Assembly: GCA_046595995.1 (NCBI GenBank) | Contig: JBKJNB010000116.1 | Coordinates: forward strand, 44,744 to 108,743 | DNA: 64,000 bases | Source: Candidatus Kapaibacteriota bacterium | Lineage (GTDB): Bacteria > Bacteroidota > Ignavibacteria > Kapaibacteriales > Kapaibacteriaceae | Direction: 5' to 3' | In this document: positions 1 through 64,000 of the stretch, piece by piece | Layout of the letters: the number at the start of each line of letters is the position of its first letter | Numbering within the stretch: position 1 is the stretch's first letter | Notes under the pieces: model-generated | Database searches by the model: none | What the model saw: the letters and a program-made list of their open reading frames with translations, nothing else | What the model was told of the DNA's origin: nothing | Program-made: the position numbers and the translations under genes

Positions 1-516
1 TCAACCTTCATCATCAACGCCACTCTCGAGGATGGTGATGTTGAAGCTATCATCACTCGAGTAACGGAATACCTTACCGAACAGGAAGGTCAAATTACCG
101 AGATGAACAAGTGGGGTCGGCGCCGACTGGCCTACCCTGTAAAGAAGAAGTACAACGGGTACTTCGTCTATATGACCTTTGAAGCGCCACCAACTACGAT
201 TCCTCTGTTGGAGCGTTTCTTTGTTCTCGAAGACAATGTGCTTCGTCACCTGACATTGCAACTGGACATTAAGCTGAAGGATTTCCGCAAGGTCCGCGCA
301 GAAGCTCAAGCCGTTCGTGCAGCTGCACTAGCTGCCGAAGCTAAAGCAATGGGTTATCGCGAAGGACCACGTGAGGGCGGACGCGAGGGCGGACGTGATT
401 CTCGCGATGGTGGGCGTGATTCTCGCGATGGCGGACGCGATATGCGTGATGGTGGTCGTGAGCCTCGCGATCGCGATGCTGCTCGTGAACCCCAGCGCGA
501 ACCTTCTCAAAACTGA
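1..516 (+). CDS. rpsF: 30S ribosomal protein S6, 5'-truncated by the window edge, with a C-terminal Arg/Asp/Gly-rich repeat tail
   Basis: Frame 1 translates from nt 1 as ...EMNKWGRRRLAYPVKKKYNGYFVYMTFEAPP..., matching the S6 core (E. coli WGRRQLAYPI). The tail REGPREGGREGGRDSRDGGRDSRDGGRDMRDGGRE is encoded by 21-bp tandem repeats. Confidence 0.9.
   Translation, partial: STFIINATLEDGDVEAIITRVTEYLTEQEGQITEMNKWGRRRLAYPVKKKYNGYFVYMTFEAPPTTIPLLERFFVLEDNVLRHLTLQLDIKLKDFRKVRAEAQAVRAAALAAEAKAMGYREGPREGGREGGRDSRDGGRDSRDGGRDMRDGGREPRDRDAAREPQREPSQN
361..480 (+). repeat. 21-bp coding tandem repeats in the S6 tail
   Basis: Units gattctcgcgatggtgggcgt, gattctcgcgatggcggacgc and gatatgcgtgatggtggtcgt at 395-457, flanked by degenerate copies. 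Confidence 0.8.
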
Positions 517-545
517 TCTGATATCGTAATAACGGAACCAAAGTC

Positions 546-992
546 ATGAAAGTAATTCTTCGTCAAGATGTCGAGAAGCTCGGTCAGATCGGTGAGGTCG
601 TGAACGTGAAATCTGGGTATGCCCGTAATTTCCTGTTGCCGCGTGCTCTTGCCTATGTGGCCTCGAGTGGCGCAGTGCGCGCACTCGAAACCGAAAAGAA
701 ACAGTATGTAGCCAAAATGGAGAAGGCCAAGCAGTTCGCCGAAGGCGTTGCTGCCCAACTCTCCGAACTGCAGATCTCGCTTCCGATGCAGGTTGGTGAA
801 GAAGGTCGCCTGTTCGGCTCAGTCACAACGCCTATGATCGCGCAGGAACTCGAGCTTCGTGGGTTCAACATCGATCGCCGTAACATCATAATCGACGAGC
901 CAATCAAGACGCTTGGCATCTTCGACGTGAGAGTGAAACTGCATCACGATGTCATAGCTCCACTCAAGGTCTGGGTAATTGCTCAGGACTAA
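546..992 (+). CDS. rplI: 50S ribosomal protein L9
   Basis: MKVILRQDVEKLGQIGEVVNVKSGYARNFLLP... is the canonical L9 N-domain. It starts 30 nt after rpsF with no rpsR between. Confidence 0.9.
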   Translation: MKVILRQDVEKLGQIGEVVNVKSGYARNFLLPRALAYVASSGAVRALETEKKQYVAKMEKAKQFAEGVAAQLSELQISLPMQVGEEGRLFGSVTTPMIAQELELRGFNIDRRNIIIDEPIKTLGIFDVRVKLHHDVIAPLKVWVIAQD

Positions 993-1014
993 GAAGCGTT
1001 AACGCAATATGGAA

Positions 1015-1051
1015 CGGCATACGACTCCACTCGTATGCCGTTTTCTGTTTT
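1015..1051 (+). terminator. Rho-independent terminator after rplI
   Basis: Hairpin cggcatacga / tcgtatgccg followed by ttttctgtttt. Confidence 0.6.
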
Positions 1052-1062
1052 GAGAAAGAATC

Positions 1063-1974
1063 ATGCGACATAAAATCGTTATTGCCGGAGGTACGGGCTT
1101 CATCGGACAGATGCTTGCGGAGCGGCTGTTAGCCGAGGGAGATGATGTAGTTGTGCTGTCTAGGCATCCACGTCGAGACTCTAAAAGATCGATGTTTGGT
1201 CGGCTCGTAGAATGGAATCCAGCCGAGGGCGTCGGTGCATGGCAGCATGAGATAGAAGGCGCCTTTGCCGTTGTCAATGTTGCTGGGTCGAACGTCGGTG
1301 GCAAGCGGTGGAGCAAGCCTGTGCGAACACAAATTGTGAGCAGTCGGATAGACTCTACGCGCACGTTAGTTAGCGCAATTGCAATGTGTGATGTGCGTCC
1401 CTCGCTCATTAGTACCAGCGGTTCCGGTTATTACGGAAACACACTTGCGCCTACAACTGAAGCTGGAGGCGCGGGAGGCACCTTTCTTGCGACCGTTTGC
1501 AGACTGTGGGAAGAGGAAGCTATGCATGGCGCACAGTTCACCCGTGTTGCCATCATGCGCTTAGGTGTTGTGCTCGACAAATCTGAAGGCATTGTTTCGC
1601 GATTGCTTCCGTTTTTCCGTGCATTTGTTGGAGGGCCGCTTGGGTCGGGACGTCAATGGATACCATGGGTTCACAAGGTCGATGCAGTGAATGCATACCA
1701 CAGGGCTATCATGCATCCGCACATCGAGGGTGTTTACAACATCGCATCGCCAGATGCTGTGCAGATGTCTGGCTTCGCTCATGCAATGGGATGTGCTACC
1801 AATAGACCGTCGTGGCTTCGGGTACCAACGTATCTCGTTCGCCTCTTGCGAGGCCGTCAGGCAGACATTGTTCTGCACGGACAACACATCGTGCCGATGC
1901 GCACAATCGTAGACGGGTTCCATTTCAAAAACAACGCGCTTACACCCGCATTACAGGACATTTTGAATGCGTAA
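1063..1974 (+). CDS. Epimerase-family NAD-binding protein (YfcH/SDR39U1-like, TIGR01777-type)
   Basis: Rossmann N-terminus IVIAGGTGFIG, about 300 aa, with a DUF1731-like C-terminus. Confidence 0.75.
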   Translation: MRHKIVIAGGTGFIGQMLAERLLAEGDDVVVLSRHPRRDSKRSMFGRLVEWNPAEGVGAWQHEIEGAFAVVNVAGSNVGGKRWSKPVRTQIVSSRIDSTRTLVSAIAMCDVRPSLISTSGSGYYGNTLAPTTEAGGAGGTFLATVCRLWEEEAMHGAQFTRVAIMRLGVVLDKSEGIVSRLLPFFRAFVGGPLGSGRQWIPWVHKVDAVNAYHRAIMHPHIEGVYNIASPDAVQMSGFAHAMGCATNRPSWLRVPTYLVRLLRGRQADIVLHGQHIVPMRTIVDGFHFKNNALTPALQDILNA

Positions 1975-2006
1975 GTTTGCGCCTCGCAGAACCAGAGGAG
2001 TACACG

Positions 2007-3782
2007 ATGAGTGTTGAAGTCGTCATGCCCAAAATGGGTGAATCCATTCAGGAAGGCAAAGTCCTCCGTTGGGTGAAAAACGTCGGCGACAAGATCGAGC
2101 GCGACGAAACATTGCTAGAAATTTCAACCGACAAGGTCGACACAGAAGTGCCGTCGCCAGTCGCCGGCACGATCCTGCAAATTCTAGTTGCAGAAAATGA
2201 TACGGTTGAGGTCGGTAAGGTTCTCGCAATCATTGGTGCGGACAACGAAGTTGTTGCACCTGCACCAGCCGCAGCACCAGCCGCAGCACCAGCCGCAGCA
2301 CCCGCCACAGCAACTGCACCGACTCCTGCACCTGCTCCGGCACAAGCTGCTGGCGGTAACGATATTGAGGTAGTTATGCCCAAGATGGGTGAGTCCATCC
2401 AGGAGGGCAAAGTGCTCCGTTGGGTGAAAAAGGTCGGCGATGCAGTCGAGCGCGACGAGACGCTCCTTGAAATTTCAACGGACAAAGTCGATACTGAAGT
2501 ACCTTCTCCGATTGCAGGTACACTGTCGGCAATACTTGCGAATGAAGGCGACGTTGTTGAAGTAGGAAAAGTCATTGCTCGAATCGCATCGGGTGCATCC
2601 GCACCGCAGACAGCACCAAGTGCAGCGCCCGTAGCGCCAAGTGCAGTGCCCGCGGTCGCGCAAGTGACAGCGCCTGTTACAAACGGCGCAGCGAAGGCGC
2701 AAGCACCGGCAGCTGTGGCGCAAGCACCGGCAGCTCTGGCGAATGCTGCAACGTCAAGCATTCCACGTACTTCTGGTTCGCGATTCTATTCGCCATTGGT
2801 GCGATCGATTGCAGCGGTCGAGGGACTCTCTGTCTCACACCTTGATGCAATTACAGGCACCGGTCTTGACGGACGCGTTACGAAAACTGACGTGATGTCG
2901 TATCTACAGGGTGCGCGGCCGACGGCGGCCCAGCCGCAGACCGCCCAAACAGCGTCGGCAACACCCCAGCCAGCCCAAGCGCCAGCCCCATCTGCGGGCG
3001 GCACGCCGACCGCAGCCCCTGCCCCGCAGGCATCGATAACCCCAACAGAATCTGGCTTTGTAGGCGATGCAGAACACGAAGTGATTCCGATGGATCGGAT
3101 TCGCCAGCTAACTGCTGAACACATGGTTCGCTCGAAGCAAACGTCGCCCCATGTTACAAGTGTGGCAGAGGCAGACGTTACTGGCATGGTTAAGCTGCGC
3201 GATAAGTCGAAAGACGACTTCCAGAAACGCGAAGGTTTTAAACTAACTTATAATCCGTTCTTTGGTGTTGCGGCAGCCGAAGCTGCAAAGCAGTATCCCC
3301 GTATAAATGTAAGCGTCGATGGAAAGAACATCATTCAACATCGTCGCGTTCATTTAGGCATGGCTACGGCACTTCCCGACGGGAACCTCATTGTGCCTGT
3401 GATAAAGAATGCAGACGTTTTGAATGTAACTGGCATGGCTCGCGCAATGAACGATCTCGCAAACCGGGCACGGACTAAGAAGCTGAAGCCAGATGATATT
3501 TCGGGTGGTACACTTACGGTGACGAATGTTGGTTCGTTTGGTTCGCTGTTCGGCACTCCAGTGATCAACCAACCTCAGACGGCCATCATTGGAATCGGTG
3601 CTATCAAAAAACGACCAGTCGTGAAAGAGGTTGACGGCGAAGACTTGGTTGTCGTCCGCCACATGGTATACGTCTCGATAACGTACGATCACCGCGTCAT
3701 TGACGGCTCACTCGCAACGCAGGCACTTGCCGCTATGGTAAAGTCGCTCGAAAGTATGAACGCTACTACGGTTGCTATTTAG
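2007..3782 (+). CDS. Dihydrolipoyllysine-residue acyltransferase (E2 of a 2-oxoacid dehydrogenase complex) with two lipoyl domains
   Basis: Two copies of VVMPKMGESIQEGKVLRWVK...ISTDKVDTEVPSP (lipoyl-lysine motif), Ala/Pro linkers, a peripheral-subunit-binding domain and the catalytic motif DHRVIDG. The ATG at 2007 follows the sequence gaggag. The ORF track starts at 1812 but that start has no support. Confidence 0.9.
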   Translation: MSVEVVMPKMGESIQEGKVLRWVKNVGDKIERDETLLEISTDKVDTEVPSPVAGTILQILVAENDTVEVGKVLAIIGADNEVVAPAPAAAPAAAPAAAPATATAPTPAPAPAQAAGGNDIEVVMPKMGESIQEGKVLRWVKKVGDAVERDETLLEISTDKVDTEVPSPIAGTLSAILANEGDVVEVGKVIARIASGASAPQTAPSAAPVAPSAVPAVAQVTAPVTNGAAKAQAPAAVAQAPAALANAATSSIPRTSGSRFYSPLVRSIAAVEGLSVSHLDAITGTGLDGRVTKTDVMSYLQGARPTAAQPQTAQTASATPQPAQAPAPSAGGTPTAAPAPQASITPTESGFVGDAEHEVIPMDRIRQLTAEHMVRSKQTSPHVTSVAEADVTGMVKLRDKSKDDFQKREGFKLTYNPFFGVAAAEAAKQYPRINVSVDGKNIIQHRRVHLGMATALPDGNLIVPVIKNADVLNVTGMARAMNDLANRARTKKLKPDDISGGTLTVTNVGSFGSLFGTPVINQPQTAIIGIGAIKKRPVVKEVDGEDLVVVRHMVYVSITYDHRVIDGSLATQALAAMVKSLESMNATTVAI

Positions 3783-4236
3783 CAGCCGTTGCCGGATTCT
3801 CACGTTCGAGCACGATCGTTACAGGTCCGTCGTTGATTAACGCAACATCCATCATAGCCCCAAACGTTCCGGTTGAAACGTTTGGGGTTTTCTTTTTCAA
3901 CATTTGGATAAAGTGAATGTACAGGGGCTCTGCAATATCAGGTGATGCGGCCTTGACGAATGATGGACGTGTTCCGCGGCTGGCATCGGCGTACAAGGTG
4001 AACTGTGAGACGACAAGTATCTCGCCGCCGATGTCGGTTACTGCCTCGTTCATGCGTCCGTCGCTGTCGGGAAATACTCGCAATGCCAGCACCTTTTCCG
4101 ACATCCATTCAGCCTGAGCTGTTGTGTCGGCGTGAGTGACGCCTAACAGAACGACAAGTCCCTTGCCAATAGAAGCAGTGACCGCGCCGTCGATGGTAAC
4201 CGACGCGCGACTTACGCGCTGCACAACAGCCTTCAT
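3775..4236 (-). CDS. dtd: D-aminoacyl-tRNA deacylase
   Basis: MKAVVQRVSRASVTIDGAVTASIGKGLVVLLGV...SQFTL.AD...G.RPSF matches Dtd. Its 3' end overlaps the E2 3' end convergently by 8 nt. Confidence 0.85.
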   Translation of the reverse strand: MKAVVQRVSRASVTIDGAVTASIGKGLVVLLGVTHADTTAQAEWMSEKVLALRVFPDSDGRMNEAVTDIGGEILVVSQFTLYADASRGTRPSFVKAASPDIAEPLYIHFIQMLKKKTPNVSTGTFGAMMDVALINDGPVTIVLERENPATAAK

Positions 4237-4280
4237 GCACTGCACCTTCGTATTTTTAGAGATTCAATACCGGGACTGTT

Positions 4281-5120
4281 ATGACAGATGAGGTGCGTGA
4301 GATTATCGGCAAAGAAATAGTATGTCTGGACAAAGGGTTCGTCCGACTGATAGACGTCATGGGCGACGACGCTGCCATTGTTCAGGCGGCGCGCGTGTCC
4401 TATGGCTCGGGCACGAAGAAAGTCCACGAAGACCGGGGCCTGATTCGATATCTCATGCGACATCTGCACACCACACCGTTTGAAATGGTAGAGTTCAAGT
4501 TTCATGTGAAGCTACCAATCTTCGTTGCACGTCAATGGATACGGCATCGCGCTGCGAATGTAAACGAATACAGCGGGCGGTATTCTGAGATGAAGGATGA
4601 ATTCTATGTACCGGCGCCCGACCAACTGCGCACTCAAAGCGAAGTAAACAAACAAGGACGTTCCGACAATGCTTTGCCATTAGAAGTGAGCAGAGAGATT
4701 GCCGAACGCATGCAATCCTTTCAACAAATCGCCTATGAAGACTACCGCACGTCGCTCGACACCGGTCTTGCACGAGAATTAGCGCGCATCAATTTGCCGG
4801 TCTCAAACTACACCGAATGGTATTGGAAAATCGATCTTCATAACCTTTTCCACTTTCTTCGCTTGCGCATCGATCCTCACGCACAGCATGAGATCCGTGT
4901 TTACGGTGAAGCAATGGCCCAAATGGTGAAAGCCGCTGTGCCACTTGCATACGAGGCGTTTGAAGACTACATCCTGCATGCAGCCCGATTCTCTCGTAAC
5001 GAAATTGCCGCTCTCAGGTCGATGATCAGTGCACTGCCTACCGATGAAGCTGCTTTTGAGCCGTTTGGAATCAAAGGCAGGGAAGCACGCGAGTTTCTCG
5101 ACAAAATGCAAGCGCTGTAA
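4281..5120 (+). CDS. thyX: FAD-dependent thymidylate synthase
   Basis: Carries the ThyX signature RHR (...ARQWIRHRAANVNEYSGRY...) over a ThyX-typical length. Confidence 0.9.
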   Translation: MTDEVREIIGKEIVCLDKGFVRLIDVMGDDAAIVQAARVSYGSGTKKVHEDRGLIRYLMRHLHTTPFEMVEFKFHVKLPIFVARQWIRHRAANVNEYSGRYSEMKDEFYVPAPDQLRTQSEVNKQGRSDNALPLEVSREIAERMQSFQQIAYEDYRTSLDTGLARELARINLPVSNYTEWYWKIDLHNLFHFLRLRIDPHAQHEIRVYGEAMAQMVKAAVPLAYEAFEDYILHAARFSRNEIAALRSMISALPTDEAAFEPFGIKGREAREFLDKMQAL

Positions 5121-5146
5121 TCTTGTCCCACTTCCAACATGTATCC

Positions 5147-6163
5147 ATGTTGCTCAGTCTCCTGTTAGGGGGCTGTTTTGCCGTGGGCTGCACGTCAGAT
5201 TCTATCGTTCCTGAGCCAGCCTTTCCAATCATCCCAGCACACCTCCCTAGCGTACCGGTTCCAACAGACAACCCGATGACACCCGAAAAGGTTGAGCTCG
5301 GCAGACATCTATTCTACGACAAGAACCTTTCGCGCGATGCCAGCATAGCGTGTGCATCGTGTCATCGGCAGGAGGCAGCATTCAGCGATGGACCGAACAT
5401 GGTGAGCGTGGGCGTAAATCAGGCACGTGGTCAGCGCAACTCACCATCGATTGTAAACGCAGCGTATCGCCGCACCCAGTTCTGGGACGGACGTGCTGCA
5501 ACGCTGGAAGATCAGGCCATGGGCGCGTTTACACATCCCGTCGAAATGTTTGCAGACACCGTTGCTGTGGCCGAGCATATCCGTACAACCTATGCGGATC
5601 GTTGGTTGCTGGTATTTGGTGATTTAGCTGTGACGATGCGCAGGGCAATGCAAGCAATTGCGACATTCGAGCGTACGCTCATCTCCGCAGATAGCCGCTA
5701 CGATCGATTCATCACCGGCGATGCGAGAGCGCTTACCACACAAGAACAAATGGGGATGCGGTTATTCTTCAGTGACCGCACCATGTGTTCGTCTTGCCAT
5801 AGCGGACCGGACTTAACGGACGACGAGTACCATAACATTGGGCTGTTTCACCACTACTTCGATCGGGGCCGATATAACGTTACGAAAGTTGTCGACGACG
5901 AAGGGTTGTTTAGAACACCAACACTTCGCAACGTCGCCTTAACACCACCTTATATGGCAACAGGGGATAGCGAGGACGGTGTTATGGAGACGTTAGAACA
6001 GGTAATGAAGCATTATAACGGCGGTGGAACCAATTTCCCAAACAAGGATAAACGCGTTCGAAAGCTGGGACTTACGGATGCAGAGGTAGCTGCGGTTGTA
6101 GCCTTTATGCGTAGCCTGACAGACTCTTCTGTAATCAAGAATCGGAACTTCGGACCTCCTTAG
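5147..6163 (+). CDS. Di-haem cytochrome c peroxidase family lipoprotein
   Basis: Lipoprotein signal MLLSLLLGGC and two CxxCH motifs (CASCH, CSSCH), with CCP/MauG-like spacing. Confidence 0.8.
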   Translation: MLLSLLLGGCFAVGCTSDSIVPEPAFPIIPAHLPSVPVPTDNPMTPEKVELGRHLFYDKNLSRDASIACASCHRQEAAFSDGPNMVSVGVNQARGQRNSPSIVNAAYRRTQFWDGRAATLEDQAMGAFTHPVEMFADTVAVAEHIRTTYADRWLLVFGDLAVTMRRAMQAIATFERTLISADSRYDRFITGDARALTTQEQMGMRLFFSDRTMCSSCHSGPDLTDDEYHNIGLFHHYFDRGRYNVTKVVDDEGLFRTPTLRNVALTPPYMATGDSEDGVMETLEQVMKHYNGGGTNFPNKDKRVRKLGLTDAEVAAVVAFMRSLTDSSVIKNRNFGPP

Positions 6164-6269
6164 CACCCTATTGCTTAGGTTCACGGTGCGTAAAGGGATT
6201 GTAATGGGGACGTTACACTCGCGTTATAGCTCCGCGCGAACTTTGCAGATGTTGCGTAGAGGAAAAAAC

Positions 6270-7301
6270 ATGGCAGTCAGGAAGAAGATACTCTTCGTTT
6301 GTGGGTCTATGAACCAGACCACAACGATGCATAAAATCTCTCGGTACCTTCCCGACCATGACCATTGGTTCACTCCCTGTTATACCGACGGCTTCCTGGG
6401 GATTCTTGAACGCAATCGCATGATTGAATGGACCGTCGCCGGTCTCGGCTTTCAGGAACGAGCGGTCGAGTACTGTAAAAAAAACGAGCTCCAGGTCGAT
6501 GTAGGTGGAGTACACAACGACTACGATCTCGTGATTACGTGTAGCGACATTGTCGTTCAGAAGAATATTCGCCACAAGCGTATTGTGCTTGTGCAGGAAG
6601 GCATGACCGATCCTGAAAACATCGCCTTTTATTTAGTGAAGTACCTCGGCCTGCCTCGCTATATCGCCTCGACCTCGACATTCGGAATGTCCGATGCGTA
6701 TGTGCGTTTCTGCGTAGCGTCGTCGGGCTATCGCGACCTTTTCGTTCGCAAGGGAGCACGATTCGAAAAGATGACAGTAACAGGGATTCCGAACTTCGAC
6801 AACTGTAAAGAGTTTCTTGATTTGCCCTTCGAGCACGAGGATTACGTACTCGTGGCCACGTCTGATTCTCGTGAGACATTCAAGCTCGAGAATCGTAAAA
6901 AATTCATCGAACACGCATTGCGTATTGCGGACGGACGCAAAACCATCTTCAAACTGCATCCGAACGAAAACATCGATCGCGCGCGTCGCGAAATAGACCG
7001 ATGGGCACCAAATGCACTGTTGTACTACAATTGCGATATCAACCGGATGATCGCCCACTGCGACACACTCGTCACTCGGTTCTCGACGGTTGTGTATGTT
7101 GGCATTGCGTTGAATAAGAAGGTCTACAGCGACTTCGACATCAATCTGCTCCGCGCCTGTTGTCCAGAACAAAATGGCGGTCACTCGGCCGAACGGATTG
7201 CAACGGTATGCGAAGAAGTGCTGGACCGTAAGGACGTCTTGATTCCTGTATCAGTAAGTTTTCAAAGCCCTGCATCGTGGCGCAAAGCAGTTCAAGCATG
7301 A
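6270..7301 (+). CDS. GT-B-fold UDP-sugar 2-epimerase/hydrolase superfamily protein (NeuC/PseG/SpsG-like, divergent)
   Basis: N-terminus KKILFVCGS....K resembles the 2-epimerase start K-I-L-T-V-F-G-T-R-P-E-A-I-K. The C-terminal block YVLVATSDSRE...IFKLHPNENIDRARREI matches the epimerase HPNP-type motif, but the DSGG motif is degenerate. First gene of the coupled operon. ATG at 6270 sits after agagga; the track start at 6171 is a TTG. Confidence 0.45.
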   Translation: MAVRKKILFVCGSMNQTTTMHKISRYLPDHDHWFTPCYTDGFLGILERNRMIEWTVAGLGFQERAVEYCKKNELQVDVGGVHNDYDLVITCSDIVVQKNIRHKRIVLVQEGMTDPENIAFYLVKYLGLPRYIASTSTFGMSDAYVRFCVASSGYRDLFVRKGARFEKMTVTGIPNFDNCKEFLDLPFEHEDYVLVATSDSRETFKLENRKKFIEHALRIADGRKTIFKLHPNENIDRARREIDRWAPNALLYYNCDINRMIAHCDTLVTRFSTVVYVGIALNKKVYSDFDINLLRACCPEQNGGHSAERIATVCEEVLDRKDVLIPVSVSFQSPASWRKAVQA

Positions 7302-8134
7302 ACATCGTTGTCGTTTGTCAGGCACGTCTCAGCTCTACCCGTTTACCGCGAAAAGTACTCCTCCCTTTATCAGGGAAGCCCCTTATCGCGCGCTTTATGG
7401 AAAGAGTACTCCGCTCACGGCTCGCATCGTCCGTTGTGGTGGCGACAACGACCGATGCTGTTGATGACGAACTGGCAACAGAGTGCGCGACGCGTGGATA
7501 CGAAGTGTTTAGGGGTCACCCTACCGACTTGCTTGACAGGCACTATCAAGCCGGTAAGCAATACGGCGCTGACGTCGTTGTAAAAATTCCCACGGATTGT
7601 CCACTAATCGACCCAGTCGTAATCGACAAGGTCATTGCCGCCTATCTGTCCAACCCGAATGACGTCGATTTCGTGAGCAACCTACACCCCGCATCCTACC
7701 CTGATGGCAATGACGTTGAAGTGATGACGATGGCCGCGCTTGAACTGGCGTGGACGCGCGCGTCGCGCGCGTTCGAACGTGAACATACTACGCCGTGGCT
7801 GTGGGACGCCAATCCTGCAGTACGGTGTTTGAATGTATCGTGGGACCACGACATAGACCTTAGTATGACACACCGTTGGACCATAGACTATCCCGAAGAC
7901 TATTTGTTTATCAACGCGGTGTACGAAGCATTGCTTCCGCATAACTCGCGCTTTCGCCTCGAAGATGTTCTTAGTTTGCTGCAGGAGCGTCCAGAGATAG
8001 CCGCACTCAACGCCCACCTCGCGGGGGTGAATTGGTATCGCGATCATCTTGGCGAATTACGGACGGTAACCACGAACGAAACACGACCCTTTCCAGCCCC
8101 ATCCCAATCCCAATCCCAATCCCAATCCGTATGA
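7298..8134 (+). CDS. Cytidylyltransferase, SpsF/acylneuraminate cytidylyltransferase family (CTP_transf_3)
   Basis: MNIVVVCQARLSSTRLPRKVL.PL.GKPLI...TDCPLIDP..ID.VI aligns closely with B. subtilis SpsF (IQARMGSTRLPGKVL...GDNPFVDP). It overlaps the upstream gene as ATGA. The 3' end carries an (SQ)4 tail from a hexanucleotide repeat. Confidence 0.8.
   Translation: MNIVVVCQARLSSTRLPRKVLLPLSGKPLIARFMERVLRSRLASSVVVATTTDAVDDELATECATRGYEVFRGHPTDLLDRHYQAGKQYGADVVVKIPTDCPLIDPVVIDKVIAAYLSNPNDVDFVSNLHPASYPDGNDVEVMTMAALELAWTRASRAFEREHTTPWLWDANPAVRCLNVSWDHDIDLSMTHRWTIDYPEDYLFINAVYEALLPHNSRFRLEDVLSLLQERPEIAALNAHLAGVNWYRDHLGELRTVTTNETRPFPAPSQSQSQSQSV
8098..8128 (+). repeat. Hexanucleotide simple sequence repeat (cccaat/atccca) x~5
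   Basis: The string ccccatcccaatcccaatcccaatcccaatcc lies directly at the cytidylyltransferase / transketolase-N junction. It encodes SQSQSQSQ in the upstream gene and PIPIPIPI in another frame. Confidence 0.9.
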
Positions 8135-8988
8135 ATCAACGTGAGTCCGACGAACTGAAGCGCATTGCGCTGCGTGTTCGCGAACACATTCTTCGCATGT
8201 CAACCGACGGTGGTTGTTTTACAGGAGCGTCGCTTTCGTGTGCAGATCTTTTGGTCTTCCTGTACTCGCGATTCCTCAATGTTTCGCCAGAAACGATTGC
8301 TTCTCCTGACAGGGATTACCTCTTGCTATCGAAGGGACACGACGTCCCGGCCTTGTATGGTGTGTTTGCCGAGCTCGGATTCCTCGACCCAGAGCGCCTG
8401 AAGAACCACCTAAAGACAAACGACCACATATACTGGCATCCCAACCGCGCCATACCTGGCGTAGAGTTTCATTCGGGCTCACTGGGCCATTTATTGTCGG
8501 TTTCGATTGGCATCGCCGCTGATATCAAGTTGCGCGAAGGAAGAAACAAAGTCGTTGTGGTGCTCGGTGATGGTGAACTCAACGAAGGCACGATATGGGA
8601 AGGCTGCCTGACTGCGAATGCGTGGAAGCTCGACAATCTGATTGCAGTGATCGATCGCAACTACTTCCAGGCCAACATTCGTACTGAAGAACTCATACCG
8701 CTGGAGCCGATAGTAGACAAGTTTAAAGCATTCGGGTGGAACGTGATGAGTGTCGATGGCCACGATTACAATGCTCTCGATGATGTCTTCTCGTCTTGGC
8801 AGCCCGATTCTGGCAACCCCACTGTGATTGTTGCTTCAACGCAGCGTGGACGAGGTGTTCCATCAATTGCAGAACGTGCTGATCGTTGGTTCTGCAATTT
8901 CACACATGCAGAAGTAGAGCAGCTCATCGGTGAACTACACGGAGAAACCGCGGCCGACCTAACATCAGAAACCTTGATTGTGCGCTAA
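8131..8988 (+). CDS. Transketolase, N-terminal (TPP-binding) subunit of a split transketolase
   Basis: Contains HSGSLGHLLSVSIGIA...VVVVLGDGELNEGTIWEG (TPP-binding GDG...NEG motif). At about 285 aa it is of COG3959 type. It overlaps the upstream gene as ATGA. Confidence 0.85.
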   Translation: MNQRESDELKRIALRVREHILRMSTDGGCFTGASLSCADLLVFLYSRFLNVSPETIASPDRDYLLLSKGHDVPALYGVFAELGFLDPERLKNHLKTNDHIYWHPNRAIPGVEFHSGSLGHLLSVSIGIAADIKLREGRNKVVVVLGDGELNEGTIWEGCLTANAWKLDNLIAVIDRNYFQANIRTEELIPLEPIVDKFKAFGWNVMSVDGHDYNALDDVFSSWQPDSGNPTVIVASTQRGRGVPSIAERADRWFCNFTHAEVEQLIGELHGETAADLTSETLIVR

Positions 8989-9941
8989 TGAACCGCTACG
9001 AAGAACTCTTACTCGACCTTGTAAATACTGATGAACGCATCGTTGTACTCACAGCAGAGAACCGTGGTCACATGCGTACGTTGCCGACCCATCTTGGCAA
9101 GCGTTTCATGGATGTCGGCATTGCCGAGCAGACAATGATTGGTGTTGCTGCTGGTCTCGCATTGCGCGGACGCATCGTCCTTACACATGCCCTTGCGTGC
9201 TTTATTACGTTGCGTCCATTCGAGTTCATACGCGACGACGTAGGCATCCCCAATCTTCCAGTGATCATGGTCGGTATGGTGCCTGGTTTCCTTTCGGATG
9301 GGAATGGGCCAACGCACCAGGCCATTGATGATGTTGCGTTGATGCGCGGCATCCCCAACGTAGGCGTGTTCTGTCCGGCAGACGAAGATGACTTCATTAT
9401 CGGCATGCGCGACATCATTCTAAGTGGCAAGCCGTTTTACGTCCGTTACATCAACACGCCCGCTTACGTCGAACACGACAAGACTTTCGAGATTGGTAAA
9501 GCCGAAATTGTGAAGGGGCCTAAGAAGGGGCAGCGTGACGTTACCATCCTCACGTACGGACTCCTCTTAAAACAATCTGTGCAGGCAGCGGAGATTCTTG
9601 AATCGCATGGACTTGTCGTGCAAGTAGTGAACATGCGGACACTCAAGCCAGTGGACACCGACGCGATACTCGACGCTGCTCGAAGCAGCTCGCTTGTCGT
9701 TACGGTAGAAGATCACTTTAAGAACGGTGGGCTGTACTCGATTCTTGCCGATACCGTCCTCGACCGTGCAACACCATGCGCGGCACTGGCAATTGCGCTC
9801 GAGGAACGATGGTTCCGGCCAGCACTTCTCAACGATGTACTTGAATTCGAAGGTTTCACTGGCGAACAGATTGCTGTGCGTATTCAACGCGCACTTGAGC
9901 TTCAACCAAAGGACTCGTATGCCGAACTCCGTTTCTCTTAA
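8988..9941 (+). CDS. Transketolase, C-terminal (pyrimidine-binding/C-domain) subunit
   Basis: FMDVGIAEQTMIGVAAGLALRG...PGFLSDGNGPTHQAIDDVALMRGIPN is of COG3958 type. Its start overlaps the preceding stop (TAATG). Confidence 0.85.
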   Translation: MNRYEELLLDLVNTDERIVVLTAENRGHMRTLPTHLGKRFMDVGIAEQTMIGVAAGLALRGRIVLTHALACFITLRPFEFIRDDVGIPNLPVIMVGMVPGFLSDGNGPTHQAIDDVALMRGIPNVGVFCPADEDDFIIGMRDIILSGKPFYVRYINTPAYVEHDKTFEIGKAEIVKGPKKGQRDVTILTYGLLLKQSVQAAEILESHGLVVQVVNMRTLKPVDTDAILDAARSSSLVVTVEDHFKNGGLYSILADTVLDRATPCAALAIALEERWFRPALLNDVLEFEGFTGEQIAVRIQRALELQPKDSYAELRFS

Positions 9942-11271
9942 TCAAGACTATCCGGTTATTCACGAGTCTACAGCTCTGCTTCAGAGAGCAGAGGGCGGAG
10001 GCTTCATCCCATGCGCCACGCAGACGTTGGCCAAGGGTCCGGCTCAGAATGTTCGCGGCGTCGCTCCCGTTTATTTGCGGCGAGGCAAAGGCAGTCATGT
10101 TTGGGATGTAGATAATAACGAATACATCGACTACACAATGGGTGTAGGTCCGCTCTCACTGGGCTACGCTTTCGATGTTGTAGACGATGCAATTCGTGCG
10201 CAGCTCAACGATGGTATAACATTCTCCCTCATGCATCCATTGGAAGTTGAAGTCGCAGAGCTCATCCGCGAAGTCGTTCCGAACGTAGAGAGTGTGCGCT
10301 ACAGTAAGACAGGTTGTGATGTAACGACTGCAGCGGTTCGTCTTGCGCGCGCATACACGGGCAAGAACACGATTCTCTGCTGTGGCTACCATGGGTGGCA
10401 CGACTGGTACATCGGTGTTACCGATCGCAACAGAGGAGTACCAGAAGCGGTGCGCGGTCTTACCTATACGTTTAACTACAACGATATTGACAGCGTGTTG
10501 CAATCCATCGACGACGACACGGCCGCCATTATCCTAGAGCCAGTTGTTTTCGATCAGCCGAACGATGACTTCTTGCACGCACTCAGAAACGTGTGCGATG
10601 AGAAGGGCATACTCCTCATTTTCGACGAGATGTGGACGGGCTTTCGACTGGCGTTAGGTGGTGCTCAGGAGTATTTCGGCGTCCGTGCGGACCTCGCGTG
10701 CTTCTCTAAAGCCGTTGCCAATGGCATGCCGCTGAGCATACTATGCGGTCGTGCGGATGTCATGGCACTGCTTGAACACGATGTCTTTTTCTTCACGACA
10801 TTTGGCGGGGAAGCACTGTCACTCGCTGCCGCAAAGGCAACGATTAACTTCATGCGAGACAACGATGTCGTGGGCAAGCTTGCTACGAACGGTGCTAAAC
10901 TACGGGACGGATACAATGCAATAGCTGCAGAGTATGGCATCACATACACGCGTGCTAAGGGTTATCCATGTCGCAGCATTGTGGTGTTCGACGCATCGGC
11001 AGGAGACCCGTTGCTCATGAAGTCATATGTTCAGCAGGAAATGATTCGGCGCGGTATACTTTGGGGTGGCTTTCACAACATGTCGTATTCGCACACTGAC
11101 GCCGATATCGCACACACGCTTAGTGCTTATCGAGAAGTGCTACCGCTTCTCAAAGCGGCGGTAGAATCTGACTCGCTTCGCGCAGTTCTCCGCGGTGACG
11201 CTGTGGATGCGGTCTTCCGCAAAACCAGCAACTTCAACACGAAGCCCAAACGCAAAGGCGTATCCGCATGA
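9919..11271 (+). CDS. Class-III aminotransferase, glutamate-1-semialdehyde aminomutase (HemL)-like
   Basis: IPCATQTLAKGPAQNVRGVAPVYLRRGKGSHVWDVDNNEYIDY..GVGPLSLGY parallels the HemL N-terminus, with a PLP-fold length of about 450 aa. The only in-frame ATG before the conserved block is at 9919; the ORF track starts at 9727. Confidence 0.8.
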   Translation: MPNSVSLNQDYPVIHESTALLQRAEGGGFIPCATQTLAKGPAQNVRGVAPVYLRRGKGSHVWDVDNNEYIDYTMGVGPLSLGYAFDVVDDAIRAQLNDGITFSLMHPLEVEVAELIREVVPNVESVRYSKTGCDVTTAAVRLARAYTGKNTILCCGYHGWHDWYIGVTDRNRGVPEAVRGLTYTFNYNDIDSVLQSIDDDTAAIILEPVVFDQPNDDFLHALRNVCDEKGILLIFDEMWTGFRLALGGAQEYFGVRADLACFSKAVANGMPLSILCGRADVMALLEHDVFFFTTFGGEALSLAAAKATINFMRDNDVVGKLATNGAKLRDGYNAIAAEYGITYTRAKGYPCRSIVVFDASAGDPLLMKSYVQQEMIRRGILWGGFHNMSYSHTDADIAHTLSAYREVLPLLKAAVESDSLRAVLRGDAVDAVFRKTSNFNTKPKRKGVSA

Positions 11272-12080
11272 GTGTACTCGACCTATTTCGTCTGGATGGC
11301 AAAGTTGCAGTGGTAACAGGTGCAGCCGGACTGATCGGCACGCACCACTGTCAGGCGCTCGCCGATGCAGGCGCAATCGTCGTTGCATGTGATCTTGATG
11401 CGGGGGCTGCCGCGGACGTTGCGTCCACTCTAGGACCACCGCATCTCGGCAGGGGGCTCGACGTGACGAATCCTGGCTCATTGACTGCACTACGTGATGA
11501 GTTACTTCAACAGTATGGCGCCATCGACATCTTAGTGAATAACGCTGCTATCAATGACATGGTCGAAAGCCCAGCACTTGCCGCGGAACTATCAAAGTTT
11601 GAGAACTACCCACTTACGTTATGGAAACGTGTCTTAGATGTCAACGTTACTGGCGTCTATCTCTGTTGCCAGGTATTCGGTACTGTGATGGCCGAAGGTC
11701 GATCGGGCAGTATTGTAAACATTGCATCTACCTATGGTGTTGTTGCTCCCGATCAATCGATCTATCGCACACCCGACGGTGAGCAGCCGTTCTTTAAGAG
11801 TGCGGCGTATCCTGCGAGCAAAGGTGCTGTTGTGATGCTTACAAAATTCCTTGCGACATACTGGGGTAGCAAAGGCGTCCGAGTAAACACGTTATCTCCC
11901 GGCGGCGTTGAGAACAACCAGGCAGCACATTTCATCGAAAACTACTCTGCGAAAACGCCCCTTGGCCGCATGGCGGCCCCTTCCGACTACATGGGTGCAC
12001 TTGTCTTTCTTGCGAGCGATGCGTCGGCGTATATGACTGGACACAATCTACTTGTCGATGGCGGCTGGACCGCCTGGTAA
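11268..12080 (+). CDS. Classical short-chain dehydrogenase/reductase (FabG/PtmA-like)
   Basis: GKVAVVTGAAGLIG Rossmann motif, about 270 aa, with a C-terminus like ...NNAAIND....Y..SK.A. ATGA-coupled to the aminotransferase. Confidence 0.85.
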   Translation: MSVLDLFRLDGKVAVVTGAAGLIGTHHCQALADAGAIVVACDLDAGAAADVASTLGPPHLGRGLDVTNPGSLTALRDELLQQYGAIDILVNNAAINDMVESPALAAELSKFENYPLTLWKRVLDVNVTGVYLCCQVFGTVMAEGRSGSIVNIASTYGVVAPDQSIYRTPDGEQPFFKSAAYPASKGAVVMLTKFLATYWGSKGVRVNTLSPGGVENNQAAHFIENYSAKTPLGRMAAPSDYMGALVFLASDASAYMTGHNLLVDGGWTAW

Positions 12081-12109
12081 AAACAATTTCACTACTCAAG
12101 GCCACGAAC

Positions 12110-13012
12110 ATGAGCGACCGCATTGTCTCAGTAGGAAAACGCGCGATTGGCGATGGCCACCCAACGTACGTAATCGCTGAAATTGGCATCAACCACAATG
12201 GTTCGATCGACGTAGCCAAGCAGATGATTGCTGGTGCCGTAGAGGCCGGTGCCGATTGTGTGAAGTTTCAGAAGCGCACACCTGAGATGTGTGTGCCTCG
12301 CGATCAGTGGTTAATTGAACGTGATACGCCGTGGGGACGTATGACGTACATCGATTATCGATACAAAGTGGAATTCACTGCAGAACAGTACGCAGATATC
12401 GACAGGTATTGTAAGGCAAACTCAATTGACTGGACGGTCTCTTGTTGGGATGAAGGTGCAGTAGACTTCATGGAAGAGCACTTCAGCGTTCCGTTCTATA
12501 AGGCGGCGTCGGCATCGCTCACAGACCTGCCTCTTCTGCAACGCATGCAGGCATCTGGTAAGGCTCTAGTCATCTCGACTGGCATGTCGACGATGGATGA
12601 GATTACTCACGCAATCGACGCGCTCGACCGCGATCGCTTGCTCATAGCTCACGCAACGTCTACTTATCCATGTCCACCGGAAGAACTCAATCTTCGCATG
12701 ATCACGACACTGCGCGATCTGTATCCTGACATTCCAATAGGTTATTCGGGACACGAAACGGGTCTCGCAACGACGTGCGCTACAATTGCACTTGGCGCTG
12801 CCTTCATCGAGCGCCATATAACCCTCGACCGTGCGATGTGGGGAACTGACCAAGCAGCAAGTGTCGAGCTCGGCGGGCTATTACGTCTAGTACGAGATGT
12901 TCGTGACATCGAAACTGCGTTGGGTGATGGAATAAAGCGTGTCTATGACAGCGAAATGAGCTCGCGGACGAAGCTTCGTCGCGTACGCTCAACGAACGGC
13001 ATTCAGGCTTAA
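12110..13012 (+). CDS. NeuB/SpsE-family sialic-acid-type synthase (PEP-condensing TIM barrel) lacking the C-terminal SAF domain
   Basis: HPTYVIAEIGINHNGSIDVAKQMI is the NeuB-family N-terminal signature. At 300 aa it ends before where the antifreeze-like SAF domain normally lies. Confidence 0.85.
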   Translation: MSDRIVSVGKRAIGDGHPTYVIAEIGINHNGSIDVAKQMIAGAVEAGADCVKFQKRTPEMCVPRDQWLIERDTPWGRMTYIDYRYKVEFTAEQYADIDRYCKANSIDWTVSCWDEGAVDFMEEHFSVPFYKAASASLTDLPLLQRMQASGKALVISTGMSTMDEITHAIDALDRDRLLIAHATSTYPCPPEELNLRMITTLRDLYPDIPIGYSGHETGLATTCATIALGAAFIERHITLDRAMWGTDQAASVELGGLLRLVRDVRDIETALGDGIKRVYDSEMSSRTKLRRVRSTNGIQA

Positions 13013-13013
13013 C

Positions 13014-13841
13014 ATGATTGATTGGCTGACCAATGTATACGTGCAGAGTCCACTCACCTGGTGGACTTCATTCATCGTCGGTCTAGCTGCAGTACTTTTT
13101 GTTGTACTTGAACGCATAATCCCTTACACGAAGGGTCAGCGGTTACTTCGCGATGGTCTGATTAGCGATTTCTTCTGGTACTCTATCGTCCAGAATTATG
13201 TACTCGGTCTAGTGATTTTTGGTGCTATCGCGTACATCGATGAATTCACATCCATCGAACGGTGGACAGCCATTCGCAGTCTACCGATCGCAATGCAGTT
13301 GTTGATCGCCTTTGTCGTGCATGACTTCTACATTTACTGGTTTCATCGGTTTCAGCATGGTAGTCGCATATTCTGGCGCATTCACGAAGCGCATCACTCT
13401 ACGAGAGACGTCGACTGGCTCAGTGGCTCGCGATCACACTCACTGGAGATTCTAATTAACCAGACGGTAGAATTTGCGCCAATTGTTTTGTTGGCATCGC
13501 CGGAAGTCGCCATTCTTAAAGGTTGCGTCGATGCCGTATGGGGCATGTACATTCATTCAAACATTGACGTCCGATCAGGTGTGTTGCAGTATGTAATCAA
13601 TGGACCTGAAATGCATCGATGGCACCACGCAACGGACGACGATGCACACAACAAGAACTACTCTACGAAGCTTGCCATATGGGACTGGATGTTCGGTACT
13701 GCATACTTACCCCGTCGGCGTAAGCCGGAGGCATTCGGACTGGGCGATGAATTCCCGCGAAACTATTTCATGCAGCACGTCTACGCATTTCGAAAGTTTG
13801 AAGATGACGGAAACGCGAACGCTGCAAAATCCGGATCCTGA
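13014..13841 (+). CDS. Integral-membrane fatty acid hydroxylase / sterol desaturase superfamily di-iron enzyme
   Basis: His boxes HDFYIYWFHRFQH, HEAHHS and HRWHHATDDD, plus N-terminal TM helices. It starts 1 nt after the NeuB-like stop. Confidence 0.8.
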   Translation: MIDWLTNVYVQSPLTWWTSFIVGLAAVLFVVLERIIPYTKGQRLLRDGLISDFFWYSIVQNYVLGLVIFGAIAYIDEFTSIERWTAIRSLPIAMQLLIAFVVHDFYIYWFHRFQHGSRIFWRIHEAHHSTRDVDWLSGSRSHSLEILINQTVEFAPIVLLASPEVAILKGCVDAVWGMYIHSNIDVRSGVLQYVINGPEMHRWHHATDDDAHNKNYSTKLAIWDWMFGTAYLPRRRKPEAFGLGDEFPRNYFMQHVYAFRKFEDDGNANAAKSGS

Positions 13842-13995
13842 TTTATCCGGAGGAGCCGATCGTACTTGACCATGATTCTGTGGTAGACACGATCATAGTA
13901 TCCGACATACATCTCGGGTCGAGTGTGAGCAGAGGAAAGCGACTGCTCGAACTCAAACGGGAGAGATAACCTTACGGCAATGTTCATAAAAACAG

Positions 13996-16900
13996 TTACT
14001 GTTTTACGCAGGACTTATTACCGCTAGCACCGCAGCAGTTTTTAAATTTTTTGTTTGCGTCGAATGGGCATGGCTCATTGCGTCCGAACTCTCGTCCGGA
14101 GTTTCGCACAGTGGTTGCGCCCTGCGGGCCGTGTTCACCTGCGCCACCGCCAAGTGAACCCATGGTTGCCGACGCGGTAGGATGTGAGAACGTTAGGGAG
14201 CGCGATACACTGCTGGTGCGCATTTGGGGTAGTGCCGTTGCCACGCCACCATCTGCCGAAGCCGCTGCGTGTCCGTTATCACCAATCGCATCTGCGACTT
14301 GTGCGGGCTGAACTCTGCGTGGAGCTGATTGGGTCTGGCGTGATGCAGAAGGATAATATTTAAAGGCAAAGTTTACCGTAGCCTTATTGATATCCTTGAG
14401 CAATCCGAGAAAGATCTTGTATGCCTCTTGTTTGTATTCCAGGAGCGGATCTTTCTGGCCGTATGCACGCAGATAGATACCTTCTTTCAAATCGTCCATT
14501 GCACGCAAGTGTTCGCGCCATTGATCATCGATTGACTGCAATGAAGCAATACGTTCAAGCGCTGCCATGAATTCGTGGCCAAGACCTACTTCTTTTCTGT
14601 CGTAGTACTCAGTAGCCGCGCTGACAACCTTGTCTACAGCGCCATCCTTACTAAGCGACTGAAAGTCCTGCTCGCTCATCGGAAGATCGCAAAGTAGCGT
14701 GGCCCTAACAGCGTCGGTAAAGCCCCTTACATCGGAATCTGAGTGAAACTCAGCGTACCAATCTTCAGCCATTTCACGGATGTACTCGAAGAACTCGCCG
14801 CGGAGGCGATCACCCATCAAAGCATGTTTGCGTCGATCGTAGATAACCTCACGTTGCTGATTCATTACGTTGTCGTACTCGAGTAGCCGCTTACGCACAC
14901 CGAAGTTGTTTGACTCGACTTTCTTCTGGGCGTTGCCCACGCTCTTCGTCACTAAGGGGCTTTGAATGGGTTCGCCATCGGGCACCTTCAGTCGTTGCAT
15001 TACAGCTGCAATACGTTCACCACCAAACAATCGCATGAGGTCGTCTTCGAGCGAGATGAAAAACTGCGACGAACCTGGATCACCCTGGCGTCCGGCACGG
15101 CCGCGCAACTGACGATCGATGCGACGTGCTTCGTGGCGCTCCGTACCGATAATCGCAAGTCCGCCGGCTGCCTTAACATCAGGATCAAGTTTAATATCTG
15201 TACCACGTCCGGCCATGTTGGTAGCTATGGTTACGCTGGCCTTGCGACCTGCAGACTGCACGATCTCGGCTTCTCGTTGATGTTGTTTGGCATTGAGTAC
15301 GTTGTGTTGAACGTTTGCGCGCTTGAGCATCTTGCTCAAAAGCTCCGACACTTCAACGCTAGTTGTGCCCACAAGAACGGCCCGTCCACCGTTAATCTGT
15401 TCCTGAACGGCCTCGACCACGGCGTTATATTTTTCGCGTTTAGTGCGGTAGATCAAATCATCGAGGTCTTTACGTACCGCCTGACGGTTCGTCGGTATCA
15501 CCACGACATCGAGTTTATAGATTTCGAAAAACTCTGCCGCTTCTGTTTCTGCGGTCCCCGTCATGCCTGCGAGTTTGTGATACTGACGGAAGTAGTTCTG
15601 AAGCGTGATCGTAGCGAAGGTCTGAGTATCCTGCTCGACCATTACACCTTCTTTAGCCTCGATAGCCTGGTGCAGTCCGTCGGAATAGCGCCGACCTTCG
15701 AGAATACGACCAGTAAACTCGTCTACAATCTTGATTTTACCATCCTGCACGACATACTCGTCGTCTCGAACATAGAGGCTATAAGCACGAAGCAGCTGGT
15801 TGACGATGTGAATGCGATCCGAACGATCAGCGTACACTAGCATGAAGGCATCCTTCTTCAACGTCTTTTCTGCGACGCTGATGTTCTCGTCTCCTTCTAG
15901 GGCACTCATCTCCGTAGCCAAGTCGGGGATCACAAACATGTCTGGATCTTCTTGGCTCGAACACATTAGTTCGCGGCCTTTATCCGAAATATCTACCTGA
16001 TGGTTCTTCTCGTCTACTGTGAAGAACAGTTCGTCATCGATGATGGACATGCGCGTGCCCTGGTCTTTCAGGTGCTCGAGCTCAGTCTCTTTCAACAGTT
16101 TTAGGTTGTCTGGGTCCTGCAGCATTTTGGCAAGCTTGCTGTGTTTAGGCATGCCTCGGTGAGCGCGAAGCAATGCCATGCCTGCTTTGGTTTTGTCTTC
16201 TTTCGTGCCAGTGGTAAGTCCCTTTTCAGCTTCTGACACCAATGTATTCACAAGACGTGACTGCACGTCGATAAGGCGCTTCACGCGTGGGTTCATGTCA
16301 TCGAAGGCATGGTCTGTGCTGCCCGCGCCCACCGGACCCGATATGATAAGTGGCGTACGAGCCTCGTCTATGAGTACCGAGTCGACCTCATCCACCACTG
16401 CATACCAGTGTCCGCGTTGCACCATGTCAACCGATTCAGTAACCATATTATCACGTAAGTAATCGAATCCGAACTCATTGTTCGTACCGTACGTGATATC
16501 TGCATTGTATTCTGTCTTGCGTCCCTGAGGCGACATGTTCGATTGAATACAACCCGTGGTGACACCAAGGAAATCAAAGATCGGGTGCATCCACTCGCGG
16601 TCGCGTTTGGCGAGGTAGTCGTTCACGGTAACCAGGTGTACACCGCGTCCTGCAAGCGCGTTTAATATCATCGGTAGCGTGGCAACAAGTGTTTTACCTT
16701 CACCCGTGGCCATTTCCGCACCCTTGCCCTGATGAAGCACCACACCGCCAATGAGCTGCACGTCGTATGGGACCATGTCCCACGTTGCCTCGTGGCCTAC
16801 AACCACGTATTTGTGTCCAACAAGGCGTCGGCAGGTGTCTTTAACTAATGCATATACTTCAGGTAAGATCTCATCGAGCTTTGTGTGCGTAGCAACGAAA

Positions 16901-17187
16901 CGCTCGCGGTCGATGTCGTTTAGGCGTGCGTATGCATCCGATCGATCTGCATGCGTCATGTCTGCGTCATCGTGGAGTTGTAATCGAAGTGCCTCCTCCT
17001 CTTCTTTCAGGCCGCGAACATTCTCCTGAAGTTCCAACCGCAGGTCTACAATGCGCGCGCGAAGATCGTCATCGGACAATTCTTGAAGCGTCGCATACAC
17101 GCGATTGATTTCTTCAATCACTGGTACGATGAGCTTAACATCCTTGTCGTGCTTTGAACCAAAGATCTTCTGTATGAATTTCAACAT
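13996..17187 (-). CDS. secA: Preprotein translocase ATPase SecA
   Basis: 1063 aa with DEAD motor motifs (LAEMATGEGKTLVATLP, VNDYLAKRD) and a C-terminal Cys-rich zinc motif (CPFDANKKFKNCCGASG). Confidence 0.95.
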   Translation of the reverse strand: MLKFIQKIFGSKHDKDVKLIVPVIEEINRVYATLQELSDDDLRARIVDLRLELQENVRGLKEEEEALRLQLHDDADMTHADRSDAYARLNDIDRERFVATHTKLDEILPEVYALVKDTCRRLVGHKYVVVGHEATWDMVPYDVQLIGGVVLHQGKGAEMATGEGKTLVATLPMILNALAGRGVHLVTVNDYLAKRDREWMHPIFDFLGVTTGCIQSNMSPQGRKTEYNADITYGTNNEFGFDYLRDNMVTESVDMVQRGHWYAVVDEVDSVLIDEARTPLIISGPVGAGSTDHAFDDMNPRVKRLIDVQSRLVNTLVSEAEKGLTTGTKEDKTKAGMALLRAHRGMPKHSKLAKMLQDPDNLKLLKETELEHLKDQGTRMSIIDDELFFTVDEKNHQVDISDKGRELMCSSQEDPDMFVIPDLATEMSALEGDENISVAEKTLKKDAFMLVYADRSDRIHIVNQLLRAYSLYVRDDEYVVQDGKIKIVDEFTGRILEGRRYSDGLHQAIEAKEGVMVEQDTQTFATITLQNYFRQYHKLAGMTGTAETEAAEFFEIYKLDVVVIPTNRQAVRKDLDDLIYRTKREKYNAVVEAVQEQINGGRAVLVGTTSVEVSELLSKMLKRANVQHNVLNAKQHQREAEIVQSAGRKASVTIATNMAGRGTDIKLDPDVKAAGGLAIIGTERHEARRIDRQLRGRAGRQGDPGSSQFFISLEDDLMRLFGGERIAAVMQRLKVPDGEPIQSPLVTKSVGNAQKKVESNNFGVRKRLLEYDNVMNQQREVIYDRRKHALMGDRLRGEFFEYIREMAEDWYAEFHSDSDVRGFTDAVRATLLCDLPMSEQDFQSLSKDGAVDKVVSAATEYYDRKEVGLGHEFMAALERIASLQSIDDQWREHLRAMDDLKEGIYLRAYGQKDPLLEYKQEAYKIFLGLLKDINKATVNFAFKYYPSASRQTQSAPRRVQPAQVADAIGDNGHAAASADGGVATALPQMRTSSVSRSLTFSHPTASATMGSLGGGAGEHGPQGATTVRNSGREFGRNEPCPFDANKKFKNCCGASGNKSCVKQ

Positions 17188-17304
17188 GTACCGCTCAGAT
17201 TTGAATAGGCAATGGGCCGATGACGCACGTCGTGACCAACGATTGGTCTAGAGCCTTGCAAATTATCGTAATTTTAACGCCCCTCCAACCTCTAAGCCCC
17301 TTGC

Positions 17305-17562
17305 ATGGAAGCCCCCTCAAACGATCTCTATATCTACTCACCTGAGAACGTACACAGCCAGGCCGCGGATGCAGACGAACACTTGGGTTACAAGATCCTC
17401 AGCTTTTACGTCGATGACAGGGGGCAGCTAGCTAAGGGTTCAACACCGGAGCGTCGAACTTTCTACCTCTCACCTTCAGGCGGCACGTTGCGCGATGCCG
17501 ATTTGAACATCGTGGTATACAGTGCCAAATTTGATTTGTACAAAGGCTTCGGACGAGTATGA
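17305..17562 (+). CDS. Hypothetical small protein (85 aa)
   Basis: Its ORF stop overlaps the nifS ATG (ATGA). No recognisable motif, and coding status is uncertain. Confidence 0.35.
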   Translation: MEAPSNDLYIYSPENVHSQAADADEHLGYKILSFYVDDRGQLAKGSTPERRTFYLSPSGGTLRDADLNIVVYSAKFDLYKGFGRV

Positions 17563-18692
17563 TCTATTTTGACAACAGTGCGACGACGCGTCTGGACCCC
17601 GAGGTTCTCGATGCGATGTTGCCATGGCTTCGCAACGAGTATGGCAACGCATCCAGCATCTACAGCCTTGGCCGCCATGCGCGCGTAGCCGTCGAAGATG
17701 CCCGCAACGAACTAGCGGCACTTCTTAATGCCCATCCTGCCGAAGTGATTTTCACGAGTGGTGGCACCGAGTCGAACAACACCGTATTAAAGAGTTGCTG
17801 CTTTGAAAGCAGTCTAGTAACGCGCGTTGTGTGTGGTGCGACGGAACACCATGCCGTCCTCGAGCCCCTTGCCTGGCTTAGCCAAAAAGGCATACCAACC
17901 CGTATCCTGCCTGTTACCGCCAGCGGTAGGGTGGCGGCGAACACTGTGAGCGCCGAGAACATTGCAACGACCCTTATTAGCGTAATGCACGCGAATAACG
18001 AAACGGGCGTAGTGAATGACATTCCAAGTATTCGCGCTGCGGCACCCGACGCTCTACTTCATACCGATGCAGTACAATCATTTGGTAAAATTTCTGTAGA
18101 TGTACAAGCGCTTGCTGTTGACTTTTTGTCTCTTTCTGCGCACAAGATTCACGGCCCGAAGGGCGTGGGAGCGCTATTCATTCGCAAAGGGATCGACTTC
18201 AAAGCACATCAGCAAGGCGGAGCTCAGGAACGCAACCGCCGAGCCGGCACAGAACCTGTCGCGCTGATCATCGGATTTGCAGCCGCAGCACGAGCGGCGA
18301 TTACGCAAATGAAAGAGCGATCGGCTCATACGTCCGCTTTGATAGAAGTCCTCCGTGAACGCATCGCACGCTCAATTCCTGACGTGAACTTCAATACTCC
18401 AACTGAGGGTGTGCTGCCGAACGTGCTTAACGTTTCGTTTCCCGATGCCCAGACCTATGACGGCGATGCGGTCCTGCAAGGCATGGACTTGCGAGGTATT
18501 GCGGTATCGAATGGCAGCGCGTGCGTTTCTGGAAGTCTTCAGCCTTCACACGTGCTGCTAGCAATGGGTCGAGCCATCGAGGAGTCGCGAGCTGCTGTCA
18601 GGTTCTCGGTATCAAAGGAGACTACCCAGGAAGAGGTCGAAACCGGGGCTGCAATTTTAGCCGAGGTCCTCCGTGATTTGCGCTGTATCTGA
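17559..18692 (+). CDS. Cysteine desulfurase (NifS/IscS class-V aminotransferase)
   Basis: MIYFDNSATTRLDPEVLDAM...SGGTESNN plus ...SAHKIHGPKGVGALFIRKG (PLP-binding Lys) and SNGSACVSGS. Confidence 0.9.
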   Translation: MIYFDNSATTRLDPEVLDAMLPWLRNEYGNASSIYSLGRHARVAVEDARNELAALLNAHPAEVIFTSGGTESNNTVLKSCCFESSLVTRVVCGATEHHAVLEPLAWLSQKGIPTRILPVTASGRVAANTVSAENIATTLISVMHANNETGVVNDIPSIRAAAPDALLHTDAVQSFGKISVDVQALAVDFLSLSAHKIHGPKGVGALFIRKGIDFKAHQQGGAQERNRRAGTEPVALIIGFAAAARAAITQMKERSAHTSALIEVLRERIARSIPDVNFNTPTEGVLPNVLNVSFPDAQTYDGDAVLQGMDLRGIAVSNGSACVSGSLQPSHVLLAMGRAIEESRAAVRFSVSKETTQEEVETGAAILAEVLRDLRCI

Positions 18693-18748
18693 TTCATGCG
18701 ATATATTGTGTGTTGTAACACGCAATAATCATTACTAGGAGCATACTG

Positions 18749-19396
18749 ATGAAGAAATCGATGATGGCTTTGTGCCTTAGCGTTCTGACCTGTACAGTCG
18801 CGTTTGCCGGAACAGGATTTTTAGACGTAACGGGTGGGCAGAAGACATTCAAGGTCAACAAAGCTGTTGGCACGAGCAACATCGTGTTTAACAGCGACGC
18901 GCCACTTGAGAAGATTAAGGGTACTGCCGATGCTGTAACAGGAGAGTTCAAGTTGGATCCAGCTCATCTAGAGTTGACCACTGGTCGGATCGAAGTAAAA
19001 GTTGAGAGCATGTCTACCGCCATTTCGAAGCGCGATGAGCATATGCGCAGTGATGTTTGGCTAAATGCAAATAAATATCCAACGATTGTGGTTGACGTTC
19101 AGCGTCTTTCCGACGTTGTTGTTGAAACCCGCGGCGGTCGCCGCATCGCTGTTGCGAAGGCAATTGGCACATTCACGCTTCATGGTGTAACCAAGCCGCT
19201 TACGGCCGATGTTACAATCACATACTTACCGGAGTCAAGCGACACAAAGAAACGCGCCTCAGGCGATCTCGTTAGCATTAAGACGGATTTTACGGTTACG
19301 CTAAAAGACCACAACGTAGTCGGCAAGTCGGGCCTTGTAGGCAGCAAGGTTGGCGAAGTCATTACGGTCGAAGCGAATCTATTTGCTAACTCGTAG
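18749..19396 (+). CDS. YceI-like family periplasmic protein
   Basis: Signal peptide followed by YceI-like beta-barrel motifs (DAVTGEFKLDP...IEVKVESMSTAISKRDEHMRSDVWLNANKYPTIV). The H of the YceI HS motif appears to be replaced. Confidence 0.7.
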   Translation: MKKSMMALCLSVLTCTVAFAGTGFLDVTGGQKTFKVNKAVGTSNIVFNSDAPLEKIKGTADAVTGEFKLDPAHLELTTGRIEVKVESMSTAISKRDEHMRSDVWLNANKYPTIVVDVQRLSDVVVETRGGRRIAVAKAIGTFTLHGVTKPLTADVTITYLPESSDTKKRASGDLVSIKTDFTVTLKDHNVVGKSGLVGSKVGEVITVEANLFANS

Positions 19397-19465
19397 ATTG
19401 CGTAGTAACATATTTTGCGGGCATAGGTCGAGTCACCATCGACTTCTGCCCGTTTCTTTTTGAGG

Positions 19466-21946
19466 ATGACAATTATGAGCCGTTGGAACCAATGTATTCA
19501 ATCGACGAAGCTGTTCACGGTATTTGCAATCATAATGCTTGTGTTTGCAGTCGTGGATTCAAGCGCACGTGAGTTCGGCATAACTGGACTTTCGCAGGGC
19601 GGTTGCGGTGGTGGATTCTGCCACGGTGGCCAATCTGGAGCAACGACCGTAGCACTGATCGGCCCTCGAGATGTTGCTCCTGGCGCTCTGGTCAATTATA
19701 CCTTTACAGTCGCGCACGCGGCGAACAACTTCTCTGGATTTAATGTTTCGTTGGTCAATGGTGCCGGCGGCGCAGCCGGTACGCTCGCTGCTGGAGCGAA
19801 CTCGCACGTCGAGAATAATCAGCTGACGCACAATGCACCCACGGCAGATGGTGCCGGTGGGGCGGCCGAATTTCCCTTTACGTGGATGGCTCCGGTAGAC
19901 CATGGTGTTTACACGTTTTATGGCGCAGGTAACGCAGTAAATAATAATGGCAATGCCGATGGTGGCGATGTGCACAACCTTACCGGTGGTATTGCAATCA
20001 CCGTGAAAGGCGCGACAATCACGGCCCCTGGTGGAGGAACGTTTTGTCGAGGCACGAACCTGACCATCAACTGGACGCAAACAGGTTTTCAGAACTTTAG
20101 AATTGAATTGTCAAACAACAACTTTACCACAAGTCAAGTTCTAACAAACTCGGTTGCAGCCACTGCAAACACGTTCATCTGGGCAATTCCGACAACGCAG
20201 GACGTGAGCACATCGTACGCGATACGACTCGTAAATACTGCGGACGGACAGGAAGTAAAGCGGTCGAACACGTTTACGATCAAGGGCCCGCCGACCATCA
20301 CTACACAACCACAAAGTCAGCTTGTGTGCGAAGGCCGAACGCTGCAGTTGACGGTATCCTCTGACTTTGGCGCTGCCACCTTTCAGTGGCGAAAGGACGG
20401 TGCCCTAATTCCTGGCGCAACGGCTTCCGCGTACCAAGTAGGCGTTGCGAAGGCTGCAGATGCTGGCTCCTATGATGTTCAGGTCTTCGGTTGCAACGGC
20501 ACCTCAACCTCTAACGCTGCTGAAGTAACCATTGGATTGCGACCGAAAATCACGCTTCAGCCAACAGGCAAAAACGTTTGTGAAAACGACTCAGTCTCAC
20601 TCTTTGCCGATGGAGATGGTGCGGGTGCCACCTATCAGTGGTATCGCAACGGTTCAATCATGCCAGGTAAGAACACCAAGACTCTGCGATTCGCTTTAAT
20701 TCTACTTGCTGACGAAGCGTCGTACTCGCTGCATGTATCCGGCACCTGTTTGCCCGACGCAGTTTCTAACGAAGCCATTGTCAACGTAATTGAGCGTCCC
20801 GCTGTGACTGTTCAGCCCACAGACAAAAACCTAAAAGTGGGCGATACGCTCACGTTGAATGTAGACGGATACGGCGAAGGAATTACGTACCAGTGGAAGA
20901 AGAACGGTGCCGTCATTCCTGGCGCAACCCAAAAGATATACCGTAAGACAGGTATCGTGCGTGCTGATTCTGGACAATACGAGGCTGTAATCACAAATCA
21001 GTGCGGCACCGTAACATCACGTAAGGCAGTTGTTCGCATCGTACCAGCAGATGGTCCAGGGCTGCCAGAACTGGCTTCAGCGACACTCGAACTGGGTACA
21101 ATTCCAATGTGCGCACGCATCGATACAACGCTTGCAGGCTTGCTGAAGAATGCTGGCGGAAGTGCGCTTACGGTTACGTCCATCTCGGCCGATCCACCGT
21201 CATTGCTCATGGCACAAGGGTCTGCTACGCCGTATGTCCTCGCACCTGGTGCCGGTTCAGATCTACAACTGATTGTAACGCCAACTGCAATGGGTACAAT
21301 TACAGGTACAGTAACCTTCTTTACTTCAAACGGCAGCGCTGTCTTCCAGGTAAATGGCATTGCAGAGGCAGGTGTCTCCGTCAACCAGGACACCCTGATG
21401 TTCCTAGAAGGCGCGGCAGACTTCAGTCGCTGCGTGTCTCTATCGCTCGACGCTCGTTGTAGCACTGCAACGGTAACGCAGGCACGGCTTGAAGGCGTTG
21501 GTGCTGGCAGCTATCGTGTTTTAAATACATTGCCAGGCATGGTTGTCGCGGGTACACCTCTTGAAATTTGTGTACAAACAACCTCTGGTTCGGGCGGCGA
21601 TGCCTCGGTAGTTATCGAGACATCTGCGGGCCCACGTACAGTGCAGCTTCGTCGCGGAGTCTTCTCGTCGGTCGAGAATGCGGACGTGGCAGTAATTAGT
21701 ATCCACCCTAACCCAGCGAATGAAGGTGTATCGATAAGGGGGCTTCCACAAGGGGCTTCAATACGCATCTTATCGCTTCAGGGTGCTGAGGTAACCAACC
21801 TTACACTTACAGGGAGCACGGTTGCAACGGAGCTCATGTGGGACGGCCGTGACGCAAGTGGTGTACCTGTCTCATCCGGCAGGTATGTCATTGCAGTTAG
21901 CGCTAACCACACTGTGTCAGTATATACGCTAATCATTGCTCGGTAA
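19466..21946 (+). CDS. Secreted protein with repeated Ig-like (I-set-like) domains and a T9SS C-terminal sorting domain
   Basis: Signal peptide. At least four repeats of the type TFQWRKDGALIPGATASAYQV....ADAGSYDVQVFGCNG..SNAAEVTI, also seen as YQWYRNGSIMPG... and YQWKKNGAVIPG.... The C-terminus IHPNPANEGVSIRGL...SGRYVIAV...YTLIIAR matches a Por_Secre_tail. The ATG at 19466 lies downstream of the track's TTG at 19460. Confidence 0.8.
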   Translation: MTIMSRWNQCIQSTKLFTVFAIIMLVFAVVDSSAREFGITGLSQGGCGGGFCHGGQSGATTVALIGPRDVAPGALVNYTFTVAHAANNFSGFNVSLVNGAGGAAGTLAAGANSHVENNQLTHNAPTADGAGGAAEFPFTWMAPVDHGVYTFYGAGNAVNNNGNADGGDVHNLTGGIAITVKGATITAPGGGTFCRGTNLTINWTQTGFQNFRIELSNNNFTTSQVLTNSVAATANTFIWAIPTTQDVSTSYAIRLVNTADGQEVKRSNTFTIKGPPTITTQPQSQLVCEGRTLQLTVSSDFGAATFQWRKDGALIPGATASAYQVGVAKAADAGSYDVQVFGCNGTSTSNAAEVTIGLRPKITLQPTGKNVCENDSVSLFADGDGAGATYQWYRNGSIMPGKNTKTLRFALILLADEASYSLHVSGTCLPDAVSNEAIVNVIERPAVTVQPTDKNLKVGDTLTLNVDGYGEGITYQWKKNGAVIPGATQKIYRKTGIVRADSGQYEAVITNQCGTVTSRKAVVRIVPADGPGLPELASATLELGTIPMCARIDTTLAGLLKNAGGSALTVTSISADPPSLLMAQGSATPYVLAPGAGSDLQLIVTPTAMGTITGTVTFFTSNGSAVFQVNGIAEAGVSVNQDTLMFLEGAADFSRCVSLSLDARCSTATVTQARLEGVGAGSYRVLNTLPGMVVAGTPLEICVQTTSGSGGDASVVIETSAGPRTVQLRRGVFSSVENADVAVISIHPNPANEGVSIRGLPQGASIRILSLQGAEVTNLTLTGSTVATELMWDGRDASGVPVSSGRYVIAVSANHTVSVYTLIIAR

Positions 21947-21967
21947 GTCACACTCGTAAATAACAAT

Positions 21968-22000
21968 GGGGCAACGCTGTTCGCGTTGCCCCATTTTTTT
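21968..22000. terminator. Bidirectional rho-independent terminator between convergent genes
   Basis: Hairpin ggggcaacgc-tgtt-gcgttgcccc followed by a T7 run (and an A-run on the other strand). Confidence 0.65.
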
Positions 22001-22040
22001 GTTGTGAAGCGTGATCTTCGAGAAGAGGTTGTAGTTCGTA

Positions 22041-23516
22041 CTATGGGAAGATGCCCAAAGACAGATATGACTGTGCGATCTTATCGATGGAGTTTACAAA
22101 GGCAGCTACTCGCATGTCCTTAACCTTCGGATTGCCGTAGTAGATCTCCATGATCGATTGGTATGAAGAAATCATGGTGTCCTCAAGTCCCGAGTTCACA
22201 ATGTCTTCTTCGTCTGCTCCACGTGCAATCATCTGACGTTCAGTAACGCTTAACGACTTGCCAGTGAGTTTTTCGACGGTGTTGACGAGCCGTGTGTTAG
22301 AACCTTCTTCAAAGCGCTTGTCCATGCGTCCGAATCGCACGTGGGAGATGTTCTTAAGCCACTCGAAATACGAAACCACAACACCGCCTGCATTCACATA
22401 CATATCAGGCATCACGAAGACGCCCTTCTTCAACAGAATTTCTTCAGCGTCAGCAGTGATTGGTCCGTTCGCGCCCTCAGCAATAATCCTAGCCTTGATG
22501 TTCTTGGCATTTCCAATGTGAATCTGCGATTCTAATGCAGCAGGCACCAGAATATCACAATCGTGCTCGAGAACTGTACTGCCATGCTTTATGGTCTTTG
22601 CGTCTGGGTAGTTAGTAATCGAGCCCGTTTTTATGCGGTGCTCGTTTAACGTGTCGATGTTGATGCCCTTGTTGTTTACAACTGCGCCATCCCACTCGAT
22701 TACGCCAATGATAACTGCGCCACCTTCGCGCAGGAACTTCGCAGCATGATAACCAACGTTACCAAAGCCTTGCACGATAACCCGCTTGCCCGAAAGTCCA
22801 ATATCCATCTTCAATTTTTTCATCAGCACGGGGTCATTTACAGCCTCATGAACAGCGAAGCATAGACCGCGCCCTGTGGCCGCAGTTCGGCCTCGCACAC
22901 CACCCTGGCCAACGGGTTTTCCTGTGACGCACGCTAGCGCGTTGATCTCATCCTTCGCGAACGCTTGGTACGTGTCGGCAATCCACGCCATTTCGCGTGG
23001 GCCTGTGCCGTAATCGGGGGCAGGGACGTCGACCGATGGGCCAATGAAATTTTTCTTGATGAGCTCGACCGTATAACGACGTGTCACGCGCTCGAGTTCT
23101 TCCGCTGTGTAGTTCTTCGGATTGATGCGAATGCCCCCCTTGCCACCACCAAATGGCACGTCAACAACGGCGCACTTGTACGTCATTAGCGCAGCAAGTG
23201 CCTGCACCTCTTCTTGATCGACAGAGTCTGCGTAACGGATGCCCCCTTTGCAGGGCATCTTATGGTGACTATGCTCGGCACGCCACGCTTGCACGACATG
23301 GATATCGCCCTTGATGCGCACTGGGAACTGCATGTAGTACACGGAATTGCAAACCCGAATCTGATCGAGCAATCCCGTGGGATGGTCGAGCACCGCCACA
23401 GCCTTATCGAAGTACCGATTTACCGAATCGAGGAACGGATTGTGCGCCGTGGGCAGCGCAAGTTCGGCAGCAGACTTCTTGACTTTGGTTTTCTTCTTCG
23501 AGGGCGAAGACTTCAT
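22041..23516 (-). CDS. gdh: Glutamate dehydrogenase (Glu/Leu/Phe/Val dehydrogenase family) with a Lys-rich N-terminal extension
   Basis: GGGKGG and GFGNVG Rossmann motifs and a catalytic Lys region (KGGIRYADSVDQEEVQALAALMTYKCAVVDVPFGGGKGG). The N-terminus is MKSSPSKKKTKVKKS. Confidence 0.9.
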   Translation of the reverse strand: MKSSPSKKKTKVKKSAAELALPTAHNPFLDSVNRYFDKAVAVLDHPTGLLDQIRVCNSVYYMQFPVRIKGDIHVVQAWRAEHSHHKMPCKGGIRYADSVDQEEVQALAALMTYKCAVVDVPFGGGKGGIRINPKNYTAEELERVTRRYTVELIKKNFIGPSVDVPAPDYGTGPREMAWIADTYQAFAKDEINALACVTGKPVGQGGVRGRTAATGRGLCFAVHEAVNDPVLMKKLKMDIGLSGKRVIVQGFGNVGYHAAKFLREGGAVIIGVIEWDGAVVNNKGINIDTLNEHRIKTGSITNYPDAKTIKHGSTVLEHDCDILVPAALESQIHIGNAKNIKARIIAEGANGPITADAEEILLKKGVFVMPDMYVNAGGVVVSYFEWLKNISHVRFGRMDKRFEEGSNTRLVNTVEKLTGKSLSVTERQMIARGADEEDIVNSGLEDTMISSYQSIMEIYYGNPKVKDMRVAAFVNSIDKIAQSYLSLGIFP

Positions 23517-23556
23517 AACATCTGCACGTTACTGAGAAAAACGTTTGTAAACATGA

Positions 23557-24690
23557 TTATAGATTGCCCCGACGATCCTGCTCGCGCTCTATCGCTTCGA
23601 ACAGTGCCTTGAAATTACCCTTGCCAAAACTCTTTGCGCCTTTGCGCTGAATGATTTCGAAGAAGAGCGTTGGTCGGTCTTCAACAGGCTTTGTGAAAAT
23701 CTGGAGTAAATACCCTTCATCGTCACGATCAACAAGTATGTTCAGCTTTCGAAGGGGATCGAGGTTCTCGTCTATCGGACCTACCCTGTCTAGTAGGTCA
23801 TCATAATACGCATCCGGTACTTGAAGGAATGCAACACCTCGTTTGCGTAGTTCGGAGACGGTGTGCATGATGTCGTGCGTTGCGATTGCAATATGCTGTA
23901 CACCAGCTCCGCGATAGAATTCGAGGTATTCGTCAATCTGGCTCTTCCTCTTACCGGCAGCAGGCTCATTGATTGGAAACTTGATGAAACCCGTCCCATT
24001 AGACACAACCTTCGACATCAAGGCCGTGTACTCTGTCGAGATATCCTTGTCGTCAAAAGTAACGAGGAGCTTAAAGCCCATCGCGTCCTCGTAGAATTTT
24101 ACCCACTCGTTCATGCGTCCGAGCTCGACATTCCCGACACAATGGTCAACATACAGCAGTCCGACGTCCTCCGTCACGTACCCATCATCCAGTCCGACAT
24201 AGCCGGGCATAAACGGACCGTTATAGTTTTTGCGTTCAACAAATGTGTGAATTGTGTCGCCGTATGTGCGAATAGACGCCGTGCGGACCTCGCCGTGCTC
24301 ATCCGTCAACGTTTGCGGTACAGCGTACGAGGTTGCTCCACGCTGAACTGTACGCTCGTACGATAGATATGCATCGTCGACCCACAGCGCCAGAACTTTA
24401 ACGCCGTCGCCGTGGAGATGAACATGCTCATTTATGGGTGATTCGGGCCGAAGTGGTGTTGTGAGAACAAATCGGACCTTGTTCTGCTCTAGCACATACG
24501 ATGCGCGATCGCGAACGCCAGTCTCTGGCCCACAGTACGCAAGGAGTTTAAAGCCGAATGCGGTTCTATAGAAAAAGGCAGCCTGCTTCGCATTACCAAC
24601 GTAGAACTCAATGTGGTCGGTCCCATGGATTGGCAAGAAGTCATCGGCAGCTACGGCAGTCTGGATGCCGTTTTGGGTTTCAGTATTCAT
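23557..24690 (-). CDS. hppD: 4-hydroxyphenylpyruvate dioxygenase
   Basis: Tandem VOC domains and the diagnostic C-terminus ...[35 protein letters not shown]. Confidence 0.9.
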
Positions 24691-24757
24691 GATGAAGCAA
24701 AACTACGAAGCGCACACGGTATCTTCGCGGCTTCCGTAGCCCCTTACCAAGTACATT

Positions 24758-25765
24758 ATGAACCGCCGGCCACACGTAGTAATCGTCTTCACGGGCGGCA
24801 CAATTGCATCCACCCTCGATAAGGAGTGGGGGGGCGTCGTGCCAAGCATGTCCGGCGGTGAAATACTCGAGCGCATACCTGGAATCCGCGACGAGGTGGA
24901 CATTGCCGTACATGAATACGGAACGTTCCCCGGACCGCACGTTACGCCAGACCGCATGCTCGAATTGTCTCGTATAGTTCAGGCATATGCCGATCTCGAC
25001 GACATCGATGGTATTGTGGTAACACACGGCACAGACACGCTAGAAGAGACAGCGTACTTTCTGGACTGTACCGTGCGCACCACGAAGCCAGTCGTAGTAA
25101 TCGGGGCCATGCGCAATTCGAGCGAGCCGGATTGGGACGGACCGCGCAATGTTCGTGACGCTCTTAAGGTGGCTGCACACGATGATGTTGGTGATCGCGG
25201 TGTGATTGTGTGTCTGGGTGGCAGCTTAACAGCCGCGTCAGAAGCCTCAAAAACCGATACTCAAGAACTAACAACATTTACTAGTTTCGATTTTGGTCCG
25301 TTAGGACACATCTCGAATGGGCACGTTATGCTGTATCGCAGCCCAGTACACCGGCAGGTGATGAAGGTAGTGACACTTCCACGATTTGTACCTCTGCTGA
25401 AGTGTTATGCTGGTATGGACCACACGCTGGTGCGCGCATGTCTCGAAGCGAGGTGCGACGGACTTGTGATTGAAGCGTTTGGTGTGGGCAACGTTACGCC
25501 GTTAGTGTACACCGAGCTCTTACGTGCACTTGAGACGGGGATACCGGTCGTACTTACGTCACGATGTCCTGTCGGACGCATAGAGCACACGTATGCGTAC
25601 GAAGGCGCTGGGAAGCATTTGCATGCGGCGGGAGTAATCTTCGCAGATTACCTCAACGGACAGAAGGCGCGAATCAAGCTGCTGTGTGCCTTAGGTGCAG
25701 GAATGTCAATCTCTGAAATACGTGACGCGTTCGAATGGGTAGATGCAGCGAGGGAATTGCAATGA
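24758..25765 (+). CDS. L-asparaginase (type II family)
   Basis: VVIVFTGGTIAS... (TGGTIAG-type motif) and ...GIVVTHGTDTLEETAYFL. Confidence 0.85.
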   Translation: MNRRPHVVIVFTGGTIASTLDKEWGGVVPSMSGGEILERIPGIRDEVDIAVHEYGTFPGPHVTPDRMLELSRIVQAYADLDDIDGIVVTHGTDTLEETAYFLDCTVRTTKPVVVIGAMRNSSEPDWDGPRNVRDALKVAAHDDVGDRGVIVCLGGSLTAASEASKTDTQELTTFTSFDFGPLGHISNGHVMLYRSPVHRQVMKVVTLPRFVPLLKCYAGMDHTLVRACLEARCDGLVIEAFGVGNVTPLVYTELLRALETGIPVVLTSRCPVGRIEHTYAYEGAGKHLHAAGVIFADYLNGQKARIKLLCALGAGMSISEIRDAFEWVDAARELQ

Positions 25766-26877
25766 GAAGTACCAACGCAATCATCGATTTATCTGCACTT
25801 GAATGGAACCTCGGTGTTGTACGGCGGCGTGCACAAGGCCGCAAAGTTCTCGGAATGGTAAAAGCGAACGCGTATGGTCACGGCATTATTCAGGTTAGCA
25901 AAACCTTGGCCGCCCAGAATATCGATATGCTCGGCGTTGCATTCGTCGATGAGGGTATACAGCTCCGCGAAGCGGGAGTCGAGATTCCCATTATGGTTCT
26001 TACGCCTCCCGAATCATCAGATATGCCCGACATTCTTCGCTACGATCTAACGACTGTCGTGTGCGAGATAGGTGGAGCACAAGCGTTGAATGCAGCTGCG
26101 GTTGGCACTCGACCGCGGGTGCACGTGTATGTGGACACCGGCATGCGGCGAGATGGTGTGCGGGTCGAGCATGCACCTGACTTCTGCGACGCTTTGCGTG
26201 AGTGCAAAAACCTTGATATCGAGGGCATCTGCACTCACCTCGCAACATCGGACGAGCAGGATAGTTCTTACGTACGTGAACAATTGTTAGTCTTCGAAGA
26301 CGTTCTCGGACAACTCTCGGCCTCAGGTCATACCTTTGCGATAGTACACGCTGCAAATACGGGCGCCGTATGGCAGAACGCGCAGTCGTTGTTCACGATG
26401 GTGCGGCCAGGCCTTTCTCTGTATGGATACGCGTCCCCACACAACGACATGTATACGCTTCGACCTGTTATGTCTATTGTCTCCAAAGTACTCTCGCTAC
26501 GCACCGTGCACGCAGGAGAAACTGTCAGCTACGGACGACGCTGGATGGCTTCGCATGACACTACCATTGCGACAGTTCCAATTGGCTACGGGGACGGCTA
26601 TCATCGTGCGTTGACGGGTAAAACTTCATGCCTAATTCGGGGTAACCGATACCCCATTGTCGGCGCGATCTGCATGGATGAGTGTATGGTAGATGTTGGC
26701 AACCACGACGTCGCAATTGGCGATGACGTTGCGCTCCTCGGACGTCAGCAAAATGCCGATGGCCACATGCAGTCGATCGATGCGATGGATATTGCGGGTT
26801 GGGCAAACACCATACCGTACGATATCACGACATCGGTATCGGCTCGTGTACCTCGCATTTTTAAAGAGGGACGTTAA
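25762..26877 (+). CDS. alr: Alanine racemase
   Basis: MRSTNAIIDLSALEWNL....LGMVKANAYGHG (PLP-Lys motif). It overlaps the asparaginase stop as ATGA. Confidence 0.85.
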   Translation: MRSTNAIIDLSALEWNLGVVRRRAQGRKVLGMVKANAYGHGIIQVSKTLAAQNIDMLGVAFVDEGIQLREAGVEIPIMVLTPPESSDMPDILRYDLTTVVCEIGGAQALNAAAVGTRPRVHVYVDTGMRRDGVRVEHAPDFCDALRECKNLDIEGICTHLATSDEQDSSYVREQLLVFEDVLGQLSASGHTFAIVHAANTGAVWQNAQSLFTMVRPGLSLYGYASPHNDMYTLRPVMSIVSKVLSLRTVHAGETVSYGRRWMASHDTTIATVPIGYGDGYHRALTGKTSCLIRGNRYPIVGAICMDECMVDVGNHDVAIGDDVALLGRQQNADGHMQSIDAMDIAGWANTIPYDITTSVSARVPRIFKEGR

Positions 26878-26880
26878 CCC

Positions 26881-27666
26881 ATGTATAGCATAAAACTCGA
26901 AAATTTCGAAGGTCCACTCGATCTTCTTCTATTCTTTATTCGACGCGACGAGCTCGATATCTACGACATTCCCATTGCGTCGATAACACAAGAGTTCTTC
27001 GAGTATGTTAAAGAAATGGAATTGCTCGATCTTGAGCTCGCTGGCGAGTTTGTTGTGCTTGCATCGATGCTCGTACAAATCAAAGCAGCAATGCTGCTTC
27101 CGCGCGAAGAAGGTATTCGACCAGGTGAAGATGGCGTCGACGAGAACGATCCGCGTGCAGAGCTCGTTCGGCGTTTGCTTGAGTATAAGCGATTCAAGGA
27201 GGCCGCAGAATCGTTGAACATCCAGCACGAAGAACAACGCTACGTCATGTATCGTCAGGTGTTTGAAGCCGAAGAGATTCATGCCATAGAAAGCGGGAAC
27301 TATCGCAACGCTACACTATTTGATTTGTTGAAGGCGTTGAAGCGAGCGATTGAGCGGGCACCGGACGAGCCGGAGGCACACGTCATAACTCGGTACTCAG
27401 TAACAGTCGAAGAAAAGGCCGAAGAGATCATGCACACGCTAAGGCTACGTCCCGCTGTGCGATTCTTCGAACTCGTCGGTGGACTTTCAAAAATGCATAT
27501 TGTAGTGACCTTCCTTGCACTACTTGAATTAGTAAAGAATGCAATGATTCGGATTCAACAGGACGAATCGTTCGATGACATCGTTATTGCCACACGAACT
27601 GCAGATGAGCAAGAAGCCGCTGCTGAACCCGAAGCCCCCGTCGAAACGGAACCCGCCCATGACTGA
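26881..27666 (+). CDS. scpA: Segregation and condensation protein A
   Basis: LENFEGPLDLLLFFIRRDELDIYDIPIASITQEFFEY is the ScpA signature. Confidence 0.85.
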   Translation: MYSIKLENFEGPLDLLLFFIRRDELDIYDIPIASITQEFFEYVKEMELLDLELAGEFVVLASMLVQIKAAMLLPREEGIRPGEDGVDENDPRAELVRRLLEYKRFKEAAESLNIQHEEQRYVMYRQVFEAEEIHAIESGNYRNATLFDLLKALKRAIERAPDEPEAHVITRYSVTVEEKAEEIMHTLRLRPAVRFFELVGGLSKMHIVVTFLALLELVKNAMIRIQQDESFDDIVIATRTADEQEAAAEPEAPVETEPAHD

Positions 27667-28468
27667 GATTGAACAAGAGCAGCCTGTACCACGGCTTAAC
27701 GTCCCATACTTCTTTACACTCGAGCGCGCAGACCAGCGGCATGCACTCGAGTCGCTGATTTTCGCAAGTGAGGAACCACTCACGGTTCGAATGATGCATC
27801 GCATTCTTGTGCTCGAAGACCCAACGCAGGAGGTACCTGGCCAGCAGACTTTACCTCTTGAAGGCGAAGTGCCTATTGAAGTGCCCAAAAAAGTGTTCGA
27901 CGTCCGACAGGGCTACTTTGATGACCTCGTCGATGAAATCAATTCCGACCTAGAGATAACCGATCGACCGTTTCGCGTCTTAAAGGTGGCAGGGGGCTAT
28001 CAGTTTGCAACGACGCCTCAGCACGGCCAACTTGTGCAGCGTCTTCTGAAATCGCGTAGTCGCAAACGTCTCACCCAAGCAGCACTCGAGACGCTTGCGA
28101 TCATTGCATACAGACAACCCATCACAAAAGTCGAAGTAGATGCTATCCGCGGTGTCAACGCTGGCGAAGTCGTGAATTCTCTTGTTGAAAAGGGTCTTGT
28201 CGTGATGGTGGGTAGGTCCGAAACCCCTGGAAAGCCGCTTCTCTACGGTACGACTGAGGAGTTTCTGCGAATTTTTGGACTGAATTCGCTCTCCGATCTG
28301 CCAAAACTCCGTGAGATCGACGACTTGCTAAAGACCACAACGACAATCCTTGATATGGACGAAGGTGTCCGCGTAACCACAGACCACAAGACACTTAGGC
28401 GTCAACTGGCTCTACTGCTTGATGCAGGAGTTGAAGAGGACGAAGAGCCGCTGACGGAAACTGAATAA
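27659..28468 (+). CDS. scpB: Segregation and condensation protein B, longer than typical with an acidic C-terminal tail
   Basis: ALESLIFASEEPLTV plus winged-helix repeats. It overlaps scpA (ATGACTGA). The tail DAGVEEDEEPLTETE is an extension. Confidence 0.75.
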   Translation: MTEIEQEQPVPRLNVPYFFTLERADQRHALESLIFASEEPLTVRMMHRILVLEDPTQEVPGQQTLPLEGEVPIEVPKKVFDVRQGYFDDLVDEINSDLEITDRPFRVLKVAGGYQFATTPQHGQLVQRLLKSRSRKRLTQAALETLAIIAYRQPITKVEVDAIRGVNAGEVVNSLVEKGLVVMVGRSETPGKPLLYGTTEEFLRIFGLNSLSDLPKLREIDDLLKTTTTILDMDEGVRVTTDHKTLRRQLALLLDAGVEEDEEPLTETE

Positions 28469-28563
28469 ACTAAAGTAGTTTTTCGTGCGTCGGTAGGGGA
28501 GTTCTGATGGCGCGCGTAATGAACTGCGCATCCCCCTCCTTGGCGTCGTCAGAAACGTGACTT

Positions 28564-28594
28564 AGCCCTGCTTCCCCCGGCAGGGCTTTTTTTA
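28564..28594 (+). terminator. Rho-independent terminator after scpB
   Basis: agccctgc-ttcccccg-gcagggct followed by ttttttt. Confidence 0.7.
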
Positions 28595-28602
28595 TGCCTC
28601 TA

Positions 28603-29388
28603 TCATTTCGTGATAGGGGTGTCAAGATCAATCGTGAGTCCATCGAACGCTAGACGAACGTGTGGAGGCAAGTAAGCATCACCTTCAGAGTGCTTTACCT
28701 GGTGCGCAATGTGCGTTAGATATGTGATGCGCGGATTGAGTTGGTCGACAATAGCCAACGCCTGATCGATCGTGAAATGTGTTGTATGAGCTTTCCAGCG
28801 CAGACCGTCGAGAACGAGCACATCGAGCCCCATGAGCAGCCCCATACTAGCCTCTGGTATTGCGTTTGTATCGGTGCAGTATGCAAGGTTGCCAATGCGA
28901 TATCCGTTGACTTGGATTGAGCCGTGCAACATCGGAATCGGCAAGAATGTTAAGTCGCCGATCGTGAACGCACTGCTGTCAATCACGTGTATGTTTACTT
29001 TGGGCACACCGCCACCGAGTTGTTCTGGCTCGTTGAAGGCGTATGGGAATGTCTGCTTAACAATCTCGATGGTACGGGGCATCCCATAAATGGGAAGGGG
29101 CTTTCCGTTGCGGAAGTTATACGGCCGTATATCGTCAAAGCCACCGATATGATCGAAGTGATGATGCGTGAATACAATCGCATCGATGTCCATGACGGCA
29201 TGCATCAGCATCTGCTGACGAAAGTCAGGCGAGGTGTCGATGACGACTGTGGTGGTGGCAGTTTGCAGCAGGAGAGAAGTCCGTAGACGCTTGTCGTGCG
29301 GATCTTCCGAGCGACAGGTTGCGCAGTCGCATGCAACAGAAGGAACGCCTGTTGATGTACCGCTTCCGAGAACTGTTGCGCGCATCAT
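28603..29388 (-). CDS. MBL-fold metallo-hydrolase (PhnP/ElaC-like)
   Basis: HHHFDHIGG metal-binding motif and N-terminus MMRATVLGSGTSTGVP. Confidence 0.8.
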   Translation of the reverse strand: MMRATVLGSGTSTGVPSVACDCATCRSEDPHDKRLRTSLLLQTATTTVVIDTSPDFRQQMLMHAVMDIDAIVFTHHHFDHIGGFDDIRPYNFRNGKPLPIYGMPRTIEIVKQTFPYAFNEPEQLGGGVPKVNIHVIDSSAFTIGDLTFLPIPMLHGSIQVNGYRIGNLAYCTDTNAIPEASMGLLMGLDVLVLDGLRWKAHTTHFTIDQALAIVDQLNPRITYLTHIAHQVKHSEGDAYLPPHVRLAFDGLTIDLDTPITK

Positions 29389-29403
29389 TGAGAACGGTGA
29401 CCG

Positions 29404-30294
29404 TCAGACGTGACGTTCAGCGTGGTAGGAACTGCGGACCAGAGGGCCGGACTCAACAATACCGAAGCCCATGGCTAGCCCAACCGTTTCGTAATGCTTA
29501 AACTCATCTGGGTGGACAAATCGATCGACTGGAAGGTGATTTTTGGTTGGCTGCAGATACTGGCCAAGCGTGAGGACGTCAACATGAACACTACGAAGGT
29601 CACGCATGACTGCCAATACTTCATCGGGTTGCTCACCAAGCCCCAGCATAACGCCAGTCTTCGTTCTCATGCCACAACGCTTTGCTTCGGCCAGTAGGTC
29701 GAGCGACCACTGGTAACGGCCTTGGGGACGTACACGTTTGTATAAGCGCGGAACGGTTTCGGTGTTGTGGTTGAGCACGTCTGGGCGTGCATCGATGATT
29801 CGATGTAGGTTCTGCATGTTGCCCTTGAAGTCGGGAACAAGAACTTCGATGGTTGTATTCGGGCTGGCGGATCGCACCTCGGCAATTGTCTGTGCCCATA
29901 TCTCCGAGCCACCATCTTTTAGCTCGTCGCGATTCACTGATGTTATAACGGCGTGTTTGAGGCCCATTGCCTGAACGGCTTCTCCGACACGGCGGGGCTC
30001 ATCAAGGTCAACAGCCAGAGGACGTCCCGTCTTCACTGCACAGAATCCACACGATCGTGTACACGTGTCACCGTGAATCATGAATGTTGCCGTGCCCGCG
30101 TTCCAACACTCACTAATGTTCGGGCAACGAGCTTCCTCGCACACAGTGTGAAGCGCTTTGCTCCTCATCATGGTTTTAAGGCGTGCGTAATCTTCGCCAC
30201 CCGGGGCTTTAACCTTCAGCCACTCGGGGCGGCGCGGCTCAGCGCCGGGCGAGGTGAGAACTGGCAGTTCAATGATCGTAGTGGTGGGTTTCAT
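29404..30294 (-). CDS. lipA: Lipoyl synthase
   Basis: CEEARCPNISECW plus the radical-SAM cluster CTRSCGFCAV. Confidence 0.9.
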   Translation of the reverse strand: MKPTTTIIELPVLTSPGAEPRRPEWLKVKAPGGEDYARLKTMMRSKALHTVCEEARCPNISECWNAGTATFMIHGDTCTRSCGFCAVKTGRPLAVDLDEPRRVGEAVQAMGLKHAVITSVNRDELKDGGSEIWAQTIAEVRSASPNTTIEVLVPDFKGNMQNLHRIIDARPDVLNHNTETVPRLYKRVRPQGRYQWSLDLLAEAKRCGMRTKTGVMLGLGEQPDEVLAVMRDLRSVHVDVLTLGQYLQPTKNHLPVDRFVHPDEFKHYETVGLAMGFGIVESGPLVRSSYHAERHV

Positions 30295-30797
30295 TCAAGG
30301 AGAGCCGGATATAGCTTCTTAACAATAACAGGAATTGCTTCCATGTACGTAGTAGGCGTTTTATAAATATCCTTAGCAAAGCAGGTATCGTGAGGCATGC
30401 GTGTGTACATATCGTATACGTATGCATTCATCAATACGCGGTCTCCACGAAGGAAATAATTACCCTGCACTACCATCACTGCACGCAAGCCCTTCACTGC
30501 CTTCCAAACATCAGACTGGTACTGGGGATTAGTAGGATCGAGATTGAGTTCGCTAATGGCCATTTCTACTGAGTCGTGCGGTACAATCACAAACTTCGTT
30601 TGTGAAGGATCGGTACCCATGATAGCCTTCGTGAGCGAATCTGATAATTGCATCGACCATGCGTTGTATCTGATTTCACCGTCCATATTTCGAAACGGCA
30701 GCACGACGACACGTGTCTGGGCGACACCTGCCACAGCAGCGAATAACATCAAGACGGCACACAGGCTTAGCATCTGAAATGGACGAGGCATAGTCAC
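30291..30797 (-). CDS. Hypothetical secreted protein (168 aa)
   Basis: N-terminal signal peptide MLSLCAVLMLFAAVAGVAQT, coupled to lipA by an ATGA overlap. No recognisable domain. Confidence 0.55.
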   Translation of the reverse strand: MTMPRPFQMLSLCAVLMLFAAVAGVAQTRVVVLPFRNMDGEIRYNAWSMQLSDSLTKAIMGTDPSQTKFVIVPHDSVEMAISELNLDPTNPQYQSDVWKAVKGLRAVMVVQGNYFLRGDRVLMNAYVYDMYTRMPHDTCFAKDIYKTPTTYMEAIPVIVKKLYPALLE

Positions 30798-31126
30798 TCC
30801 GGCGATGAGTCGTTCGCCAATCGTTGTTTCATCCCATAGAGGATGAGTTTTAACGCTTTAATCTTTTCGAGAAGACCGTCCCAATTCTCAGCTTGTGCTT
30901 CGTGCATTATCTCCTTGCCTAACAAGGACAGGTCTTTGAAGCCGAACTGAAGAAAGGAACCCTTTATTGTGTGACCAAGACGGTTCAACTCTTCAACATT
31001 GTGTCGCTCGAGCATTGCATCGAACGGTTCGTGTAAATCGACAAGCCATTGCTCGACGAATTCCGGAAGGAATTCAACGAGCACGGGGTCGGTTGGCCAC
31101 TGGTCGGGCACTGAATAGGAATGCAT
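30794..31126 (-). CDS. Histidine phosphotransfer (Hpt) domain protein, stand-alone
   Basis: Hpt motif RLGHTIKGSFLQFG. The start was trimmed to the Met at 31126 because the longer ORF (to 31195) would overlap the RNase P RNA. Confidence 0.6.
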   Translation of the reverse strand: MHSYSVPDQWPTDPVLVEFLPEFVEQWLVDLHEPFDAMLERHNVEELNRLGHTIKGSFLQFGFKDLSLLGKEIMHEAQAENWDGLLEKIKALKLILYGMKQRLANDSSPE

Positions 31127-31553
31127 GACGCGATCGGAAACGGAAGGCTCCTGTAAGCCGAATTCTGTCTTCCCGACAAGCGGGGAGGCAGTCATTTATC
31201 TGGGACCGTCGTTGCCGACGGCCTCAAGCGATCTACCCGAACCAGGTGGCCGAAACCGGAATGAGAACGACACTCCAGCGCCGAAGCGCTCCTGGTTCTG
31301 CTTGATCTTGCTCCGCACGGGGTTTGCCAAGCCGACTGGTCACCCAGCCGCTGGTAGGCTCTTACCCCACCGTTTCACCCTTACCGCACTTACGTTCGGC
31401 GGTTTGTTTTCTGTTGCACTTTCCGTCGACTCCGGCTTTCGCCGTCATCGCCTTTCCGTTAGAAAGCGTGCTGTTCTGTAGAGTTCGGACTTTCCTCTTG
31501 CAGAGTAAACTCTACAAGCGACTGCCCGTCACCCCCAATTGTCCGACCGCGTC
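31127..31553 (-). ncRNA. rnpB: RNase P RNA, bacterial type A (ribozyme subunit)
   Basis: The minus strand reads ...AGGAAAGTCCGAAC (P4 with the bulged U), AGTGCAACAGAAAACAAACCGCC, GGTAAGGGTGAAACGGTGGGGTAAGAGCCTACC, GGCTGG...AAACCCC..GGAGCAAG, and ...ACAGAATTCGGCTTA (the P4 3' strand). A P1 candidate GACGCGGTCGG / CCGATCGCGTC sets the ends. Synteny Nif3 – COG1579 – rnpB is conserved. Boundaries are good to about +/-15 nt. Confidence 0.82.
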
Positions 31554-32292
31554 AAACGTTCCCTTCAACTACAGCGGTTACGTCCACGGCAATATCCTCA
31601 CTATAGAGAATGCGACCGCAGTTTTCGCAGGTGTAGATTTTTTCCCGATTGTATTTCATTTCCATGATGCGCTGTGACGGAATAGCGGAATAACATCCCG
31701 AGCAACTGTTTTTGCGCAGAGGTACGACGGCTTCGCGATGGAACGTACGTATGCGTTCGTATTCAATTTCAAGTGAGCTCTCGATTTGAGGAACGAGCTT
31801 ACGACGGATTGCGATATACTTCTTCAGTTCATCGTTTTGGTCTCCCGACAACTCTTCGAGTTCCTTCTCTTTTTCGGTAAGCACTTCCTTTGCTTCGTCG
31901 AGCTCACGCTGCTGTTGCTCAAGCGTTGCCCGCAGGTTTTCTTCACGTACGTGTCCGGTTCTCAGCGCCTCCTCAAGATCTGCGCGCTTAACCTTACTGC
32001 CTTCCATCTCTTTTGTTATAGCATCGAATTCCCGATTGTTCTTCACCTGGAATTGTTGCTCGGCCAGGCGCGCTTCTTTGTCCTGAAGCTCCTGCATCGT
32101 TACGTGAGCAGTGCCCCGAAGGTGTTCTAGATCGCGCAGTGCCTGCTGTGTTGCTTCGGCAACTTGCAGGCGTTCGCGTACGATCGTCTCGTGGCGCTTG
32201 ACAATCGCTGGCAGGTCACCGAGGTCATCGTGCAAATCGTCGAGCTGCGCATCTACAGCTGACAGCTGTGCCAAAAGGGAAATTTGTTGCAT
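31552..32292 (-). CDS. Zinc-ribbon / coiled-coil protein (COG1579/DUF164 family)
   Basis: Long coiled coil followed by a C-terminal C4 zinc ribbon (CSGCYSAIP...CENCGRILY). This family typically sits between Nif3 and rnpB. Confidence 0.8.
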   Translation of the reverse strand: MQQISLLAQLSAVDAQLDDLHDDLGDLPAIVKRHETIVRERLQVAEATQQALRDLEHLRGTAHVTMQELQDKEARLAEQQFQVKNNREFDAITKEMEGSKVKRADLEEALRTGHVREENLRATLEQQQRELDEAKEVLTEKEKELEELSGDQNDELKKYIAIRRKLVPQIESSLEIEYERIRTFHREAVVPLRKNSCSGCYSAIPSQRIMEMKYNREKIYTCENCGRILYSEDIAVDVTAVVEGNV

Positions 32293-32300
32293 GACGCGTC

Positions 32301-33104
32301 CTACTGAGTAAATGAATGCGTAAGGGAATGGATGCGCTCGGGTACTGACCAGCGCGCGGGATTGGTGACGACGCTCGTTGCGCGCATCTTGGCATCGCCA
32401 AACAGATGCGGTCGAATAGCATGCACCAGACCTTCAGGAACGAATTGCTCCATCTCGTAATGACCGGGATCGGCAAGACCTATAACACCGTCGGCACCGT
32501 GAAACGCGTGGTACTTGACGTCCGCCGTAATAAAGACATCGACAGAGCTCTGTAGAGCCCTATTGAACAAAGACATACCGCTGCCGCCTACGAGGGCAAC
32601 ACGGTTCACTACCTCCGTTGGCGGTGCGACGTAACGCACGGGTCCGCCACACACATCGGCTAGATGCTTGACAAACGTGGCGAAGGGTATTGCCTGCGCT
32701 GTCGCAATCAATCCCATACCCGATACGTCGAGTGACGCTACCGGGCTAAGACCTAGACGGAGAGCAAGCACATGATTCGTACCCTGAGGAAAAACGTCAA
32801 ACCAAGTATGTACGCATATCAGCCCAATGTCTCGCTCTATCAGTGCACACAGGAGTCGTCCGACACGGTCGTTGCGATCCAGACGCGTCAGAGGAGCGTA
32901 GATAAGCGGATGGAACGTCAATATGACGTCGCAGTCGATTTCGTCAGCTTCTTGAAGGACAGCATCGGTCACTTCGAGACATACCAGAACATTACGAGCG
33001 GTACCACGACGTGAAGCAACCTGCATTCCGATGTTGTCACCAGGCAACGCTGTCGCTGGGGGCAGCACAAAGTCAACGACGCGGTGAAATTCGCTCAACT
33101 GCAT
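32301..33104 (-). CDS. Nif3-like dinuclear metal centre protein (GTP cyclohydrolase 1 type 2 family)
   Basis: About 267 aa with Nif3 features (HTWFDV, GGSG, ADVKYH). Confidence 0.8.
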   Translation of the reverse strand: MQLSEFHRVVDFVLPPATALPGDNIGMQVASRRGTARNVLVCLEVTDAVLQEADEIDCDVILTFHPLIYAPLTRLDRNDRVGRLLCALIERDIGLICVHTWFDVFPQGTNHVLALRLGLSPVASLDVSGMGLIATAQAIPFATFVKHLADVCGGPVRYVAPPTEVVNRVALVGGSGMSLFNRALQSSVDVFITADVKYHAFHGADGVIGLADPGHYEMEQFVPEGLVHAIRPHLFGDAKMRATSVVTNPARWSVPERIHSLTHSFTQ

Positions 33105-33183
33105 AGGACGACTAAACTACGGAACCCATGGGTATTTACCTTGTTATCCACACGCACGCTCGCGTAACTACGATCTTCATGAG

Positions 33184-33930
33184 ATGACTATTTTAGAGCA
33201 AGTGCAAAATGTCCGCCACCTATATCGCCTCTTTTTCGCCGCTATGCTGTTCGTTGCTACAACATCATTGCAGGCGCAGATTACGGGCGAAGAACCAACG
33301 ACGACGGACAGCGTCATGGTTTTCGAACCTGCAGAACCACTCATCGGCGGCATCGACCTTGATGCACCAGCCAAGCGTGGCATCGGTCTCGATCTACTGT
33401 TTTCAGCAAGTGGTTGGGGTATTGGCGGCTTCATTCAACAAGAGCTCACGACCAACCTAAGTGGCTTCTTGCATCTCGGCATATCGGGGCGCCGCAACAC
33501 GGATGAATTTGAGAATGCCTTTCTTGGTCCAATTCCCGTTGTATCGAATAAAGTAAACCGATTGTTTATGATACCGTTTACAATCGGTGCTCAGTACCGA
33601 GTGTTTCGCGATGCCTTACAGGAGACGTTCAGGCCGTTTGTCAGCTTGGGTGTTACTCCCACGTACATCATGTCTACGCCGTACATACGCGATGGACAGT
33701 ACTACGATTTCTTCGCCGCATTTGGTCACGCGACGAGCTACGTCCGCCTTGGCGGCGTCATTGGCGTGGGTTCGTTCTTTGGCAGTCCGGCGACCGGCAG
33801 TCTCATTGGCGTTCAATTGCGATACTTCGCAATACCATTTGGTGGTAGCGGTATCGAGAGCGTTCGCAACAATCCCGTCCGAGATTTCGGCGGCATCTTC
33901 CTGTCGCTGACCATCGGCCATGCATATTGA
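33184..33930 (+). CDS. Hypothetical secreted protein, possible outer-membrane beta-barrel
   Basis: Signal peptide (MLFVATTSLQAQ) and alternating amphipathic beta-strand-like segments rich in G, Y and F. No recognised motif. Confidence 0.5.
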   Translation: MTILEQVQNVRHLYRLFFAAMLFVATTSLQAQITGEEPTTTDSVMVFEPAEPLIGGIDLDAPAKRGIGLDLLFSASGWGIGGFIQQELTTNLSGFLHLGISGRRNTDEFENAFLGPIPVVSNKVNRLFMIPFTIGAQYRVFRDALQETFRPFVSLGVTPTYIMSTPYIRDGQYYDFFAAFGHATSYVRLGGVIGVGSFFGSPATGSLIGVQLRYFAIPFGGSGIESVRNNPVRDFGGIFLSLTIGHAY

Positions 33931-34618
33931 AATTGAACCGATTGGTGTCATGCGGACATCATTTCGGTCGAAGTACGATGCTCCTCGTCAGCCCGGCCTT
34001 TATGAAAGTGCGCCTGAGGCTTTTGTCGACTTACACCCTCACAAGAACTTCGAACAAGCGCTTCATGACCTAGGCGGCTTCGAGCGAATATGGATACTGT
34101 CATGGTTCGATCAGGTATCGGGCTGGAAGCCCAAGGTGCTTCCTCCGAGGAGCTATGGTAAGCGCGGTGTCTTCGCAACGCGGTCCCCCCATCGGCCAAA
34201 TCCAATTGGGTTAAGTGTAGCACGACTGCTGGAGGTAGCCGGGCGCCGGTTGATTATTGCGGATACCGATTTACTAGATGGTACTCCAGTGCTTGACATT
34301 AAGCCATATGTGCCTTATGCCGATGCATTCCCGGATAGCGTCGCAGGGTGGCTGACCTCAGACATTCGCAATACGATATACACGATAACGTATGAACCCG
34401 ATGCATTCAGAGACATACCTGTTGAGAGCGTGGAGCGGCTACAACTACACGTAGAGCGCATCCTCGGACTCGATCCGATGCCGCACCCATATCGAAGAAC
34501 GCGAAAGCTAAAGGACAACACGTACGTGCTTGCAGTGCGTCAGATTAGAGTTTACTACACTGTCATCGACAATGTCATATCTGTCACCGCAGTGGTAGAC
34601 CTGACGTCCACGCCGTAA
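33920..34618 (+). CDS. tRNA (t6A37) methyltransferase TrmO/TsaA (YaeB family)
   Basis: [22 protein letters not shown]...[19 protein letters not shown] is the TsaA-like beta-barrel signature. Confidence 0.8.
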
Positions 34619-34652
34619 GTTTGTCGCAGTACAGCACCAGCAGCACATCTAC

Positions 34653-37600
34653 ATGACCGACATACGCTCGCTCTTACAGCGACGAATATTATTGCTCGAC
34701 GGCGCAATGGCGACGATGATCCAGCGCTTGAACCTCACGGAAGAAGACTTTCGAGGCCGTCGATTTACAAATCACAGCTTGTCCCTAAAGGGCAACAACG
34801 ACTTGCTCGTGCTCACGCAGCCCGATGCAATTCGTTCCATTCATACTGCCTATCTCGAAGCCGGCTCCGACATTGTCGAAACGAACACGTTTAATAGCAC
34901 AAGCATAGCGCAGGCAGATTATGCCATGGAGCATGTAGTCCGCGAATTGAATCGCGAAGCAGCGCGACTCGCGCGCGAGGCCGCTGATGCCATGACCATA
35001 AAGACCCCTGGCAAGCCCCGTTTCGTAGCCGGCGCAATGGGTCCGATGAACAAGAGTTTGTCGCTGTCGCCTGACGTAAATGACCCTGGTTTCCGCGCTG
35101 CTACATTTGCGCAGGTACGCGATGCATACAAAGAACAGATAATGGGTCTGGTCGAAGGGGGCATCGATTTGCTGCTTATTGAAACGGTCTTTGATACGCT
35201 AAATGCAAAGGCAGCAATCAAAGCCATCGCAGAGTTGGCCGCGGGTGATGAGAACGGGCTTCCCGATACCGCGACGAGGGAGCGGTTGCAGAGTATGCCG
35301 ATAATGATTTCGGGAACGATTACCGATTTGTCCGGACGAACATTGTCAGGTCAAACGCCGGCTGCGTTTTGGATTTCACTGCAGCATACACCAAACCTTT
35401 TATCGTTTGGTTTGAATTGCGCACTTGGTTCTGCAATGATGCGTCCGTACATCGAAGAGGTCAGCACGGTTGCCACGGCTTTCGTTTCATTGTACCCCAA
35501 CGCAGGACTGCCGAACGCAATGGGTGGCTACGACGAAACGCCTGAGTATATGGCGGAACAGGCACGGATTTACGCTGAAGCAGGCTTCCTGAATATTGTT
35601 GGTGGCTGCTGTGGCACCACACCTGAACACATACGAGCAATGGCAGAAGCCGTACGGGCTGTGGCACCGCGCCGTATTCCTGAGCGACCAGCATATCTGC
35701 GCCTTTCGGGCCTCGAGCCCCTTGAACTACGTCCAGAGACCAACTTCGTAAACGTCGGCGAGCGCACGAACGTAACGGGCTCGCGTGCGTTTGCAAAACT
35801 TGTTCTGAACGACGATTACGAGAAGGCAGTAGACATCGCGCGACAGCAAGTTGAAAATGGTGCGCAGATCATCGACATAAATATGGACGAGGGAATGCTT
35901 GATGGAGTGAAGGCGATGCAGACCTTCATCAACCTCATTGCGTCTGAGCCTGACATCGCACGTGTGCCTTTCATGGTCGACTCGTCGAAGTGGTCTGTGC
36001 TTGAAGCTGGTCTCGCATGTATGCAAGGCAAGGGCATCGTGAATTCACTGTCGCTGAAGGATGGTGAAGATGAATTCAAACGACGAGCAACGATCTGTCG
36101 CGATTTCGGTGCTGCGATAATCGTTATGGCTTTCGATGAACAGGGTCAGGCAGACACATTCGAACGGCGTATTGAAATCTGCGAACGCGCGTATCGCATT
36201 CTAACAATCGATGTTGGTCTTTTGCCACAAGACATTGTCTTCGACCCAAACATTCTTACCGTTGCTACGGGCATGGACGAGCACAATGGTTATGCTGTAG
36301 ACTATCTGCGCACGGCGCATTGGATTAAAGCGAACCTGCCCCTTTGCAAAATCAGCGGCGGCGTATCGAACATTTCGTTTTCGTTCCGCGGCAACGAACC
36401 TGTGCGGCGTGCAATGCATACTGCCTTTCTTTACCATGCCATTCAGGCAGGTATGGATATGGGCATTGTGAATGCGGGGCAGATTGACGTTTACGATGAG
36501 ATTCCCAAAGACCTGCTTGAGCTTGTTGAAGATGTGCTTCTAAATCGACGACCGGACGCAACCGAACGCCTGGTGGCTGCTGCAGACTCCGTCAAGGCAA
36601 AGGAGTTAGATCCGGTTGCAATTCAGGCGTGGCGCAACGACCATGTCGATGAACGGTTGAAGCATGCGCTTGTGAAAGGCATAACCGAGTACATCGATGT
36701 TGATGTCGAAGAGGCACGTCACAACTACACGTCGCCACTGTCCATCATCGAAGGACCGTTGATGTCGGGCATGAATGAAGTCGGCGATTTGTTTGGTGCG
36801 GGTAAGATGTTTCTTCCTCAGGTTGTAAAGTCTGCGCGTGTGATGAAGAAAGCCGTTGCCTATCTGCTCCCGTACATGGAAGAAGAGAAACTCAGGAGTG
36901 GTACCGCGCGACAGCCCGTCGGCACAATCGTACTTGCAACGGTGAAAGGCGACGTACACGACATCGGAAAGAATATTGTTGGAGTCGTGCTTGCTTGTAA
37001 TAACTGGAGAGTTGTCGACCTTGGTGTGATGGTTTCTTCCGAGCGTATCCTCGATAGCGCCGTGGCCGAAGGGGCGGACATCATTGGGTTGTCGGGATTG
37101 ATCACCCCATCGCTTGATGAGATGGTGCATGTCGTTAAAGAACTGGAGCGTAGGGGCTTCACAACACCTGTGCTTATCGGCGGTGCAACAACATCGAAGA
37201 CACATACGGCTGTCAAGATCACACCGTCATACAACAGCGCCGTTCTGCATGTACTTGACGCTTCACGTGCCGTACCGGTGGCGAGTGCTCTGGTGCGCGA
37301 GAAGGGCAACCAAGTATATCTCGACGCCATCCGATCAGAATACAACGACGTCCGCCTAGAATACAGCCGACGCGCTGGTACGAAGGAGTACTTATCTCTC
37401 GACGACGCGAGAGCGAATCGCTTTGCACTATCGTTCATCGATACGTCAACCCCTGTAGAACCACGAACGATGGGTGTTACGGCGTTTGATACAGTTGATC
37501 TAGCTGTTCTGAGGCCGTTCATCGACTGGACGCCATTCTTCCAGGCTTGGGAGTTAAGAGGACGACATCCCGACATTTTCGACATCCCGGGTGTGGGCGT

Positions 37601-38363
37601 TGAGGCCCGAAAGTTATACGACGATGCCAATGCCTTGCTCGACACGATCATCGCAGACGGAAGTCTGCGCGCGCGCGCTGTATGCGGCTTGTTTCCAGCA
37701 GTTTCCGTATCCGATGACATCGAAGTGACCGTTGGAAGTGACGTCAAAACCCTCCATACCCTGCGTCAGCAGTCCAAGCGTGCCTCAGGCGTTCCGAATT
37801 TGGCACTGTCCGACTATCTCGCACCAAAAGCATCGAATATTCAAGACTATATGGGTGCATTTGTGGTCAGTGCAGGCGAAGGAGCAGACGCATTGTGTGC
37901 TCGATACGAATCTGAGAACGACGATTACAGTGCAATCATGGTGAAATCCATTGCAGACCGGCTAGCTGAGGCGTGCGCAGAGTGGCTGCATCAGAAGGTT
38001 CGTACGGACCTTTGGGGATATTCCAAAGACGAGTCGCCGCTTACATCTTCCGAACTCGCAGATGAACGCTATGTAGGTATACGGCCTGCCCCAGGCTATC
38101 CCGCTTGCCCTGACCATACAGAAAAATCTGAGCTCTTCGCGATGTTGGATGCGGAAAAAATGACGGGAGTATCGCTCACTGAAAGCCTGGCCATGTATCC
38201 TGCGGCAAGTGTCAGTGGCTGGTATTTCGCTCATCCCGACTCGAAATATTTCGCTGTAGGCAAGATTACGCAGGAGCAGGTTGCTGACTACGCACATCGA
38301 AAGGGTATGACAATCGACGAATGTGAGCGATGGCTCTCACCCATACTTGCTTATGACGCCTGA
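34653..38363 (+). CDS. metH: Cobalamin-dependent methionine synthase
   Basis: 1236 aa with Hcy, pterin, B12-binding ([11 protein letters not shown]) and AdoMet reactivation domains in canonical order. Confidence 0.95.
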
Positions 38364-38994
38364 CGCAGCGGTCGCCATCAGGGCGCATGGTTTGAAGAAG
38401 CGCGTTGCCATTCTTGGCTCTGGCACTGGCTCCACGGCGCGTGCACTGATAGAAGGGGGCCTGCGGGAAGGGTCCACCTACAGCATCGAACTCATCATTT
38501 CTACGTCTGCCATTGCAGGAATAAATACGGTAGCTTCAGACTTAGCTGTAACACTTCGTATACTCGACCGATCCTTGACACCTTCAGCATGGAATGAGCG
38601 CATCGTCGACGAGATTGCAAATCAGCGAATTGACATCGTGGCCCTGGCCGGATTTATGCGGTTGCTCCCAGAAGCGGTGATCGAAGCCGTACAAGGCCGG
38701 GTTCTGAACATACATCCTGCACTGCTACCAAAGCACGGTGGCACTGGAATGTTTGGTCGGCGAGTGCACGAGGCAGTGATTCAATCGGGCGAACGACAAA
38801 CAGGTGCGACGGTTCACTTGGTGAATGAACGTTATGACGAGGGCCCAATTCTTGGCCAGACATTCTTGGATGTACGCGTCGGGGAGACCGCCGCGGAACT
38901 TGAGTTGAGAGTGAAAGCGGCAGAACGGATTCTGTACCCAAGTGTACTTGATACCTATGCAGCAGACGACTCATTTGATGTGGGTAACTGGTGA
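38353..38994 (+). CDS. purN: Phosphoribosylglycinamide formyltransferase
   Basis: [13 protein letters not shown] and [10 protein letters not shown] (formyltransferase motifs). Its start overlaps the metH stop. Confidence 0.85.
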
Positions 38995-39225
38995 CGTTTC
39001 GATCGAAACTTTTAGGTGTGGCTACTGTTGTTATTAAGAGTCAGGATCACCGAATAAACCACTCGGTATTACGATTGAGTAAAAAAGTCTTGACTATGAG
39101 AGTCGAATTGGTGATTTTAAACGATGCTTCTCTGCGAAGAACTGGGCAAAACTGCGTCTAACGACGCCAAACAATAGCGAAAGAATCAAATTCATGTACT
39201 TGTTCACCGTATCTCCGAGGTTTTC

Positions 39226-42200
39226 ATGAAGGGCAGACTCCTACTTCTTGCTCTCGTGACTGGTTTTGCAGGCGTGACGCTTGCTTTTGCTGGCGACGGG
39301 AAAGATGGTGAGGACGTGTTGCGTAAGAGCGGTCCACGGGCACCGGTAGCTTCATATCCGCTACCGTTCACCCTCAACGCCGACAATCCACGAACCACTC
39401 CACCTATTTCTACCGGTTACTACTTCGTCGACTCCGACGATGAAGCGCCGGATTTTTGGCGGCCAGACCCGACGACGTTCGTCGACACGCTTACCGAACC
39501 CGGTACGTGGCGTCGTATCGTCTCTGGCGCAAAGCAAATCCCAAGTGGCTATTGGACCAGTCCGTCCGATAACACGTATGGTGGCTTTGCCTACTTCCGT
39601 AATCCTGGCAATGTTCAGGATAGTACGGACGACGCGTTTGCGGGTCCGATTTCAATCGGTTTCCCATTCTACTTCAACGGAGTGCGTTATGACTCGTTGT
39701 ACATTTCTACGAACGGTCTAATCGCACTGTCGAACCGTCGTTACTTCTACGAATACGACAACTTCGGATTCCCGACAGTACGTACTCGGCTTGAAACCCA
39801 GCCTGGCGTGTTCTCCGTATACGACCCGATGTCTGACGACACCAGGACACGTGTAGTTGGCCCTACCGACGTCACTGATGTGCAGATGGATAACTGGGGT
39901 TACCAAATGGTGGCAAGTGGTAATAATCCTACGGGCAGCATGACGTCAGGGATTCGCACGAAGGTAAATACAATGCTGGACGAAGCAAATCTTAACGGAT
40001 CTGGCGCATGGCCTGTTGGCACGCGCCCACCGCTGATTGCATTTGCCTGGGATGACTTGCAAGTGTCAGTGTACAACAGCACGGACAATGCGGTCGACGA
40101 TTTCTCCCGCGTTTACTACAAGCGCTCACCAGCCAACGACAAGTTCATCGTCTATTATGTGAACCTTACACCGATTGGCCCTAAGACTGCTATCGTCGGT
40201 GCTGTGAGACATGACGTGACGTTCTTTAAAGACAACCGTCCTGGCATCGGCGAGCACTATCGCTTTAGCGGACAGGTAACGCTTAATCGTAACGACTCTT
40301 CAGTTACGATTCAATACGAAAAATTCTTTGGCATCGCGCCTCGTTCAGCGCTGCAGCCACACGGTGCAGTTGTATGGATGCGTTGTAATTCAACTGTTGG
40401 TGTAACAGGCCCAGCTCGCCGCTTGAACTGGACAGGTTTCCCTGCGGTGATGCCTACGAATACCATCCTTGATTTCTCTGTGCCTAAGTATACACAGTCA
40501 ACAGAGTACTTGTTTAACGTTCTTACGCACCCGCTCGGTGGTCTTCGCGCCGTCAGCAATCGTAATGATGATCAAACAGTACCAAAGGATTTTCTTTCTA
40601 TTCGATTCAAGCAGTACAAGAACTTCCTTCGCGTAATCAACGTGTTTTATCGTGTTCGTCCTCTGAACAACAACGCTCCTCTCGACTTCTCGGTTGTTGT
40701 ACCAACGGCACAGGCAAACAACTACGAGTTGCTAGCAGGTGAGCTTCGTCTTGGCGCAATTCAACCTGTAGCCATTGTTCAAAACCTCACAAACGACGTC
40801 CAAGGTCCAAACGGTGTGAATTACACCCGCCAGGGCATCAATTTCAAAGTGCGCTTCCGCATTATGAATGAAGCGACGGGTAAGATTGTGTACAACACGT
40901 CGAAGTCCGTTACCGATGCCAATCTGCGGGATTCGACATTGTCGGGCATTCAGCGCAGTGATGTGAACGGTGTAAACCGTCCATATCAGCCTGTTAACAC
41001 GTTTGTCCTTCCATATGAATTCATCAAGGTTACATTCCCTCCGTTTGAACCGAATGAATTCATCGACGATCAAATCGGTCGCTTGATCACATCCGTGATT
41101 GTTGAGCCGAAAGACTCACTCAATCAGCCACTTGGCGATCAATGGCCGTTTGACGATACAACTGGCTTGCGTCTGTTTGTAATGCGCCGTCTTGAAACTT
41201 TCAATGATGACGTTCGCGAATTCCACCTTGTCGGTGGTGCTGCTATGCCTTCGGTCTTGAAGTGGGTTAACATCGAAGCAGATGTTGTTGATGGTGACGA
41301 AGTCACGAACAACCCACCTCCTCCTCGTGGTGAGTTCAAGGCAGCTAATTCTCAGATCTTCAGCTTGAAGTCGCCAGTCATACGCATGAACCGTGTGACA
41401 CTCGCAACGCTCGACATTCCTCCATTCGGTCAGTATGGCGGTGACGAACTCCGTTCGTTCCCTGTTAATCTGAGCCGTAAGAAGAATGCTGTGCTTTCGA
41501 TCTCATACCAACGTTCCGGTAAGCTTACAAACATCAATCGTGGATTCTCTGATAACCGTCTGATCGGCCCAGAACACCGCGTTGATGCTACTGTAACAGC
41601 AATCCAATCCATTCGCTTTATCCGTAACCCAGACGAATTGTGGGTAGAGTTTGCTAAGCCGAGCTCGGATGGTTTGAATGGCATCACGAATATTCAAACA
41701 TGGGTGTTTGACCCACAAAACCTAGCAGCTAACTATGCTCAACCATTCCGTATTTGGGGTGGTGGCGGTTACGTGCGCGGATTTGACATTACGAACAAGA
41801 ATCAACAGCTCACGAATAGTCCACTGGCACCTCTTGGTGGTCAGCGCATCGACTTCTTTGATGATGGTAAGGATGCAGAGTATTTCAAGATCACCGTCCC
41901 AATTCCTGATACAGTGATTAACTGGGTGAATGAAGGCGCACGGAATTTCCGTTTCCGCCTGAGAGCACGCTGCTTGAATAACTCTTCACCTCCGTTCCCT
42001 GCTGACGACGAAGACAACTTCTTCATCGATAACGTTAAGATCCTCTATCCTGACGAAGTCACTGATGTTGAATTCTCGAACATTCAGCTCATCTGGCCAT
42101 ACACTCTTGCACCTGCAAGCCAGGCTACTCGCGTACCAGTTCGTGTGAAACTGTCAAACAACACGCACATTGCCGCACCTGCTTTCTCGGTCCGTATTCA

Positions 42201-43977
42201 GATTAAGCCTGAAGGAAACGAAACGCAGCAGATCTACTGCCGTACAATCACGGTTCCAACACTTGCTGGTAACCGCGAAGTACTGCTTCCATTCCCTGAT
42301 GCGAACTTCCGCACGACAACACCTGGCCGCTATAAGGTCACAGGCAAAATCTTCTTCCCTGGTAATGATCTTGATACGTTAAACGATTCGACGTTCACAA
42401 CGTTTACAATGACGTTTGGCCCATCATTCGCATACGAAATCAACCCTCTGAACCCAGTGAACGATGTTCCGAAACTGCAGTTCTCAGGTATCACGGGTAA
42501 AGGTCTTGACCACCGTGGTTACGCATTCGGTGGCATAAACAACACACAGTGGCCATTTTCGCCGAACGCCGTCGGACCTGGTGCGCAATACAACGGTAGC
42601 ACCTATGGCGACATGCCTACGTACATGCCACCCGAGGCCCAGTTTGGTGCCGACGGCGGTAACGCCTCGGGCCAGCTCGCGATGCGATTTACGCTCTATT
42701 CGCAGGACACCGTCTACGGATACCAAGCGTATTGGGCTGAACTCAACCAGGACATCCTGAATGTATCCTTTTCCCTTTATAAGGACCAAGGCGGCATCCC
42801 AGGTGACCGGATTGCAAATTCAACCATTATACGCCGCCGAGGCGAAGACGAAACAGATAACGACCTAGACCCAGTGTTCGGCAAGTATGTAACGTATCTT
42901 CTGGCCAGCCCAGTGGTCCTCGCGCCGGGCGAATATTGGGCATCAACTGCTCAAATGGGCCTTGAAGGTTACGAACTTGGTGGATCTGAATCGCGTATGG
43001 GTATGGTCACGACATTTTACAGTGACATTCCTGCGTTTGGCGTCGGTAATCGTTCACTTCTGGTCGACAAGAACTTCCGTTCACGTTCACGTAACGGCAC
43101 GCTCCTGAACGACAACCGGTTTGCATTCGAGTCGACACGGTTTAGCGGTGACTGGGTTCAAATGACGCCATCGATCGGTAATCCGGGTTACGCCCACTTG
43201 GATGCTATGGGTAATAGCGTAATAGGCAATCAGGTGTACCCAACATTCACACGTGGTTCATGGATTCCGATGCTTCGGCCATACTTCGGTGCTCGTTCGT
43301 ATTCAAACCCACCGTTGTTCATCCCATGTGTTATTCCGGTTGAACTGACATTCTTTGACGGACGTGCGCGTTCGGCTGGTGTCGATTTGTTCTGGGAAAC
43401 AGCATCAGAAAAGAATAACTCGGGCTTCCATATCGAACGTCGCATTGTTGCACAAGCAACAAATCTTACTGCGGCAGCAGGTCTAAGCTGCGCCGATGCT
43501 TCAAACTCTAAGGAAATGCCATGGTCAGCAATCGGATGGCAAGCTGGTGCTGGTAACACAACGCAAACAACGAACTACAAGTTCTTTGATGCGAATGTGA
43601 AAACCGGGACGTCCTACGAGTATCGTTTGCGTCAGGTTGACAAGGATAATTCGGAGAACTTCTCCAACGTTATCAATGTGGTTGTAACGGCCGGCGATAT
43701 CTCTCTCGCCGACAACTATCCGAACCCAACAAACGGACAAACAACAATCCGCTTTGAAGTTCCAAACCGCACGCATGTTAAGCTTGAAATCTTTGACCTC
43801 TTGGGTAATGTCCTCTCAACACTATACAACCAGCAAGTGTCGGGCACAACCAATTCATATGCGATCGAATGGAATGGTCGCGATGCTTCTGGCGCTGAAG
43901 TTCCTTCAGGCTCTTACATGTATAAGCTTACCGCTGAAGGTGTTGTACTGTCGAAGACGCTGACAGTCGTTCGCTAA
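39226..43977 (+). CDS. Giant (1583 aa) secreted protein with a T9SS C-terminal sorting domain and no recognisable functional domain
   Basis: Signal peptide MKGRLLLLALVTGFAGVTLAFA. The C-terminus ...LADNYPNPTNGQTTIRFEVP...SGSYMYKLTAEGVVLSKTLTVVR is a textbook Por_Secre_tail. The body is rich in N, T, G and aromatics (beta-rich). Confidence 0.85.
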   Translation: MKGRLLLLALVTGFAGVTLAFAGDGKDGEDVLRKSGPRAPVASYPLPFTLNADNPRTTPPISTGYYFVDSDDEAPDFWRPDPTTFVDTLTEPGTWRRIVSGAKQIPSGYWTSPSDNTYGGFAYFRNPGNVQDSTDDAFAGPISIGFPFYFNGVRYDSLYISTNGLIALSNRRYFYEYDNFGFPTVRTRLETQPGVFSVYDPMSDDTRTRVVGPTDVTDVQMDNWGYQMVASGNNPTGSMTSGIRTKVNTMLDEANLNGSGAWPVGTRPPLIAFAWDDLQVSVYNSTDNAVDDFSRVYYKRSPANDKFIVYYVNLTPIGPKTAIVGAVRHDVTFFKDNRPGIGEHYRFSGQVTLNRNDSSVTIQYEKFFGIAPRSALQPHGAVVWMRCNSTVGVTGPARRLNWTGFPAVMPTNTILDFSVPKYTQSTEYLFNVLTHPLGGLRAVSNRNDDQTVPKDFLSIRFKQYKNFLRVINVFYRVRPLNNNAPLDFSVVVPTAQANNYELLAGELRLGAIQPVAIVQNLTNDVQGPNGVNYTRQGINFKVRFRIMNEATGKIVYNTSKSVTDANLRDSTLSGIQRSDVNGVNRPYQPVNTFVLPYEFIKVTFPPFEPNEFIDDQIGRLITSVIVEPKDSLNQPLGDQWPFDDTTGLRLFVMRRLETFNDDVREFHLVGGAAMPSVLKWVNIEADVVDGDEVTNNPPPPRGEFKAANSQIFSLKSPVIRMNRVTLATLDIPPFGQYGGDELRSFPVNLSRKKNAVLSISYQRSGKLTNINRGFSDNRLIGPEHRVDATVTAIQSIRFIRNPDELWVEFAKPSSDGLNGITNIQTWVFDPQNLAANYAQPFRIWGGGGYVRGFDITNKNQQLTNSPLAPLGGQRIDFFDDGKDAEYFKITVPIPDTVINWVNEGARNFRFRLRARCLNNSSPPFPADDEDNFFIDNVKILYPDEVTDVEFSNIQLIWPYTLAPASQATRVPVRVKLSNNTHIAAPAFSVRIQIKPEGNETQQIYCRTITVPTLAGNREVLLPFPDANFRTTTPGRYKVTGKIFFPGNDLDTLNDSTFTTFTMTFGPSFAYEINPLNPVNDVPKLQFSGITGKGLDHRGYAFGGINNTQWPFSPNAVGPGAQYNGSTYGDMPTYMPPEAQFGADGGNASGQLAMRFTLYSQDTVYGYQAYWAELNQDILNVSFSLYKDQGGIPGDRIANSTIIRRRGEDETDNDLDPVFGKYVTYLLASPVVLAPGEYWASTAQMGLEGYELGGSESRMGMVTTFYSDIPAFGVGNRSLLVDKNFRSRSRNGTLLNDNRFAFESTRFSGDWVQMTPSIGNPGYAHLDAMGNSVIGNQVYPTFTRGSWIPMLRPYFGARSYSNPPLFIPCVIPVELTFFDGRARSAGVDLFWETASEKNNSGFHIERRIVAQATNLTAAAGLSCADASNSKEMPWSAIGWQAGAGNTTQTTNYKFFDANVKTGTSYEYRLRQVDKDNSENFSNVINVVVTAGDISLADNYPNPTNGQTTIRFEVPNRTHVKLEIFDLLGNVLSTLYNQQVSGTTNSYAIEWNGRDASGAEVPSGSYMYKLTAEGVVLSKTLTVVR

Positions 43978-43997
43978 ACTTTAGCGACTGAATTTCT

Positions 43998-44044
43998 GAT
44001 CGAGCCCTCTGTCGTGTAAACGGCAGAGGGCTCGATCGTTTTTG
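43998..44044 (+). terminator. Strong rho-independent terminator after the giant gene
   Basis: gatcgagccctctg-(loop)-cagagggctcgatc followed by gttttt. Confidence 0.75.
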
Positions 44045-44061
44045 GTCTGCATTTTTGTACC

Positions 44062-45042
44062 ATGAGTTCTTCTATGGATAACACCATCCTCGTTCACGCA
44101 CGACAAGCACTGCAGTGGCAGATCCGAAGCTTGGATAAGTTCGGCCCCCAGCTTGACGACAACTACTTGGCCGCGGTGGCGGCGCTTGCAACCGCCGGTA
44201 AGGTGCTCACGACAGGCCTGGGCAAGTCGGGCTTTATTGCCCGGAAAATGGCCGCAACCCTCACCAGCGTGCGGATTCCCGGGATTTTCCTTCACCCTGT
44301 AGAAGCGATGCACGGTGACAGTGGAATCCTGAATGCGAACGATTGCCTCGTAGCATTTTCGAAAAGTGGCGAAACCGCAGAAGTAGTTCAACTGTGCAAC
44401 TTGGCCAAGGATGTTGGCGCGTCGATCGTAGCTGTTACCGCTCGTGCAAACAGCTCACTTTCGCGAATTGCACACATAACACTCTTTACGCCCCTTGAAC
44501 GCGAGCTTGACCCCGACGACATCCTTCCGACAGCAAGCACGACGACGGCGTTGGTTGCTGCCGATCTCTTGGCTGTGGGCGCAGCGATGATGTCGGGTGA
44601 TGTTAGCGGACGTCTGCAACACTCACACCCACGGGGGATGATTGGTGTGGCAATGATGCGTTCTGTAGAGGATGTGATGCATTCAGGCGAAGGACTGCCC
44701 GTTGTGCAACCCGGTGCGATGTTAGTTGAAGCGCTAGCTCAACTTTCAGCCAAAGCGCTCGGAATTGTGTGTGTGGTTGACGAGCACGGCTTGCTCAAGG
44801 GCATCCTGACGGACGGAGACGTCCGACGCATTGTCATCGAGAACGCCAGCTCACTTGCAACCCTACGTATAGAAGACGTGATGATATCGACTCCTGTAAC
44901 GATCGAACCCTCCGCCACGCTGCATACAGCGCTACAGCAGATGGAGCGTCGTGAGAAGCAGATAAGTGTGCTCCCAGTCACGGTCGCTGGTCGCTGTGTG
45001 GGAGTACTCCGTCTGCACGACATAGTGCGCTTACAGGTCTAG
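44062..45042 (+). CDS. Arabinose-5-phosphate isomerase (KpsF/GutQ/KdsD family: SIS + tandem CBS)
   Basis: SIS motif VLTTGLGKSGFIARKMAATL and two CBS domains at the C-terminus. Confidence 0.85.
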   Translation: MSSSMDNTILVHARQALQWQIRSLDKFGPQLDDNYLAAVAALATAGKVLTTGLGKSGFIARKMAATLTSVRIPGIFLHPVEAMHGDSGILNANDCLVAFSKSGETAEVVQLCNLAKDVGASIVAVTARANSSLSRIAHITLFTPLERELDPDDILPTASTTTALVAADLLAVGAAMMSGDVSGRLQHSHPRGMIGVAMMRSVEDVMHSGEGLPVVQPGAMLVEALAQLSAKALGIVCVVDEHGLLKGILTDGDVRRIVIENASSLATLRIEDVMISTPVTIEPSATLHTALQQMERREKQISVLPVTVAGRCVGVLRLHDIVRLQV

Positions 45043-45080
45043 AGCCCACCACCCGGTCATGACCGACGTGTTGGATGGCA

Positions 45081-46019
45081 CTAACGCCTTGGAAACGGCT
45101 CTGGCTTCGTGCGCTTGTTCGGGTCAACTCGCTGTGGTGGAGCTGGTGTAATAATCGGGCGCACAGCAGCAGGCGCGGGTTTGGTTGGGGAACGCACTAC
45201 CGAGGATGAAGACTTGACCTCGTTGCGTGTAATCGTCACAGACCGCACAACTTCGCCGTTTTTACCGAAAGGCTTGAGCTCCTGTCCATTGCGCGCAAAG
45301 GTCACGGCACCGGCGTTGCTTATTGACAGAACAAACTTTTGCATAGCGGACCAACGATACTCGGCACCCGGTAGCACCGTGATTTGCTGTGTGCGCTTCT
45401 CGTCACTCGTAATATTCAACCACGCGGTGTCGCGAGCATGAGCCGTCAAGATTATGCTATCAGTTTCTGCGATGGCCCCTTGACCTGAGCCCCCTCCGCC
45501 AAGCCCTTGGTTTGCATCGACGTCAAGGACTGAATCCGCGCCCACTGGCAACGCCTGGGTGCCGTCCCCAGAGCTTCGTAGAAATAGTGCCCAGATCAGC
45601 ACACCAAGGGCAATACACGCAATGATAGCCATGGCCATGACCAGTGGCGAGCGAAGGCTCCTTGGACGTTGTGCGAGCAGTGACAAGATCGCAGCAGGCT
45701 TGGCTAGGGGATTAACAAGGGGCTTTGAAGGGGGCTTGGCCAGAGGCTGTTGGCTCGCCGGAAGACGCGCACTTGTATCGTCTTCATCGGGGTCGAAGAC
45801 CTCGTTCATGAGGGCTGCGATTTCCTTTGCCGGGATATGCAGTGCCGCGCCTGCAGTGCGAATGAATGACCGCACATACACGGCGGGCAAAACATTGTAT
45901 CGACCCTTCTCGAGCGCTTCTAGAAATGGCTCACGTATCTTCGTCTCCGCAGAAAGTTCACGGAGTGTGCGGCCTTGTCGCTCTCGCTCTTGTCGCAGGC
46001 GTTCCGCTAACGGATCCAT
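45081..46019 (-). CDS. RodZ-like cytoskeleton protein (HTH + TM + DUF4115-like)
   Basis: N-terminal XRE-type HTH (LRQERERQGRTLRELSAETKIREPFLEALEKG), a Pro-rich linker, a TM helix and a C-terminal beta-domain. Confidence 0.65.
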   Translation of the reverse strand: MDPLAERLRQERERQGRTLRELSAETKIREPFLEALEKGRYNVLPAVYVRSFIRTAGAALHIPAKEIAALMNEVFDPDEDDTSARLPASQQPLAKPPSKPLVNPLAKPAAILSLLAQRPRSLRSPLVMAMAIIACIALGVLIWALFLRSSGDGTQALPVGADSVLDVDANQGLGGGGSGQGAIAETDSIILTAHARDTAWLNITSDEKRTQQITVLPGAEYRWSAMQKFVLSISNAGAVTFARNGQELKPFGKNGEVVRSVTITRNEVKSSSSVVRSPTKPAPAAVRPIITPAPPQRVDPNKRTKPEPFPRR

Positions 46020-46100
46020 CGGTGCTCAGTTAGTTGTGACGATGGAGATACTTGCAATGCAAATGTCAACCTTTTTTCGCCAGCCACCAAGGACGCTAGG

Positions 46101-46697
46101 TTGGAGATAGATCGCTCAACACTACTGTTGCACGGCTGCTATGTAGCATTCGTATTCGCGATTATGCTATATGGCGCTCTAGCATTCCGTCAGATTTCGG
46201 ATAACCTCGATGTGCGGCGCCTACGAATGGGTGAGGATCGGACGTCATTTGTAAGTGCGCCCGGTGTGCTTATATCTGTTGTGGGCCTGTCTCTATCGGC
46301 TTTGCTGGCAGTATTCCTCATCGTGCGTCCGCAGCCCCGCATTTACTTCTACGCGCTGCCACTCATTCTTGCCGTACAGTTCTCGCAAATTCTGACCCGT
46401 GTGTACTTGCAGCGCACGCTAGTAAAAACGCATGGCTTTGTTTTCCGAGCAATCGCGTTCGAGAGCATCAAGGCTGTTCGGTTCGAGAGTGTCATCCGTG
46501 CCGATGTTGAGCGCCTCGGGCTGTGGACAAAGGTCACGCTCGCCATCGTAGATGGACATCTTCGCCACGTCACCTTTCGTATCTTTCGTTTCTCAGAAGC
46601 GGCTTTAATGCGCGTGCTTGACACCTGGTGCGGCTGCGAAATACGCCGCGTTTACACTACTACCGCAAACCCCAAGGGCAGAATTCCAAAGGCATGA
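46101..46697 (+). CDS. Hypothetical membrane protein (198 aa)
   Basis: Three predicted TM helices. ATGA-coupled to the downstream AtuA-family gene. Confidence 0.45.
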
Positions 46698-48052
46698 GCA
46701 AAACCATTCGTATCGCATCAGGACAAGGTTTTTGGGGTGATTTGCAAAGCGCACCATTGCAACAAGTCACTGGTGGTCCGATCGACTACCTAATGATGGA
46801 TTACCTCGCAGAAGTGACCATGTCTATTCTGCAGAAGCAAAAAATGCGCAATCCAGAATTGGGCTACGCACGTGATTTAATCGACGTCTGCGATGAAATC
46901 CTTCCCATACTTATGGAACGCAACATCACCCTCATTACGAATGGTGGTGGCGTAAATCCCGAAGCAGCTCGCGACAAAATCTTTGAAGTCGCGCGTAAAA
47001 AGGGGATTAAGGGGCTGCGTATTGGTGTGGTACTAGGTGATAATATTCTCGATCGTATCGATTCGCTCGTTGAAGATGGACACAAACTTCTCAACATGGA
47101 ATCGGGTGAATCGATTAGTACCGTTGCCGATCGCGTGATAAGTGCGAATGTGTATACCGGCGCGTGGCCGGTCGTAGAGGCGTTGCGGCAGGGGGCACAG
47201 ATCGTGATAACAGGCCGAACAACAGACACCGGTTTAACGCTCGCACCAATGATTCATGCGTTTGGATGGAAAGAAGACGAGTGGGATCTGTTGGCAGCGG
47301 GGACAGTCGCGGGACACATCAACGAGTGTGGTGCCCAAGCTTCTGGTGGAAATTTCCTTGGAGACTGGCGTAGTGTTCCAGACCTAACGATACCGGGATT
47401 CCCGATCATAGAGGCGTCGGCCGACGGAACGTTCATCGTCACCAAACACCCGGGAACGGGCGGCATGGTTACGCGTGAAACCGTTGCAGAGCAGTTGTTG
47501 TACGAAATTGGCGACCCACGCGAGTACATCACTCCCGACTGTGTAGCAGATTTTACAAGCATTAAACTCGAAGATCTAGGTAACGACAGAGTGCGCGTGT
47601 TTGGCGTTCAGGGACGTCCTGCTACACCATTCTACAAGGTTAGTGCAGCATACCTCGATGGTTACATTTCTTTTGGGTCATTAACGTACTCCGCACCAGA
47701 CGCACTGGAAAAGGCTCAGGCCGCGGACCGCATTCTGCGTGGACGACTAAAAAACCTTGGATTGGAGTTCGACGAGATTCGCTCTGAGTTCGTAGGTATG
47801 AATGCGTGCCTTGTTGGATTGGCCCCACCTATTGTGCCAAACGAGGTCACACTACGTGTAGGTGTTCGGTCGTCCGACAGACTCGCTGTAGAGCGCTTCG
47901 GCAAAGAAATCGCTCCTCTTATTCTCACCGGACCTCCCTCCGTTACCGGCTTTTCGGGTGGACGTCCTAAACCAAGTGATGTAGTTGCATACTTCCCCGC
48001 GTTGCTTGATAAGTCAGTTGTGGAGATGCACGTCCGCGTTGATGAACTGTAA
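46694..48052 (+). CDS. AtuA-family protein (DUF1446, 'acyclic terpene utilisation')
   Basis: [16 protein letters not shown] is the characteristic DUF1446 N-terminus, about 450 aa. The start was chosen at the second Met. Confidence 0.7.
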
Positions 48053-49043
48053 CATCGTCGTAGTCATGCTCCTTGTTAGCACAATGGCTCTACAAGCCGG
48101 AGCACGTGAAGACAGCATCTCCATTCAGCGTGAAGACAGCATCTTCATACCGCAATCCGAGTTTAAGTATGCCGATAACCCGCGAGTGATCTTTTTTGGC
48201 GGTACGCCACGGAAAGTCACATCCATCCAGCCAATCCCTACGGTAGGACTAGCTCTTGGATACTCAGCGCTTGTCATCGGCCTTCATATAAACCAATCCA
48301 ATGCTTGGTGGAAGGACGATCGCGGACCCTTTCACTTTGTAGAAGACATTCAGTACGCCAAGGGTCTCGATAAAATGGGGCACTTCTACGCCGCCTACAT
48401 CATGTCGCGCCTTAGCGGCGATCTGTTGATGGAATGCGGCTTTGACGTCGATGCAGGAACGGCAATCGGAGCAGGGATGGGACTTGCATACGGTATGTAC
48501 GTCGAAGTCGAAGACGGCTTTGCAAAGCAGTGGGGATTTTCACCGACGGATGCTATTGGTAACATTGTTGGTACGGGCTTCTACGTCGGACAACAGTATG
48601 TTCCTTTTTTGCAGAATTTCCATCCCAGAGCGAGTTACGTCCCGGCTGAATGGACAGGTAATACGACGATTACCGAGCGCCCGAAAACCTTTATCGACGA
48701 TTATAATTCCACTGCGTTCTGGCTATCAATGAACGTGAATAACATGATGCCTTCTACATGGGCAGAATACTGGCCTGATTGGCTAATGCTCACTGTTGGC
48801 TATGGCATTGACAACTATGGAAGAAAGCATGCAGACGGATCGCTCGAGCCAGTAGATGGCAAGATTATGTTGGGCCTCGACTATGATCTCGTGAAAATTA
48901 TTCCGAAGTCGAAGATCGGATTCATAAACTATCTTATTCAAGGCCTGAATATTATACGCCTTCCGGGTCCAACGCTTGAATTCTCGCACAAAGGCACGCG
49001 GTTCGGATTGTTCTATCCTTTTGCCGTGACCGTACGTTTCTGA
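48042..49043 (+). CDS. DUF2279-like predicted periplasmic/lipoprotein
   Basis: Signal peptide [19 protein letters not shown]. Conserved hydrophobic/aromatic Gly-rich core. No catalytic motif recognised. Confidence 0.5.
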
Positions 49044-49044
49044 T

Positions 49045-49782
49045 ATGACAATAAGCATCGTTGTCCCGGTATTGAACGAGGCGAAGATTCTCGACAACGT
49101 GCTGTCGGTGTACACGCGTAGTAAGCGAGCACAATGGGATGCCGAACTTATCATAAGCGATGGCGGAAGTACTGATGGTACGATCGACATCGCGCGTGCG
49201 CATGCAGATCACGTTGTATGCCACACTGACGCACGCAGACAGACGATTGCTGAAGGCCGCAACTGTGGTGCAGAGGTCGCGACAGGTTCTGTTCTCGTGT
49301 TCATCAATGGCGACACCGTTCCTGCCGACGTCGACAATTTCTTGGCCGTGGTATCAGAGTACGCGTCGAAGCAAGGCAGGTATCGCCGAGCAGCTGCGCT
49401 AGCGTGCCCTGTAAACGTGCCTCCCGAAGAACGCAAAGCCCTCGATGCTGCTTTTGCAACGATATACAACGCGTACGTGCATCTCTTGAACGGCCTGCGT
49501 ATTGGGGCCGGACGTGGCGAATGCCAAGTCGTACGTCGAGATATCTTTATCCACGTTGGCGGCTACCGCGCGAAACTGGCTGCCGGTGAGGATTTTGATC
49601 TGTTAGCGCGTATCGGACTTCGCGCCCGCGTGCGATTTGCACCAGAGCTCGTCGTGTTCGAGTCACCCAGACGCTTCCGCAAGTTTGGGTATTTTCGAGT
49701 GTTATTTCTGTGGACGATTAACGCGCTTTCGGTTTTGATTCGAGGTCGTTCTTCATCCGACGAATGGGAGGCCGTACGATGA
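49045..49782 (+). CDS. Family-2 glycosyltransferase
   Basis: ISIVVPVLNEAKIL, DGGSTDGT and a DxD-like NGD (GT-A fold). Confidence 0.75.
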   Translation: MTISIVVPVLNEAKILDNVLSVYTRSKRAQWDAELIISDGGSTDGTIDIARAHADHVVCHTDARRQTIAEGRNCGAEVATGSVLVFINGDTVPADVDNFLAVVSEYASKQGRYRRAAALACPVNVPPEERKALDAAFATIYNAYVHLLNGLRIGAGRGECQVVRRDIFIHVGGYRAKLAAGEDFDLLARIGLRARVRFAPELVVFESPRRFRKFGYFRVLFLWTINALSVLIRGRSSSDEWEAVR

Positions 49783-50771
49783 GTCTGGATTATCGCAGCT
49801 CTGGTGTAGACATCGAGGCAGGTGAGACGCTTGTCGATTCGATCAAACCATACGTAAAAGCTACCCGAACTGCCGGTGTCATGTCTGACATAGGTCTCTT
49901 TGGTGGGTTCTTCGACGCACGTTTTCCGGGTTACGATCACCCCGTACTCGTTGCAAGCACCGATGGCGTTGGCACGAAGCTAATGGTTGCCGTTATGGCC
50001 GACGTGCATGACACTGTTGGACAGTGCCTAGTGAACCACTGCGTAAACGATATCCTTGCATGTGGTGCACGTCCGCAGTTCTTCCTCGATTACTTCGCTA
50101 CAGGGCAGCTCAACACGCGCGTTGCTCGCGATGTTATTAAGGGCATGGCACAAGCCTGCATCGAAAATGATTGCGCCTTGCTAGGTGGTGAGACAGCAGA
50201 GATGCCGTCCATGTATTCAGATGGCGATTACGATGTAGCAGGAACTATTGTTGGCGTTGTAGACAAGGCAAACATTCTAAATGGTGAAAAGGTTAACATC
50301 GGCGACGTACTTATCGGACTACCATCGACGGGTCTGCATACCAACGGTTTTTCTTTAGCTCGTACTGCACTGTTCCCGAAGTACGGAATTCACGACCACG
50401 TACCTGCACTAGGTTCTACAATAGCCGAAGCGTTGTTAGCTGTACACAGGTCCTACCTCAAGCCCCTTATGCCCCTTATCGAAGGCGGACTCATACACGC
50501 GCTGTCGCACATTACTGGTGGCGGCCTCGTAGGTAACACATCAAGGGTCTTGCGCACGGGTCTTGCACTCGACATTGATTGGAATGCATGGTCTGCACCA
50601 CCGATCTTCAGTCTCATTCAAGAGAGCGGCATCTCCGATGATGAGATGCGTAAGGTCTTCAATATGGGCGTGGGCATGATTGCTGTTGTTGCGTCGGATA
50701 AAGTGGAAAATGTTATGACCCGTCTAGCGCCTGAACGACCGTTCGTTGTTGGTCGTATCACTGGTTCCTAG
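49779..50771 (+). CDS. purM: Phosphoribosylformylglycinamidine cyclo-ligase (AIR synthetase)
   Basis: MSLDYRSSGVDIEAGE...VASTDGVGTKL. Confidence 0.9.
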   Translation: MSLDYRSSGVDIEAGETLVDSIKPYVKATRTAGVMSDIGLFGGFFDARFPGYDHPVLVASTDGVGTKLMVAVMADVHDTVGQCLVNHCVNDILACGARPQFFLDYFATGQLNTRVARDVIKGMAQACIENDCALLGGETAEMPSMYSDGDYDVAGTIVGVVDKANILNGEKVNIGDVLIGLPSTGLHTNGFSLARTALFPKYGIHDHVPALGSTIAEALLAVHRSYLKPLMPLIEGGLIHALSHITGGGLVGNTSRVLRTGLALDIDWNAWSAPPIFSLIQESGISDDEMRKVFNMGVGMIAVVASDKVENVMTRLAPERPFVVGRITGS

Positions 50772-53401
50772 TGCTAACGGATGCACGACGTGTCCTTGCA
50801 GAGGTGTTCGGCTTCGAAACCTTTCGCAGCGGACAGCAGGACATCATCCAGGCCGTTTCAATTGGCAGAGATGTTCTTGGTGTGCTTCCAACGGGTGGCG
50901 GAAAGTCGCTGTGCTTTCAAATTCCTGCATTGCTTAGGCCAGGCGTAACGCTCGTCGTGTCGCCACTCATAGCATTGATGAAAGATCAGACGCAACGCTT
51001 GCGAGAACGCGGCGTGTCTGCGGCAGCATTGCACGGGGGTATGCCTTCGGATGAGATGAACGGAGTCCTGCGCGAAGCAGCATTAGGCCGTGTAAGGCTC
51101 CTTTATGTCGCCCCGGAAAGACTCGAGAGCACAACATTTCGCAAACAATTACAATCGATTCGCATCGGGTTGCTTGCTGTGGACGAGGCTCACTGTATCT
51201 CGGAGTGGGGCCATGACTATCGTCCGTCCTACCTCGCAATTCCACAGATCTTCGACAGCATCCCACGTGTGCCGATAATTGCTCTCACTGCAACCGCAAC
51301 TCCCGACGTTCGCGCCGACGTAATTCGCGCACTTCAGATGAAGAGTGCAGTAGAGGTAGTACGTGGTTTCGACCGACCGAATCTCTCGCTTCGCGTTGAA
51401 AACACACCGTGGAAGGCAGAGTTCATTACGCGCACGGTTAGGCGCACAGACGGAGCAGTGCTTGTGTATGCAGGTTCGCGCAGGCGGGTAGACACGATTG
51501 CAGATGAGTTGCGCCGGCGTGGAATCGATGCTGGTGCGTATCACGCCGGCAAGAGTGACTCAGAGCGTTCTGACGTGCAGGATAGCTTTATTGAGGGCAC
51601 AAAGCCAGTGCTGGTGGCAACAAGTGCATTCGGCATGGGCATCGACAAGGCAGATATTCGCAATGTGATACACGCCGACCTCACTCTTACACTAGAGGCG
51701 TATTATCAAGAGGCAGGTCGCGCCGGTAGGGATGGCGAACCAGCCGCGTGCACGCTCCTATACCAGCAACCAGATCGCAGGTTAATGGAATTTTTTATTG
51801 AGAGCACGTATCCCGAACGGAAAGCGATCGACGCAGTGTATGAATACGTGTATGACAGATCTGGCGTAAGCGTCGGAGGTACTCCGACTGAACCCGTCTT
51901 GGCCGATTCAGCGAGCATTGGAACTGATCTTCATATACCGGTAGCCGTTGTGAACGGCTCATTGAGCGTGTTAGAACGCGGGGGCATACTGCTGCGCACC
52001 AGCCCCACGGGCTCATCACGCATACGGATGCGTACTTCCCGAGAGCGCCTCGAAGAATTCGCGACGGCAACACGTGGAACACATCACGGGATAGTAGACG
52101 CTATCGTACGACTTGTGGGAGGGCGCGACATGTCGCACGATGTCGAATTCTCATTACATGAATTTGTACGCCGACATGGCTTCACAATTCCGGAGTTTGC
52201 CAGGGCGATGCATGCCCTGCAAATGGCACGACTGATTCGGTATACACCTCCGTCGGTCGGGGGTGGTATCATCTTGAGCGATGCGCGCACCGCGTCATCG
52301 GCGATTGCAATTGATATGGACTCCCTCCATCGCAGACGGGAACATGCAGTACGGAAACTCGAGGTGGTTGTTCGCTACGCCGAAAGCGTTCAGTGTAAGC
52401 GTACGTTCATTCTACACTACTTTGGTGATCCAGAAGTTAAGGGTGATTGCGGACGATGCTCGTCGTGTCTGTCTACAACGTCGCTTCGTGCGCTTGGAGA
52501 CCGGCAGCTAGCCATCGCGCATGCTGTGATGAGGGCGGCATACGAGGTGCAAGGACGCTTCGGACGCAACGTTATGGCTGACGTCGTTACGGGCACAGTT
52601 TCGCCGAAGGTTACTTCCTATGCCTTGGATCGGTCTATCGTTTGGAATACACTTGGCGAACGATCGCGATATGAGGTTCTAGAAGTGATTGATGAATGTC
52701 TGCAACGTGGCTGGCTTGTTCAAACATCGTCGCTGTATCCCACCATCGGCGTGGGCAGCGAAGGTGCGAAGCAGATTCGCCCGCTACCATCGCCCCTTAC
52801 TCTTGAGACCCCTGCAAAGAAGAATGCCCAGCCGTCTGCATTGACGATGCGTGCTCTGACGACTCTACGGAGTCAGCTTGCAAATCGAGAGGGTGTGCCA
52901 GCGTCATCGCTTGTGGGGCTTTCCGAGCTCGAACGCATTGCTTCTGACATGCCGATGTCTGCGGAGGAACTTGTACCCGCACGTCATGGGAGCGCGTTGT
53001 TCCTTTCACGTCATGGGGCAGACGTGGTTGCACTTATGCGCGAGATAGCCGAACCAAGCGTGCGTAGTGTTCCGAAAATTGTTCTTGACGAAGAAACTCT
53101 GCGAACAGTCGAAGCCGTCCGTGACGGTTGGTCGTTGGTCACCGTTGCACGGTCGCGCAAGATTACACCTGCGATGGCCGCTCACCATCTCGAGCAAGCA
53201 CTCAAGGCCGGGAAGCAGGTAGAGCGATCTTCGCTGGTGCCCGATGGTTTGTACGCAGACGTGGTAGACTACATGCGCACACACCGCCATGCCAAGCTGC
53301 GACATGTGCGAGAGCACATACAGCACGACGCCGAACTTGTTGTACTTCGACTGGCTCTTGCTTTTGCGAGACGTGAGCTCTTTAACGAAGGAATGGAATG
53401 A
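50771..53401 (+). CDS. recQ: RecQ-family ATP-dependent DNA helicase with a long C-terminal extension
   Basis: FGFETFRSGQQDIIQAV, DEAHCISEWGHDYRP and a Zn/WH region (CGRCSSC), then HRDC plus about 150 extra residues. Probable GTG start overlapping the purM stop. Confidence 0.88.
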   Translation: MLTDARRVLAEVFGFETFRSGQQDIIQAVSIGRDVLGVLPTGGGKSLCFQIPALLRPGVTLVVSPLIALMKDQTQRLRERGVSAAALHGGMPSDEMNGVLREAALGRVRLLYVAPERLESTTFRKQLQSIRIGLLAVDEAHCISEWGHDYRPSYLAIPQIFDSIPRVPIIALTATATPDVRADVIRALQMKSAVEVVRGFDRPNLSLRVENTPWKAEFITRTVRRTDGAVLVYAGSRRRVDTIADELRRRGIDAGAYHAGKSDSERSDVQDSFIEGTKPVLVATSAFGMGIDKADIRNVIHADLTLTLEAYYQEAGRAGRDGEPAACTLLYQQPDRRLMEFFIESTYPERKAIDAVYEYVYDRSGVSVGGTPTEPVLADSASIGTDLHIPVAVVNGSLSVLERGGILLRTSPTGSSRIRMRTSRERLEEFATATRGTHHGIVDAIVRLVGGRDMSHDVEFSLHEFVRRHGFTIPEFARAMHALQMARLIRYTPPSVGGGIILSDARTASSAIAIDMDSLHRRREHAVRKLEVVVRYAESVQCKRTFILHYFGDPEVKGDCGRCSSCLSTTSLRALGDRQLAIAHAVMRAAYEVQGRFGRNVMADVVTGTVSPKVTSYALDRSIVWNTLGERSRYEVLEVIDECLQRGWLVQTSSLYPTIGVGSEGAKQIRPLPSPLTLETPAKKNAQPSALTMRALTTLRSQLANREGVPASSLVGLSELERIASDMPMSAEELVPARHGSALFLSRHGADVVALMREIAEPSVRSVPKIVLDEETLRTVEAVRDGWSLVTVARSRKITPAMAAHHLEQALKAGKQVERSSLVPDGLYADVVDYMRTHRHAKLRHVREHIQHDAELVVLRLALAFARRELFNEGME

Positions 53402-56400
53402 CATACATTCGTCAATTACTCGCTGTTGTGATCTGCGTAGCTACCGCCACGACCCTGATTGCTGGCGAACAGCTCATCGTTGAGCTACGCCCATTCGTGG
53501 CACAGGAACGTGCAGTGCGCAGCACGGGCGGCGTACCCATCGTGTCTCGACTTACCACAATGAAAGTGGTTGAACAAACACTTTCAACTACACAGACTGA
53601 AGCACTACGAGCGCTCGAGCGTTATGTCGTCTTGGACATTGGTAACGAGGACCGTGATGTCGCCATTCGTCGTCTGTCCAAACTGCCAGACGTAGCACGC
53701 GTGCATGTCAACCATCGATTTGGTCTGCATGCCGAGGCGCTCACGAACGATTCTCTCTCGACAAAGCAATACGCACTCTATACCGTGAATGCCAAGCAAG
53801 CATGGACGAAGGCGACCGGGAATGGCGTTATCGTGGGCGTGCTCGACACTGGTGTAGACTGGATGCACGAAGATCTGCGCCGTGCTCTCGCTGTGAACAG
53901 TCGCGAAGACTATAATAAAAACGGCATGTTCGATGCATGGCCCATCGACCAGACTGTTGATGGGGTAGGGGGCGACCTTGATGGCATCGACAACGACGGC
54001 AACGGATACGTCGATGATGTAATTGGTTATGATTTTGTTGATCAAGACACTCGGAATCTTGGTGATGACAGAGAGCGAGACCCATTCCCGTTCGATGAGC
54101 AGGGTCATGGCACATCCGTGGCAGGAGTGATTTCTGCGACACCAAATAACAAGGTTGGTATTGCCGGCCTTGCCTTCGATGCGCGTGTGTTAGCGCTTCG
54201 TGCATTCGACGCAACCGGTAACGCAGAAGAGGATGATATTGCCGCGGCAATAGTCTACGCTGTGCTGCGAGGCGCACGCGTTATTAACATGAGCTTCGGT
54301 GATGGTGTCGATGCACCAGTACTTCGTGATGCTGTGCGCTTTGCTGCCTCGTTCGGTTGTACGCTTGTGGCGTCCGCTGGTAATTCTGGGCTCATCACGC
54401 GGCAGTTTCCAGCTGGCTATGACGACGTTATTGCCGTTGGCTCTACCAATGCTGACGATCAACGGTCTCCGTTTTCTAGCACTGGTTCACTGCTTGCGGT
54501 TACAGCGCCGGGAGAGGCCATCGTAACGACACAAGCAGGGGGCGGATATCGCACGGTAAGCGGCACATCGTTCGCAGCACCGTATGTCGCTGCGGCTGCT
54601 GCACTGTTGATGGAGCGTGCACCAACGCTGTCTGCAGACGAAGTACGCGGCACGCTCGAAGAGCAATCCATCGACCTAGGTCCACATGGATGGGATGTCG
54701 AATACGGTTCCGGACGCATCGATGCATTGAAACCCCTTACAACCCCTTCGTGGGCACTTGTGCGTATTACGAACATCCGCAACGAGCAAGAGGTGGACGT
54801 TCAGACGACGACATCGCTCGACGTGCGCGGATCGGCAGCGGCTACTCTGTTTGATTCGTATGCACTTTATGTTGGCGCCGGACTCGAGCCGACGGTATGG
54901 ACGTTGCTCGGCGAGGGTGTGCAATTGCGCGACGGTGTTCTGGGTGCGTTGCCCTCGAACGCGTTAAGCATCGGACTCAACACATTGCGTCTGGTGGTAA
55001 CGCTGCAAAACGGTCGCACGATTGAAGATCGGAAGCGTATTGAGGCGGTTGGTGCAGCGACGCTCGCATTTACTGCGTTCGAGTTTGTTAGCGCGTGGAA
55101 GGACGATACGCGCGTACCAGTGATGACCTTTCGTACGAATCGTCCAACATCGTGCGTGGTGCGCTACCGCGCCGTGGGAACGACGCTGTATAACGAGTTT
55201 ACCGACATGTGGAGTGAGGCACGTACACATTCATTCGCGCTGCCTAATGTGCTGCCCGGACTTGCGTACGAATACATTGTGTCGTGCGTTGCTGACGGTG
55301 GCGAACGTGTGGAGCGTAGCGAGAGCATGATCGTCGAGGACATTGCAGCGCGCGTTCAGGGATGGGCTACGATTAATGATGAGTCATTTGCGGGTTACGT
55401 ATTCAATGATGTGCGCGATCTGTACGGTGACGGCAGCCCAGGCTTCATTATGAACGACCTGGGAAGTGGATCGTTCGGTAAAATGAAGTCAGTTACTCGC
55501 ACGACGTCTGGATTCACTCCCCGCGATACAACGCAAGACGTCTGGATACCTCGAGGTATCGGTGATTCGAATGGCGACGGTATAGACGAAGTGTTTGGAC
55601 ATGTCGTTGGACAAGCGCGCCTTTTCCAAGCCGAGACAAAAAATGGCAATCCGTTTGCACGTACACTATTCGCCGATACAACGAGCAAGCGTTGGAATGC
55701 AGCGGGTATGTATGATGTCGACAAGGATGGTAAACCCGACTTACTCATGCTCTCAGATTCTGGCTGTCTGGCCGTTGCATACCACAATGGCGCATATGTG
55801 CGCCTGGGTGTTGCGTCGAATCCGACACCTCCTGCACCGGGAACGCAAGCCAATCGCGTCGACGAAATATCAATAGCGGCAGGCGATTTCGACGGCGATG
55901 GAAACGTAGAGATTGCGTTCTCCGATACCGATGGTGACTTGGTGATAAGCGAGTTTATTAACGGAAACTTCCGAACTGAATTTGTTAACGAAAACACAGG
56001 CAATGGTGGTTCGGGATACGTTGCACGTATTGACATTGACGGCGATACACGTCCGGAGGTAGTCTTCGGCGTTCCTGATAGCACGCAGCCCAACTCTGAG
56101 CGTGATTACGGACGCCAGCTTTGGACCTACAAAATTTTTGGTGGAGGCAGTCCAGACACGTACACGCAGATTTGGACTGATCGTATCTCGGGCGTTCGTA
56201 CCGGCATTGGTTTTCGCAATGGCCTTGGTGCGGGGCAGCTTGATATGCGAGGTGGTGATGAGTTGGTTATCTGCGCTTTCACTCGCCTTTACGTGTTCTC
56301 GTGGTCCGATGGGGTAGCCACAGGGCAACCAATCTGGTACCGAGCTGACGTAGTGTCGCCCCGCTTCCTTGTCTACGACTTTAATAACGATGGTGTAAAC

Positions 56401-57663
56401 GAGCTCGGCTTCGGCACTACGCTTGCTGGGCAGGGCTACATGTCGGGGTTCAGGTTTTCGCAAATGGACACTGCGGTTGCACAACGATCGATTCCACGCG
56501 GAGTGCGTGCACGTCTGACGACAGACACCACAGTACTCGTTACATGGTCGGTGGTGCCTGGTGCGCAACGCTACATTGTGTTTCGTTCGACAAACATCGA
56601 TGCTGTCTTCAAACGCGTCGACAGCAGCACAACATCTGTACTGCCATTGCAGCCGATAGCACCAGGAGAAACACATCGTTATCGTGTGAGTGCAGTGCTA
56701 CAGTCAGGCGAAAGTCTCCGTTCGGCAACTGTCACCGTGCAGTCTGCAGTAGCCTCGATCGCCGTAGCTCTTGAACCCGAAACGCTCAGCACACTCGATT
56801 TCGCACGAGGTGCTTCGATTCGCGTGCGTTACAGTGGTTCGATGGCTCAGCGTTCCATCGATGCCGCTTCGTTCACTCTACTTCAGAACAACACAATCGT
56901 TGCCATCGGCGCATCAGTTGTGCTCGCCGGCGACAGCACGCTCGTAGTAGGCTTTACGGCCTTGACACTACCGGCTGGTGCATACGTGCTACGTTGTGGT
57001 TCGGTCCGCAGTGCATTCGATGTACCCTCGCGTCAGTCCGACCTCGATCTAACCGTAACCGCGTCGGTTCCGTACGACGAAGTGGTGTTAACGCGTCTAC
57101 TCGTCGTCGATGCGTTCACTGTCAGGTTGTTCTTTGATCGCCCCGTAACGTCGGCATCTGCATCAATCATAACCAACTATAGCATAACTCCAATTGGTGA
57201 GATTGCATCCGTCGAGCACAATGCAGACAGTTTAACCATACACTTCAGTCCATCAGTTCCAATGGGTGCTCTTGGCACAACGTACTACGTCACGGTAAGA
57301 AATGTTATCGGACTGGATGGGGCTGCGATAACGCAAGGGGCTGGCAATACGTTGGGATTCGTGTTCGCGGCGAACGACCTTGCGGATGTGTACGTCTATC
57401 CACATCCGGCGGTGCTTAGCAGGGACGCATCGATCACGTTTGCTAATCTAACGAACGAAGCAGATGTTGAGATTCTTGATCAGCGCTTCGAAGTTGTGGC
57501 CCGCGTGAAGGAACGTGACGGTAACGGAGGGGCGGAGTGGGACATGCGTGATGCGCGTGGTGTGACCGTACCGCCCGGAGTGTACTTCTACAGGGTGCTT
57601 GCACCATCGGCCGACAATGTGTCTGTTGAGTCGGGACTAAGGAAAATGCTGATTCGAAGGTAG
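53398..57663 (+). CDS. Secreted multidomain subtilisin (S8) peptidase with FG-GAP/VCBS-like repeats, an Fn3-like domain and a T9SS C-terminal sorting domain
   Basis: Signal peptide, then an S8 catalytic triad (VLDTGVD, HGTSVAG, GTSFAAPYVAAAAAL). Repeats DSNGDGIDEV, DVDKDGKPDL, DFDGDGNVEI and DIDGDTRPEV. The C-terminus YVYPHPAVLSRDASITF...GVYFYRV is a Por_Secre_tail. ATGA overlap with recQ. Confidence 0.85.
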   Translation: MTYIRQLLAVVICVATATTLIAGEQLIVELRPFVAQERAVRSTGGVPIVSRLTTMKVVEQTLSTTQTEALRALERYVVLDIGNEDRDVAIRRLSKLPDVARVHVNHRFGLHAEALTNDSLSTKQYALYTVNAKQAWTKATGNGVIVGVLDTGVDWMHEDLRRALAVNSREDYNKNGMFDAWPIDQTVDGVGGDLDGIDNDGNGYVDDVIGYDFVDQDTRNLGDDRERDPFPFDEQGHGTSVAGVISATPNNKVGIAGLAFDARVLALRAFDATGNAEEDDIAAAIVYAVLRGARVINMSFGDGVDAPVLRDAVRFAASFGCTLVASAGNSGLITRQFPAGYDDVIAVGSTNADDQRSPFSSTGSLLAVTAPGEAIVTTQAGGGYRTVSGTSFAAPYVAAAAALLMERAPTLSADEVRGTLEEQSIDLGPHGWDVEYGSGRIDALKPLTTPSWALVRITNIRNEQEVDVQTTTSLDVRGSAAATLFDSYALYVGAGLEPTVWTLLGEGVQLRDGVLGALPSNALSIGLNTLRLVVTLQNGRTIEDRKRIEAVGAATLAFTAFEFVSAWKDDTRVPVMTFRTNRPTSCVVRYRAVGTTLYNEFTDMWSEARTHSFALPNVLPGLAYEYIVSCVADGGERVERSESMIVEDIAARVQGWATINDESFAGYVFNDVRDLYGDGSPGFIMNDLGSGSFGKMKSVTRTTSGFTPRDTTQDVWIPRGIGDSNGDGIDEVFGHVVGQARLFQAETKNGNPFARTLFADTTSKRWNAAGMYDVDKDGKPDLLMLSDSGCLAVAYHNGAYVRLGVASNPTPPAPGTQANRVDEISIAAGDFDGDGNVEIAFSDTDGDLVISEFINGNFRTEFVNENTGNGGSGYVARIDIDGDTRPEVVFGVPDSTQPNSERDYGRQLWTYKIFGGGSPDTYTQIWTDRISGVRTGIGFRNGLGAGQLDMRGGDELVICAFTRLYVFSWSDGVATGQPIWYRADVVSPRFLVYDFNNDGVNELGFGTTLAGQGYMSGFRFSQMDTAVAQRSIPRGVRARLTTDTTVLVTWSVVPGAQRYIVFRSTNIDAVFKRVDSSTTSVLPLQPIAPGETHRYRVSAVLQSGESLRSATVTVQSAVASIAVALEPETLSTLDFARGASIRVRYSGSMAQRSIDAASFTLLQNNTIVAIGASVVLAGDSTLVVGFTALTLPAGAYVLRCGSVRSAFDVPSRQSDLDLTVTASVPYDEVVLTRLLVVDAFTVRLFFDRPVTSASASIITNYSITPIGEIASVEHNADSLTIHFSPSVPMGALGTTYYVTVRNVIGLDGAAITQGAGNTLGFVFAANDLADVYVYPHPAVLSRDASITFANLTNEADVEILDQRFEVVARVKERDGNGGAEWDMRDARGVTVPPGVYFYRVLAPSADNVSVESGLRKMLIRR

Positions 57664-57683
57664 CAGTCGGATTGCACCAATGG

Positions 57684-59108
57684 TCAGGTTTGCAGGAGCC
57701 TACGCAAGCCCCCTGCGTCGCCATTGCTGAGAACGGCAACGACATCGCCCTTCTGCACGCGTGATTCGAACCATTTAGCCGCTTGTTCTCCCCATGACGT
57801 GTCTGCCAATGCAGCATCAATAACTAACACCTCGGGTCCGCGAAGTTGAATCTCATTCTTCAGGCGCGTGGTGTCGAGTCTGTCTTCGAGACTATACCGT
57901 TCAGGACGATTAACAGGACCAATGCAAACACTTGCGCTTCCGTCGAAACATTCGGCAAGTTCTTTCTGAAAGAATGAACGTGTCGTGGTATTCGATCGTG
58001 GCTCAAAGCACACATGAAGGTTTGCCGTAGGGTAGCGTTGTCGCAACGCGCTAATCGTTGCAGCAATCGCAGTTGGATGATGCGCGAAGTCGTCAATTAC
58101 AACTGCGCCGCGCCAGGTAGCGATGACTTGCAGGCGGCGTTGGGGTGGGGTGAAGCTTGGCATTGCTCTCTGTATCTGCTCAAACTCAACGCCTGCATGA
58201 ACGCAAGCAACTGCTGCCATGGTTGCATTACGCATGTTGTGCTCTCCGGGCATACGTAGCCTGAAAGACCCTTGGTTGACCCCTGCCTGCACAAGTGTCC
58301 ATGACGTCACTTCAGCATCGTACTGCACGTCTTCTATGCGCCAAAAGGCATCAGCAGATAGACCAACGGTTTGCATAGGTGCAAACGAATGATTCGCTGC
58401 TCGCAATGCATTGGTGTCGTCAGCATTCACAAGCACCACGCCATTGGATGGCACAATACGAACGAGATGCTCGAATGAACGCACTATAGCGTCGAGGTCC
58501 GGAAAGATGTCAGCGTGATCGAACTCAATGTTGTTTACAATCGCAATCGTTGGTCGATAGTGAACAAACTTGCTTCGTTTATCAAAAAACGCAGTGTCAT
58601 ACTCGTCGCCTTCGCTAACGAATATTCCCGAAGGTGTGTTGTGCAGTGTTGTAGGAACCGGACGACATCCCGACGAGAACATGGCAAGGACACCGCCAAT
58701 GAAGAAGCCAGGCTGACGTCCGGCATGCTCGAGCAACCATGCGGTAATTGCAGAGGTTGTTGTCTTGCCATGTGTGCCACTGACAACAATCGACGTGTTG
58801 CGGTCGATAAAGAGCTCACCCACAAGAGCGGCCATCGATGTCATTGGTATGCGGTTGTTAAGCACGACTTCGAGTTCTGGATTGCCACGGCTAATAGCAT
58901 TGCCAATGATTACACGGTCCGGCGCTTGTGAAACAAGCTTATCGGCATCATAGCCGTCGTACCAACGGATTCCGGCCGAGTGTAGAACATCGGACATCGG
59001 CGGATACACTGCGGTGTCACTGCCAGTTACGATATGGCCAAGGTTACTGCATGCGATAGCCAGCGAACCCATAGCCGTGCCGCCAATACCAACAAAGTGG
59101 AGTTTCAT
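57684..59108 (-). CDS. mpl: UDP-N-acetylmuramate:L-alanyl-gamma-D-glutamyl-meso-DAP ligase (murein peptide ligase)
   Basis: MKLHFVGIGGTAMGSLAIACSNLGHIVTGSDTAVYPPMSDVL matches Mpl rather than MurC. Confidence 0.8.
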   Translation of the reverse strand: MKLHFVGIGGTAMGSLAIACSNLGHIVTGSDTAVYPPMSDVLHSAGIRWYDGYDADKLVSQAPDRVIIGNAISRGNPELEVVLNNRIPMTSMAALVGELFIDRNTSIVVSGTHGKTTTSAITAWLLEHAGRQPGFFIGGVLAMFSSGCRPVPTTLHNTPSGIFVSEGDEYDTAFFDKRSKFVHYRPTIAIVNNIEFDHADIFPDLDAIVRSFEHLVRIVPSNGVVLVNADDTNALRAANHSFAPMQTVGLSADAFWRIEDVQYDAEVTSWTLVQAGVNQGSFRLRMPGEHNMRNATMAAVACVHAGVEFEQIQRAMPSFTPPQRRLQVIATWRGAVVIDDFAHHPTAIAATISALRQRYPTANLHVCFEPRSNTTTRSFFQKELAECFDGSASVCIGPVNRPERYSLEDRLDTTRLKNEIQLRGPEVLVIDAALADTSWGEQAAKWFESRVQKGDVVAVLSNGDAGGLRRLLQT

Positions 59109-59189
59109 GCCAAACGCCTAAGAAAACGGTATCTTACTTCAATGCGGCAAAGATATAGCTGCCTCCTACTGAACGTTATTGGTGATTCT

Positions 59190-60545
59190 ATGTATCGTCT
59201 GCTTTTTATAGTGGTTTTAGTTGTTCTTACCACCACCGCAACTCTCGCACAACCGTTCTGGATCGAAACAAGTGGTCCGACGCTCGGCACGTTATCGTTG
59301 GAGTCGAACTCGAAAGGCCACGTATTCGCTGGTACGACAAACTCTTCAATCTTCCGCACCTTTAACTGGGGTGCAACGTGGGAGCGCCTCGGATCGGGCC
59401 TACCCAATCAAGGCTTCGATCGACCAATTCGCGACATTTCGATCACGGATGATGATGAGATCTACATCGTGCTGCAAGGTCAGGGCGTCTTCAAATCGGT
59501 TGACAATGGTAGTACGTGGCAGAGCATCAACGCCGGTATTGCAGATTCTGCCGGCATCGTTACAATTCATGCGAAAGCTCTACCTACAGGAATGACGCAG
59601 GTCTATGTTGGCTTTAGCGGCGCTACCTCTGTAAAGACATTCTTGTCGGATAACAGCGGTGCAACATGGATACAAATTCCAGTGCCCGGGGTTCCGAAGA
59701 CGGACTTATATGAAACATTTATTAGCCCAAACAGCGAAAAGCTCATTATTAGCATAGGTTATAATAAAGGCCTTTATCGAAGCACAAATCGCGGCCTGAG
59801 ATGGTTGCGGATTGACACCGATTCAAATGGCAACAATCCGGGTGGAAGCGAGTCGGACGACAACTATCAAACGATACGGGCGAATAGACAAGGCCATATT
59901 TTCGTAGGTAGGCACGCCCTCGAAACTTCGACAGAATATCAGAATGCTTGTATTATGCGCTCGACGAACAACGGCGAGTCGTACGAGTACAAGACGACTG
60001 GCTGGGACCCATTAACTCCCGATACGCGCTCGAATAACCGCGTAACAGGCATTGCATTCGGCACTGGTAACGACGTCTATGCAACGACTGAAAAAGCTGG
60101 GATGTACTTCAGTTCGAATAATGGTGACAATTGGAGTAACCTCACATCTGGTCTTCCAGACAACGGGGCCTGTGCCGCGCTAGCTGCAACGCCGAACAAT
60201 CACATCTTCGCGGCACCAAAAGGATTCAACAATGTGTTCGCGCATCTCGACCCAACGATGTCTGTGAGCGATTTGCCTGCGATTATACAACCAACCGTTT
60301 CGGCTGCCCCAAACCCGGCAAACGACATCGTCACCATTTCGTTTAATCTTGAGCAGGCCGGGCTCGTTCTTGCAGAAGTAGTCTCGATGGATGGCAGCAA
60401 GGTCGTTGCAGACTATGCTCGCGAATTTCTCGCGGGACCGCAAGTAGTGCAGTTCAACACTGGGTCTATGACTACCGGAGTGTATGCGTGGCGTCTTTCA
60501 GCGAACGGCAGCACACGCATGGGACGTTTTATCGTTGCGCACTAA
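59190..60545 (+). CDS. Secreted BNR/Asp-box repeat protein with a T9SS C-terminal sorting domain
   Basis: Signal peptide MYRLLFIVVLVVLTTTATLAQP and at least five S-x-D-x-G-x-T-W boxes (SVDNGSTW, SDNSGATW, NWGATW, SNNGDNW). The C-terminus APNPANDIVTISF...GVYAWRLSA is a Por_Secre_tail. Confidence 0.75.
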   Translation: MYRLLFIVVLVVLTTTATLAQPFWIETSGPTLGTLSLESNSKGHVFAGTTNSSIFRTFNWGATWERLGSGLPNQGFDRPIRDISITDDDEIYIVLQGQGVFKSVDNGSTWQSINAGIADSAGIVTIHAKALPTGMTQVYVGFSGATSVKTFLSDNSGATWIQIPVPGVPKTDLYETFISPNSEKLIISIGYNKGLYRSTNRGLRWLRIDTDSNGNNPGGSESDDNYQTIRANRQGHIFVGRHALETSTEYQNACIMRSTNNGESYEYKTTGWDPLTPDTRSNNRVTGIAFGTGNDVYATTEKAGMYFSSNNGDNWSNLTSGLPDNGACAALAATPNNHIFAAPKGFNNVFAHLDPTMSVSDLPAIIQPTVSAAPNPANDIVTISFNLEQAGLVLAEVVSMDGSKVVADYAREFLAGPQVVQFNTGSMTTGVYAWRLSANGSTRMGRFIVAH

Positions 60546-60960
60546 TTGACGCGATATACCAATTGCTATCATCGAGGCGAGTCGTCAAGAACACAAAGTG
60601 TTTGATGTAATCAACGGTTACGTGAACACGATGGTTCGTGGCGCTTAACGTGTCGGAACGTGTCTCAGTAATCGGTTTTGCCGACATCAGGCGTCGCCAA
60701 CGTTCTACGTCGTCTCTTGTCTCGTAGCGCTCAACAGCTAACAGCCTGCGTCCCGATGCATGAACCATCAGATCTGTTGCTGCCTGTACATTGTTGCTGT
60801 CGAGTGCTGCTTTGAACAAGTACACTACACTTTGCGAGCTGCGTTGACTGCGTTCAACAGACGTCGACTTCTTTTCGGCGCCCACCACGAATAGAGCACA
60901 GCCTGCCGTGGCAGCGGCTGAAACCAGCAGAGCAATTACAACGCTCGAGGGGAGCCTCAT
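60529..60960 (-). CDS. Hypothetical lipoprotein
   Basis: Lipobox LLVSAAATAGC. Coupled to the upstream alpha/beta hydrolase. Confidence 0.45.
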   Translation of the reverse strand: MRLPSSVVIALLVSAAATAGCALFVVGAEKKSTSVERSQRSSQSVVYLFKAALDSNNVQAATDLMVHASGRRLLAVERYETRDDVERWRRLMSAKPITETRSDTLSATNHRVHVTVDYIKHFVFLTTRLDDSNWYIASISAQR

Positions 60961-61823
60961 GTCTGTGCATCCGAAGAGTCAAGCAGAAACGTTGTCGTGT
61001 ACGCGAGCGCTTCAACAAACGCAGGTGTGACTCGGTCAGTCGGATGTGTCATGCCGAACGTGTGTGTGGTATTCGACACGACGGTCAGTGACGCCGGTAC
61101 GTCGGCATCGCGCAATAGTGACTGAACCTCTCTCAGCGGCACCGTCAGATCTTGCTCGGCGTGAACAAACAACAATCGATCGGAGAGGTGTCTGCAGGCG
61201 GCAACCAACGACAGTCGTTCGCGGTTTGCTTCGATGTCCAGCAGGTATGTACTATTCATTTGCAGCATTTGACCCGTGCGTGTGTTTTCCACCTCGACAA
61301 TTCCTGACTCCACCCAAGCGCTACGTTGACGGGGCGTCCATCGCTCCCAATCGCCGACGCTGTTCCAGACAACGACCTTGCGCGCTTCGTGCTCGACACC
61401 TGCTAATTGCGCAATACCGCCGCCGCGAGAATGGCCGACAATCTGCAACACGTTGTTCCAGCGGGATCGAATGAGTGCGACGAGCTCGCTGTCGGACGTT
61501 CGCAAGTTGTTAAGCAAGTCTGCGACATCTTCTAGTTCGCGCGTTATAGTGTTCGCTGCGAAGTCGGACGTACTCATGACGCGATCTGCAGTTCCTCGCA
61601 TACCGTTTTGCGAAAAGTCCAATCGCACAACAAGCATACCGGCGTCCGCTAGGTGTTTTGCAGCTATCGGGAAGAATCCCCAATTCCTAAACCCCTTAAA
61701 GCCGTGGAGTAAGAACACCAAGGGAAGGTGCGCGCCTTCGGCGCTAGGGGGCCAAGTGACTGTTGCGTAGATGACGTCGCCGCGTCGGTTCATCACCTCA
61801 AAATTTGATTCGGACGAAATCAT
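60957..61823 (-). CDS. Alpha/beta-fold hydrolase
   Basis: HG-box LVFLLHGFKG and nucleophile elbow GHSRGG. Confidence 0.75.
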   Translation of the reverse strand: MISSESNFEVMNRRGDVIYATVTWPPSAEGAHLPLVFLLHGFKGFRNWGFFPIAAKHLADAGMLVVRLDFSQNGMRGTADRVMSTSDFAANTITRELEDVADLLNNLRTSDSELVALIRSRWNNVLQIVGHSRGGGIAQLAGVEHEARKVVVWNSVGDWERWTPRQRSAWVESGIVEVENTRTGQMLQMNSTYLLDIEANRERLSLVAACRHLSDRLLFVHAEQDLTVPLREVQSLLRDADVPASLTVVSNTTHTFGMTHPTDRVTPAFVEALAYTTTFLLDSSDAQT

Positions 61824-62509
61824 TCGTCGTCTGCGCCATCGAGCATATCCGGACGTCGAGCACGTGTTTTCGTCCGTGCCTGCTTCTCACGCCATGCCCG
61901 AATAACGGCATGATTACCTGAGAGAAGCTCATTAGGCACTTGCATGCCTCTGAAGTCTGCGGGTTTGGTGTAATGCGGTGAATCGAGTAGACCGTGCATA
62001 AATGAATCGTCTAGTACAGACTCGGCGTCGCCTACTACGCCGGGCAGCAATCGCACGATTGCATCCGTGAGCACGGCGGCGGGCAGTTCACCGCCAGTCA
62101 GAACGTAATCACCGATAGAGAGTTCGCGTGTAACGAGAACGTCGCGTACACGCTGATCTATTCCTTTGTAGTGGCCAGCCAACAGAATCAGATTCTGCCT
62201 TAGTGACAGCTCAGCACACAGATTCTGCGTTAGTAATGTCCCGTCTGGCGTAAGGAAGATTACGTCGTCGTACGTGCGTTCAAGCATGAGTCGATCGATG
62301 CACTTAAAAATCGGCTCTGCTTGTAGGATCATCCCGGCGCCACCGCCGTATGGGGTATCGTCGATATGCTTGAATCGATCGCTGGCAAAATCATGAAGAT
62401 TGTGCAGGACAATTTCGACGAGCCCCTTCTCTTGCGCCCTGCCTACGATGCTCGACTTAAGAAAAGACTCAAGAGATTGCGGCACGGCACAGACGATGTC
62501 GATGCGCAA
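61820..62509 (-). CDS. trmD: tRNA (guanine37-N1)-methyltransferase
   Basis: LRIDIVCAVPQSLESFL...YGGGAGMIL... is the TrmD signature. Start proposed at the TTG (M)RIDIV at 62509. The ORF-track ATG at 62590 would overlap rimM by 47 nt. Confidence 0.85.
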   Translation of the reverse strand: MRIDIVCAVPQSLESFLKSSIVGRAQEKGLVEIVLHNLHDFASDRFKHIDDTPYGGGAGMILQAEPIFKCIDRLMLERTYDDVIFLTPDGTLLTQNLCAELSLRQNLILLAGHYKGIDQRVRDVLVTRELSIGDYVLTGGELPAAVLTDAIVRLLPGVVGDAESVLDDSFMHGLLDSPHYTKPADFRGMQVPNELLSGNHAVIRAWREKQARTKTRARRPDMLDGADDE

Positions 62510-62543
62510 AGCAGCCGCATGTGAGACTTCGGGGTGCAAAGGC

Positions 62544-63119
62544 TCAGTGCTCACTGTTTGCATCCTGTTCGTCAGCATCGTCGGCGTCATCGGCAGATGA
62601 CTTGTTCAACGTATCGAGGCCTTCGAGCAAATGAACCGTCACGCGCTTGTTCAAAGTGTCGACCACTTTTACAACCGATTCGATTACAGGTATTGGAATC
62701 GTTGAGCCGTCGGCGCAGTCGATAATCCACACGTCATTCGCAGGCAGGAGCCAGACTTCGCTAATCGTGCCGAGCACGTTTCCGTTTTCGTTCACGACCT
62801 CGCAACCTTCGATGTCGCCAACCGAATAACGTTCGTCAGACACGGCTACGTCGGTTGAACGCGCGTATACTGCCTGATCGATTAGGGGGCTGGCCGCCTG
62901 GGCCGAGGGGGCTTCAGCAAATGCAATGCGCATGAATTTCGCAGAAGCTTCGAATGTCGTAACGGTCATTGCACGTGCGAACTCGCGCGAGAATCCTACG
63001 CCAACCTGTGACCCGGCTTTAAGGTTCACACGCACTCCCGGTATGTCTACGAGCATCACAACGCCATTCATGCCGTGTGTTCGTGCAATAACCCCGATAT
63101 ATTCATCGAACTCAGTCAT
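62544..63119 (-). CDS. rimM: 16S rRNA processing protein RimM
   Basis: YIGVIARTHGMNGVVMLVDI (RimM N-domain) and a PRC-barrel C-domain. Confidence 0.85.
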   Translation of the reverse strand: MTEFDEYIGVIARTHGMNGVVMLVDIPGVRVNLKAGSQVGVGFSREFARAMTVTTFEASAKFMRIAFAEAPSAQAASPLIDQAVYARSTDVAVSDERYSVGDIEGCEVVNENGNVLGTISEVWLLPANDVWIIDCADGSTIPIPVIESVVKVVDTLNKRVTVHLLEGLDTLNKSSADDADDADEQDANSEH

Positions 63120-63122
63120 AAA

Positions 63123-63152
63123 TAAAAACGCCGCATTTGTGGGTGCGGCGTC
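63123..63152 (-). terminator. Rho-independent terminator after the sigma-factor gene (minus strand)
   Basis: The minus strand reads gccgcacccacaaatgcggc followed by gtttttattt. Confidence 0.6.
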
Positions 63153-63180
63153 TCTTGTAATTGTTCATGTACGCCGGTCG

Positions 63181-64000
63181 TTATCCGAGGTATGCGCGAA
63201 GTGCTTTGGAGCGCGACGCGTGACGAAGACGACGGATGGCTTTTTCTTTGATCTGACGGACACGTTCGCGAGTGAGGTTGAACTTTTCGCCGATTTCTTC
63301 GAGCGTCAGAGCTTGCTGATCGTCCAAGCCAAAATAGAGTCGGATGACTTCAGCTTCACGTTCCGAAAGAGTGTTCAATACCTGCTGCACTTCTACGCGA
63401 AGTGATTCACGCATGAGCTCGCTGTCAGGCGGTGGTTGCTGGTCGTTTGGCAGGATGTCAAGAAGGCGATTGTCTTCGCCCTGCACGAATGGAGCATCGA
63501 CCGAAAGGTGGCGTCCAGAGATCTTAATGGTCTCGCTGATCTCGGCAATCGACATATCCAACTGTTCAGCGAGTTCTGCGGCCGTCGGTTCGCGCTCGTA
63601 TTGTTGTTCGAGTTCAGAGAACTTCTTGCCAATCTTGTTCAGAGCACCGACTCGATTTAGTGGAAGGCGAACAATACGCGACTGTTCAGCAAGAGCCTGA
63701 AGGATGGATTGACGAATCCACCATACAGCGTAAGAGATGAATTTGAATCCGCGGGTCTCATCGAAACGTTTAGCAGCCTTGATCAAACCAAGGTTACCTT
63801 CGTTGATGAGGTCTCCCAGAGACAATCCTTGATTTTGATACTGTTTCGCGACAGAGACAACGAATCGAAGATTGGCCTTTACGAGTCGTTCGAGCGCAAC
63901 GGATCCTTCGAATCCACCACGACGAATGGCTTGGGCCAACACAATTTCATCGTCACCAGTAAGAAGTTCGACGCGACCAATTTCCTGTAGGTACTTGTCG
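63181..64000 (-). CDS. rpoD: RNA polymerase sigma factor, sigma-70 family (RpoD/group-1-like), 5'-truncated by the window edge
   Basis: Regions 2-4 are present: ...[14 protein letters not shown]..., [18 protein letters not shown] and the region-4 [33 protein letters not shown]. The reading frame continues past nt 64000. Confidence 0.88.

Follow-up and report, generated by a model that had tools for sequence, protein, structure and literature searches.

An eight-gene operon of Candidatus Kapaibacteriota as a candidate route to a tailored nonulosonic acid of Kdn type, activated with CMP

Among the closest described systems are the CMP-Kdn pathways of Bacteroides thetaiotaomicron (synthase BT1714, phosphatase BT1713) and Prymnesium parvum, which share with the locus analysed here a SAF-less NeuB-family synthase, in all likelihood acting on a sugar 6-phosphate, CMP activation and, in relatives of the locus, a KdsC-family HAD partner. 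In P. parvum the pathway comprises a Kdn-9-P synthetase and a CMP-Kdn synthetase (PMC6200933). Beyond the enzymes of these pathways, our operon encodes a transketolase (TK)-like ThDP enzyme, a class-III aminotransferase, an SDR, a membrane hydroxylase and a TagF-like GT-B protein. Its cytidylyltransferase resembles SpsF and not NeuA, and the window (the whole 64,000-nucleotide stretch of DNA analysed) has no HAD. Tailoring of a finished 3-deoxy-ulosonic acid is exemplified by Kdo8N in Shewanella, where the alcohol dehydrogenase KdnB and the aminotransferase KdnA act on Kdo before CMP activation. The logic proposed below is similar (oxidation of a hydroxyl, transamination, CMP activation and transfer to a lipid-anchored glycan), but the Kdo8N route uses an iron-type alcohol dehydrogenase, another aminotransferase class and the eight-carbon Kdo, and has neither a ThDP enzyme nor a membrane hydroxylase. 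The same set of enzyme types is found in the aminoshikimate (AHBA) pathway (oxidoreductase RifL, aminotransferase RifK, phosphatase RifM, split transketolase Orf15A/B, aminoDAHP synthase RifH), which makes an aminated 3-deoxy-ulosonic acid phosphate; however, the families are distinct at every step but the transketolase, and the pathway leads to cyclisation into an aromatic ring and not to CMP activation. The teichulosonic acid of SCO4873-SCO4882 in Streptomyces coelicolor is, we assume, a Kdn polymer. These genes are called a teichulosonic acid-cell wall cluster in a statement of PMC13011467 that cites Ostash et al. 2014. That cluster has an orthologous NeuB-like synthase with all catalytic columns invariant, often with the same HAD upstream, but combines it with a NeuA-type cytidylyltransferase, DUF6716, a GT2 and a polysialyltransferase-like polymerase, and lacks the TK-like enzyme, aminotransferase, SDR and FA_hydroxylase. 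Streptomyces orthologues of our synthase (62-65% identity) lie in a PolyST-like / GT2 / DUF6716 / cytidylyltransferase / NeuB layout which matches SCO4878-4881 (PMC3479208).

The locus at 6270-13841 consists of eight intact ORFs, all on the + strand, with neighbours overlapping or at most 29 nt apart, and is followed by the remnant of a ninth gene:

g1, 6270..7301, + strand: soluble 343-aa GT-B protein with the HP motif 'KLHPNE'; no Pfam match
g2, 7298..8134, + strand: SpsF/KdsB-superfamily cytidylyltransferase; CTP_transf_3 (PF02348, 92 bits)
g3, 8131..8988, + strand: N-terminal (PP-domain) subunit of a non-canonical transketolase-like ThDP enzyme; Transketolase_N (PF00456, 98 bits)
g4, 8988..9941, + strand: C-terminal (Pyr + C domain) subunit of the same ThDP enzyme as g3; Transket_pyr + Transketolase_C (PF02779 + PF02780)
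g5, 9919..11271, + strand: class-III (GSA-aminomutase-like) PLP aminotransferase; Aminotran_3 (PF00202, 158 bits)
g6, 11268..12080, + strand: classical SDR oxidoreductase; PF13561 and PF00106
g7, 12110..13012, + strand: SAF-less NeuB-family PEP-condensing synthase, 300 aa; NeuB domain only (PF03102, 239 bits)
g8, 13014..13841, + strand: integral-membrane di-iron hydroxylase; FA_hydroxylase (PF04116, 105 bits)
Ninth-gene remnant (pseudogene), 13804..13983, + strand: calcineurin-like phosphoesterase, from tblastn and DNA alignment

The initial annotation of this DNA described ATGA or TAATG overlaps throughout. These join four of the seven gene pairs (4-nt ATGA at g1/g2, g2/g3 and g5/g6, 1-nt TAATG at g3/g4), while the other three junctions are of a different type, though tight (a 23-nt overlap at g4/g5 and gaps of 29 nt at g6/g7 and 1 nt at g7/g8); the operon organisation it proposed is borne out by the eight tightly packed, co-directional genes. 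Its family assignments agree with Pfam/NCBIfam profiles for g2-g8 and with the GT-B fold of an AF2 model for g1, its nonulosonic-acid core stands as regards synthase (g7) and cytidylyltransferase (g2), and, as it stated, no 4,6-dehydratase, DegT-type aminotransferase or N-acetyltransferase is found among the eight genes. Nor was any assigned pathway for the gene set, or a paper describing the product of the operon, found in the literature searched, in line with its being undescribed. The flanks are of housekeeping type (thyX and a CCP/MauG-type peroxidase upstream, a convergent secA downstream), and a scan for consensus promoters and terminators gave counts at the level of shuffled sequence.

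The recurrence in related genomes that had been suggested as a check was found, as the gene order is shared by no fewer than 24 loci in genomes and 16 in metagenomes, from several phyla (Ignavibacteriota/Kapabacteria, Bacteroidota, Myxococcota and Chloroflexota), and the operon is thus more than a chance assembly. Neighbourhoods seeded with the TK subunit contain the whole set wherever identity is 53% or more and the flanking sequence is long enough, which, together with the shared order, suggests that all eight genes are functionally coupled. The identity of g7 across phyla is 60-72%, and SDR-HAD-NeuB is the most persistent adjacency among cluster variants. The TK-like genes are missing in L012, L020, L026, L036, L065 and L089, which keep the remaining cluster genes and a g7 with 64-70% identity to the window protein. 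A Lewinellaceae variant retains the SDR without the aminotransferase, and the SDR therefore does not act solely by feeding the aminotransferase. L146, a distant variant, has its TK-like genes flanked by two sugar-phosphate isomerases (SIS), and there a KpsC/S-type CMP-Kdo-transferase-family gene takes the role equivalent to g1.

Sequence comparison strongly supports placing g7 in the sugar-phosphate-using clade (Kdn-9-P synthase / NANS type). It aligns over its full length with the characterised P. parvum Kdn-9-P synthetase (33% identity, 144 bits), with which it shares the motif 'KFQKR' and the absence of a SAF domain, compared to 97 bits for N. meningitidis NeuB and 97-133 bits for the solved NeuB, PseI and SpsE; the NCBIfam model TIGR03569 is matched with 236 bits, below its cut-off of 400. 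The catalytic residues of NmNeuB are conserved in g7. Of the NmNeuB positions, E25, Q55, K129, S132, S154, Y186, S213, H215, H236 and D247 are retained, and E134, N184 and D214 are altered. In most of 88 genome loci, the gene just upstream of the NeuB-like one encodes a small HAD protein; in relatives this product has NF058599 (Kdn-9-P phosphatase) as best model (140-165 bits), scores above the cut-off of the KdsC subfamily and shares 36-41% identity with BT1713. Among g7 copies from full clusters, Streptomyces and Chlorobiaceae, 79 alignment columns are invariant, and between full-cluster and Streptomyces Kdn-cluster copies these include all the catalytic, PEP and metal positions that were inspected. 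As the Streptomyces copies work in clusters without TK, aminotransferase and SDR, this argues against an exotic, elongated acceptor. The earlier idea that g7 takes a non-canonical, longer or branched acceptor is accordingly at odds with the invariant columns, the upstream HAD and the 144 versus 97 bits, all of which point to a sugar-6-phosphate type.

In the window, no dedicated phosphatase gene is present and the HAD of relatives is missing. The ninth gene is decayed, since tblastn places residues 15-52 of the L005 protein at 13847-13960 (84% identity, E 9e-15) and residues 243-251 at 13957-13983, and DNA alignment reveals an internal deletion of about 590 bp, with a further 1-nt indel behind the start codon. 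L005-L009 and L011 carry an intact copy, and the protein has 252-258 aa in close relatives. A phosphatase encoded elsewhere presumably acts in this organism, given the lack of a HAD and the decay of the phosphoesterase gene.

With a probability of about one half, we read the operon as encoding the synthesis of a Kdn-type nonulosonic acid that is tailored, activated with CMP and passed on to a membrane-associated acceptor, and the most likely product is a CMP-activated Kdn derivative, oxidised or aminated. By homology and context, g7 would join PEP and a hexose-6-phosphate, most likely mannose-6-P, to a 3-deoxy-nonulosonate 9-phosphate, a step that is strongly supported. The 9-phosphate would then be removed, in most lineages by the KdsC/Kdn-9-P-phosphatase-type HAD. 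By analogy to Kdo8N and to aminoglycoside 6'-amination, the SDR (g6) may oxidise a hydroxyl of the sugar acid and g5 may convert the carbonyl to an amine, and g3/g4 may act on this intermediate in a non-canonical two-carbon reaction by way of dihydroxyethyl-ThDP. Activation with CTP by g2, transfer by g1 with release of CMP, and modification of the lipid acceptor or the lipid-bound product by g8 would complete the route. Several observations speak against this reading: the SIS genes beside the TK-like genes in L146 fit tailoring before condensation, carboligation to an aldehyde would be expected to need the acid/base histidines that are missing from the TK-like enzyme, the window has no dedicated phosphatase, and the Lewinellaceae variant keeps an SDR without an aminotransferase.

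The closest model of g5 is the GSA-aminomutase-like PRK06209 (378 bits, cut-off 486), with hemL TIGR00713 at 241 bits (cut-off 527), and its PDB matches are GSAM (195 bits), aminopentol aminotransferase (158) and sugar C-6' aminotransferases (126-132). For g6 the NCBIfam models of gluconate 5-DH, glucose 1-DH and GolD/DthD score best without reaching their cut-offs, and galactitol DH and gluconate 5-DH appear among generic SDRs in the PDB. The cytidylyltransferase g2, with the N-terminal motif 'ARLSSTRLPRK', is probably a CMP-ulosonic acid synthetase, judging from its best PDB match (6oew 'cytidylyltransferase', 125 bits), although it falls below every KdsB and PseF equivalog cut-off; it is SpsF-like and not a NeuA-type CMP-Kdn synthetase, matching PpNeuA only at E 5e-4, which counts against the reading above.

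The g3/g4 pair is a non-canonical transketolase in which the ThDP machinery is retained. It resembles the split transketolase of Carboxydothermus hydrogenoformans (6yak/6yaj, EC 2.2.1.1; 6yak is the best PDB match of g3, 178 bits) in its two subunits, fold, ThDP/metal motif, cofactor-activating Glu and three active-site histidines: g3 keeps the GDG...N motif and the His of 'LSKGH' and 'HP', and g4 the Glu of 'IAEQ' and the His of 'PTHQ'. However, the orthologues have invariably lost both catalytic (acid/base) histidines, the phosphate clamp (His/Arg/Ser) and the stereo-determining Asp that reads the acceptor 2-OH. Of the g3 orthologues, all 31 from genomes and all from metagenomes have Phe, or at any rate no His, at human H37 and H258, and in all 35 g4 orthologues H416 is V/I/F and D424 is N, with R474 not conserved. 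New invariant residues are C29, Y101, H120 and R176 in g3 and N25 and R30 in g4, where R26 is present in 34/35. The proposal that a transketolase extends the acceptor is thus upheld as to the presence of a split TK-family enzyme, but not as to several residues that define transketolase, nor in the TK-less variants. As some lineages without TK keep the rest, the enzyme appears to serve an accessory step, and a C2 extension, if any, is more likely to follow condensation than to precede it.

We consider it unlikely that tailoring comes first. In that case an unusual aldose phosphate would arise through the ThDP enzyme, the aminotransferase and the SDR (a ketose phosphate might, for instance, be converted by C2 transamination and C1 oxidation to a 2-amino-2-deoxy-aldose phosphate, perhaps with two extra carbons), and g7 would condense it with PEP to a neuraminic-acid-type or C10/C11 ulosonic acid. 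The gene order TK-AT-SDR-(HAD)-NeuB favours this refinement of the initial model, as does the restriction of the TK-like subfamily, in three sub-lineages, to clusters with sugar-phosphate-type SAF-less NeuB genes, while the L146 isomerases would meet the need for a ketose-to-aldose supply route, and mass-spectrometric hints of higher-carbon ulosonic acids exist for a few prokaryotes (PMC8157484). Against it stand the invariant active-site columns of g7, its conservation in TK-less clusters, the loss of the canonical sugar-phosphate clamp and the absence of an isomerase from the window family. An animal-like Neu5Ac route is improbable. Here g1 would be a NeuC/GNE-type hydrolysing UDP-GlcNAc 2-epimerase and g7 a NANS-type Neu5Ac-9-P synthase, followed by phosphatase and CMP-synthetase, with later decoration by TK, aminotransferase and SDR and a transferase encoded elsewhere; the N-acetyl group would stem from UDP-GlcNAc, and an acetyltransferase would therefore be unneeded. 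For g7, 43% identity and 236 bits to a human NANS sequence provide a lead only, and a g1 homologue right after NeuB in Lewinellaceae gives a neuB-neuC-like order, but a ManNAc kinase occurs in no cluster variant seen. In the AF2 model of g1 the closest structural neighbours are NeuC and 2-epimerases, for which reason g1 may not be a transferase, and 29/30 family members give weak Epimerase_2 matches. These are all below the Pfam cut-off, however, whereas TagF-family matches pass theirs, and a PDB profile search finds a TagF-like enzyme only. Moreover, 'GSMNQTT' and 'TRFSTVVY' stand in g1 in place of what we take to be the epimerase motifs, 'GTRPE' and 'DSGGxQEE'. A GT-B fold, an HP motif and a 'CDxLITxxSS'-type motif link g1 to the TagF/TarL polymerases and TagF-like capsule polymerases (Cps3D, Bcs3), whose donors have CMP as leaving group, but g1 is minimal, lacks the polymerase extensions and is equally close in fold to 2-epimerases. 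By sequence and model, g1 is placed between TagF-like and NeuC-like families; the TagF signals and the KpsC/S-type gene of L146 make it a probable transferase using the CMP-linked product.

A soluble exported small molecule, such as an aminated sugar acid or a CMP/phosphodiester conjugate (e.g. osmolyte, signal, antibiotic-like) leaving through an SMR protein, seems very improbable. It would fit the location of the cluster among housekeeping genes and not in an LPS or capsule locus, and neither polymerase, Wzx-type flippase nor initiating transferase was seen in the cluster; but where CMP activation goes with a TagF-like GT-B protein, the sugar is normally passed on to an acceptor. An SMR-family gene directly 3' of the hydroxylase gene in ten loci (nine Bacteroidota, one Oligoflexia) also favours export, but the gene is absent from the window lineage, and SMR-type proteins (ArnE/F) flip lipid-linked sugars as well. 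The hydroxylase itself, with four hydrophobic segments and the His boxes HRFQH, HEAHH and HRWHH, implies, as an OlsE-like enzyme, a lipid substrate. The sole curated family that it matches is OlsE, the ornithine-lipid hydroxylase of Rhizobium tropici (NF052566), from the same membrane di-iron His-box superfamily; the match is nearly full length (E 1e-37) but, at 130 bits, far below the cut-off of 475, and no ornithine-lipid genes lie near the operon. The g8 gene adjoins the NeuB-like gene in most loci, even where other cluster genes lie elsewhere. A membrane-associated acceptor, as in the preferred reading, and the lipid-linked headgroup suggested earlier gain some support from the closeness of g8 to OlsE and from the SMR genes of related clusters, and likewise from the Lewinellaceae variant, which carries PhyH together with LPG_synthase_TM, a flippase-like membrane gene.

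Eight plus-strand ORFs, g1 to g8, span 6270-13841 of the window and encode, in order, a GT-B protein, a cytidylyltransferase, the N and C subunits of a transketolase (TK)-like enzyme, an aminotransferase, an SDR, a NeuB-like synthase and an FA_hydroxylase protein. The junctions read from the sequence are:

7298, + strand, ATGA overlap of g1 and g2
8131, + strand, ATGA overlap of g2 and g3
8988, + strand, TAATG overlap of g3 and g4
9919, + strand, start of g5, 23-nt overlap with g4
11268, + strand, ATGA overlap of g5 and g6
12110, + strand, g7 after a 29-nt gap
13014, + strand, g8 after a 1-nt gap

The 5' neighbours are thyX and a CCP/MauG-type peroxidase gene, and the 3' neighbour is a convergent secA. 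Given these tight junctions and housekeeping flanks, the eight genes therefore form a compact operon among housekeeping genes. A scan of the window for consensus promoters and terminators gave counts at shuffle level and is uninformative for this lineage. A hexanucleotide repeat, (CCCAAT)x5.3, at 8097-8128 (TRF score 57) encodes the SQSQSQSQS tail at the C-terminus of g2 and ends 3 nt upstream of the g3 start codon. Changes in repeat length would keep the frame; the g2 orthologue of the related locus L005 is 9 residues shorter (269 vs 278 aa).

The protein families named in the initial annotation were confirmed by Pfam and NCBIfam. The cytidylyltransferase g2 belongs to CTP_transf_3 (PF02348, 92.2 bits vs a cut-off of 22.6) and lies under all KdsB/PseF equivalog cut-offs, while g3 carries Transketolase_N and g4 Transket_pyr plus Transketolase_C. 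The aminotransferase g5 has the class-III Aminotran_3 fold (PF00202) and lies under the HemL equivalog level (TIGR00713, 241 bits vs 527; PRK06209, 378 vs 486); its solved relatives among PDB matches include C-6' aminotransferases. The g6 product is a classical SDR whose PDB and NCBIfam matches are generic polyol/sugar-acid dehydrogenases that do not fix its substrate. The FA_hydroxylase protein g8 shows four hydrophobic segments and the His boxes HRFQH, HEAHH and HRWHH, with OlsE as its sole curated match (130 bits vs an equivalog cut-off of 475); membrane segments are predicted in none of the other seven products. No member of the operon qualifies as a canonical NeuB or PseI equivalog, as a transketolase proper, as HemL or as OlsE. 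It also holds, as first noted from the sequence, that no 4,6-dehydratase, DegT-type aminotransferase or acetyltransferase is found by Pfam and NCBIfam among the eight products. This Leg/Pse set, with its N-acetyltransferase, is likewise absent from the conserved cluster of relatives, and the Neu-type pair of NeuC with a SAF-bearing NeuB is absent from both the eight products and that cluster.

The gene set is widespread and deeply conserved. Close g7 homologues number in the thousands, with source names including Kapabacteria, Ignavibacteriae and Chloroherpetonaceae, and syntenic relatives (g7 identity 85% and 77%) carry the same eight genes and flanks plus a ninth, Metallophos gene. A scan of a genome collection with a g7-subfamily alignment yielded 80 loci, to which all window proteins were then compared by tblastn. 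The window order, with or without a Kdn-9-P-phosphatase-type gene (HAD) inserted before the NeuB-like gene, was found in Ignavibacteriota/Kapabacteria, Bacteroidota (Hymenobacter negativus and H. setariae isolates, Chitinophagales, Puia, Saprospiraceae), Myxococcota (Byssovorax and 'delta proteobacterium' MAGs) and Anaerolineae, and partial sets occur on contigs of Promineifilum, Oligoflexia, Methylococcaceae and Gemmatimonadales. A metagenome scan was seeded with the TK N-subunit, as the initial annotation had proposed: wherever identity reached at least 53% and the flank was long enough, the locus contained the whole set, and 16 loci were complete. Further recurrent ORF clusters from an all-against-all comparison were mostly antisense shadow ORFs.

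Several variants depart from this order. The two TK-like genes are missing from an otherwise collinear form, which does have the HAD gene, at loci L012, L020, L026, L036, L065 and L089 (Rosettibacter firmus). In Chloroherpetonaceae-like contigs only the HAD, NeuB-like and hydroxylase genes are contiguous, the aminotransferase gene lying 6 kb off. A Lewinellaceae MAG (L062, 7361-15571) has the order methyltransferase, SDR, HAD, NeuB, g1 homologue, GFO/IDH/MocA, cytidylyltransferase, PhyH and LPG_synthase_TM (a membrane protein), lacks both aminotransferase and TK-like genes, carries a different CTP_transf_3 protein, and has a soluble Fe/2OG-type PhyH dioxygenase in place of the membrane di-iron FA_hydroxylase. 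At ten loci (nine Bacteroidota, one Oligoflexia) an SMR-family (Multi_Drug_Res) gene follows directly 3' of the hydroxylase gene. It encodes a membrane protein of 121-128 aa and is exemplified by:

L053, 10969-11346, SMR-family gene 3' of the hydroxylase gene
L058, 12004-12375, SMR-family gene 3' of the hydroxylase gene
L075, 12146-12529, SMR-family gene 3' of the hydroxylase gene
L010, 4099-4482, SMR-family gene 3' of the hydroxylase gene

The protein, absent from the window, may act as a flippase in the manner of ArnE/F or export small molecules. In two Ignavibacteria MAGs (L029, 3769-6818; L043, 3267-7565) an insert of 2-3.4 kb splits the two TK-like subunit genes; that of L043 holds two ORFs, of 416 and 421 aa, which group with a family of secreted beta-propeller-like proteins. 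At L089 (15511-17463), from Rosettibacter firmus, the NeuB-like and hydroxylase genes are separated by an inserted gene for a GH97 glycoside hydrolase.

The synthase g7 is a NeuB TIM-barrel (PF03102, 238.8 bits, residues 39-276) of 300 aa that consists of the NeuB domain only, with zero matches to the SAF (antifreeze-like) domain PF08666. The SAF domain closes over the N-acetyl sugar. Membership of the NeuB family is unambiguous with Pfam and NCBIfam, which rules out a KDO8P/DAHP-type synthase, although g7 falls below the equivalog cut-offs for NeuB (TIGR03569, 235.7 vs 399.65 bits) and PseI (TIGR03586, 182.9 vs 340.25). Aligned to N. meningitidis NeuB, g7 conserves E25, Q55, K129, S132, S154, Y186, S213, H215, H236 and D247, which are catalytic, metal or PEP positions of that enzyme; the changes fall at sugar-side positions (E134 to S, N184 to S, D214 to G). 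Full-length alignment to the P. parvum Kdn-9-P synthetase, a biochemically characterised, Man-6-P-specific enzyme (PMC6200933), gives 33% identity and 144 bits, and both proteins lack SAF and share a KFQKR(T/N)P motif. Against solved enzymes g7 scores 97 bits (N. meningitidis NeuB), 98 (PseI) and 133 (B. subtilis SpsE), so the margin of the Kdn-9-P synthetase over SpsE is small; the 43% identity (236 bits) to an unverified human NANS sequence is a lead only.

The genomic context also points to a Kdn type. In most loci a HAD gene (173-195 aa) lies directly upstream of the g7 orthologue; its product exceeds the KdsC/YrbI subfamily cut-off, has as its best curated model the B. thetaiotaomicron-type Kdn-9-P phosphatase NF058599 (140-165 bits, below the cut-off of 180) and is 36-41% identical to the B. 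thetaiotaomicron phosphatase BT1713 (sequence from the supplement of PMC6200933). Streptomyces g7 orthologues are 62-65% identical and lie in the layout PolyST-like, GT2 (divergent), DUF6716, CTP_transf_3, NeuB. The teichulosonic acid of the S. coelicolor cluster SCO4873-4882 is presumably a Kdn polymer. The layout of the orthologues is that published for SCO4878-SCO4881 (PMC3479208), and SCO4873-4882, which includes these genes, is named the teichulosonic acid-cell wall cluster in PMC13011467. At L079 (Streptomyces sp. 5.8, 9029-10891) a single 621-aa ORF carries both CTP_transf_3 (57-179) and NeuB (362-598) domains, so that NeuA and NeuB are either fused here or encoded by two neighbouring genes of the Kdn cluster that share a frame. 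An alignment of 33 full-cluster, 10 Streptomyces and 4 Chlorobiaceae copies of g7 has 79 invariant columns, including every catalytic, PEP and metal position examined together with K55 and R56, and just eight positions distinguish the full-cluster from the Streptomyces copies. Four lines of evidence support the assignment of g7 as a sugar-phosphate (Kdn-9-P/NANS) type synthase. With the invariant columns included, the simplest reading is that the substrate of g7 does not differ from one cluster to another and is most likely Man-6-P.

As g7 would yield a 9-phosphate, a phosphatase is to be expected. A KdsC-type HAD is found neither within the window nor in the closest relatives, and dephosphorylation would therefore have to come from elsewhere in the genome. 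Close relatives (L005-L009 and L011) carry a phosphoesterase gene 3' of the hydroxylase gene, of which comparison with the L005 protein reveals a trace in the window:

13804-13983, + strand, remnant of a Metallophos (calcineurin-like phosphoesterase) gene, between the stop codons of g8 and secA

Residues 15-52 of the L005 protein map to it with 84% identity and residues 243-251 map as well, and a ~590 bp internal deletion and a 1-nt indel after the start codon separate the remnant from an intact gene. What this genome retains of the ninth operon gene is thus a pseudogene. The phosphoesterase as sole replacement of the HAD was rejected, as L089 has a Metallophos-family gene (a family-level match) as well as a HAD; the former, of 308 aa, lies upstream of the g1 homologue in divergent orientation.

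The g1 product had been described as a NeuC/PseG-like GT-B enzyme. A confident AF2 model (pLDDT 86) bears out the GT-B fold, and the closest solved folds are indeed of the NeuC/UDP-GlcNAc 2-epimerase type, but at the sequence level the gathering score is reached for Glyphos_transf only. Weak matches to Epimerase_2 (29/30 family members) and Glyphos_transf (20/30, E<=1) fall in the same central region; four homologues score 24.8-26.4 bits with PF04464 (Glyphos_transf, cut-off 22.1), while the best homologue with PF02350 (Epimerase_2) reaches 26.9 against 30.6, and g1 of the window matches neither. The HP motif goes with enzymes whose leaving group is CMP. Like the TagF-like family, g1 combines the GT-B fold with this motif and a C-terminal LITDYSS-type motif, and the sole PDB match of the family profile is the TagF-like polymerase Cps3D (E 3e-4), at the CDxLITxxSS motif. 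Because Glyphos_transf passes its gathering score and the invariant KLHPNE fits the HP motif, a CMP-dependent transferase is somewhat favoured over a NeuC-like hydrolysing epimerase.

The split transketolase of the initial annotation stands as a two-subunit TK-fold protein with ThDP motifs, but it is not canonical. Alignment of g3/g4 with human TK and the split TK of C. hydrogenoformans, checked in 31-35 genome orthologues and the metagenome set, shows that the ThDP/metal GDG...N motif (LGDGELNEG...DRN in g3) and the cofactor-activating Glu (IAEQ in g4) are invariant, and that the histidines of LSKGH, HP and PTHQ are kept. We take these three histidines to bind the dihydroxyethyl group, and the pair E. 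coli H26/H261, yeast H30/H263 and human H37/H258 to be the acid/base residues. This pair is gone: 31/31 genome orthologues, and every cluster-linked one from metagenomes, have Phe at the H37 position and WF without His at the H258 position. Human R318, S345, H416 and R474 presumably form the sugar-phosphate clamp and D424 is presumably the Asp that contacts the acceptor 2-OH. In 35/35 orthologues V/I/F stands in place of H416 and N in place of D424, conservation is lost at R474 and S345, and R318 did not align. New invariant residues are C29, Y101, H120 and R176 in g3 and N25 and R30 in g4, with g4 R26 kept in 34/35. Unrelated split TKs at equal sequence distance keep the canonical H..H..H..D..R set, including both acid/base histidines. 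The altered signature is also found at two distant loci, L146 and L151, where the TK-like genes adjoin a cytidylyltransferase, an SDR and a SAF-less KFQKR-type NeuB gene and, at L151, an aminotransferase gene. A DXP-synthase-type enzyme is ruled out by the Transketolase_N score of g3 (98 bits vs 35.5 for DXP_synthase_N) and countered by the three kept histidines. If the residue roles of the yeast and E. coli TK literature apply, the enzyme would have retained the dihydroxyethyl-ThDP side of the active site and lost the acid/base pair for the acceptor aldehyde along with the sugar-phosphate clamp. Judged by these signatures, g3/g4 appear to represent a ThDP enzyme family of their own that occurs only in these clusters.

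Condensation and then CMP activation is a familiar core logic: g7 very probably makes a nonulosonate 9-phosphate from PEP and a hexose-6-P, and formation of a CMP-sugar by g2 is just as probable, with a phosphatase predicted to act between the two. The place of the other enzymes is less certain. The SDR g6 and the aminotransferase g5 may, tentatively, oxidise and then aminate the sugar after condensation, an order suggested by the invariance of g7 and by analogy with Kdo8N and the 6'-amination of aminoglycosides. Conversely, the TK-like enzyme, aminotransferase and SDR might act upstream of g7, and the initial annotation had proposed an exotic acceptor made by them. The retention of the SDR without an aminotransferase in the Lewinellaceae variant, and the SIS isomerases that adjoin the TK-like genes of L146, with a KpsC/S-type transferase, keep tailoring before condensation alive, but the substrate site shared invariantly with the Streptomyces copies makes it unlikely, and the invariant active site and Kdn-type context argue against the exotic acceptor itself. 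The TK-like g3/g4 could add or move a two-carbon unit in an optional step, g1 may transfer the product and g8 may hydroxylate a lipid acceptor or the lipid-bound product. Taken as a whole, the product may be an undescribed CMP-activated amino-ulosonic acid with its distal end remodelled by the new-class ThDP enzyme, serving as a membrane-lipid head group hydroxylated by the OlsE-like enzyme, to which we give a probability of about one in four. One possible route would oxidise Kdn, lengthen it by two carbons to a C11 keto-sugar acid and then transaminate it, and TK-less lineages would make a nine-carbon amino analogue; the ThDP enzyme would keep its dihydroxyethyl-ThDP side, with the acid/base His and phosphate clamp replaced.

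Among characterised systems, the CMP-Kdn pathway of B. thetaiotaomicron and P. parvum and the teichulosonic acid cluster of Streptomyces come closest, sharing the synthase type with the operon, whereas the operon has five added enzymes and another cytidylyltransferase type. In CC-licensed PMC and bioRxiv full texts neither a description of this gene set nor a pathway assigned to it was found, and the literature there on Cj1437/serinol phosphate and Chlorobium aminoglycosphingolipids gave peripheral leads only. Three types of nonulosonic acid pathway are known, Neu/Kdn, Leg and Pse. The operon represents a fourth recurrent gene set, its order kept in mostly environmental bacteria from at least four phyla, and a nonulosonic-acid pathway holding a probably new ThDP enzyme function. 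From its TK-fold enzyme, systematically altered in catalytic signature and exclusive to these clusters, new ThDP chemistry on sugar acids may be expected. The gene set could also account for the Kdn/Neu-type and perhaps higher-carbon ulosonic acids that mass spectrometry has revealed in environmental bacteria (PMC8157484). Were the head-group proposal true, a widespread, unrecognised surface glycolipid would exist in Ignavibacteriota/Kapabacteria, Bacteroidota, Myxococcota and Chloroflexota. Carriers of the cluster that are in culture, and so open to direct tests, are Hymenobacter negativus BT442, H. setariae Fur1 and Rosettibacter firmus.

A distant variant of the cluster is seen at L146 (1-17514 of metagenome contig MDSW01000637.1). 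It comprises a PGI-like SIS, GT2, B12-radical SAM, GFO/IDH/MocA and SpsF-like cytidylyltransferase genes, the altered-signature TK-like N and C subunits, a GmhA-like SIS_2, an SDR and a SAF-less KFQKRT NeuB, as well as a KpsC/S-type Capsule_synth, a sulfotransferase, another SDR and another NeuB which, unlike g7, bears SAF. The cluster may make two distinct ulosonic acids, of which one would be sulfated.

Follow-up and report, generated by a model that had tools for sequence, protein, structure and literature searches.

The window analysed here, a stretch of 64,000 nucleotides from a Candidatus Kapaibacteriota bacterium, harbors an operon of eight genes on the plus strand (6270-13841). The last of these genes encodes a putative hydroxylase, which is the only membrane protein of the operon. 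The genes are the following:

6270-7301, plus strand: GT-B-fold protein, first gene of the operon, 343 amino acids, no Pfam match
7298-8134, plus strand: cytidylyltransferase of the NeuA/KdsB type (Pfam CTP_transf_3, 92 bits)
8131-8988, plus strand: N-terminal (ThDP-binding) subunit of a split transketolase (Pfam Transketolase_N, 97 bits)
8988-9941, plus strand: C-terminal (pyrimidine-binding) subunit of the split transketolase (Pfam Transket_pyr and Transketolase_C)
about 9919-11271, plus strand, start codon uncertain: class III (GSA-aminomutase-like) aminotransferase (Pfam Aminotran_3, 158 bits)
11268-12080, plus strand: classical SDR oxidoreductase (Pfam adh_short_C2, 165 bits)
12110-13012, plus strand: short NeuB-family synthase, 300 amino acids, no SAF domain (Pfam NeuB, 238.8 bits)
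13014-13841, plus strand: putative OlsE-like membrane di-iron oxygenase of the FA_hydroxylase superfamily, terminal gene of the operon (Pfam, NCBIfam, alignment and structure model)

The genes are packed tightly. At six of the seven junctions the stop codon of one gene overlaps or abuts the start codon of the next; only the NeuB gene is preceded by a longer gap, of 29 nt. The cytidylyltransferase starts in an ATGA overlap with the preceding GT-B gene, and the N-terminal transketolase subunit overlaps the cytidylyltransferase stop by 4 nt. The NeuB-like reading frame ends with a TAA at 13010-13012, followed by a single base (C, 13013) and the ATG of the hydroxylase at 13014, so that the spacing of 1 nt given in the original prediction is correct. 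The term soluble sugar-nucleotide operon, used there for the upstream genes, is also a fair one, given a cytidylyltransferase, a split transketolase, a class III aminotransferase, an SDR and a NeuB protein joined by overlapping or nearly abutting junctions. A promoter of its own had been named as the finding that would speak against a link of the hydroxylase to these genes. The 1-nt gap leaves no room for one, and no promoter-like site was found inside the NeuB gene in a sigma-70 consensus scan, which stayed at background and is uninformative for an organism of the FCB group. The hydroxylase gene is probably co-transcribed with the preceding gene and translationally coupled to it. Downstream, secA converges on the operon past a spacer of 154 nt. 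This spacer has no significant fold (z -0.67) and the scan for a terminator consensus stayed at background level, both of which are again uninformative for an FCB-group organism.

The GT-B protein is either a TagF-like transferase that uses a CMP- or CDP-linked donor or a NeuC-like hydrolase/epimerase. The cytidylyltransferase, which presumably makes the CMP-activated sugar acid, has its best PDB match in 6oew, annotated 'Cytidylyltransferase' (1.9e-35), followed by KdsB. The tail of its gene contains a (CCCAAT)x5 repeat at 8097-8128. For the C-terminal transketolase subunit, the best PDB match is the split transketolase 6yaj. The aminotransferase scores 377 bits against the NCBIfam model PRK06209, under the cut-off of 486, and its neighbours in the PDB include GSA aminomutases, an aminopentol aminotransferase, sugar C-6' aminotransferases and the mycosubtilin AMT domain. 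The best NCBIfam matches of the SDR are gluconate 5-dehydrogenase and KduD-like proteins, all under cut-off. By Pfam the NeuB-like protein consists of the NeuB domain only and lacks the SAF domain of the canonical N-acetylneuraminate and pseudaminate synthases. It stays below the equivalog cut-offs of both NeuB (TIGR03569, 236 bits vs 400) and PseI (TIGR03586, 183 bits vs 340), and its best PDB matches are SpsE (1vli) and the short NeuB 6ncs. The short NeuB would condense PEP with an aldose or an aldose phosphate.

The terminal reading frame starts with ATG and encodes 275 amino acids. The original prediction had placed the protein in the fatty acid hydroxylase family, and this assignment is upheld by a match to Pfam FA_hydroxylase (PF04116) that covers the whole model (positions 2-132 of 132) with 105.1 bits, the gathering score being 31. 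The known membrane di-iron hydroxylases of the family take part in the metabolism of fatty acids, sphingolipids, sterols, carotenoids and ornithine lipids. No cytochrome b5 or other additional domain was found, FA_hydroxylase being the only Pfam match. The protein carries three histidine boxes, each of which is invariant in 27 homologues:

13344-13358, plus strand: His box 1, HRFQH (H111-H115)
13383-13397, plus strand: His box 2, HEAHH (H124-H128)
13614-13628, plus strand: His box 3, HRWHH (H201-H205)

Boxes 2 and 3 have the form that had been predicted, while box 1, described before as HxxxxH, is in fact HxxxH. In the alignment of the 27 homologues, which are 59-84% identical, the histidines H103, H111, H115, H124, H127, H128, H142, H181, H201, H204 and H205 are all invariant. 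The protein thus shows the histidine pattern of the superfamily, that is HX3-4H, HX2-3HH and HX2-3HH together with extra conserved histidines. The HX3H/HX2HH/HX2HH pattern itself is common to many PF04116 subfamilies and does not discriminate between them. Hydropathy analysis reveals four hydrophobic segments (residues about 12-40, 53-82, 84-110 and 143-176). The AlphaFold2 model is confident (pLDDT 85.6, pTM 0.83), its helices begin at residue 13 and its long helices coincide with the hydrophobic segments. The topology prediction that had been proposed as a check therefore gives four hydrophobic helices by both approaches. Like other members of the superfamily, the hydroxylase is embedded in the membrane by about four transmembrane helices and has an Scs7p-like fold. 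Taken by its sequence, it can be described as a four-helix membrane oxygenase of the FA_hydroxylase/sterol-desaturase superfamily with eight or more histidines, for which a di-iron centre and the corresponding activity are predicted. A sequence search of the PDB and a Foldseek search with the model both returned no match. Public annotations name the protein 'sterol desaturase family protein'. At a limit of E = 1e-3, 12,245 relatives were found among 1.84 billion cluster representatives. Just a few full-length 50%-identity representatives share at least 44% identity with the hydroxylase, and below these the identity falls to 30-40%, and therefore the hydroxylase forms a small, distinct subfamily. 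Homologues on plasmids are about 30% identical and lie in unrelated gene contexts.

By sequence comparison, the closest characterised relative of the hydroxylase is OlsE. This enzyme is the C4-hydroxylase of the ornithine lipid head group in Rhizobium tropici and Agrobacterium. The OlsE model (NF052566) is the sole NCBIfam match to the hydroxylase, even at E up to 10, and the alignment runs nearly end to end (residues 10-261 vs model positions 28-285 of 293). The score of 130 bits is, however, far from the equivalog cut-off of 475, and the cluster homologues L041, L161 and L045 score similarly with 121-122 bits. A Rhizobium protein found by tblastn served as positive control and reaches 544.5 bits. 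The hydroxylase shares 31% identity with this cut-off-passing OlsE over 257 amino acids, and the order of the boxes is identical. Since the equivalog cut-off is missed, the hydroxylase is not an OlsE equivalog, and we have rejected the assignment as a true OlsE orthologue on this ground and because it is encoded in a CMP-sugar-acid operon. Both proteins belong to the same superfamily, both have N-terminal helices followed by HX3H, HX2HH and HX2HH, and both are devoid of a fused redox domain. Unlike OlsE, the hydroxylase is not found in the context of ornithine-lipid genes and it belongs to a separate subfamily. OlsE hydroxylates C4 of the ornithine head group in ornithine lipid and not the acyl chain (PMC12971839). 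OlsE thus works at the membrane surface, on a polar head group, and we propose the same behaviour for the hydroxylase described here.

The resemblance to other hydroxylases is more distant. A comparison with FA2H had been suggested, but the likeness turned out to be weak. The ceramide fatty acid 2-hydroxylases Scs7p and FA2H (PDB 4zr0, 4zr1) share 13-15% identity with the protein, with no match at the level of sequence or in Foldseek. They carry a fused N-terminal cytochrome b5 that the hydroxylase with its 275 amino acids does not have, and for lack of this domain it cannot be called FA2H-like. The first box also has HX3H spacing and not the longer spacing that had been assumed. In functional terms, the closest analogies are KdoO, LpxO and CMAH, which carry out O2-dependent hydroxylation of a Kdo- or sialic-type sugar or of the adjacent lipid. 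These enzymes come from families that are unrelated to the hydroxylase (Fe/2-oxoglutarate dioxygenases and a Rieske protein), and none of their domains was detected by Pfam. In particular, CMAH is a soluble Rieske [2Fe-2S] protein, while the hydroxylase is predicted to be embedded in the membrane and has no Rieske domain by Pfam.

With an alignment of the hydroxylase as query, we retrieved 80 loci from a set of genomes limited to one per species, and read the synteny by tblastn with all proteins of the window operon. Nearly all of these loci come from metagenome-assembled genomes of Ignavibacteria or Kapabacteria type, although some bin labels are evidently wrong. Of the 76 loci with upstream DNA, about 74 have the NeuB gene immediately before the hydroxylase, and the order of the eight genes is intact wherever the contig reaches. 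The spacing between the stop codon of NeuB and the start codon of the hydroxylase lies between -4 and +9 nt in 45 of 73 loci, with 3 nt being the commonest value. Two exceptions were observed. In L045 a hydroxylase copy of 59% identity sits off the cluster, beside a Flavin_Reduct gene and PEPCK, and in L024 no NeuB gene is found upstream but a divergent unknown gene. The transketolase pair is missing in four of the hydroxylase-seeded loci, and clusters with aminotransferase and hydroxylase that are devoid of the transketolase are L057, L067, L077, L080, L085, L088, L090 and L163. An extra gene is inserted between the SDR and the NeuB gene in 30 of the 80 loci. Its product passes the cut-off of the KdsC/YrbI phosphatase subfamily (141 bits vs 107), and the best equivalog is KDN-9-phosphate phosphatase. 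The functional tie of the hydroxylase to the sugar operon, for which co-conservation had been put forward as a check, is thus supported by the conserved neighbourhood, by the tight junctions and by the missing room for a promoter.

The picture is different when the analysis is started from the synthase. A scan of metagenomes with an alignment of the cluster NeuB proteins yielded 80 loci with 46-69% identity, but among the 60 loci that extend at least 700 nt downstream no more than 10 contain the hydroxylase. The short NeuB is therefore widespread without the hydroxylase, homologues of 46-63% identity being common elsewhere. The genes for these hydroxylase-free homologues are part of capsule-type loci, together with a CTP_transf_3-HAD fusion and a KpsS-like transferase. 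An example is L113, which encodes GT2 enzymes, a GFO oxidoreductase, SDRs, a cytidylyltransferase-phosphatase fusion, NeuB and a Capsule_synth (KpsS-like) protein. When the NeuB-seeded loci are sorted by the aminotransferase, 11 have both the aminotransferase and the hydroxylase, none has one without the other, and 23 have neither; loci were counted as free of the aminotransferase when at least 3 kb upstream and at least 900 nt downstream were available. The association is strong (Fisher's exact p = 3.5e-9, not corrected for phylogeny). From this split of 11/11 versus 0/23 it follows that the hydroxylase belongs to the amino-sugar variant of the pathway and not to NeuB as such. The co-occurrence with NeuB, which had been proposed as a check, holds in one direction: the hydroxylase follows NeuB almost invariably in the genome loci, but the predictor of its presence is the class III aminotransferase. 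In a rearranged locus, L127, the hydroxylase gene lies 9 nt after the aminotransferase gene and the NeuB gene is found 2.4 kb further on, with the hydroxylase still in the cluster.

High-GC loci with hydroxylases of 46-51% identity form a sister clade, and the named members are metagenome-assembled genomes of Polyangia/Myxococcales. A Myxococcales contig of 1.8 Mb has the order LPG_synthase_TM, GT-B, cytidylyltransferase, TktN, TktC, aminotransferase, SDR, phosphatase, NeuB, hydroxylase. Together with L127, these Polyangia clusters indicate that the link of the hydroxylase spans at least two phyla and survives rearrangement. A known enzyme type is recruited into an uncharacterised, phylum-wide sugar-acid operon that reappears in myxobacteria. 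The flippase-like LPG_synthase_TM gene adjoins the cluster in five loci among the Polyangia versions (L161, L163, L127, L063 and L065). In L089 the gene after NeuB encodes an MMPL transporter, in L164 and L165 the hydroxylase gene is followed by one for a MacB-type ABC exporter, and some Kapabacteria have a Metallophos gene together with a MacB-type exporter gene behind the hydroxylase. Such neighbours are confined to certain lineages and do not occur in the window; they hint weakly at a membrane or lipid role.

A NeuB-family synthase, a phosphatase of the KdsC/KDN-9-P type and a cytidylyltransferase of the NeuA/KdsB type constitute the core of a pathway for the activation of 3-deoxy-ulosonic acids. 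Judged by its gene content, the operon should make a CMP-activated, probably aminated 3-deoxy-ulosonic acid that resembles sialic acid, Kdo or KDN. The SDR is similar to sugar-acid dehydrogenases, and sugar C-6' aminotransferases are among the relatives of the aminotransferase, so that it would be reasonable to assume that the sugar acid or its precursor is first oxidised and then aminated. The formation of 8-amino-Kdo offers an analogy for such a sequence. The operon shares with the sialic, KDN and legionaminic acid pathways (NeuC-NeuB-NeuA) the short NeuB, the cytidylyltransferase and a GT-B protein whose best structural match is NeuC. The KdsC/KDN-9-P-type phosphatase in many of the cluster genomes is reminiscent of the route by KDN-9-P synthase, phosphatase and CMP-KDN synthetase. 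However, there are distinct differences to these systems. NeuB and the cytidylyltransferase of the operon stay under every equivalog cut-off, the aminotransferase belongs to class III and not to the DegT type, the SDR is a classical one and not a 4,6-dehydratase, and no acetyltransferase is present. Furthermore, the operon adds an atypical split transketolase and a membrane hydroxylase to the sialic-type core, and we know of no characterised pathway with these two components. Full-text literature searches turned up no paper that links a sterol-desaturase-type gene with NeuB, transketolase, cytidylyltransferase or nonulosonic acids, and searches on LPS and lipids of Ignavibacterium yielded nothing relevant to the cluster. 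The window also encodes a KdsD-type arabinose-5-P isomerase. The ordinary Kdo route therefore probably coexists with the operon, and for this reason we do not regard the operon as a substitute for the Kdo pathway.

How might a membrane hydroxylase act together with soluble enzymes of sugar activation? We tentatively favor, with slightly less than an even chance, a role as a dedicated O2-dependent tailoring enzyme, which at the membrane would hydroxylate a lipid-anchored form of the amino sugar acid, either in its head group or right beside it. A lipid as the destination of the sugar, as suggested in the original prediction, is supported indirectly by the head-group activity of OlsE and by the LPG_synthase_TM neighbour of the Polyangia clusters. 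The soluble enzymes would build and activate the sugar acid, which would then be attached to a membrane-anchored acceptor. The hydroxylase would add a hydroxyl group using O2 and two electrons from a general donor, and its target would be the head group or the adjacent carbon, as in the case of OlsE on ornithine lipid. While the family, the architecture and the conserved operon position of the protein are observed directly, we infer its substrate, the hydroxylated position, the lipid anchoring and the electron donor. No gene of lipid synthesis (acyltransferase, Spt, OlsB/F) is found in the window operon, and no acyltransferase family was matched in a Pfam scan of about 45 larger open reading frames of the window. 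If the GT-B protein is a NeuC-like hydrolase, no gene of the operon attaches the sugar to anything. That the enzyme is instead a general membrane-lipid hydroxylase, be it an OlsE orthologue or a modifier of lipids in stress response, which owes its place next to the operon to history and plays no part in the sugar pathway, is in our view very unlikely. OlsE is indeed the best characterised match, and the gene was found off the cluster in the two exceptional loci mentioned above. Against this stand the low score on the OlsE model, the synteny with coupled junctions across Kapabacteria, Ignavibacteria and Polyangia, the perfect association with the aminotransferase branch among the NeuB-seeded loci and the fact that the gene stays in the cluster when this is rearranged. 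It would also seem unlikely that the hydroxylase modifies the sugar acid itself or one of its substituents, either before transfer or on a polyprenol- or LPS-linked glycan, for example by converting N-acetyl to N-glycolyl or by C-hydroxylation as an analogue of CMAH or KdoO. Such a function would fit to an operon that otherwise mirrors a nonulosonic acid pathway of the NeuC/NeuB/NeuA type, to the specific tie of the hydroxylase to the amino branch as the source of an N-substituent, and to OlsE as a precedent within the family for hydroxylation of a head group over an acyl chain. However, the cluster contains no N-acyltransferase, which bears on the N-glycolyl variant as well, the protein has no features of Rieske or 2-oxoglutarate-dependent dioxygenases but matches FA_hydroxylase alone, and to our knowledge all characterised PF04116 enzymes act on lipophilic substrates embedded in the membrane.

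The transketolase opens a further alternative. Compared to the human enzyme, all 68 cluster copies carry substitutions at the canonical residues for phosphate and acceptor binding: H416 is replaced by V, F or I, D424 by N, R474 by N, A, S or G, and S345 by H or A. The cofactor glutamate Glu366 (human numbering) is retained. In canonical transketolases, H416, D424, R474 and S345 bind the substrate phosphate and the acceptor hydroxyl, and their replacement suggests a non-phosphorylated acceptor. The hydroxylase might then act on a lipid aglycone that is made by the operon. The atypical transketolase would transfer a C2 ketol unit onto an aldehyde without phosphate, possibly a fatty one, and the aminotransferase would aminate the 2-ketone to give a 2-amino-1,3-diol, the pattern of a sphingoid base, without a serine palmitoyltransferase. 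The hydroxylase would work on the chain in the manner of Sur2 or FA2H, or it would make the hydroxyl group that receives the sugar acid. Cascades of transketolase and transaminase yield 2-amino-1,3-diols in vitro. An aminoglycosphingolipid of Chlorobium is reported to contain neuraminic acid. For the existence of this aminoglycosphingolipid, PMC11762602 cites Jensen 1991. This route would account for the hydrophobic residue in place of the histidine, for a hydroxylase that tracks the aminotransferase and not NeuB and directly follows it in the rearranged locus, and it would agree with aminotransferase relatives that accept long-chain substrates (aminopentol aminotransferase and the mycosubtilin AMT domain) and with the flippase-like and MMPL neighbours in some lineages. 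Yet the eight clusters listed above have the aminotransferase and the hydroxylase but lack the transketolase, no enzyme that forms a fatty aldehyde or N-acylates is encoded in the operon, the aminotransferase is most similar to soluble GSA aminomutases, the SDR resembles a sugar-acid dehydrogenase, and the loss of phosphate-binding residues is equally compatible with a free sugar as acceptor. We consider this route improbable, to a similar degree as direct tailoring of the sugar.

For the tailoring of a lipid-anchored conjugate, which we prefer, and in a wider sense for the cluster as a whole, the data point to an undescribed component of the cell envelope, a hydroxylated ulosonic-acid glycolipid or surface glycan, and provide the set of eight to ten genes for it, including a split transketolase without the residues that bind sugar phosphate. 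As a lipid or glycan biomarker, the product could help to trace Ignavibacteriota in sediments and wastewater, and it could widen the known chemistry of bacterial sialic-acid-like sugars. A bolder version, and a long shot at present, is that the operon makes a new class of membrane lipid in which an aminated sialic- or Kdo-like head group would be combined with an amino-alcohol backbone, maybe by an SPT-independent transketolase and transaminase route, with the di-iron enzyme installing the completing hydroxyl group. If true, this lipid class would be a signature of Ignavibacteriota and of some Polyangia, and it would possibly explain the old report on the Chlorobium lipid. The preferred hypothesis of a hydroxylated envelope component is directly testable, because cultivable relatives exist: a locus labelled Ignavibacterium album (L046) carries the cluster, and named homologues of the GT-B gene come from Melioribacter and Rosettibacter.

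The split transketolase of the operon was compared with 68 homologues in L001-L160, homologous loci from other genomes and metagenomes, and read against human transketolase. In every copy the canonical residues that bind the substrate phosphate and the acceptor are gone, His416 being replaced by Val, Phe or Ile, Asp424 by Asn, Arg474 by Asn, Ala, Ser or Gly, and Ser345 by His or Ala, while the cofactor glutamate (Glu366) is retained. These replacements suggest that the acceptor of this enzyme is non-phosphorylated. Directly before the 4-nt overlap of the cytidylyltransferase gene with the transketolase start, the hexanucleotide CCCAAT is repeated 5.3 times in tandem and in frame (window 8097-8128); the repeat encodes an SQSQSQSQ tail of the cytidylyltransferase.

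Window 44062-45042 encodes a SIS protein with two CBS domains that scores above the KpsF/GutQ subfamily cut-off (arabinose-5-phosphate isomerase), so that an ordinary route to Kdo is probably present beside the operon. A gene for a phosphatase of the KdsC/KDN-9-phosphate type lies between the SDR and NeuB genes in 30 of the 80 loci found with the hydroxylase alignment, and is absent from the window. The features concerned are:

Window 8131-8988 and 8988-9941 (+): split transketolase
L041 8455-9015: phosphatase inserted between SDR and NeuB, as in 29 other loci
L117 5455-6891: fusion of this phosphatase type with NeuB
L113 4729-5967: fusion of this phosphatase type with the cytidylyltransferase

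The surroundings of the cluster vary with lineage. The order thyX, MauG/MbnH-like di-haem peroxidase, operon is kept directly upstream in Kapabacteria-type loci and is not kept in Ignavibacteria-type loci. In Polyangia/Myxococcales versions an LPG_synthase_TM (MprF flippase-like) membrane protein directly adjoins the cluster. Some Kapabacteria relatives (L164, L165) carry a Metallophos phosphoesterase gene 3' of the hydroxylase with a 47-nt overlap, followed by a MacB-type ABC transporter (ABC_tran, FtsX/MacB_PCD), a membrane fusion protein and then secA; the window has no such insertion between hydroxylase and secA.

Window 4281-6163; also L004, L005, L007, L164, L165: thyX/peroxidase flank
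L161 1525-2646; L163 84-1070; L127 3563-4432; L065 1698-2630; L063 10991-11917: LPG_synthase_TM neighbour
L164 and L165, 10743-15839: Metallophos/MacB-type/membrane fusion protein insertion
Window 19460-21946, 39226-43977, 59034-60545: large secreted proteins

In L163 the cluster has no transketolase; between its cytidylyltransferase and aminotransferase lies an ATP-grasp ligase of the glutathione-synthetase/RimK type (3233-4279). L045 (8972-10816), from a high-GC MAG labelled Bacteroidota, encodes a 59% identical hydroxylase outside any sugar cluster, directly 3' of the gene for a Flavin_Reduct-domain protein, a candidate electron donor. Several large secreted proteins of the window bear either the Por_Secre_tail sorting domain of type IX secretion or Ig-like modules in repeats, which is consistent with an FCB-group (Kapabacteria-like) origin.

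Follow-up and report, generated by a model that had tools for sequence, protein, structure and literature searches.

A T9SS cargo protein of the Kapaibacteriaceae as a candidate S-layer-like or adhesive surface protein

To our knowledge, the only established S-layer that depends on T9SS is that of Tannerella forsythia, whose two subunits, TfsA and TfsB, are encoded by adjacent genes. Both subunits are proteins with a T9SS C-terminal sorting domain (CTD), anchored to LPS and O-glycosylated (PMC12175726, PMC10202324). CTD proteins and T9SS core genes co-occur, and the attachment of T9SS cargo is described by the PorU/A-LPS model (reviewed in PMC10202324). Here we analyse a gene from a Candidatus Kapaibacteriota bacterium of the family Kapaibacteriaceae (Bacteroidota). 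It lies in a window of 64,000 nucleotides, by which we mean the whole stretch of DNA that was analysed (positions 44,744 to 108,743 of contig JBKJNB010000116.1). Its product shares with TfsA and TfsB a large size, a Sec signal and a CTD of type A for export by T9SS. The features of the gene, its product and its flanks are collected in Table 1.

Table 1. Features of the gene, the encoded protein and the flanking DNA, in positions of the window.
Feature	Position	Strand	Basis or remark
Small palindrome GTTTCGATCGAAAC, then TTTT	38996..39013	+	read from sequence, directly after the purN stop codon
Promoter-like block	39081..39119	+	A-run 39081-39086; TTGACT 39090-39095; 17-18 nt spacer; GATTTT/ATTTTA 39113-39119
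Conserved 5'-UTR block CATGTACTTGTTCACCGTATCTCCGAGGTTTTC	39193..39225	+	9-sequence upstream alignment
Coding sequence of 1583-aa precursor	39226..43977	+	full-length homologs, 38-89% identity
Sec signal peptide, aa 1-22	39226..39291	+	sequence inspection; predicted cleavage after AFA
N-terminal ~400-aa beta-rich domain, aa ~45-452 (approximate boundaries)	39358..40581	+	AF2 tile 1, pLDDT mostly 80-95
Ig-like beta-sandwich 1, aa ~453-655	40582..41190	+	AF2 secondary structure
Jelly roll 1, aa ~656-945, MAM/reelin-repeat-like	41191..42060	+	
CARDB-like Ig domain, aa ~946-1066	42061..42423	+	
Jelly roll 2, aa ~1067-1366	42424..43323	+	AF2 tile 2, gap/conservation profile
FN3-like beta-sandwich, aa ~1367-1492, preceding the sorting domain	43324..43701	+	
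Type A T9SS C-terminal sorting domain, aa 1498-1579 of 1583	43717..43962	+	PF18962, TIGR04183
Intrinsic terminator	43997..44043	+	19-bp stem, 4-nt loop, then TTTTT

The reading frame starts with ATG and is the largest in the window, as the preliminary description had said; the next longest encodes 1421 aa. Without its signal peptide, the mature protein has a computed mass of ~173.5 kDa and a pI of 5.6. By inspection, the N-terminus (MKGRLLLLALVTGFAGVTLAFA, followed by GDG) is laid out like a Sec/SPase I signal peptide, with an n-region, an h-region and AxA. It has no lipobox Cys, and the pattern is kept in the consensus of the homologs. At the other end, the sorting domain scores above the curated cut-offs of both Pfam PF18962 (31.8 bits, cut-off 27) and TIGR04183 (36.1 bits, cut-off 23), and it sits at the extreme C-terminus, as in other type A T9SS cargo. 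In the PDB, the CTD of PorU and Ig domains of FlgD are matched by the family profile as well. The clean signal peptide and the canonical sorting domain described earlier are thus both borne out, and with them the assignment of the protein to the T9SS cargo. A second protein in the window, encoded at 19460-21946, has a FlgD_ig/CTD-type C-terminal domain as well.

Between these two signals the preliminary description had found no identifiable domain, and at the level of sequence this holds for ~1450 residues. Searched as a whole against Pfam, NCBIfam and PHROGs, the protein returned CTD/FlgD-type matches only. Searches of PDB sequences, with the single sequence by phmmer and with a 45-sequence profile by hmmsearch, likewise gave only matches of the FlgD/PorU CTD type. 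When six domain tiles were compared with Pfam at E<=10, the CTD was accompanied only by a CARDB (PF07705) match below the gathering cut-off (E 0.1, 13.2 bits against 22.7). For 24 family members compared with Pfam at E<=1, it was accompanied only by a sub-threshold NIDO match (E 0.1) in one member. The window protein had no NIDO (PF06119) match at E<=10; the motif GFPFYFNGVRYDSLYISTNG is reminiscent of that family. MAM domains have conserved cysteines, which are absent here, and the MAM family HMM (PF00629) gave no match, nor did Cleaved_Adhesin (PF07675) even at E<=10. No clear match to a glycoside hydrolase or known adhesin family came from either the sequence or the structure searches.

At the level of fold, the earlier verdict is refined, as most of the domains belong to recognisable types of beta-sandwich. 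AlphaFold2 (AF2) tiles of the protein, with pLDDT values of 84 and 82, describe a chain that is almost all-beta. From these models we read a chain of seven modules, in which an N-terminal beta-sandwich and an Ig-like domain are followed by two jelly rolls with a CARDB-like Ig domain between them, and then by an FN3-like domain and the CTD. The N-terminal domain carries the family signatures STGYY(F/V)VDS, DSTDDAFAGP and FPFYFNGVRYDS..STNG, and 32 of its columns are invariant. It had no Pfam match at E<=10, and in the deep profile search nothing aligned to this part except members of the family and short fragments. The first Ig-like sandwich is the most conserved module (48% identity in the distant set), and Foldseek matches to PDE6D/RhoGDI-type and CARDB Ig sandwiches, which are output without query ranges, probably fall within it. 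In jelly roll 1 the acidic clusters DDGKD (879-883) and DDxD (927-930) are invariant, and the terminal strand reads FFIDNV. Jelly roll 2 includes a variable, low-confidence loop at aa ~1106-1135 and had no Pfam match. The best Foldseek matches in the PDB were 7kwb, 4het, 4jrl and 3hbz (E 3e-5 to 9e-5), at low TM-scores of 0.28-0.35 when normalised by target. An hhalign comparison of all domain pairs detected no internal repeats (best probability 6%). The Bacteroidota O-glycosylation motif being D(S/T)(A/I/L/M/T/V), we counted 10 occurrences in the protein, where 5.1 +/- 2.1 would be expected; the one at D132-S-T is invariant.

The gene is monocistronic, as first described, and is set off from its neighbours by a promoter-like block and a terminator. 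The gap upstream, earlier put at 232 bp, measures 231 bp (38995-39225). Just past purN, a small palindrome may form a weak, terminator-like end of the metH-purN unit; a consensus scan did not report it. Within the block that we regard as a putative promoter, all nine aligned upstream regions, which come from genomes whose proteins share 67-89% identity, retain TTGAC and the AT-rich hexamer downstream of it. A strict sigma-70 consensus scan did not detect this block. The 5'-UTR block next to the start codon is nearly invariant in the nine sequences and contains a Shine-Dalgarno GAGG (39217-39220) 5 nt before the ATG; the mid-leader is not conserved. A long leader, as noted earlier, does exist, but it is an unstructured 5' UTR of ~100 nt behind the conserved putative promoter and is not riboswitch-like. 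We rejected a riboswitch or structured leader because the leader has no match in Rfam and its fold is not more stable than those of shuffled sequences (z = +0.82). On the downstream side, the strong hairpin terminator of the preliminary description is indeed found, with 19 pairs (11 of them G-C; 43997-44038) and a folding energy of -37.5 kcal/mol. Such a hairpin is a trait of the family: downstream of 82 copies of the gene the median energy is -25.0 kcal/mol, compared with -11.3 for control windows.

Among 1.84 billion representatives, we found 280 matches to the family, all of them labelled as Kapabacteria, Ignavibacteria or Bacteroidota MAGs, and 242 relatives were found among species-representative genomes. 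Tandem pairs of paralogs are present in many genomes, while the genome of the window has a single copy. In P0168, a distant relative, the head is a beta-propeller of the Reg_prop type. Compared with the closest genome, the gene product is 89% identical, against 86% for metH, 75% for kpsF and 64% for purN, and judged by these identities the gene is evolving as slowly as metH. The order purN, gene, kpsF, rodZ is conserved down to 39% identity. We nevertheless rejected an operon-based functional link, since the neighbours (metH, purN, kpsF, rodZ, AtuA, DUF2279 and GT2), although their order is conserved, are functionally heterogeneous and are split off by the promoter-like block and the terminator; for these reasons we read the synteny as vertical inheritance. 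In 37 distant loci, a 563-aa PF27054 gene lies directly upstream. Because this gene is absent from the window, we left it out of the interpretation.

Codon usage suggests that the gene product is probably made in large amounts by Kapaibacterium-type bacteria. The gene has an ENC of 48.8, the lowest among window ORFs of at least 300 aa (50.7-61 for the others). It avoids the codons CCC, GGG, CGA, AGG, ATA and TTA and favours CGT, GGT and ATC. Across 55 related loci, the ortholog ranks lowest in ENC in 37 and lowest or second lowest in 43, the mean gap being 7.5 units. In the sole locus that carries both, the codon shift of the gene correlates with that of ribosomal-protein genes (r 0.42, p 0.001).

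We give about an even chance to the reading that this is a major, highly expressed, non-enzymatic surface protein of its host, forming an S-layer-like coat or an adhesive layer. Going by what is known of type A T9SS cargo, the precursor would cross the inner membrane via Sec and fold in the periplasm. Its CTD would be recognised, and the T9SS would move the cargo over the outer membrane, where a PorU-type sortase would remove the CTD and join the new C-terminus to anionic LPS. The FN3-like module would then lie adjacent to the membrane with the N-terminal domain pointing outward. The MAM/reelin-like jelly rolls, whose invariant Asp/Asn clusters resemble Ca2+ sites, could mediate self-association, glycan binding or both at the surface. 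The outcome would be a dense S-layer-like protein coat or adhesive layer, with no catalysis. A more specific proposal is tentative, and we think it doubtful rather than probable: the protein, with its tandem paralog in some lineages, may be the subunit of a hitherto unrecognised surface lattice that depends on Ca2+, is assembled by the T9SS and occurs throughout the uncultured Kapaibacteriaceae, and the ~400-aa N-terminal domain may be a new module, specific to the family, in which a site for a ligand or for self-association is conserved.

Alternatively, the protein could be of a lectin type, either anchored at the surface or released, and capture polymers from the environment, similar in role to the SusE/F-like glycan-binding proteins of Bacteroides, in which case it would serve the scavenging of polysaccharides or glycoproteins and would form no structural coat. 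We consider this rather unlikely. A polysaccharide-utilisation context is missing, as the gene is adjoined by metH, purN, kpsF and rodZ and by no SusC/D-like genes or CAZymes, and the Foldseek TM-scores given above are low. The constitutive-type codon bias and the near-universal conservation at a single locus are a better fit for a housekeeping component of the envelope than for a binder of one specific substrate.

The protein could also be an extracellular enzyme with a divergent beta-sandwich catalytic domain (a jelly-roll glycoside hydrolase, a polysaccharide lyase, a PNGase-like amidase or a G1-type peptidase), the remaining modules being binding and spacer domains. This appears quite improbable to us. 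The HMM searches returned no catalytic family, no catalytic fold was found in the AF2 tiles, and in the fold searches enzyme folds were outscored by non-catalytic domains of the MAM, reelin and adhesin types. None of the motifs E.D..E, HExxH, GxSxG, GDSL, D[TS]G and CxxCH occurs in the protein. For a GH16-type jelly-roll hydrolase in particular, we found no ExDxxE, no paired conserved Glu and no family HMM match. The positions that are at least 95% conserved comprise 25 Asp, 18 Arg, 18 Tyr and 13 Asn, with only 3 Glu, 1 His, 1 Lys and 0 Cys, and none of these Glu or His residues is within the N-terminal domain. The lack of conserved catalytic residue sets, taken together with jelly rolls that resemble MAM, reelin and 'cleaved adhesin' domains, therefore favours an S-layer-like protein or adhesin over an enzyme. 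So does the lineage-wide codon bias of a gene with its own promoter-like block, Shine-Dalgarno block and terminator. The preliminary description had proposed an adhesin, an S-layer-like protein or a polysaccharide-acting one; this proposal is supported, with the weight now on the first two.

A role as an accessory part or dedicated mobile adhesin of the T9SS or gliding apparatus (PorZ-, PorU- or SprB-like) would account for core-genome status, and PorU and PorZ are CTD proteins themselves, the C-terminal region has its best NCBIfam and PDB matches in the PorU CTD, and the propeller head of P0168 is of the type found in PorZ; it is nonetheless highly improbable, because only the CTD resembles PorU (aa 1467-1571, aligned to model positions 969-1078), for which reason we rejected a PorU/PorZ identity, because there is no C25 peptidase fold, no propeller and no adjoining T9SS or gliding gene, because the very strong codon bias suggests a copy number far above that of machinery subunits, and because no internal repeats were found, unlike in SprB-type adhesins with their long repeat structure.

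If the protein is the dominant surface protein of these cells, it would define their interface with phages, predators, surfaces and partners, and it could serve as a specific marker or antigen with which to detect or enrich Kapaibacteria. We know of no cultured representative of this group, which is widespread by the source labels of related MAGs (lakes, sediments, hot-spring mats and bioreactors), and in the literature library searched we found no paper linking Kapabacteria to T9SS, an S-layer or an abundant surface protein. An S-layer-like coat or adhesive layer would extend T9SS-built surface layers past the oral pathogen Tannerella. Should the lattice proposal be true, Tannerella would be joined by a second S-layer system that depends on T9SS, the first from a class other than Bacteroidia. 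If the protein is just another multi-domain adhesin, the value would be limited to annotation. The family adds to protein space ~1450 well-modelled residues without family assignment, including a lineage-specific N-terminal domain.

How, then, does the protein compare with known systems? CARDB (PF07705; PDB 3idu, 2kl6) resembles only one small module of it. SusE/F-like glycan-binding proteins and the two-domain JCSG structures (7kwb, 4het, 4jrl and 3hbz) combine an Ig-like domain with a jelly roll at the surface, as here, but the TM-scores are low and there is no PUL context at this locus, whereas SusE/F-like proteins are lipoproteins encoded in PULs and are not known to be T9SS cargo. MAM domains (RPTPmu, neuropilin, SR-C) and reelin repeats are eukaryotic and share 10-17% identity with the present protein; in contrast to MAM, the family has no conserved Cys, and its domain spans ~290 aa with insertions. 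The 'cleaved adhesin' of Porphyromonas gingivalis gingipains and hemagglutinins (Kgp K1, PDB 4itc; PF07675) is 10-11% identical, and unlike gingipains the present protein has no protease domain. TfsA and TfsB are exported by T9SS, lose their CTD, are tethered to LPS and O-glycosylated, and form an S-layer; for the present protein, an S-layer-like coat is proposed. Theirs is a two-protein system. The genome of the window has a single gene copy, tandem paralog pairs occur in many related genomes, expression is predicted to be very high, and the family, in contrast to TfsA and TfsB, occurs only in MAGs of the Kapaibacteria type and shows unusually strong conservation.

The gene encodes a protein of 1583 aa, the longest ORF of the 64-kb window. 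By inspection, its N-terminus, MKGRLLLLALVTGFAGVTLAFA followed by GDG past the presumptive cleavage point, is arranged like a Sec/SPase I signal peptide, and homologs keep this arrangement. Its C-terminus is a type A T9SS sorting domain (CTD) that scores above the curated thresholds of both PF18962 (31.8 bits) and TIGR04183 (36.1 bits). A preliminary description had read both signals in this way and had reported that the roughly 1450 residues between them resemble no recognisable family; the finding is real, and our searches bear out both points. This stretch gave no family match when the whole protein was compared with Pfam, NCBIfam and PHROGs, and no above-threshold family besides CTD types when the middle was searched against Pfam as six tiles (E<=10) or through 24 family members (E<=1). 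Likewise, phmmer and a 45-sequence profile left the middle unmatched against all PDB sequences. All matches from sequence searches were to CTD, FlgD or PorU-CTD, joined below threshold by CARDB and NIDO. The window also encodes an S8 subtilase and an 828-aa secreted-type protein, the latter a probable second T9SS cargo (table).

A word-indexed search returned 207 relatives, and the best 120 of these are 38-89% identical, mostly full-length (1245-1685 aa), and carry precomputed Pfam domains of CTD types only. Source names among the relatives include Kapabacteria, Kapaibacterium, Ignavibacteria and Bacteroidota MAGs; NCBI places Kapaibacterium in the Kapaibacteriaceae, Bacteroidota. Scanning one genome for each GTDB species gave 242 encoding stretches, and the 80 of these that were listed are all from MAGs, most with labels of the same type. 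Some MAG loci, among them L012, L018, L022 and L030, hold clear orthologs in the same synteny, yet bear the names Patescibacteria, Hyphomicrobiales, Bradyrhizobiaceae or Chitinophaga pinensis, apparently through mistaken taxonomy in the public records. An exhaustive HMMER profile search (aa 45-1066) of 1.84 billion representatives gave 280 proteins at E<=1e-3 and 128 at E<=1e-30, headed by about 46 full-length clusters. Matches to the part of the profile covering the N-terminal domain were confined to family members and short fragments. A group typified by P0173, from Kapabacteria/Ignavibacteriota MAGs, is a short form of about 1270 aa with 26% identity over nearly the whole length. The family is uncharacterised and confined to Kapaibacteria-type bacteria, and its N-terminal domain is lineage-specific. 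Its general kind, the T9SS type A surface cargo, is known, and the family is not categorically new.

Two overlapping AlphaFold2 tiles, built from 50-sequence alignments, are beta nearly throughout (aa 24-950, pLDDT 84.4, pTM 0.77; aa 655-1583, pLDDT 82.3, pTM 0.71). The pTM values of these models of about 930 residues suggest domains held in a defined arrangement rather than as loose beads on a string. From secondary structure and the pattern of indels and conservation we drew a working map with approximate borders (table); no internal sequence repeats were found in the protein. Some relatives share the Ig1 - jelly roll 1 - Ig2 core alone and carry other N-terminal heads: a Reg_prop beta-propeller in P0168 (locus L086, 540-5243), a WD40 propeller in P0247 and DUF4082 in P0243. 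These three proteins also have T9SS CTDs, and their remaining parts are unrecognised by Pfam. The core may be a reusable scaffold for various T9SS surface proteins.

Features of the window and working domain map of the 1583-aa protein
Feature	Position	Strand	Details
Sugar-biosynthesis gene run	7277-13012	+	CMP-sugar-type cytidylyltransferase, split transketolase (N and C halves), class III aminotransferase, short-chain dehydrogenase, NeuB-family synthase
828-aa protein	19460-21946	+	Secreted-type; several Ig-like domains, FlgD_ig-type C-terminal domain
RNase P RNA class A (bacterial)	31138-31537	-	266 bits, full length
Overlap of purN-like ORF with metH end	38323-38363		41 nt, from listed GTG start
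Shared upstream block 1	39081-39119		A-run and TTGAC(T/A), AT-rich hexamer 17-18 nt later
Shared upstream block 2	39193-39225		About 33 nt, nearly invariant, ends GAGG five bases 5' of ATG
Gene for 1583-aa protein	39226-43977	+	ATG start
Signal peptide	aa 1-22
N-terminal beta-rich domain	aa ~45-452
Ig-like domain (Ig1)	aa 453-655
Jelly roll 1	aa 656-945
CARDB-like Ig domain (Ig2)	aa 946-1066
Jelly roll 2	aa 1067-1366
FN3-like domain	aa 1367-1492
CTD	aa 1498-1579
S8 subtilase	53398-57663	+	1421 aa, secreted-type; FG-GAP and fn3 domains
Sigma-70-family factor	63181-63942	-	253 aa; regions 2, 3, 4

The window has the gene order purN - gene - kpsF-like (SIS+CBS) - rodZ-like (opposite strand) - hypothetical - AtuA - DUF2279 - GT2, and most related loci whose flanks reach far enough share it, down to 39-42% identity. 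These neighbours have mixed functions and the gene carries signals of its own; we therefore take the order as vertical inheritance of a core gene rather than as an operon. The true start of the purN-like ORF is probably further downstream than listed, its Formyl_trans_N match beginning at residue 26 only. Present here in a single copy, the gene has a second copy in many genomes, directly downstream or after kpsF, with paralogs 43-72% identical (tandem paralogs in loci L006, L016, L027, L028, L035, L040, L043, L044, L054, L074, L080, L081, L085, L087 and L090); one downstream copy, P0169, is 1170 aa long and lacks the N-terminal domain. At 37 distant-clade loci (L001, L005, L006, L087 and 33 others) a PF27054 (Beta_methylindole_red_C) gene of 561-563 aa stands immediately upstream, separated by 51-82 bp or by purN; the window has no homolog of it. 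The upstream gap is short in these clades, so a long gap is not universal.

The gap after the purN-like ORF measures 231 bp, close to the 232 bp first described, but the "long leader" proposed there is better read as an ordinary UTR of about 100 nt. Among nine upstream regions, from genomes with 67-89% protein identity, two blocks are conserved and the middle of the leader is not; the leader matches no Rfam family and its folding is unremarkable (z = +0.82). Across the window, RNase P RNA alone reaches the Rfam gathering score. The strong terminator proposed in the same place is present: 19 bases past the stop codon lies a hairpin with a 19-bp stem, a 4-nt loop and a following TTTTT (-37.5 kcal/mol). 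Such strong terminators are characteristic of the family: over 82 gene copies, the best hairpin in the 110 nt after the gene has a median of -25.0 kcal/mol, compared with -11.3 for control windows.

The most telling result is codon usage. With an ENC of 48.8, the gene is the lowest among window ORFs of at least 300 aa (others 50.7-61; metH 54.7, SecA 51.5); it avoids CCC, GGG, GGA, CGA, AGG, ATA and TTA and favours CGT, GGT, ATC, AAG and GAA. The one window ENC as low, 48.5, belongs to the sigma-70-family factor and may be noise in so short an ORF. The ortholog ranks lowest in ENC at 37 of 55 related loci that have four or more neighbouring ORFs, and lowest or second lowest at 43; the mean gap is 7.5 units (often 38-43 against 50-57). 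At the sole locus that carries ribosomal-protein genes, its codon shift correlates with theirs (r = 0.42, p = 0.001). In two-copy genomes, some lineages are strongly biased in the first copy only (ENC 39-44 against 50-57) and others in both (41-47). Because of this bias, in the window and in related loci alike, the gene is very probably highly expressed.

Type A cargo is exported by Sec and translocated by T9SS, after which a PorU-type sortase cuts off the CTD and attaches the cargo to anionic LPS (PMC10202324). By the same route, the 1583-aa protein would leave by Sec, be carried across the outer membrane by T9SS, and be trimmed of its CTD and joined to anionic LPS by a PorU-type sortase, with the FN3-like module near the membrane and the N-terminal domain distal. 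For an abundant, LPS-tethered protein that is not an enzyme and consists of MAM/reelin/adhesin-like jelly rolls, a surface coat or adhesive layer is the best explanation; whether the protein is such a highly expressed, non-enzymatic coat or adhesin we judge an even call. The indirect evidence that these uncultured bacteria have it as their dominant surface protein is good, and the cautious first interpretation, a candidate surface protein, stands.

That the coat is a true lattice-forming S-layer is a tentative proposal that we find somewhat doubtful. What speaks most against a classical S-layer is slow, uniform evolution, without a variable exposed part. Identity to the closest genome is 89% for the protein, 86% for metH, 75% for kpsF and 64% for purN, and to a more distant one 71%, 67%, 45% and 44%; by these comparisons the protein evolves slowly, and conservation in the distant set is nearly uniform along it (36-48% per module). 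High expression can by itself slow protein evolution, but the pattern would be accounted for just as well by a conserved ligand or active site.

One rival reading is a lectin that captures nutrient polymers. Foldseek against the PDB gave weak matches to two-domain Bacteroides surface glycan-binding-type proteins, CARDB and PDE6D/RhoGDI-type Ig sandwiches, their pairing with single domains being our inference as the output lacks query ranges; these matches and sugar-site-like residues favour a lectin, but the locus has no PUL or CAZyme context, and we think this role unlikely. Another is a divergent jelly-roll enzyme, for which the unique and conserved N-terminal domain leaves room. This is distinctly improbable, as no motif, HMM or top-ranking fold favours it: the structure search suggested at the outset, run on the multi-domain tiles, put no catalytic fold in its top ranks, and the protein contains no GH16-type E.D..E, HExxH, GxSxG, GDSL, D[TS]G or CxxCH motif. 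Positions conserved in at least 95% of 45 sequences include 25 Asp, 18 Arg, 18 Tyr and 13 Asn, with just 3 Glu, 1 His, 1 Lys and no Cys. Invariant acidic clusters such as DSTDD (132-136), WPFDD (640-644), DDGKD (879-883) and DDxD (927-930) look more like Ca2+- or sugar-binding and structural sites than hydrolase active sites. An accessory role in T9SS or gliding, to which the similarity of the CTD to that of PorU is the sole pointer, is very improbable.

The general O-glycosylation motif of Bacteroidota is D(S/T)(A/I/L/M/T/V). The protein contains 10 such tripeptides against 5.1 +/- 2.1 expected from shuffles (p about 0.03), and among the 45 sequences D132-S-T is kept in 45, D1161-T-V in 42, D644-T-T in 38 and D1054-S-T in 31. 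The sugar-biosynthesis run (table) may be a pathway to a nonulosonic-acid or Kdo-like sugar used to decorate LPS or surface glycoproteins; any link to the protein is speculative. As for a surface coat, the only established T9SS S-layer is that of Tannerella, formed by TfsA and TfsB, two large CTD proteins that are LPS-anchored and O-glycosylated (PMC12175726, PMC10202324). TfsA/TfsB are a two-protein system, and the family described here occurs as tandem pairs in many genomes; their O-glycosylation has its possible counterpart in the ten occurrences of the motif.
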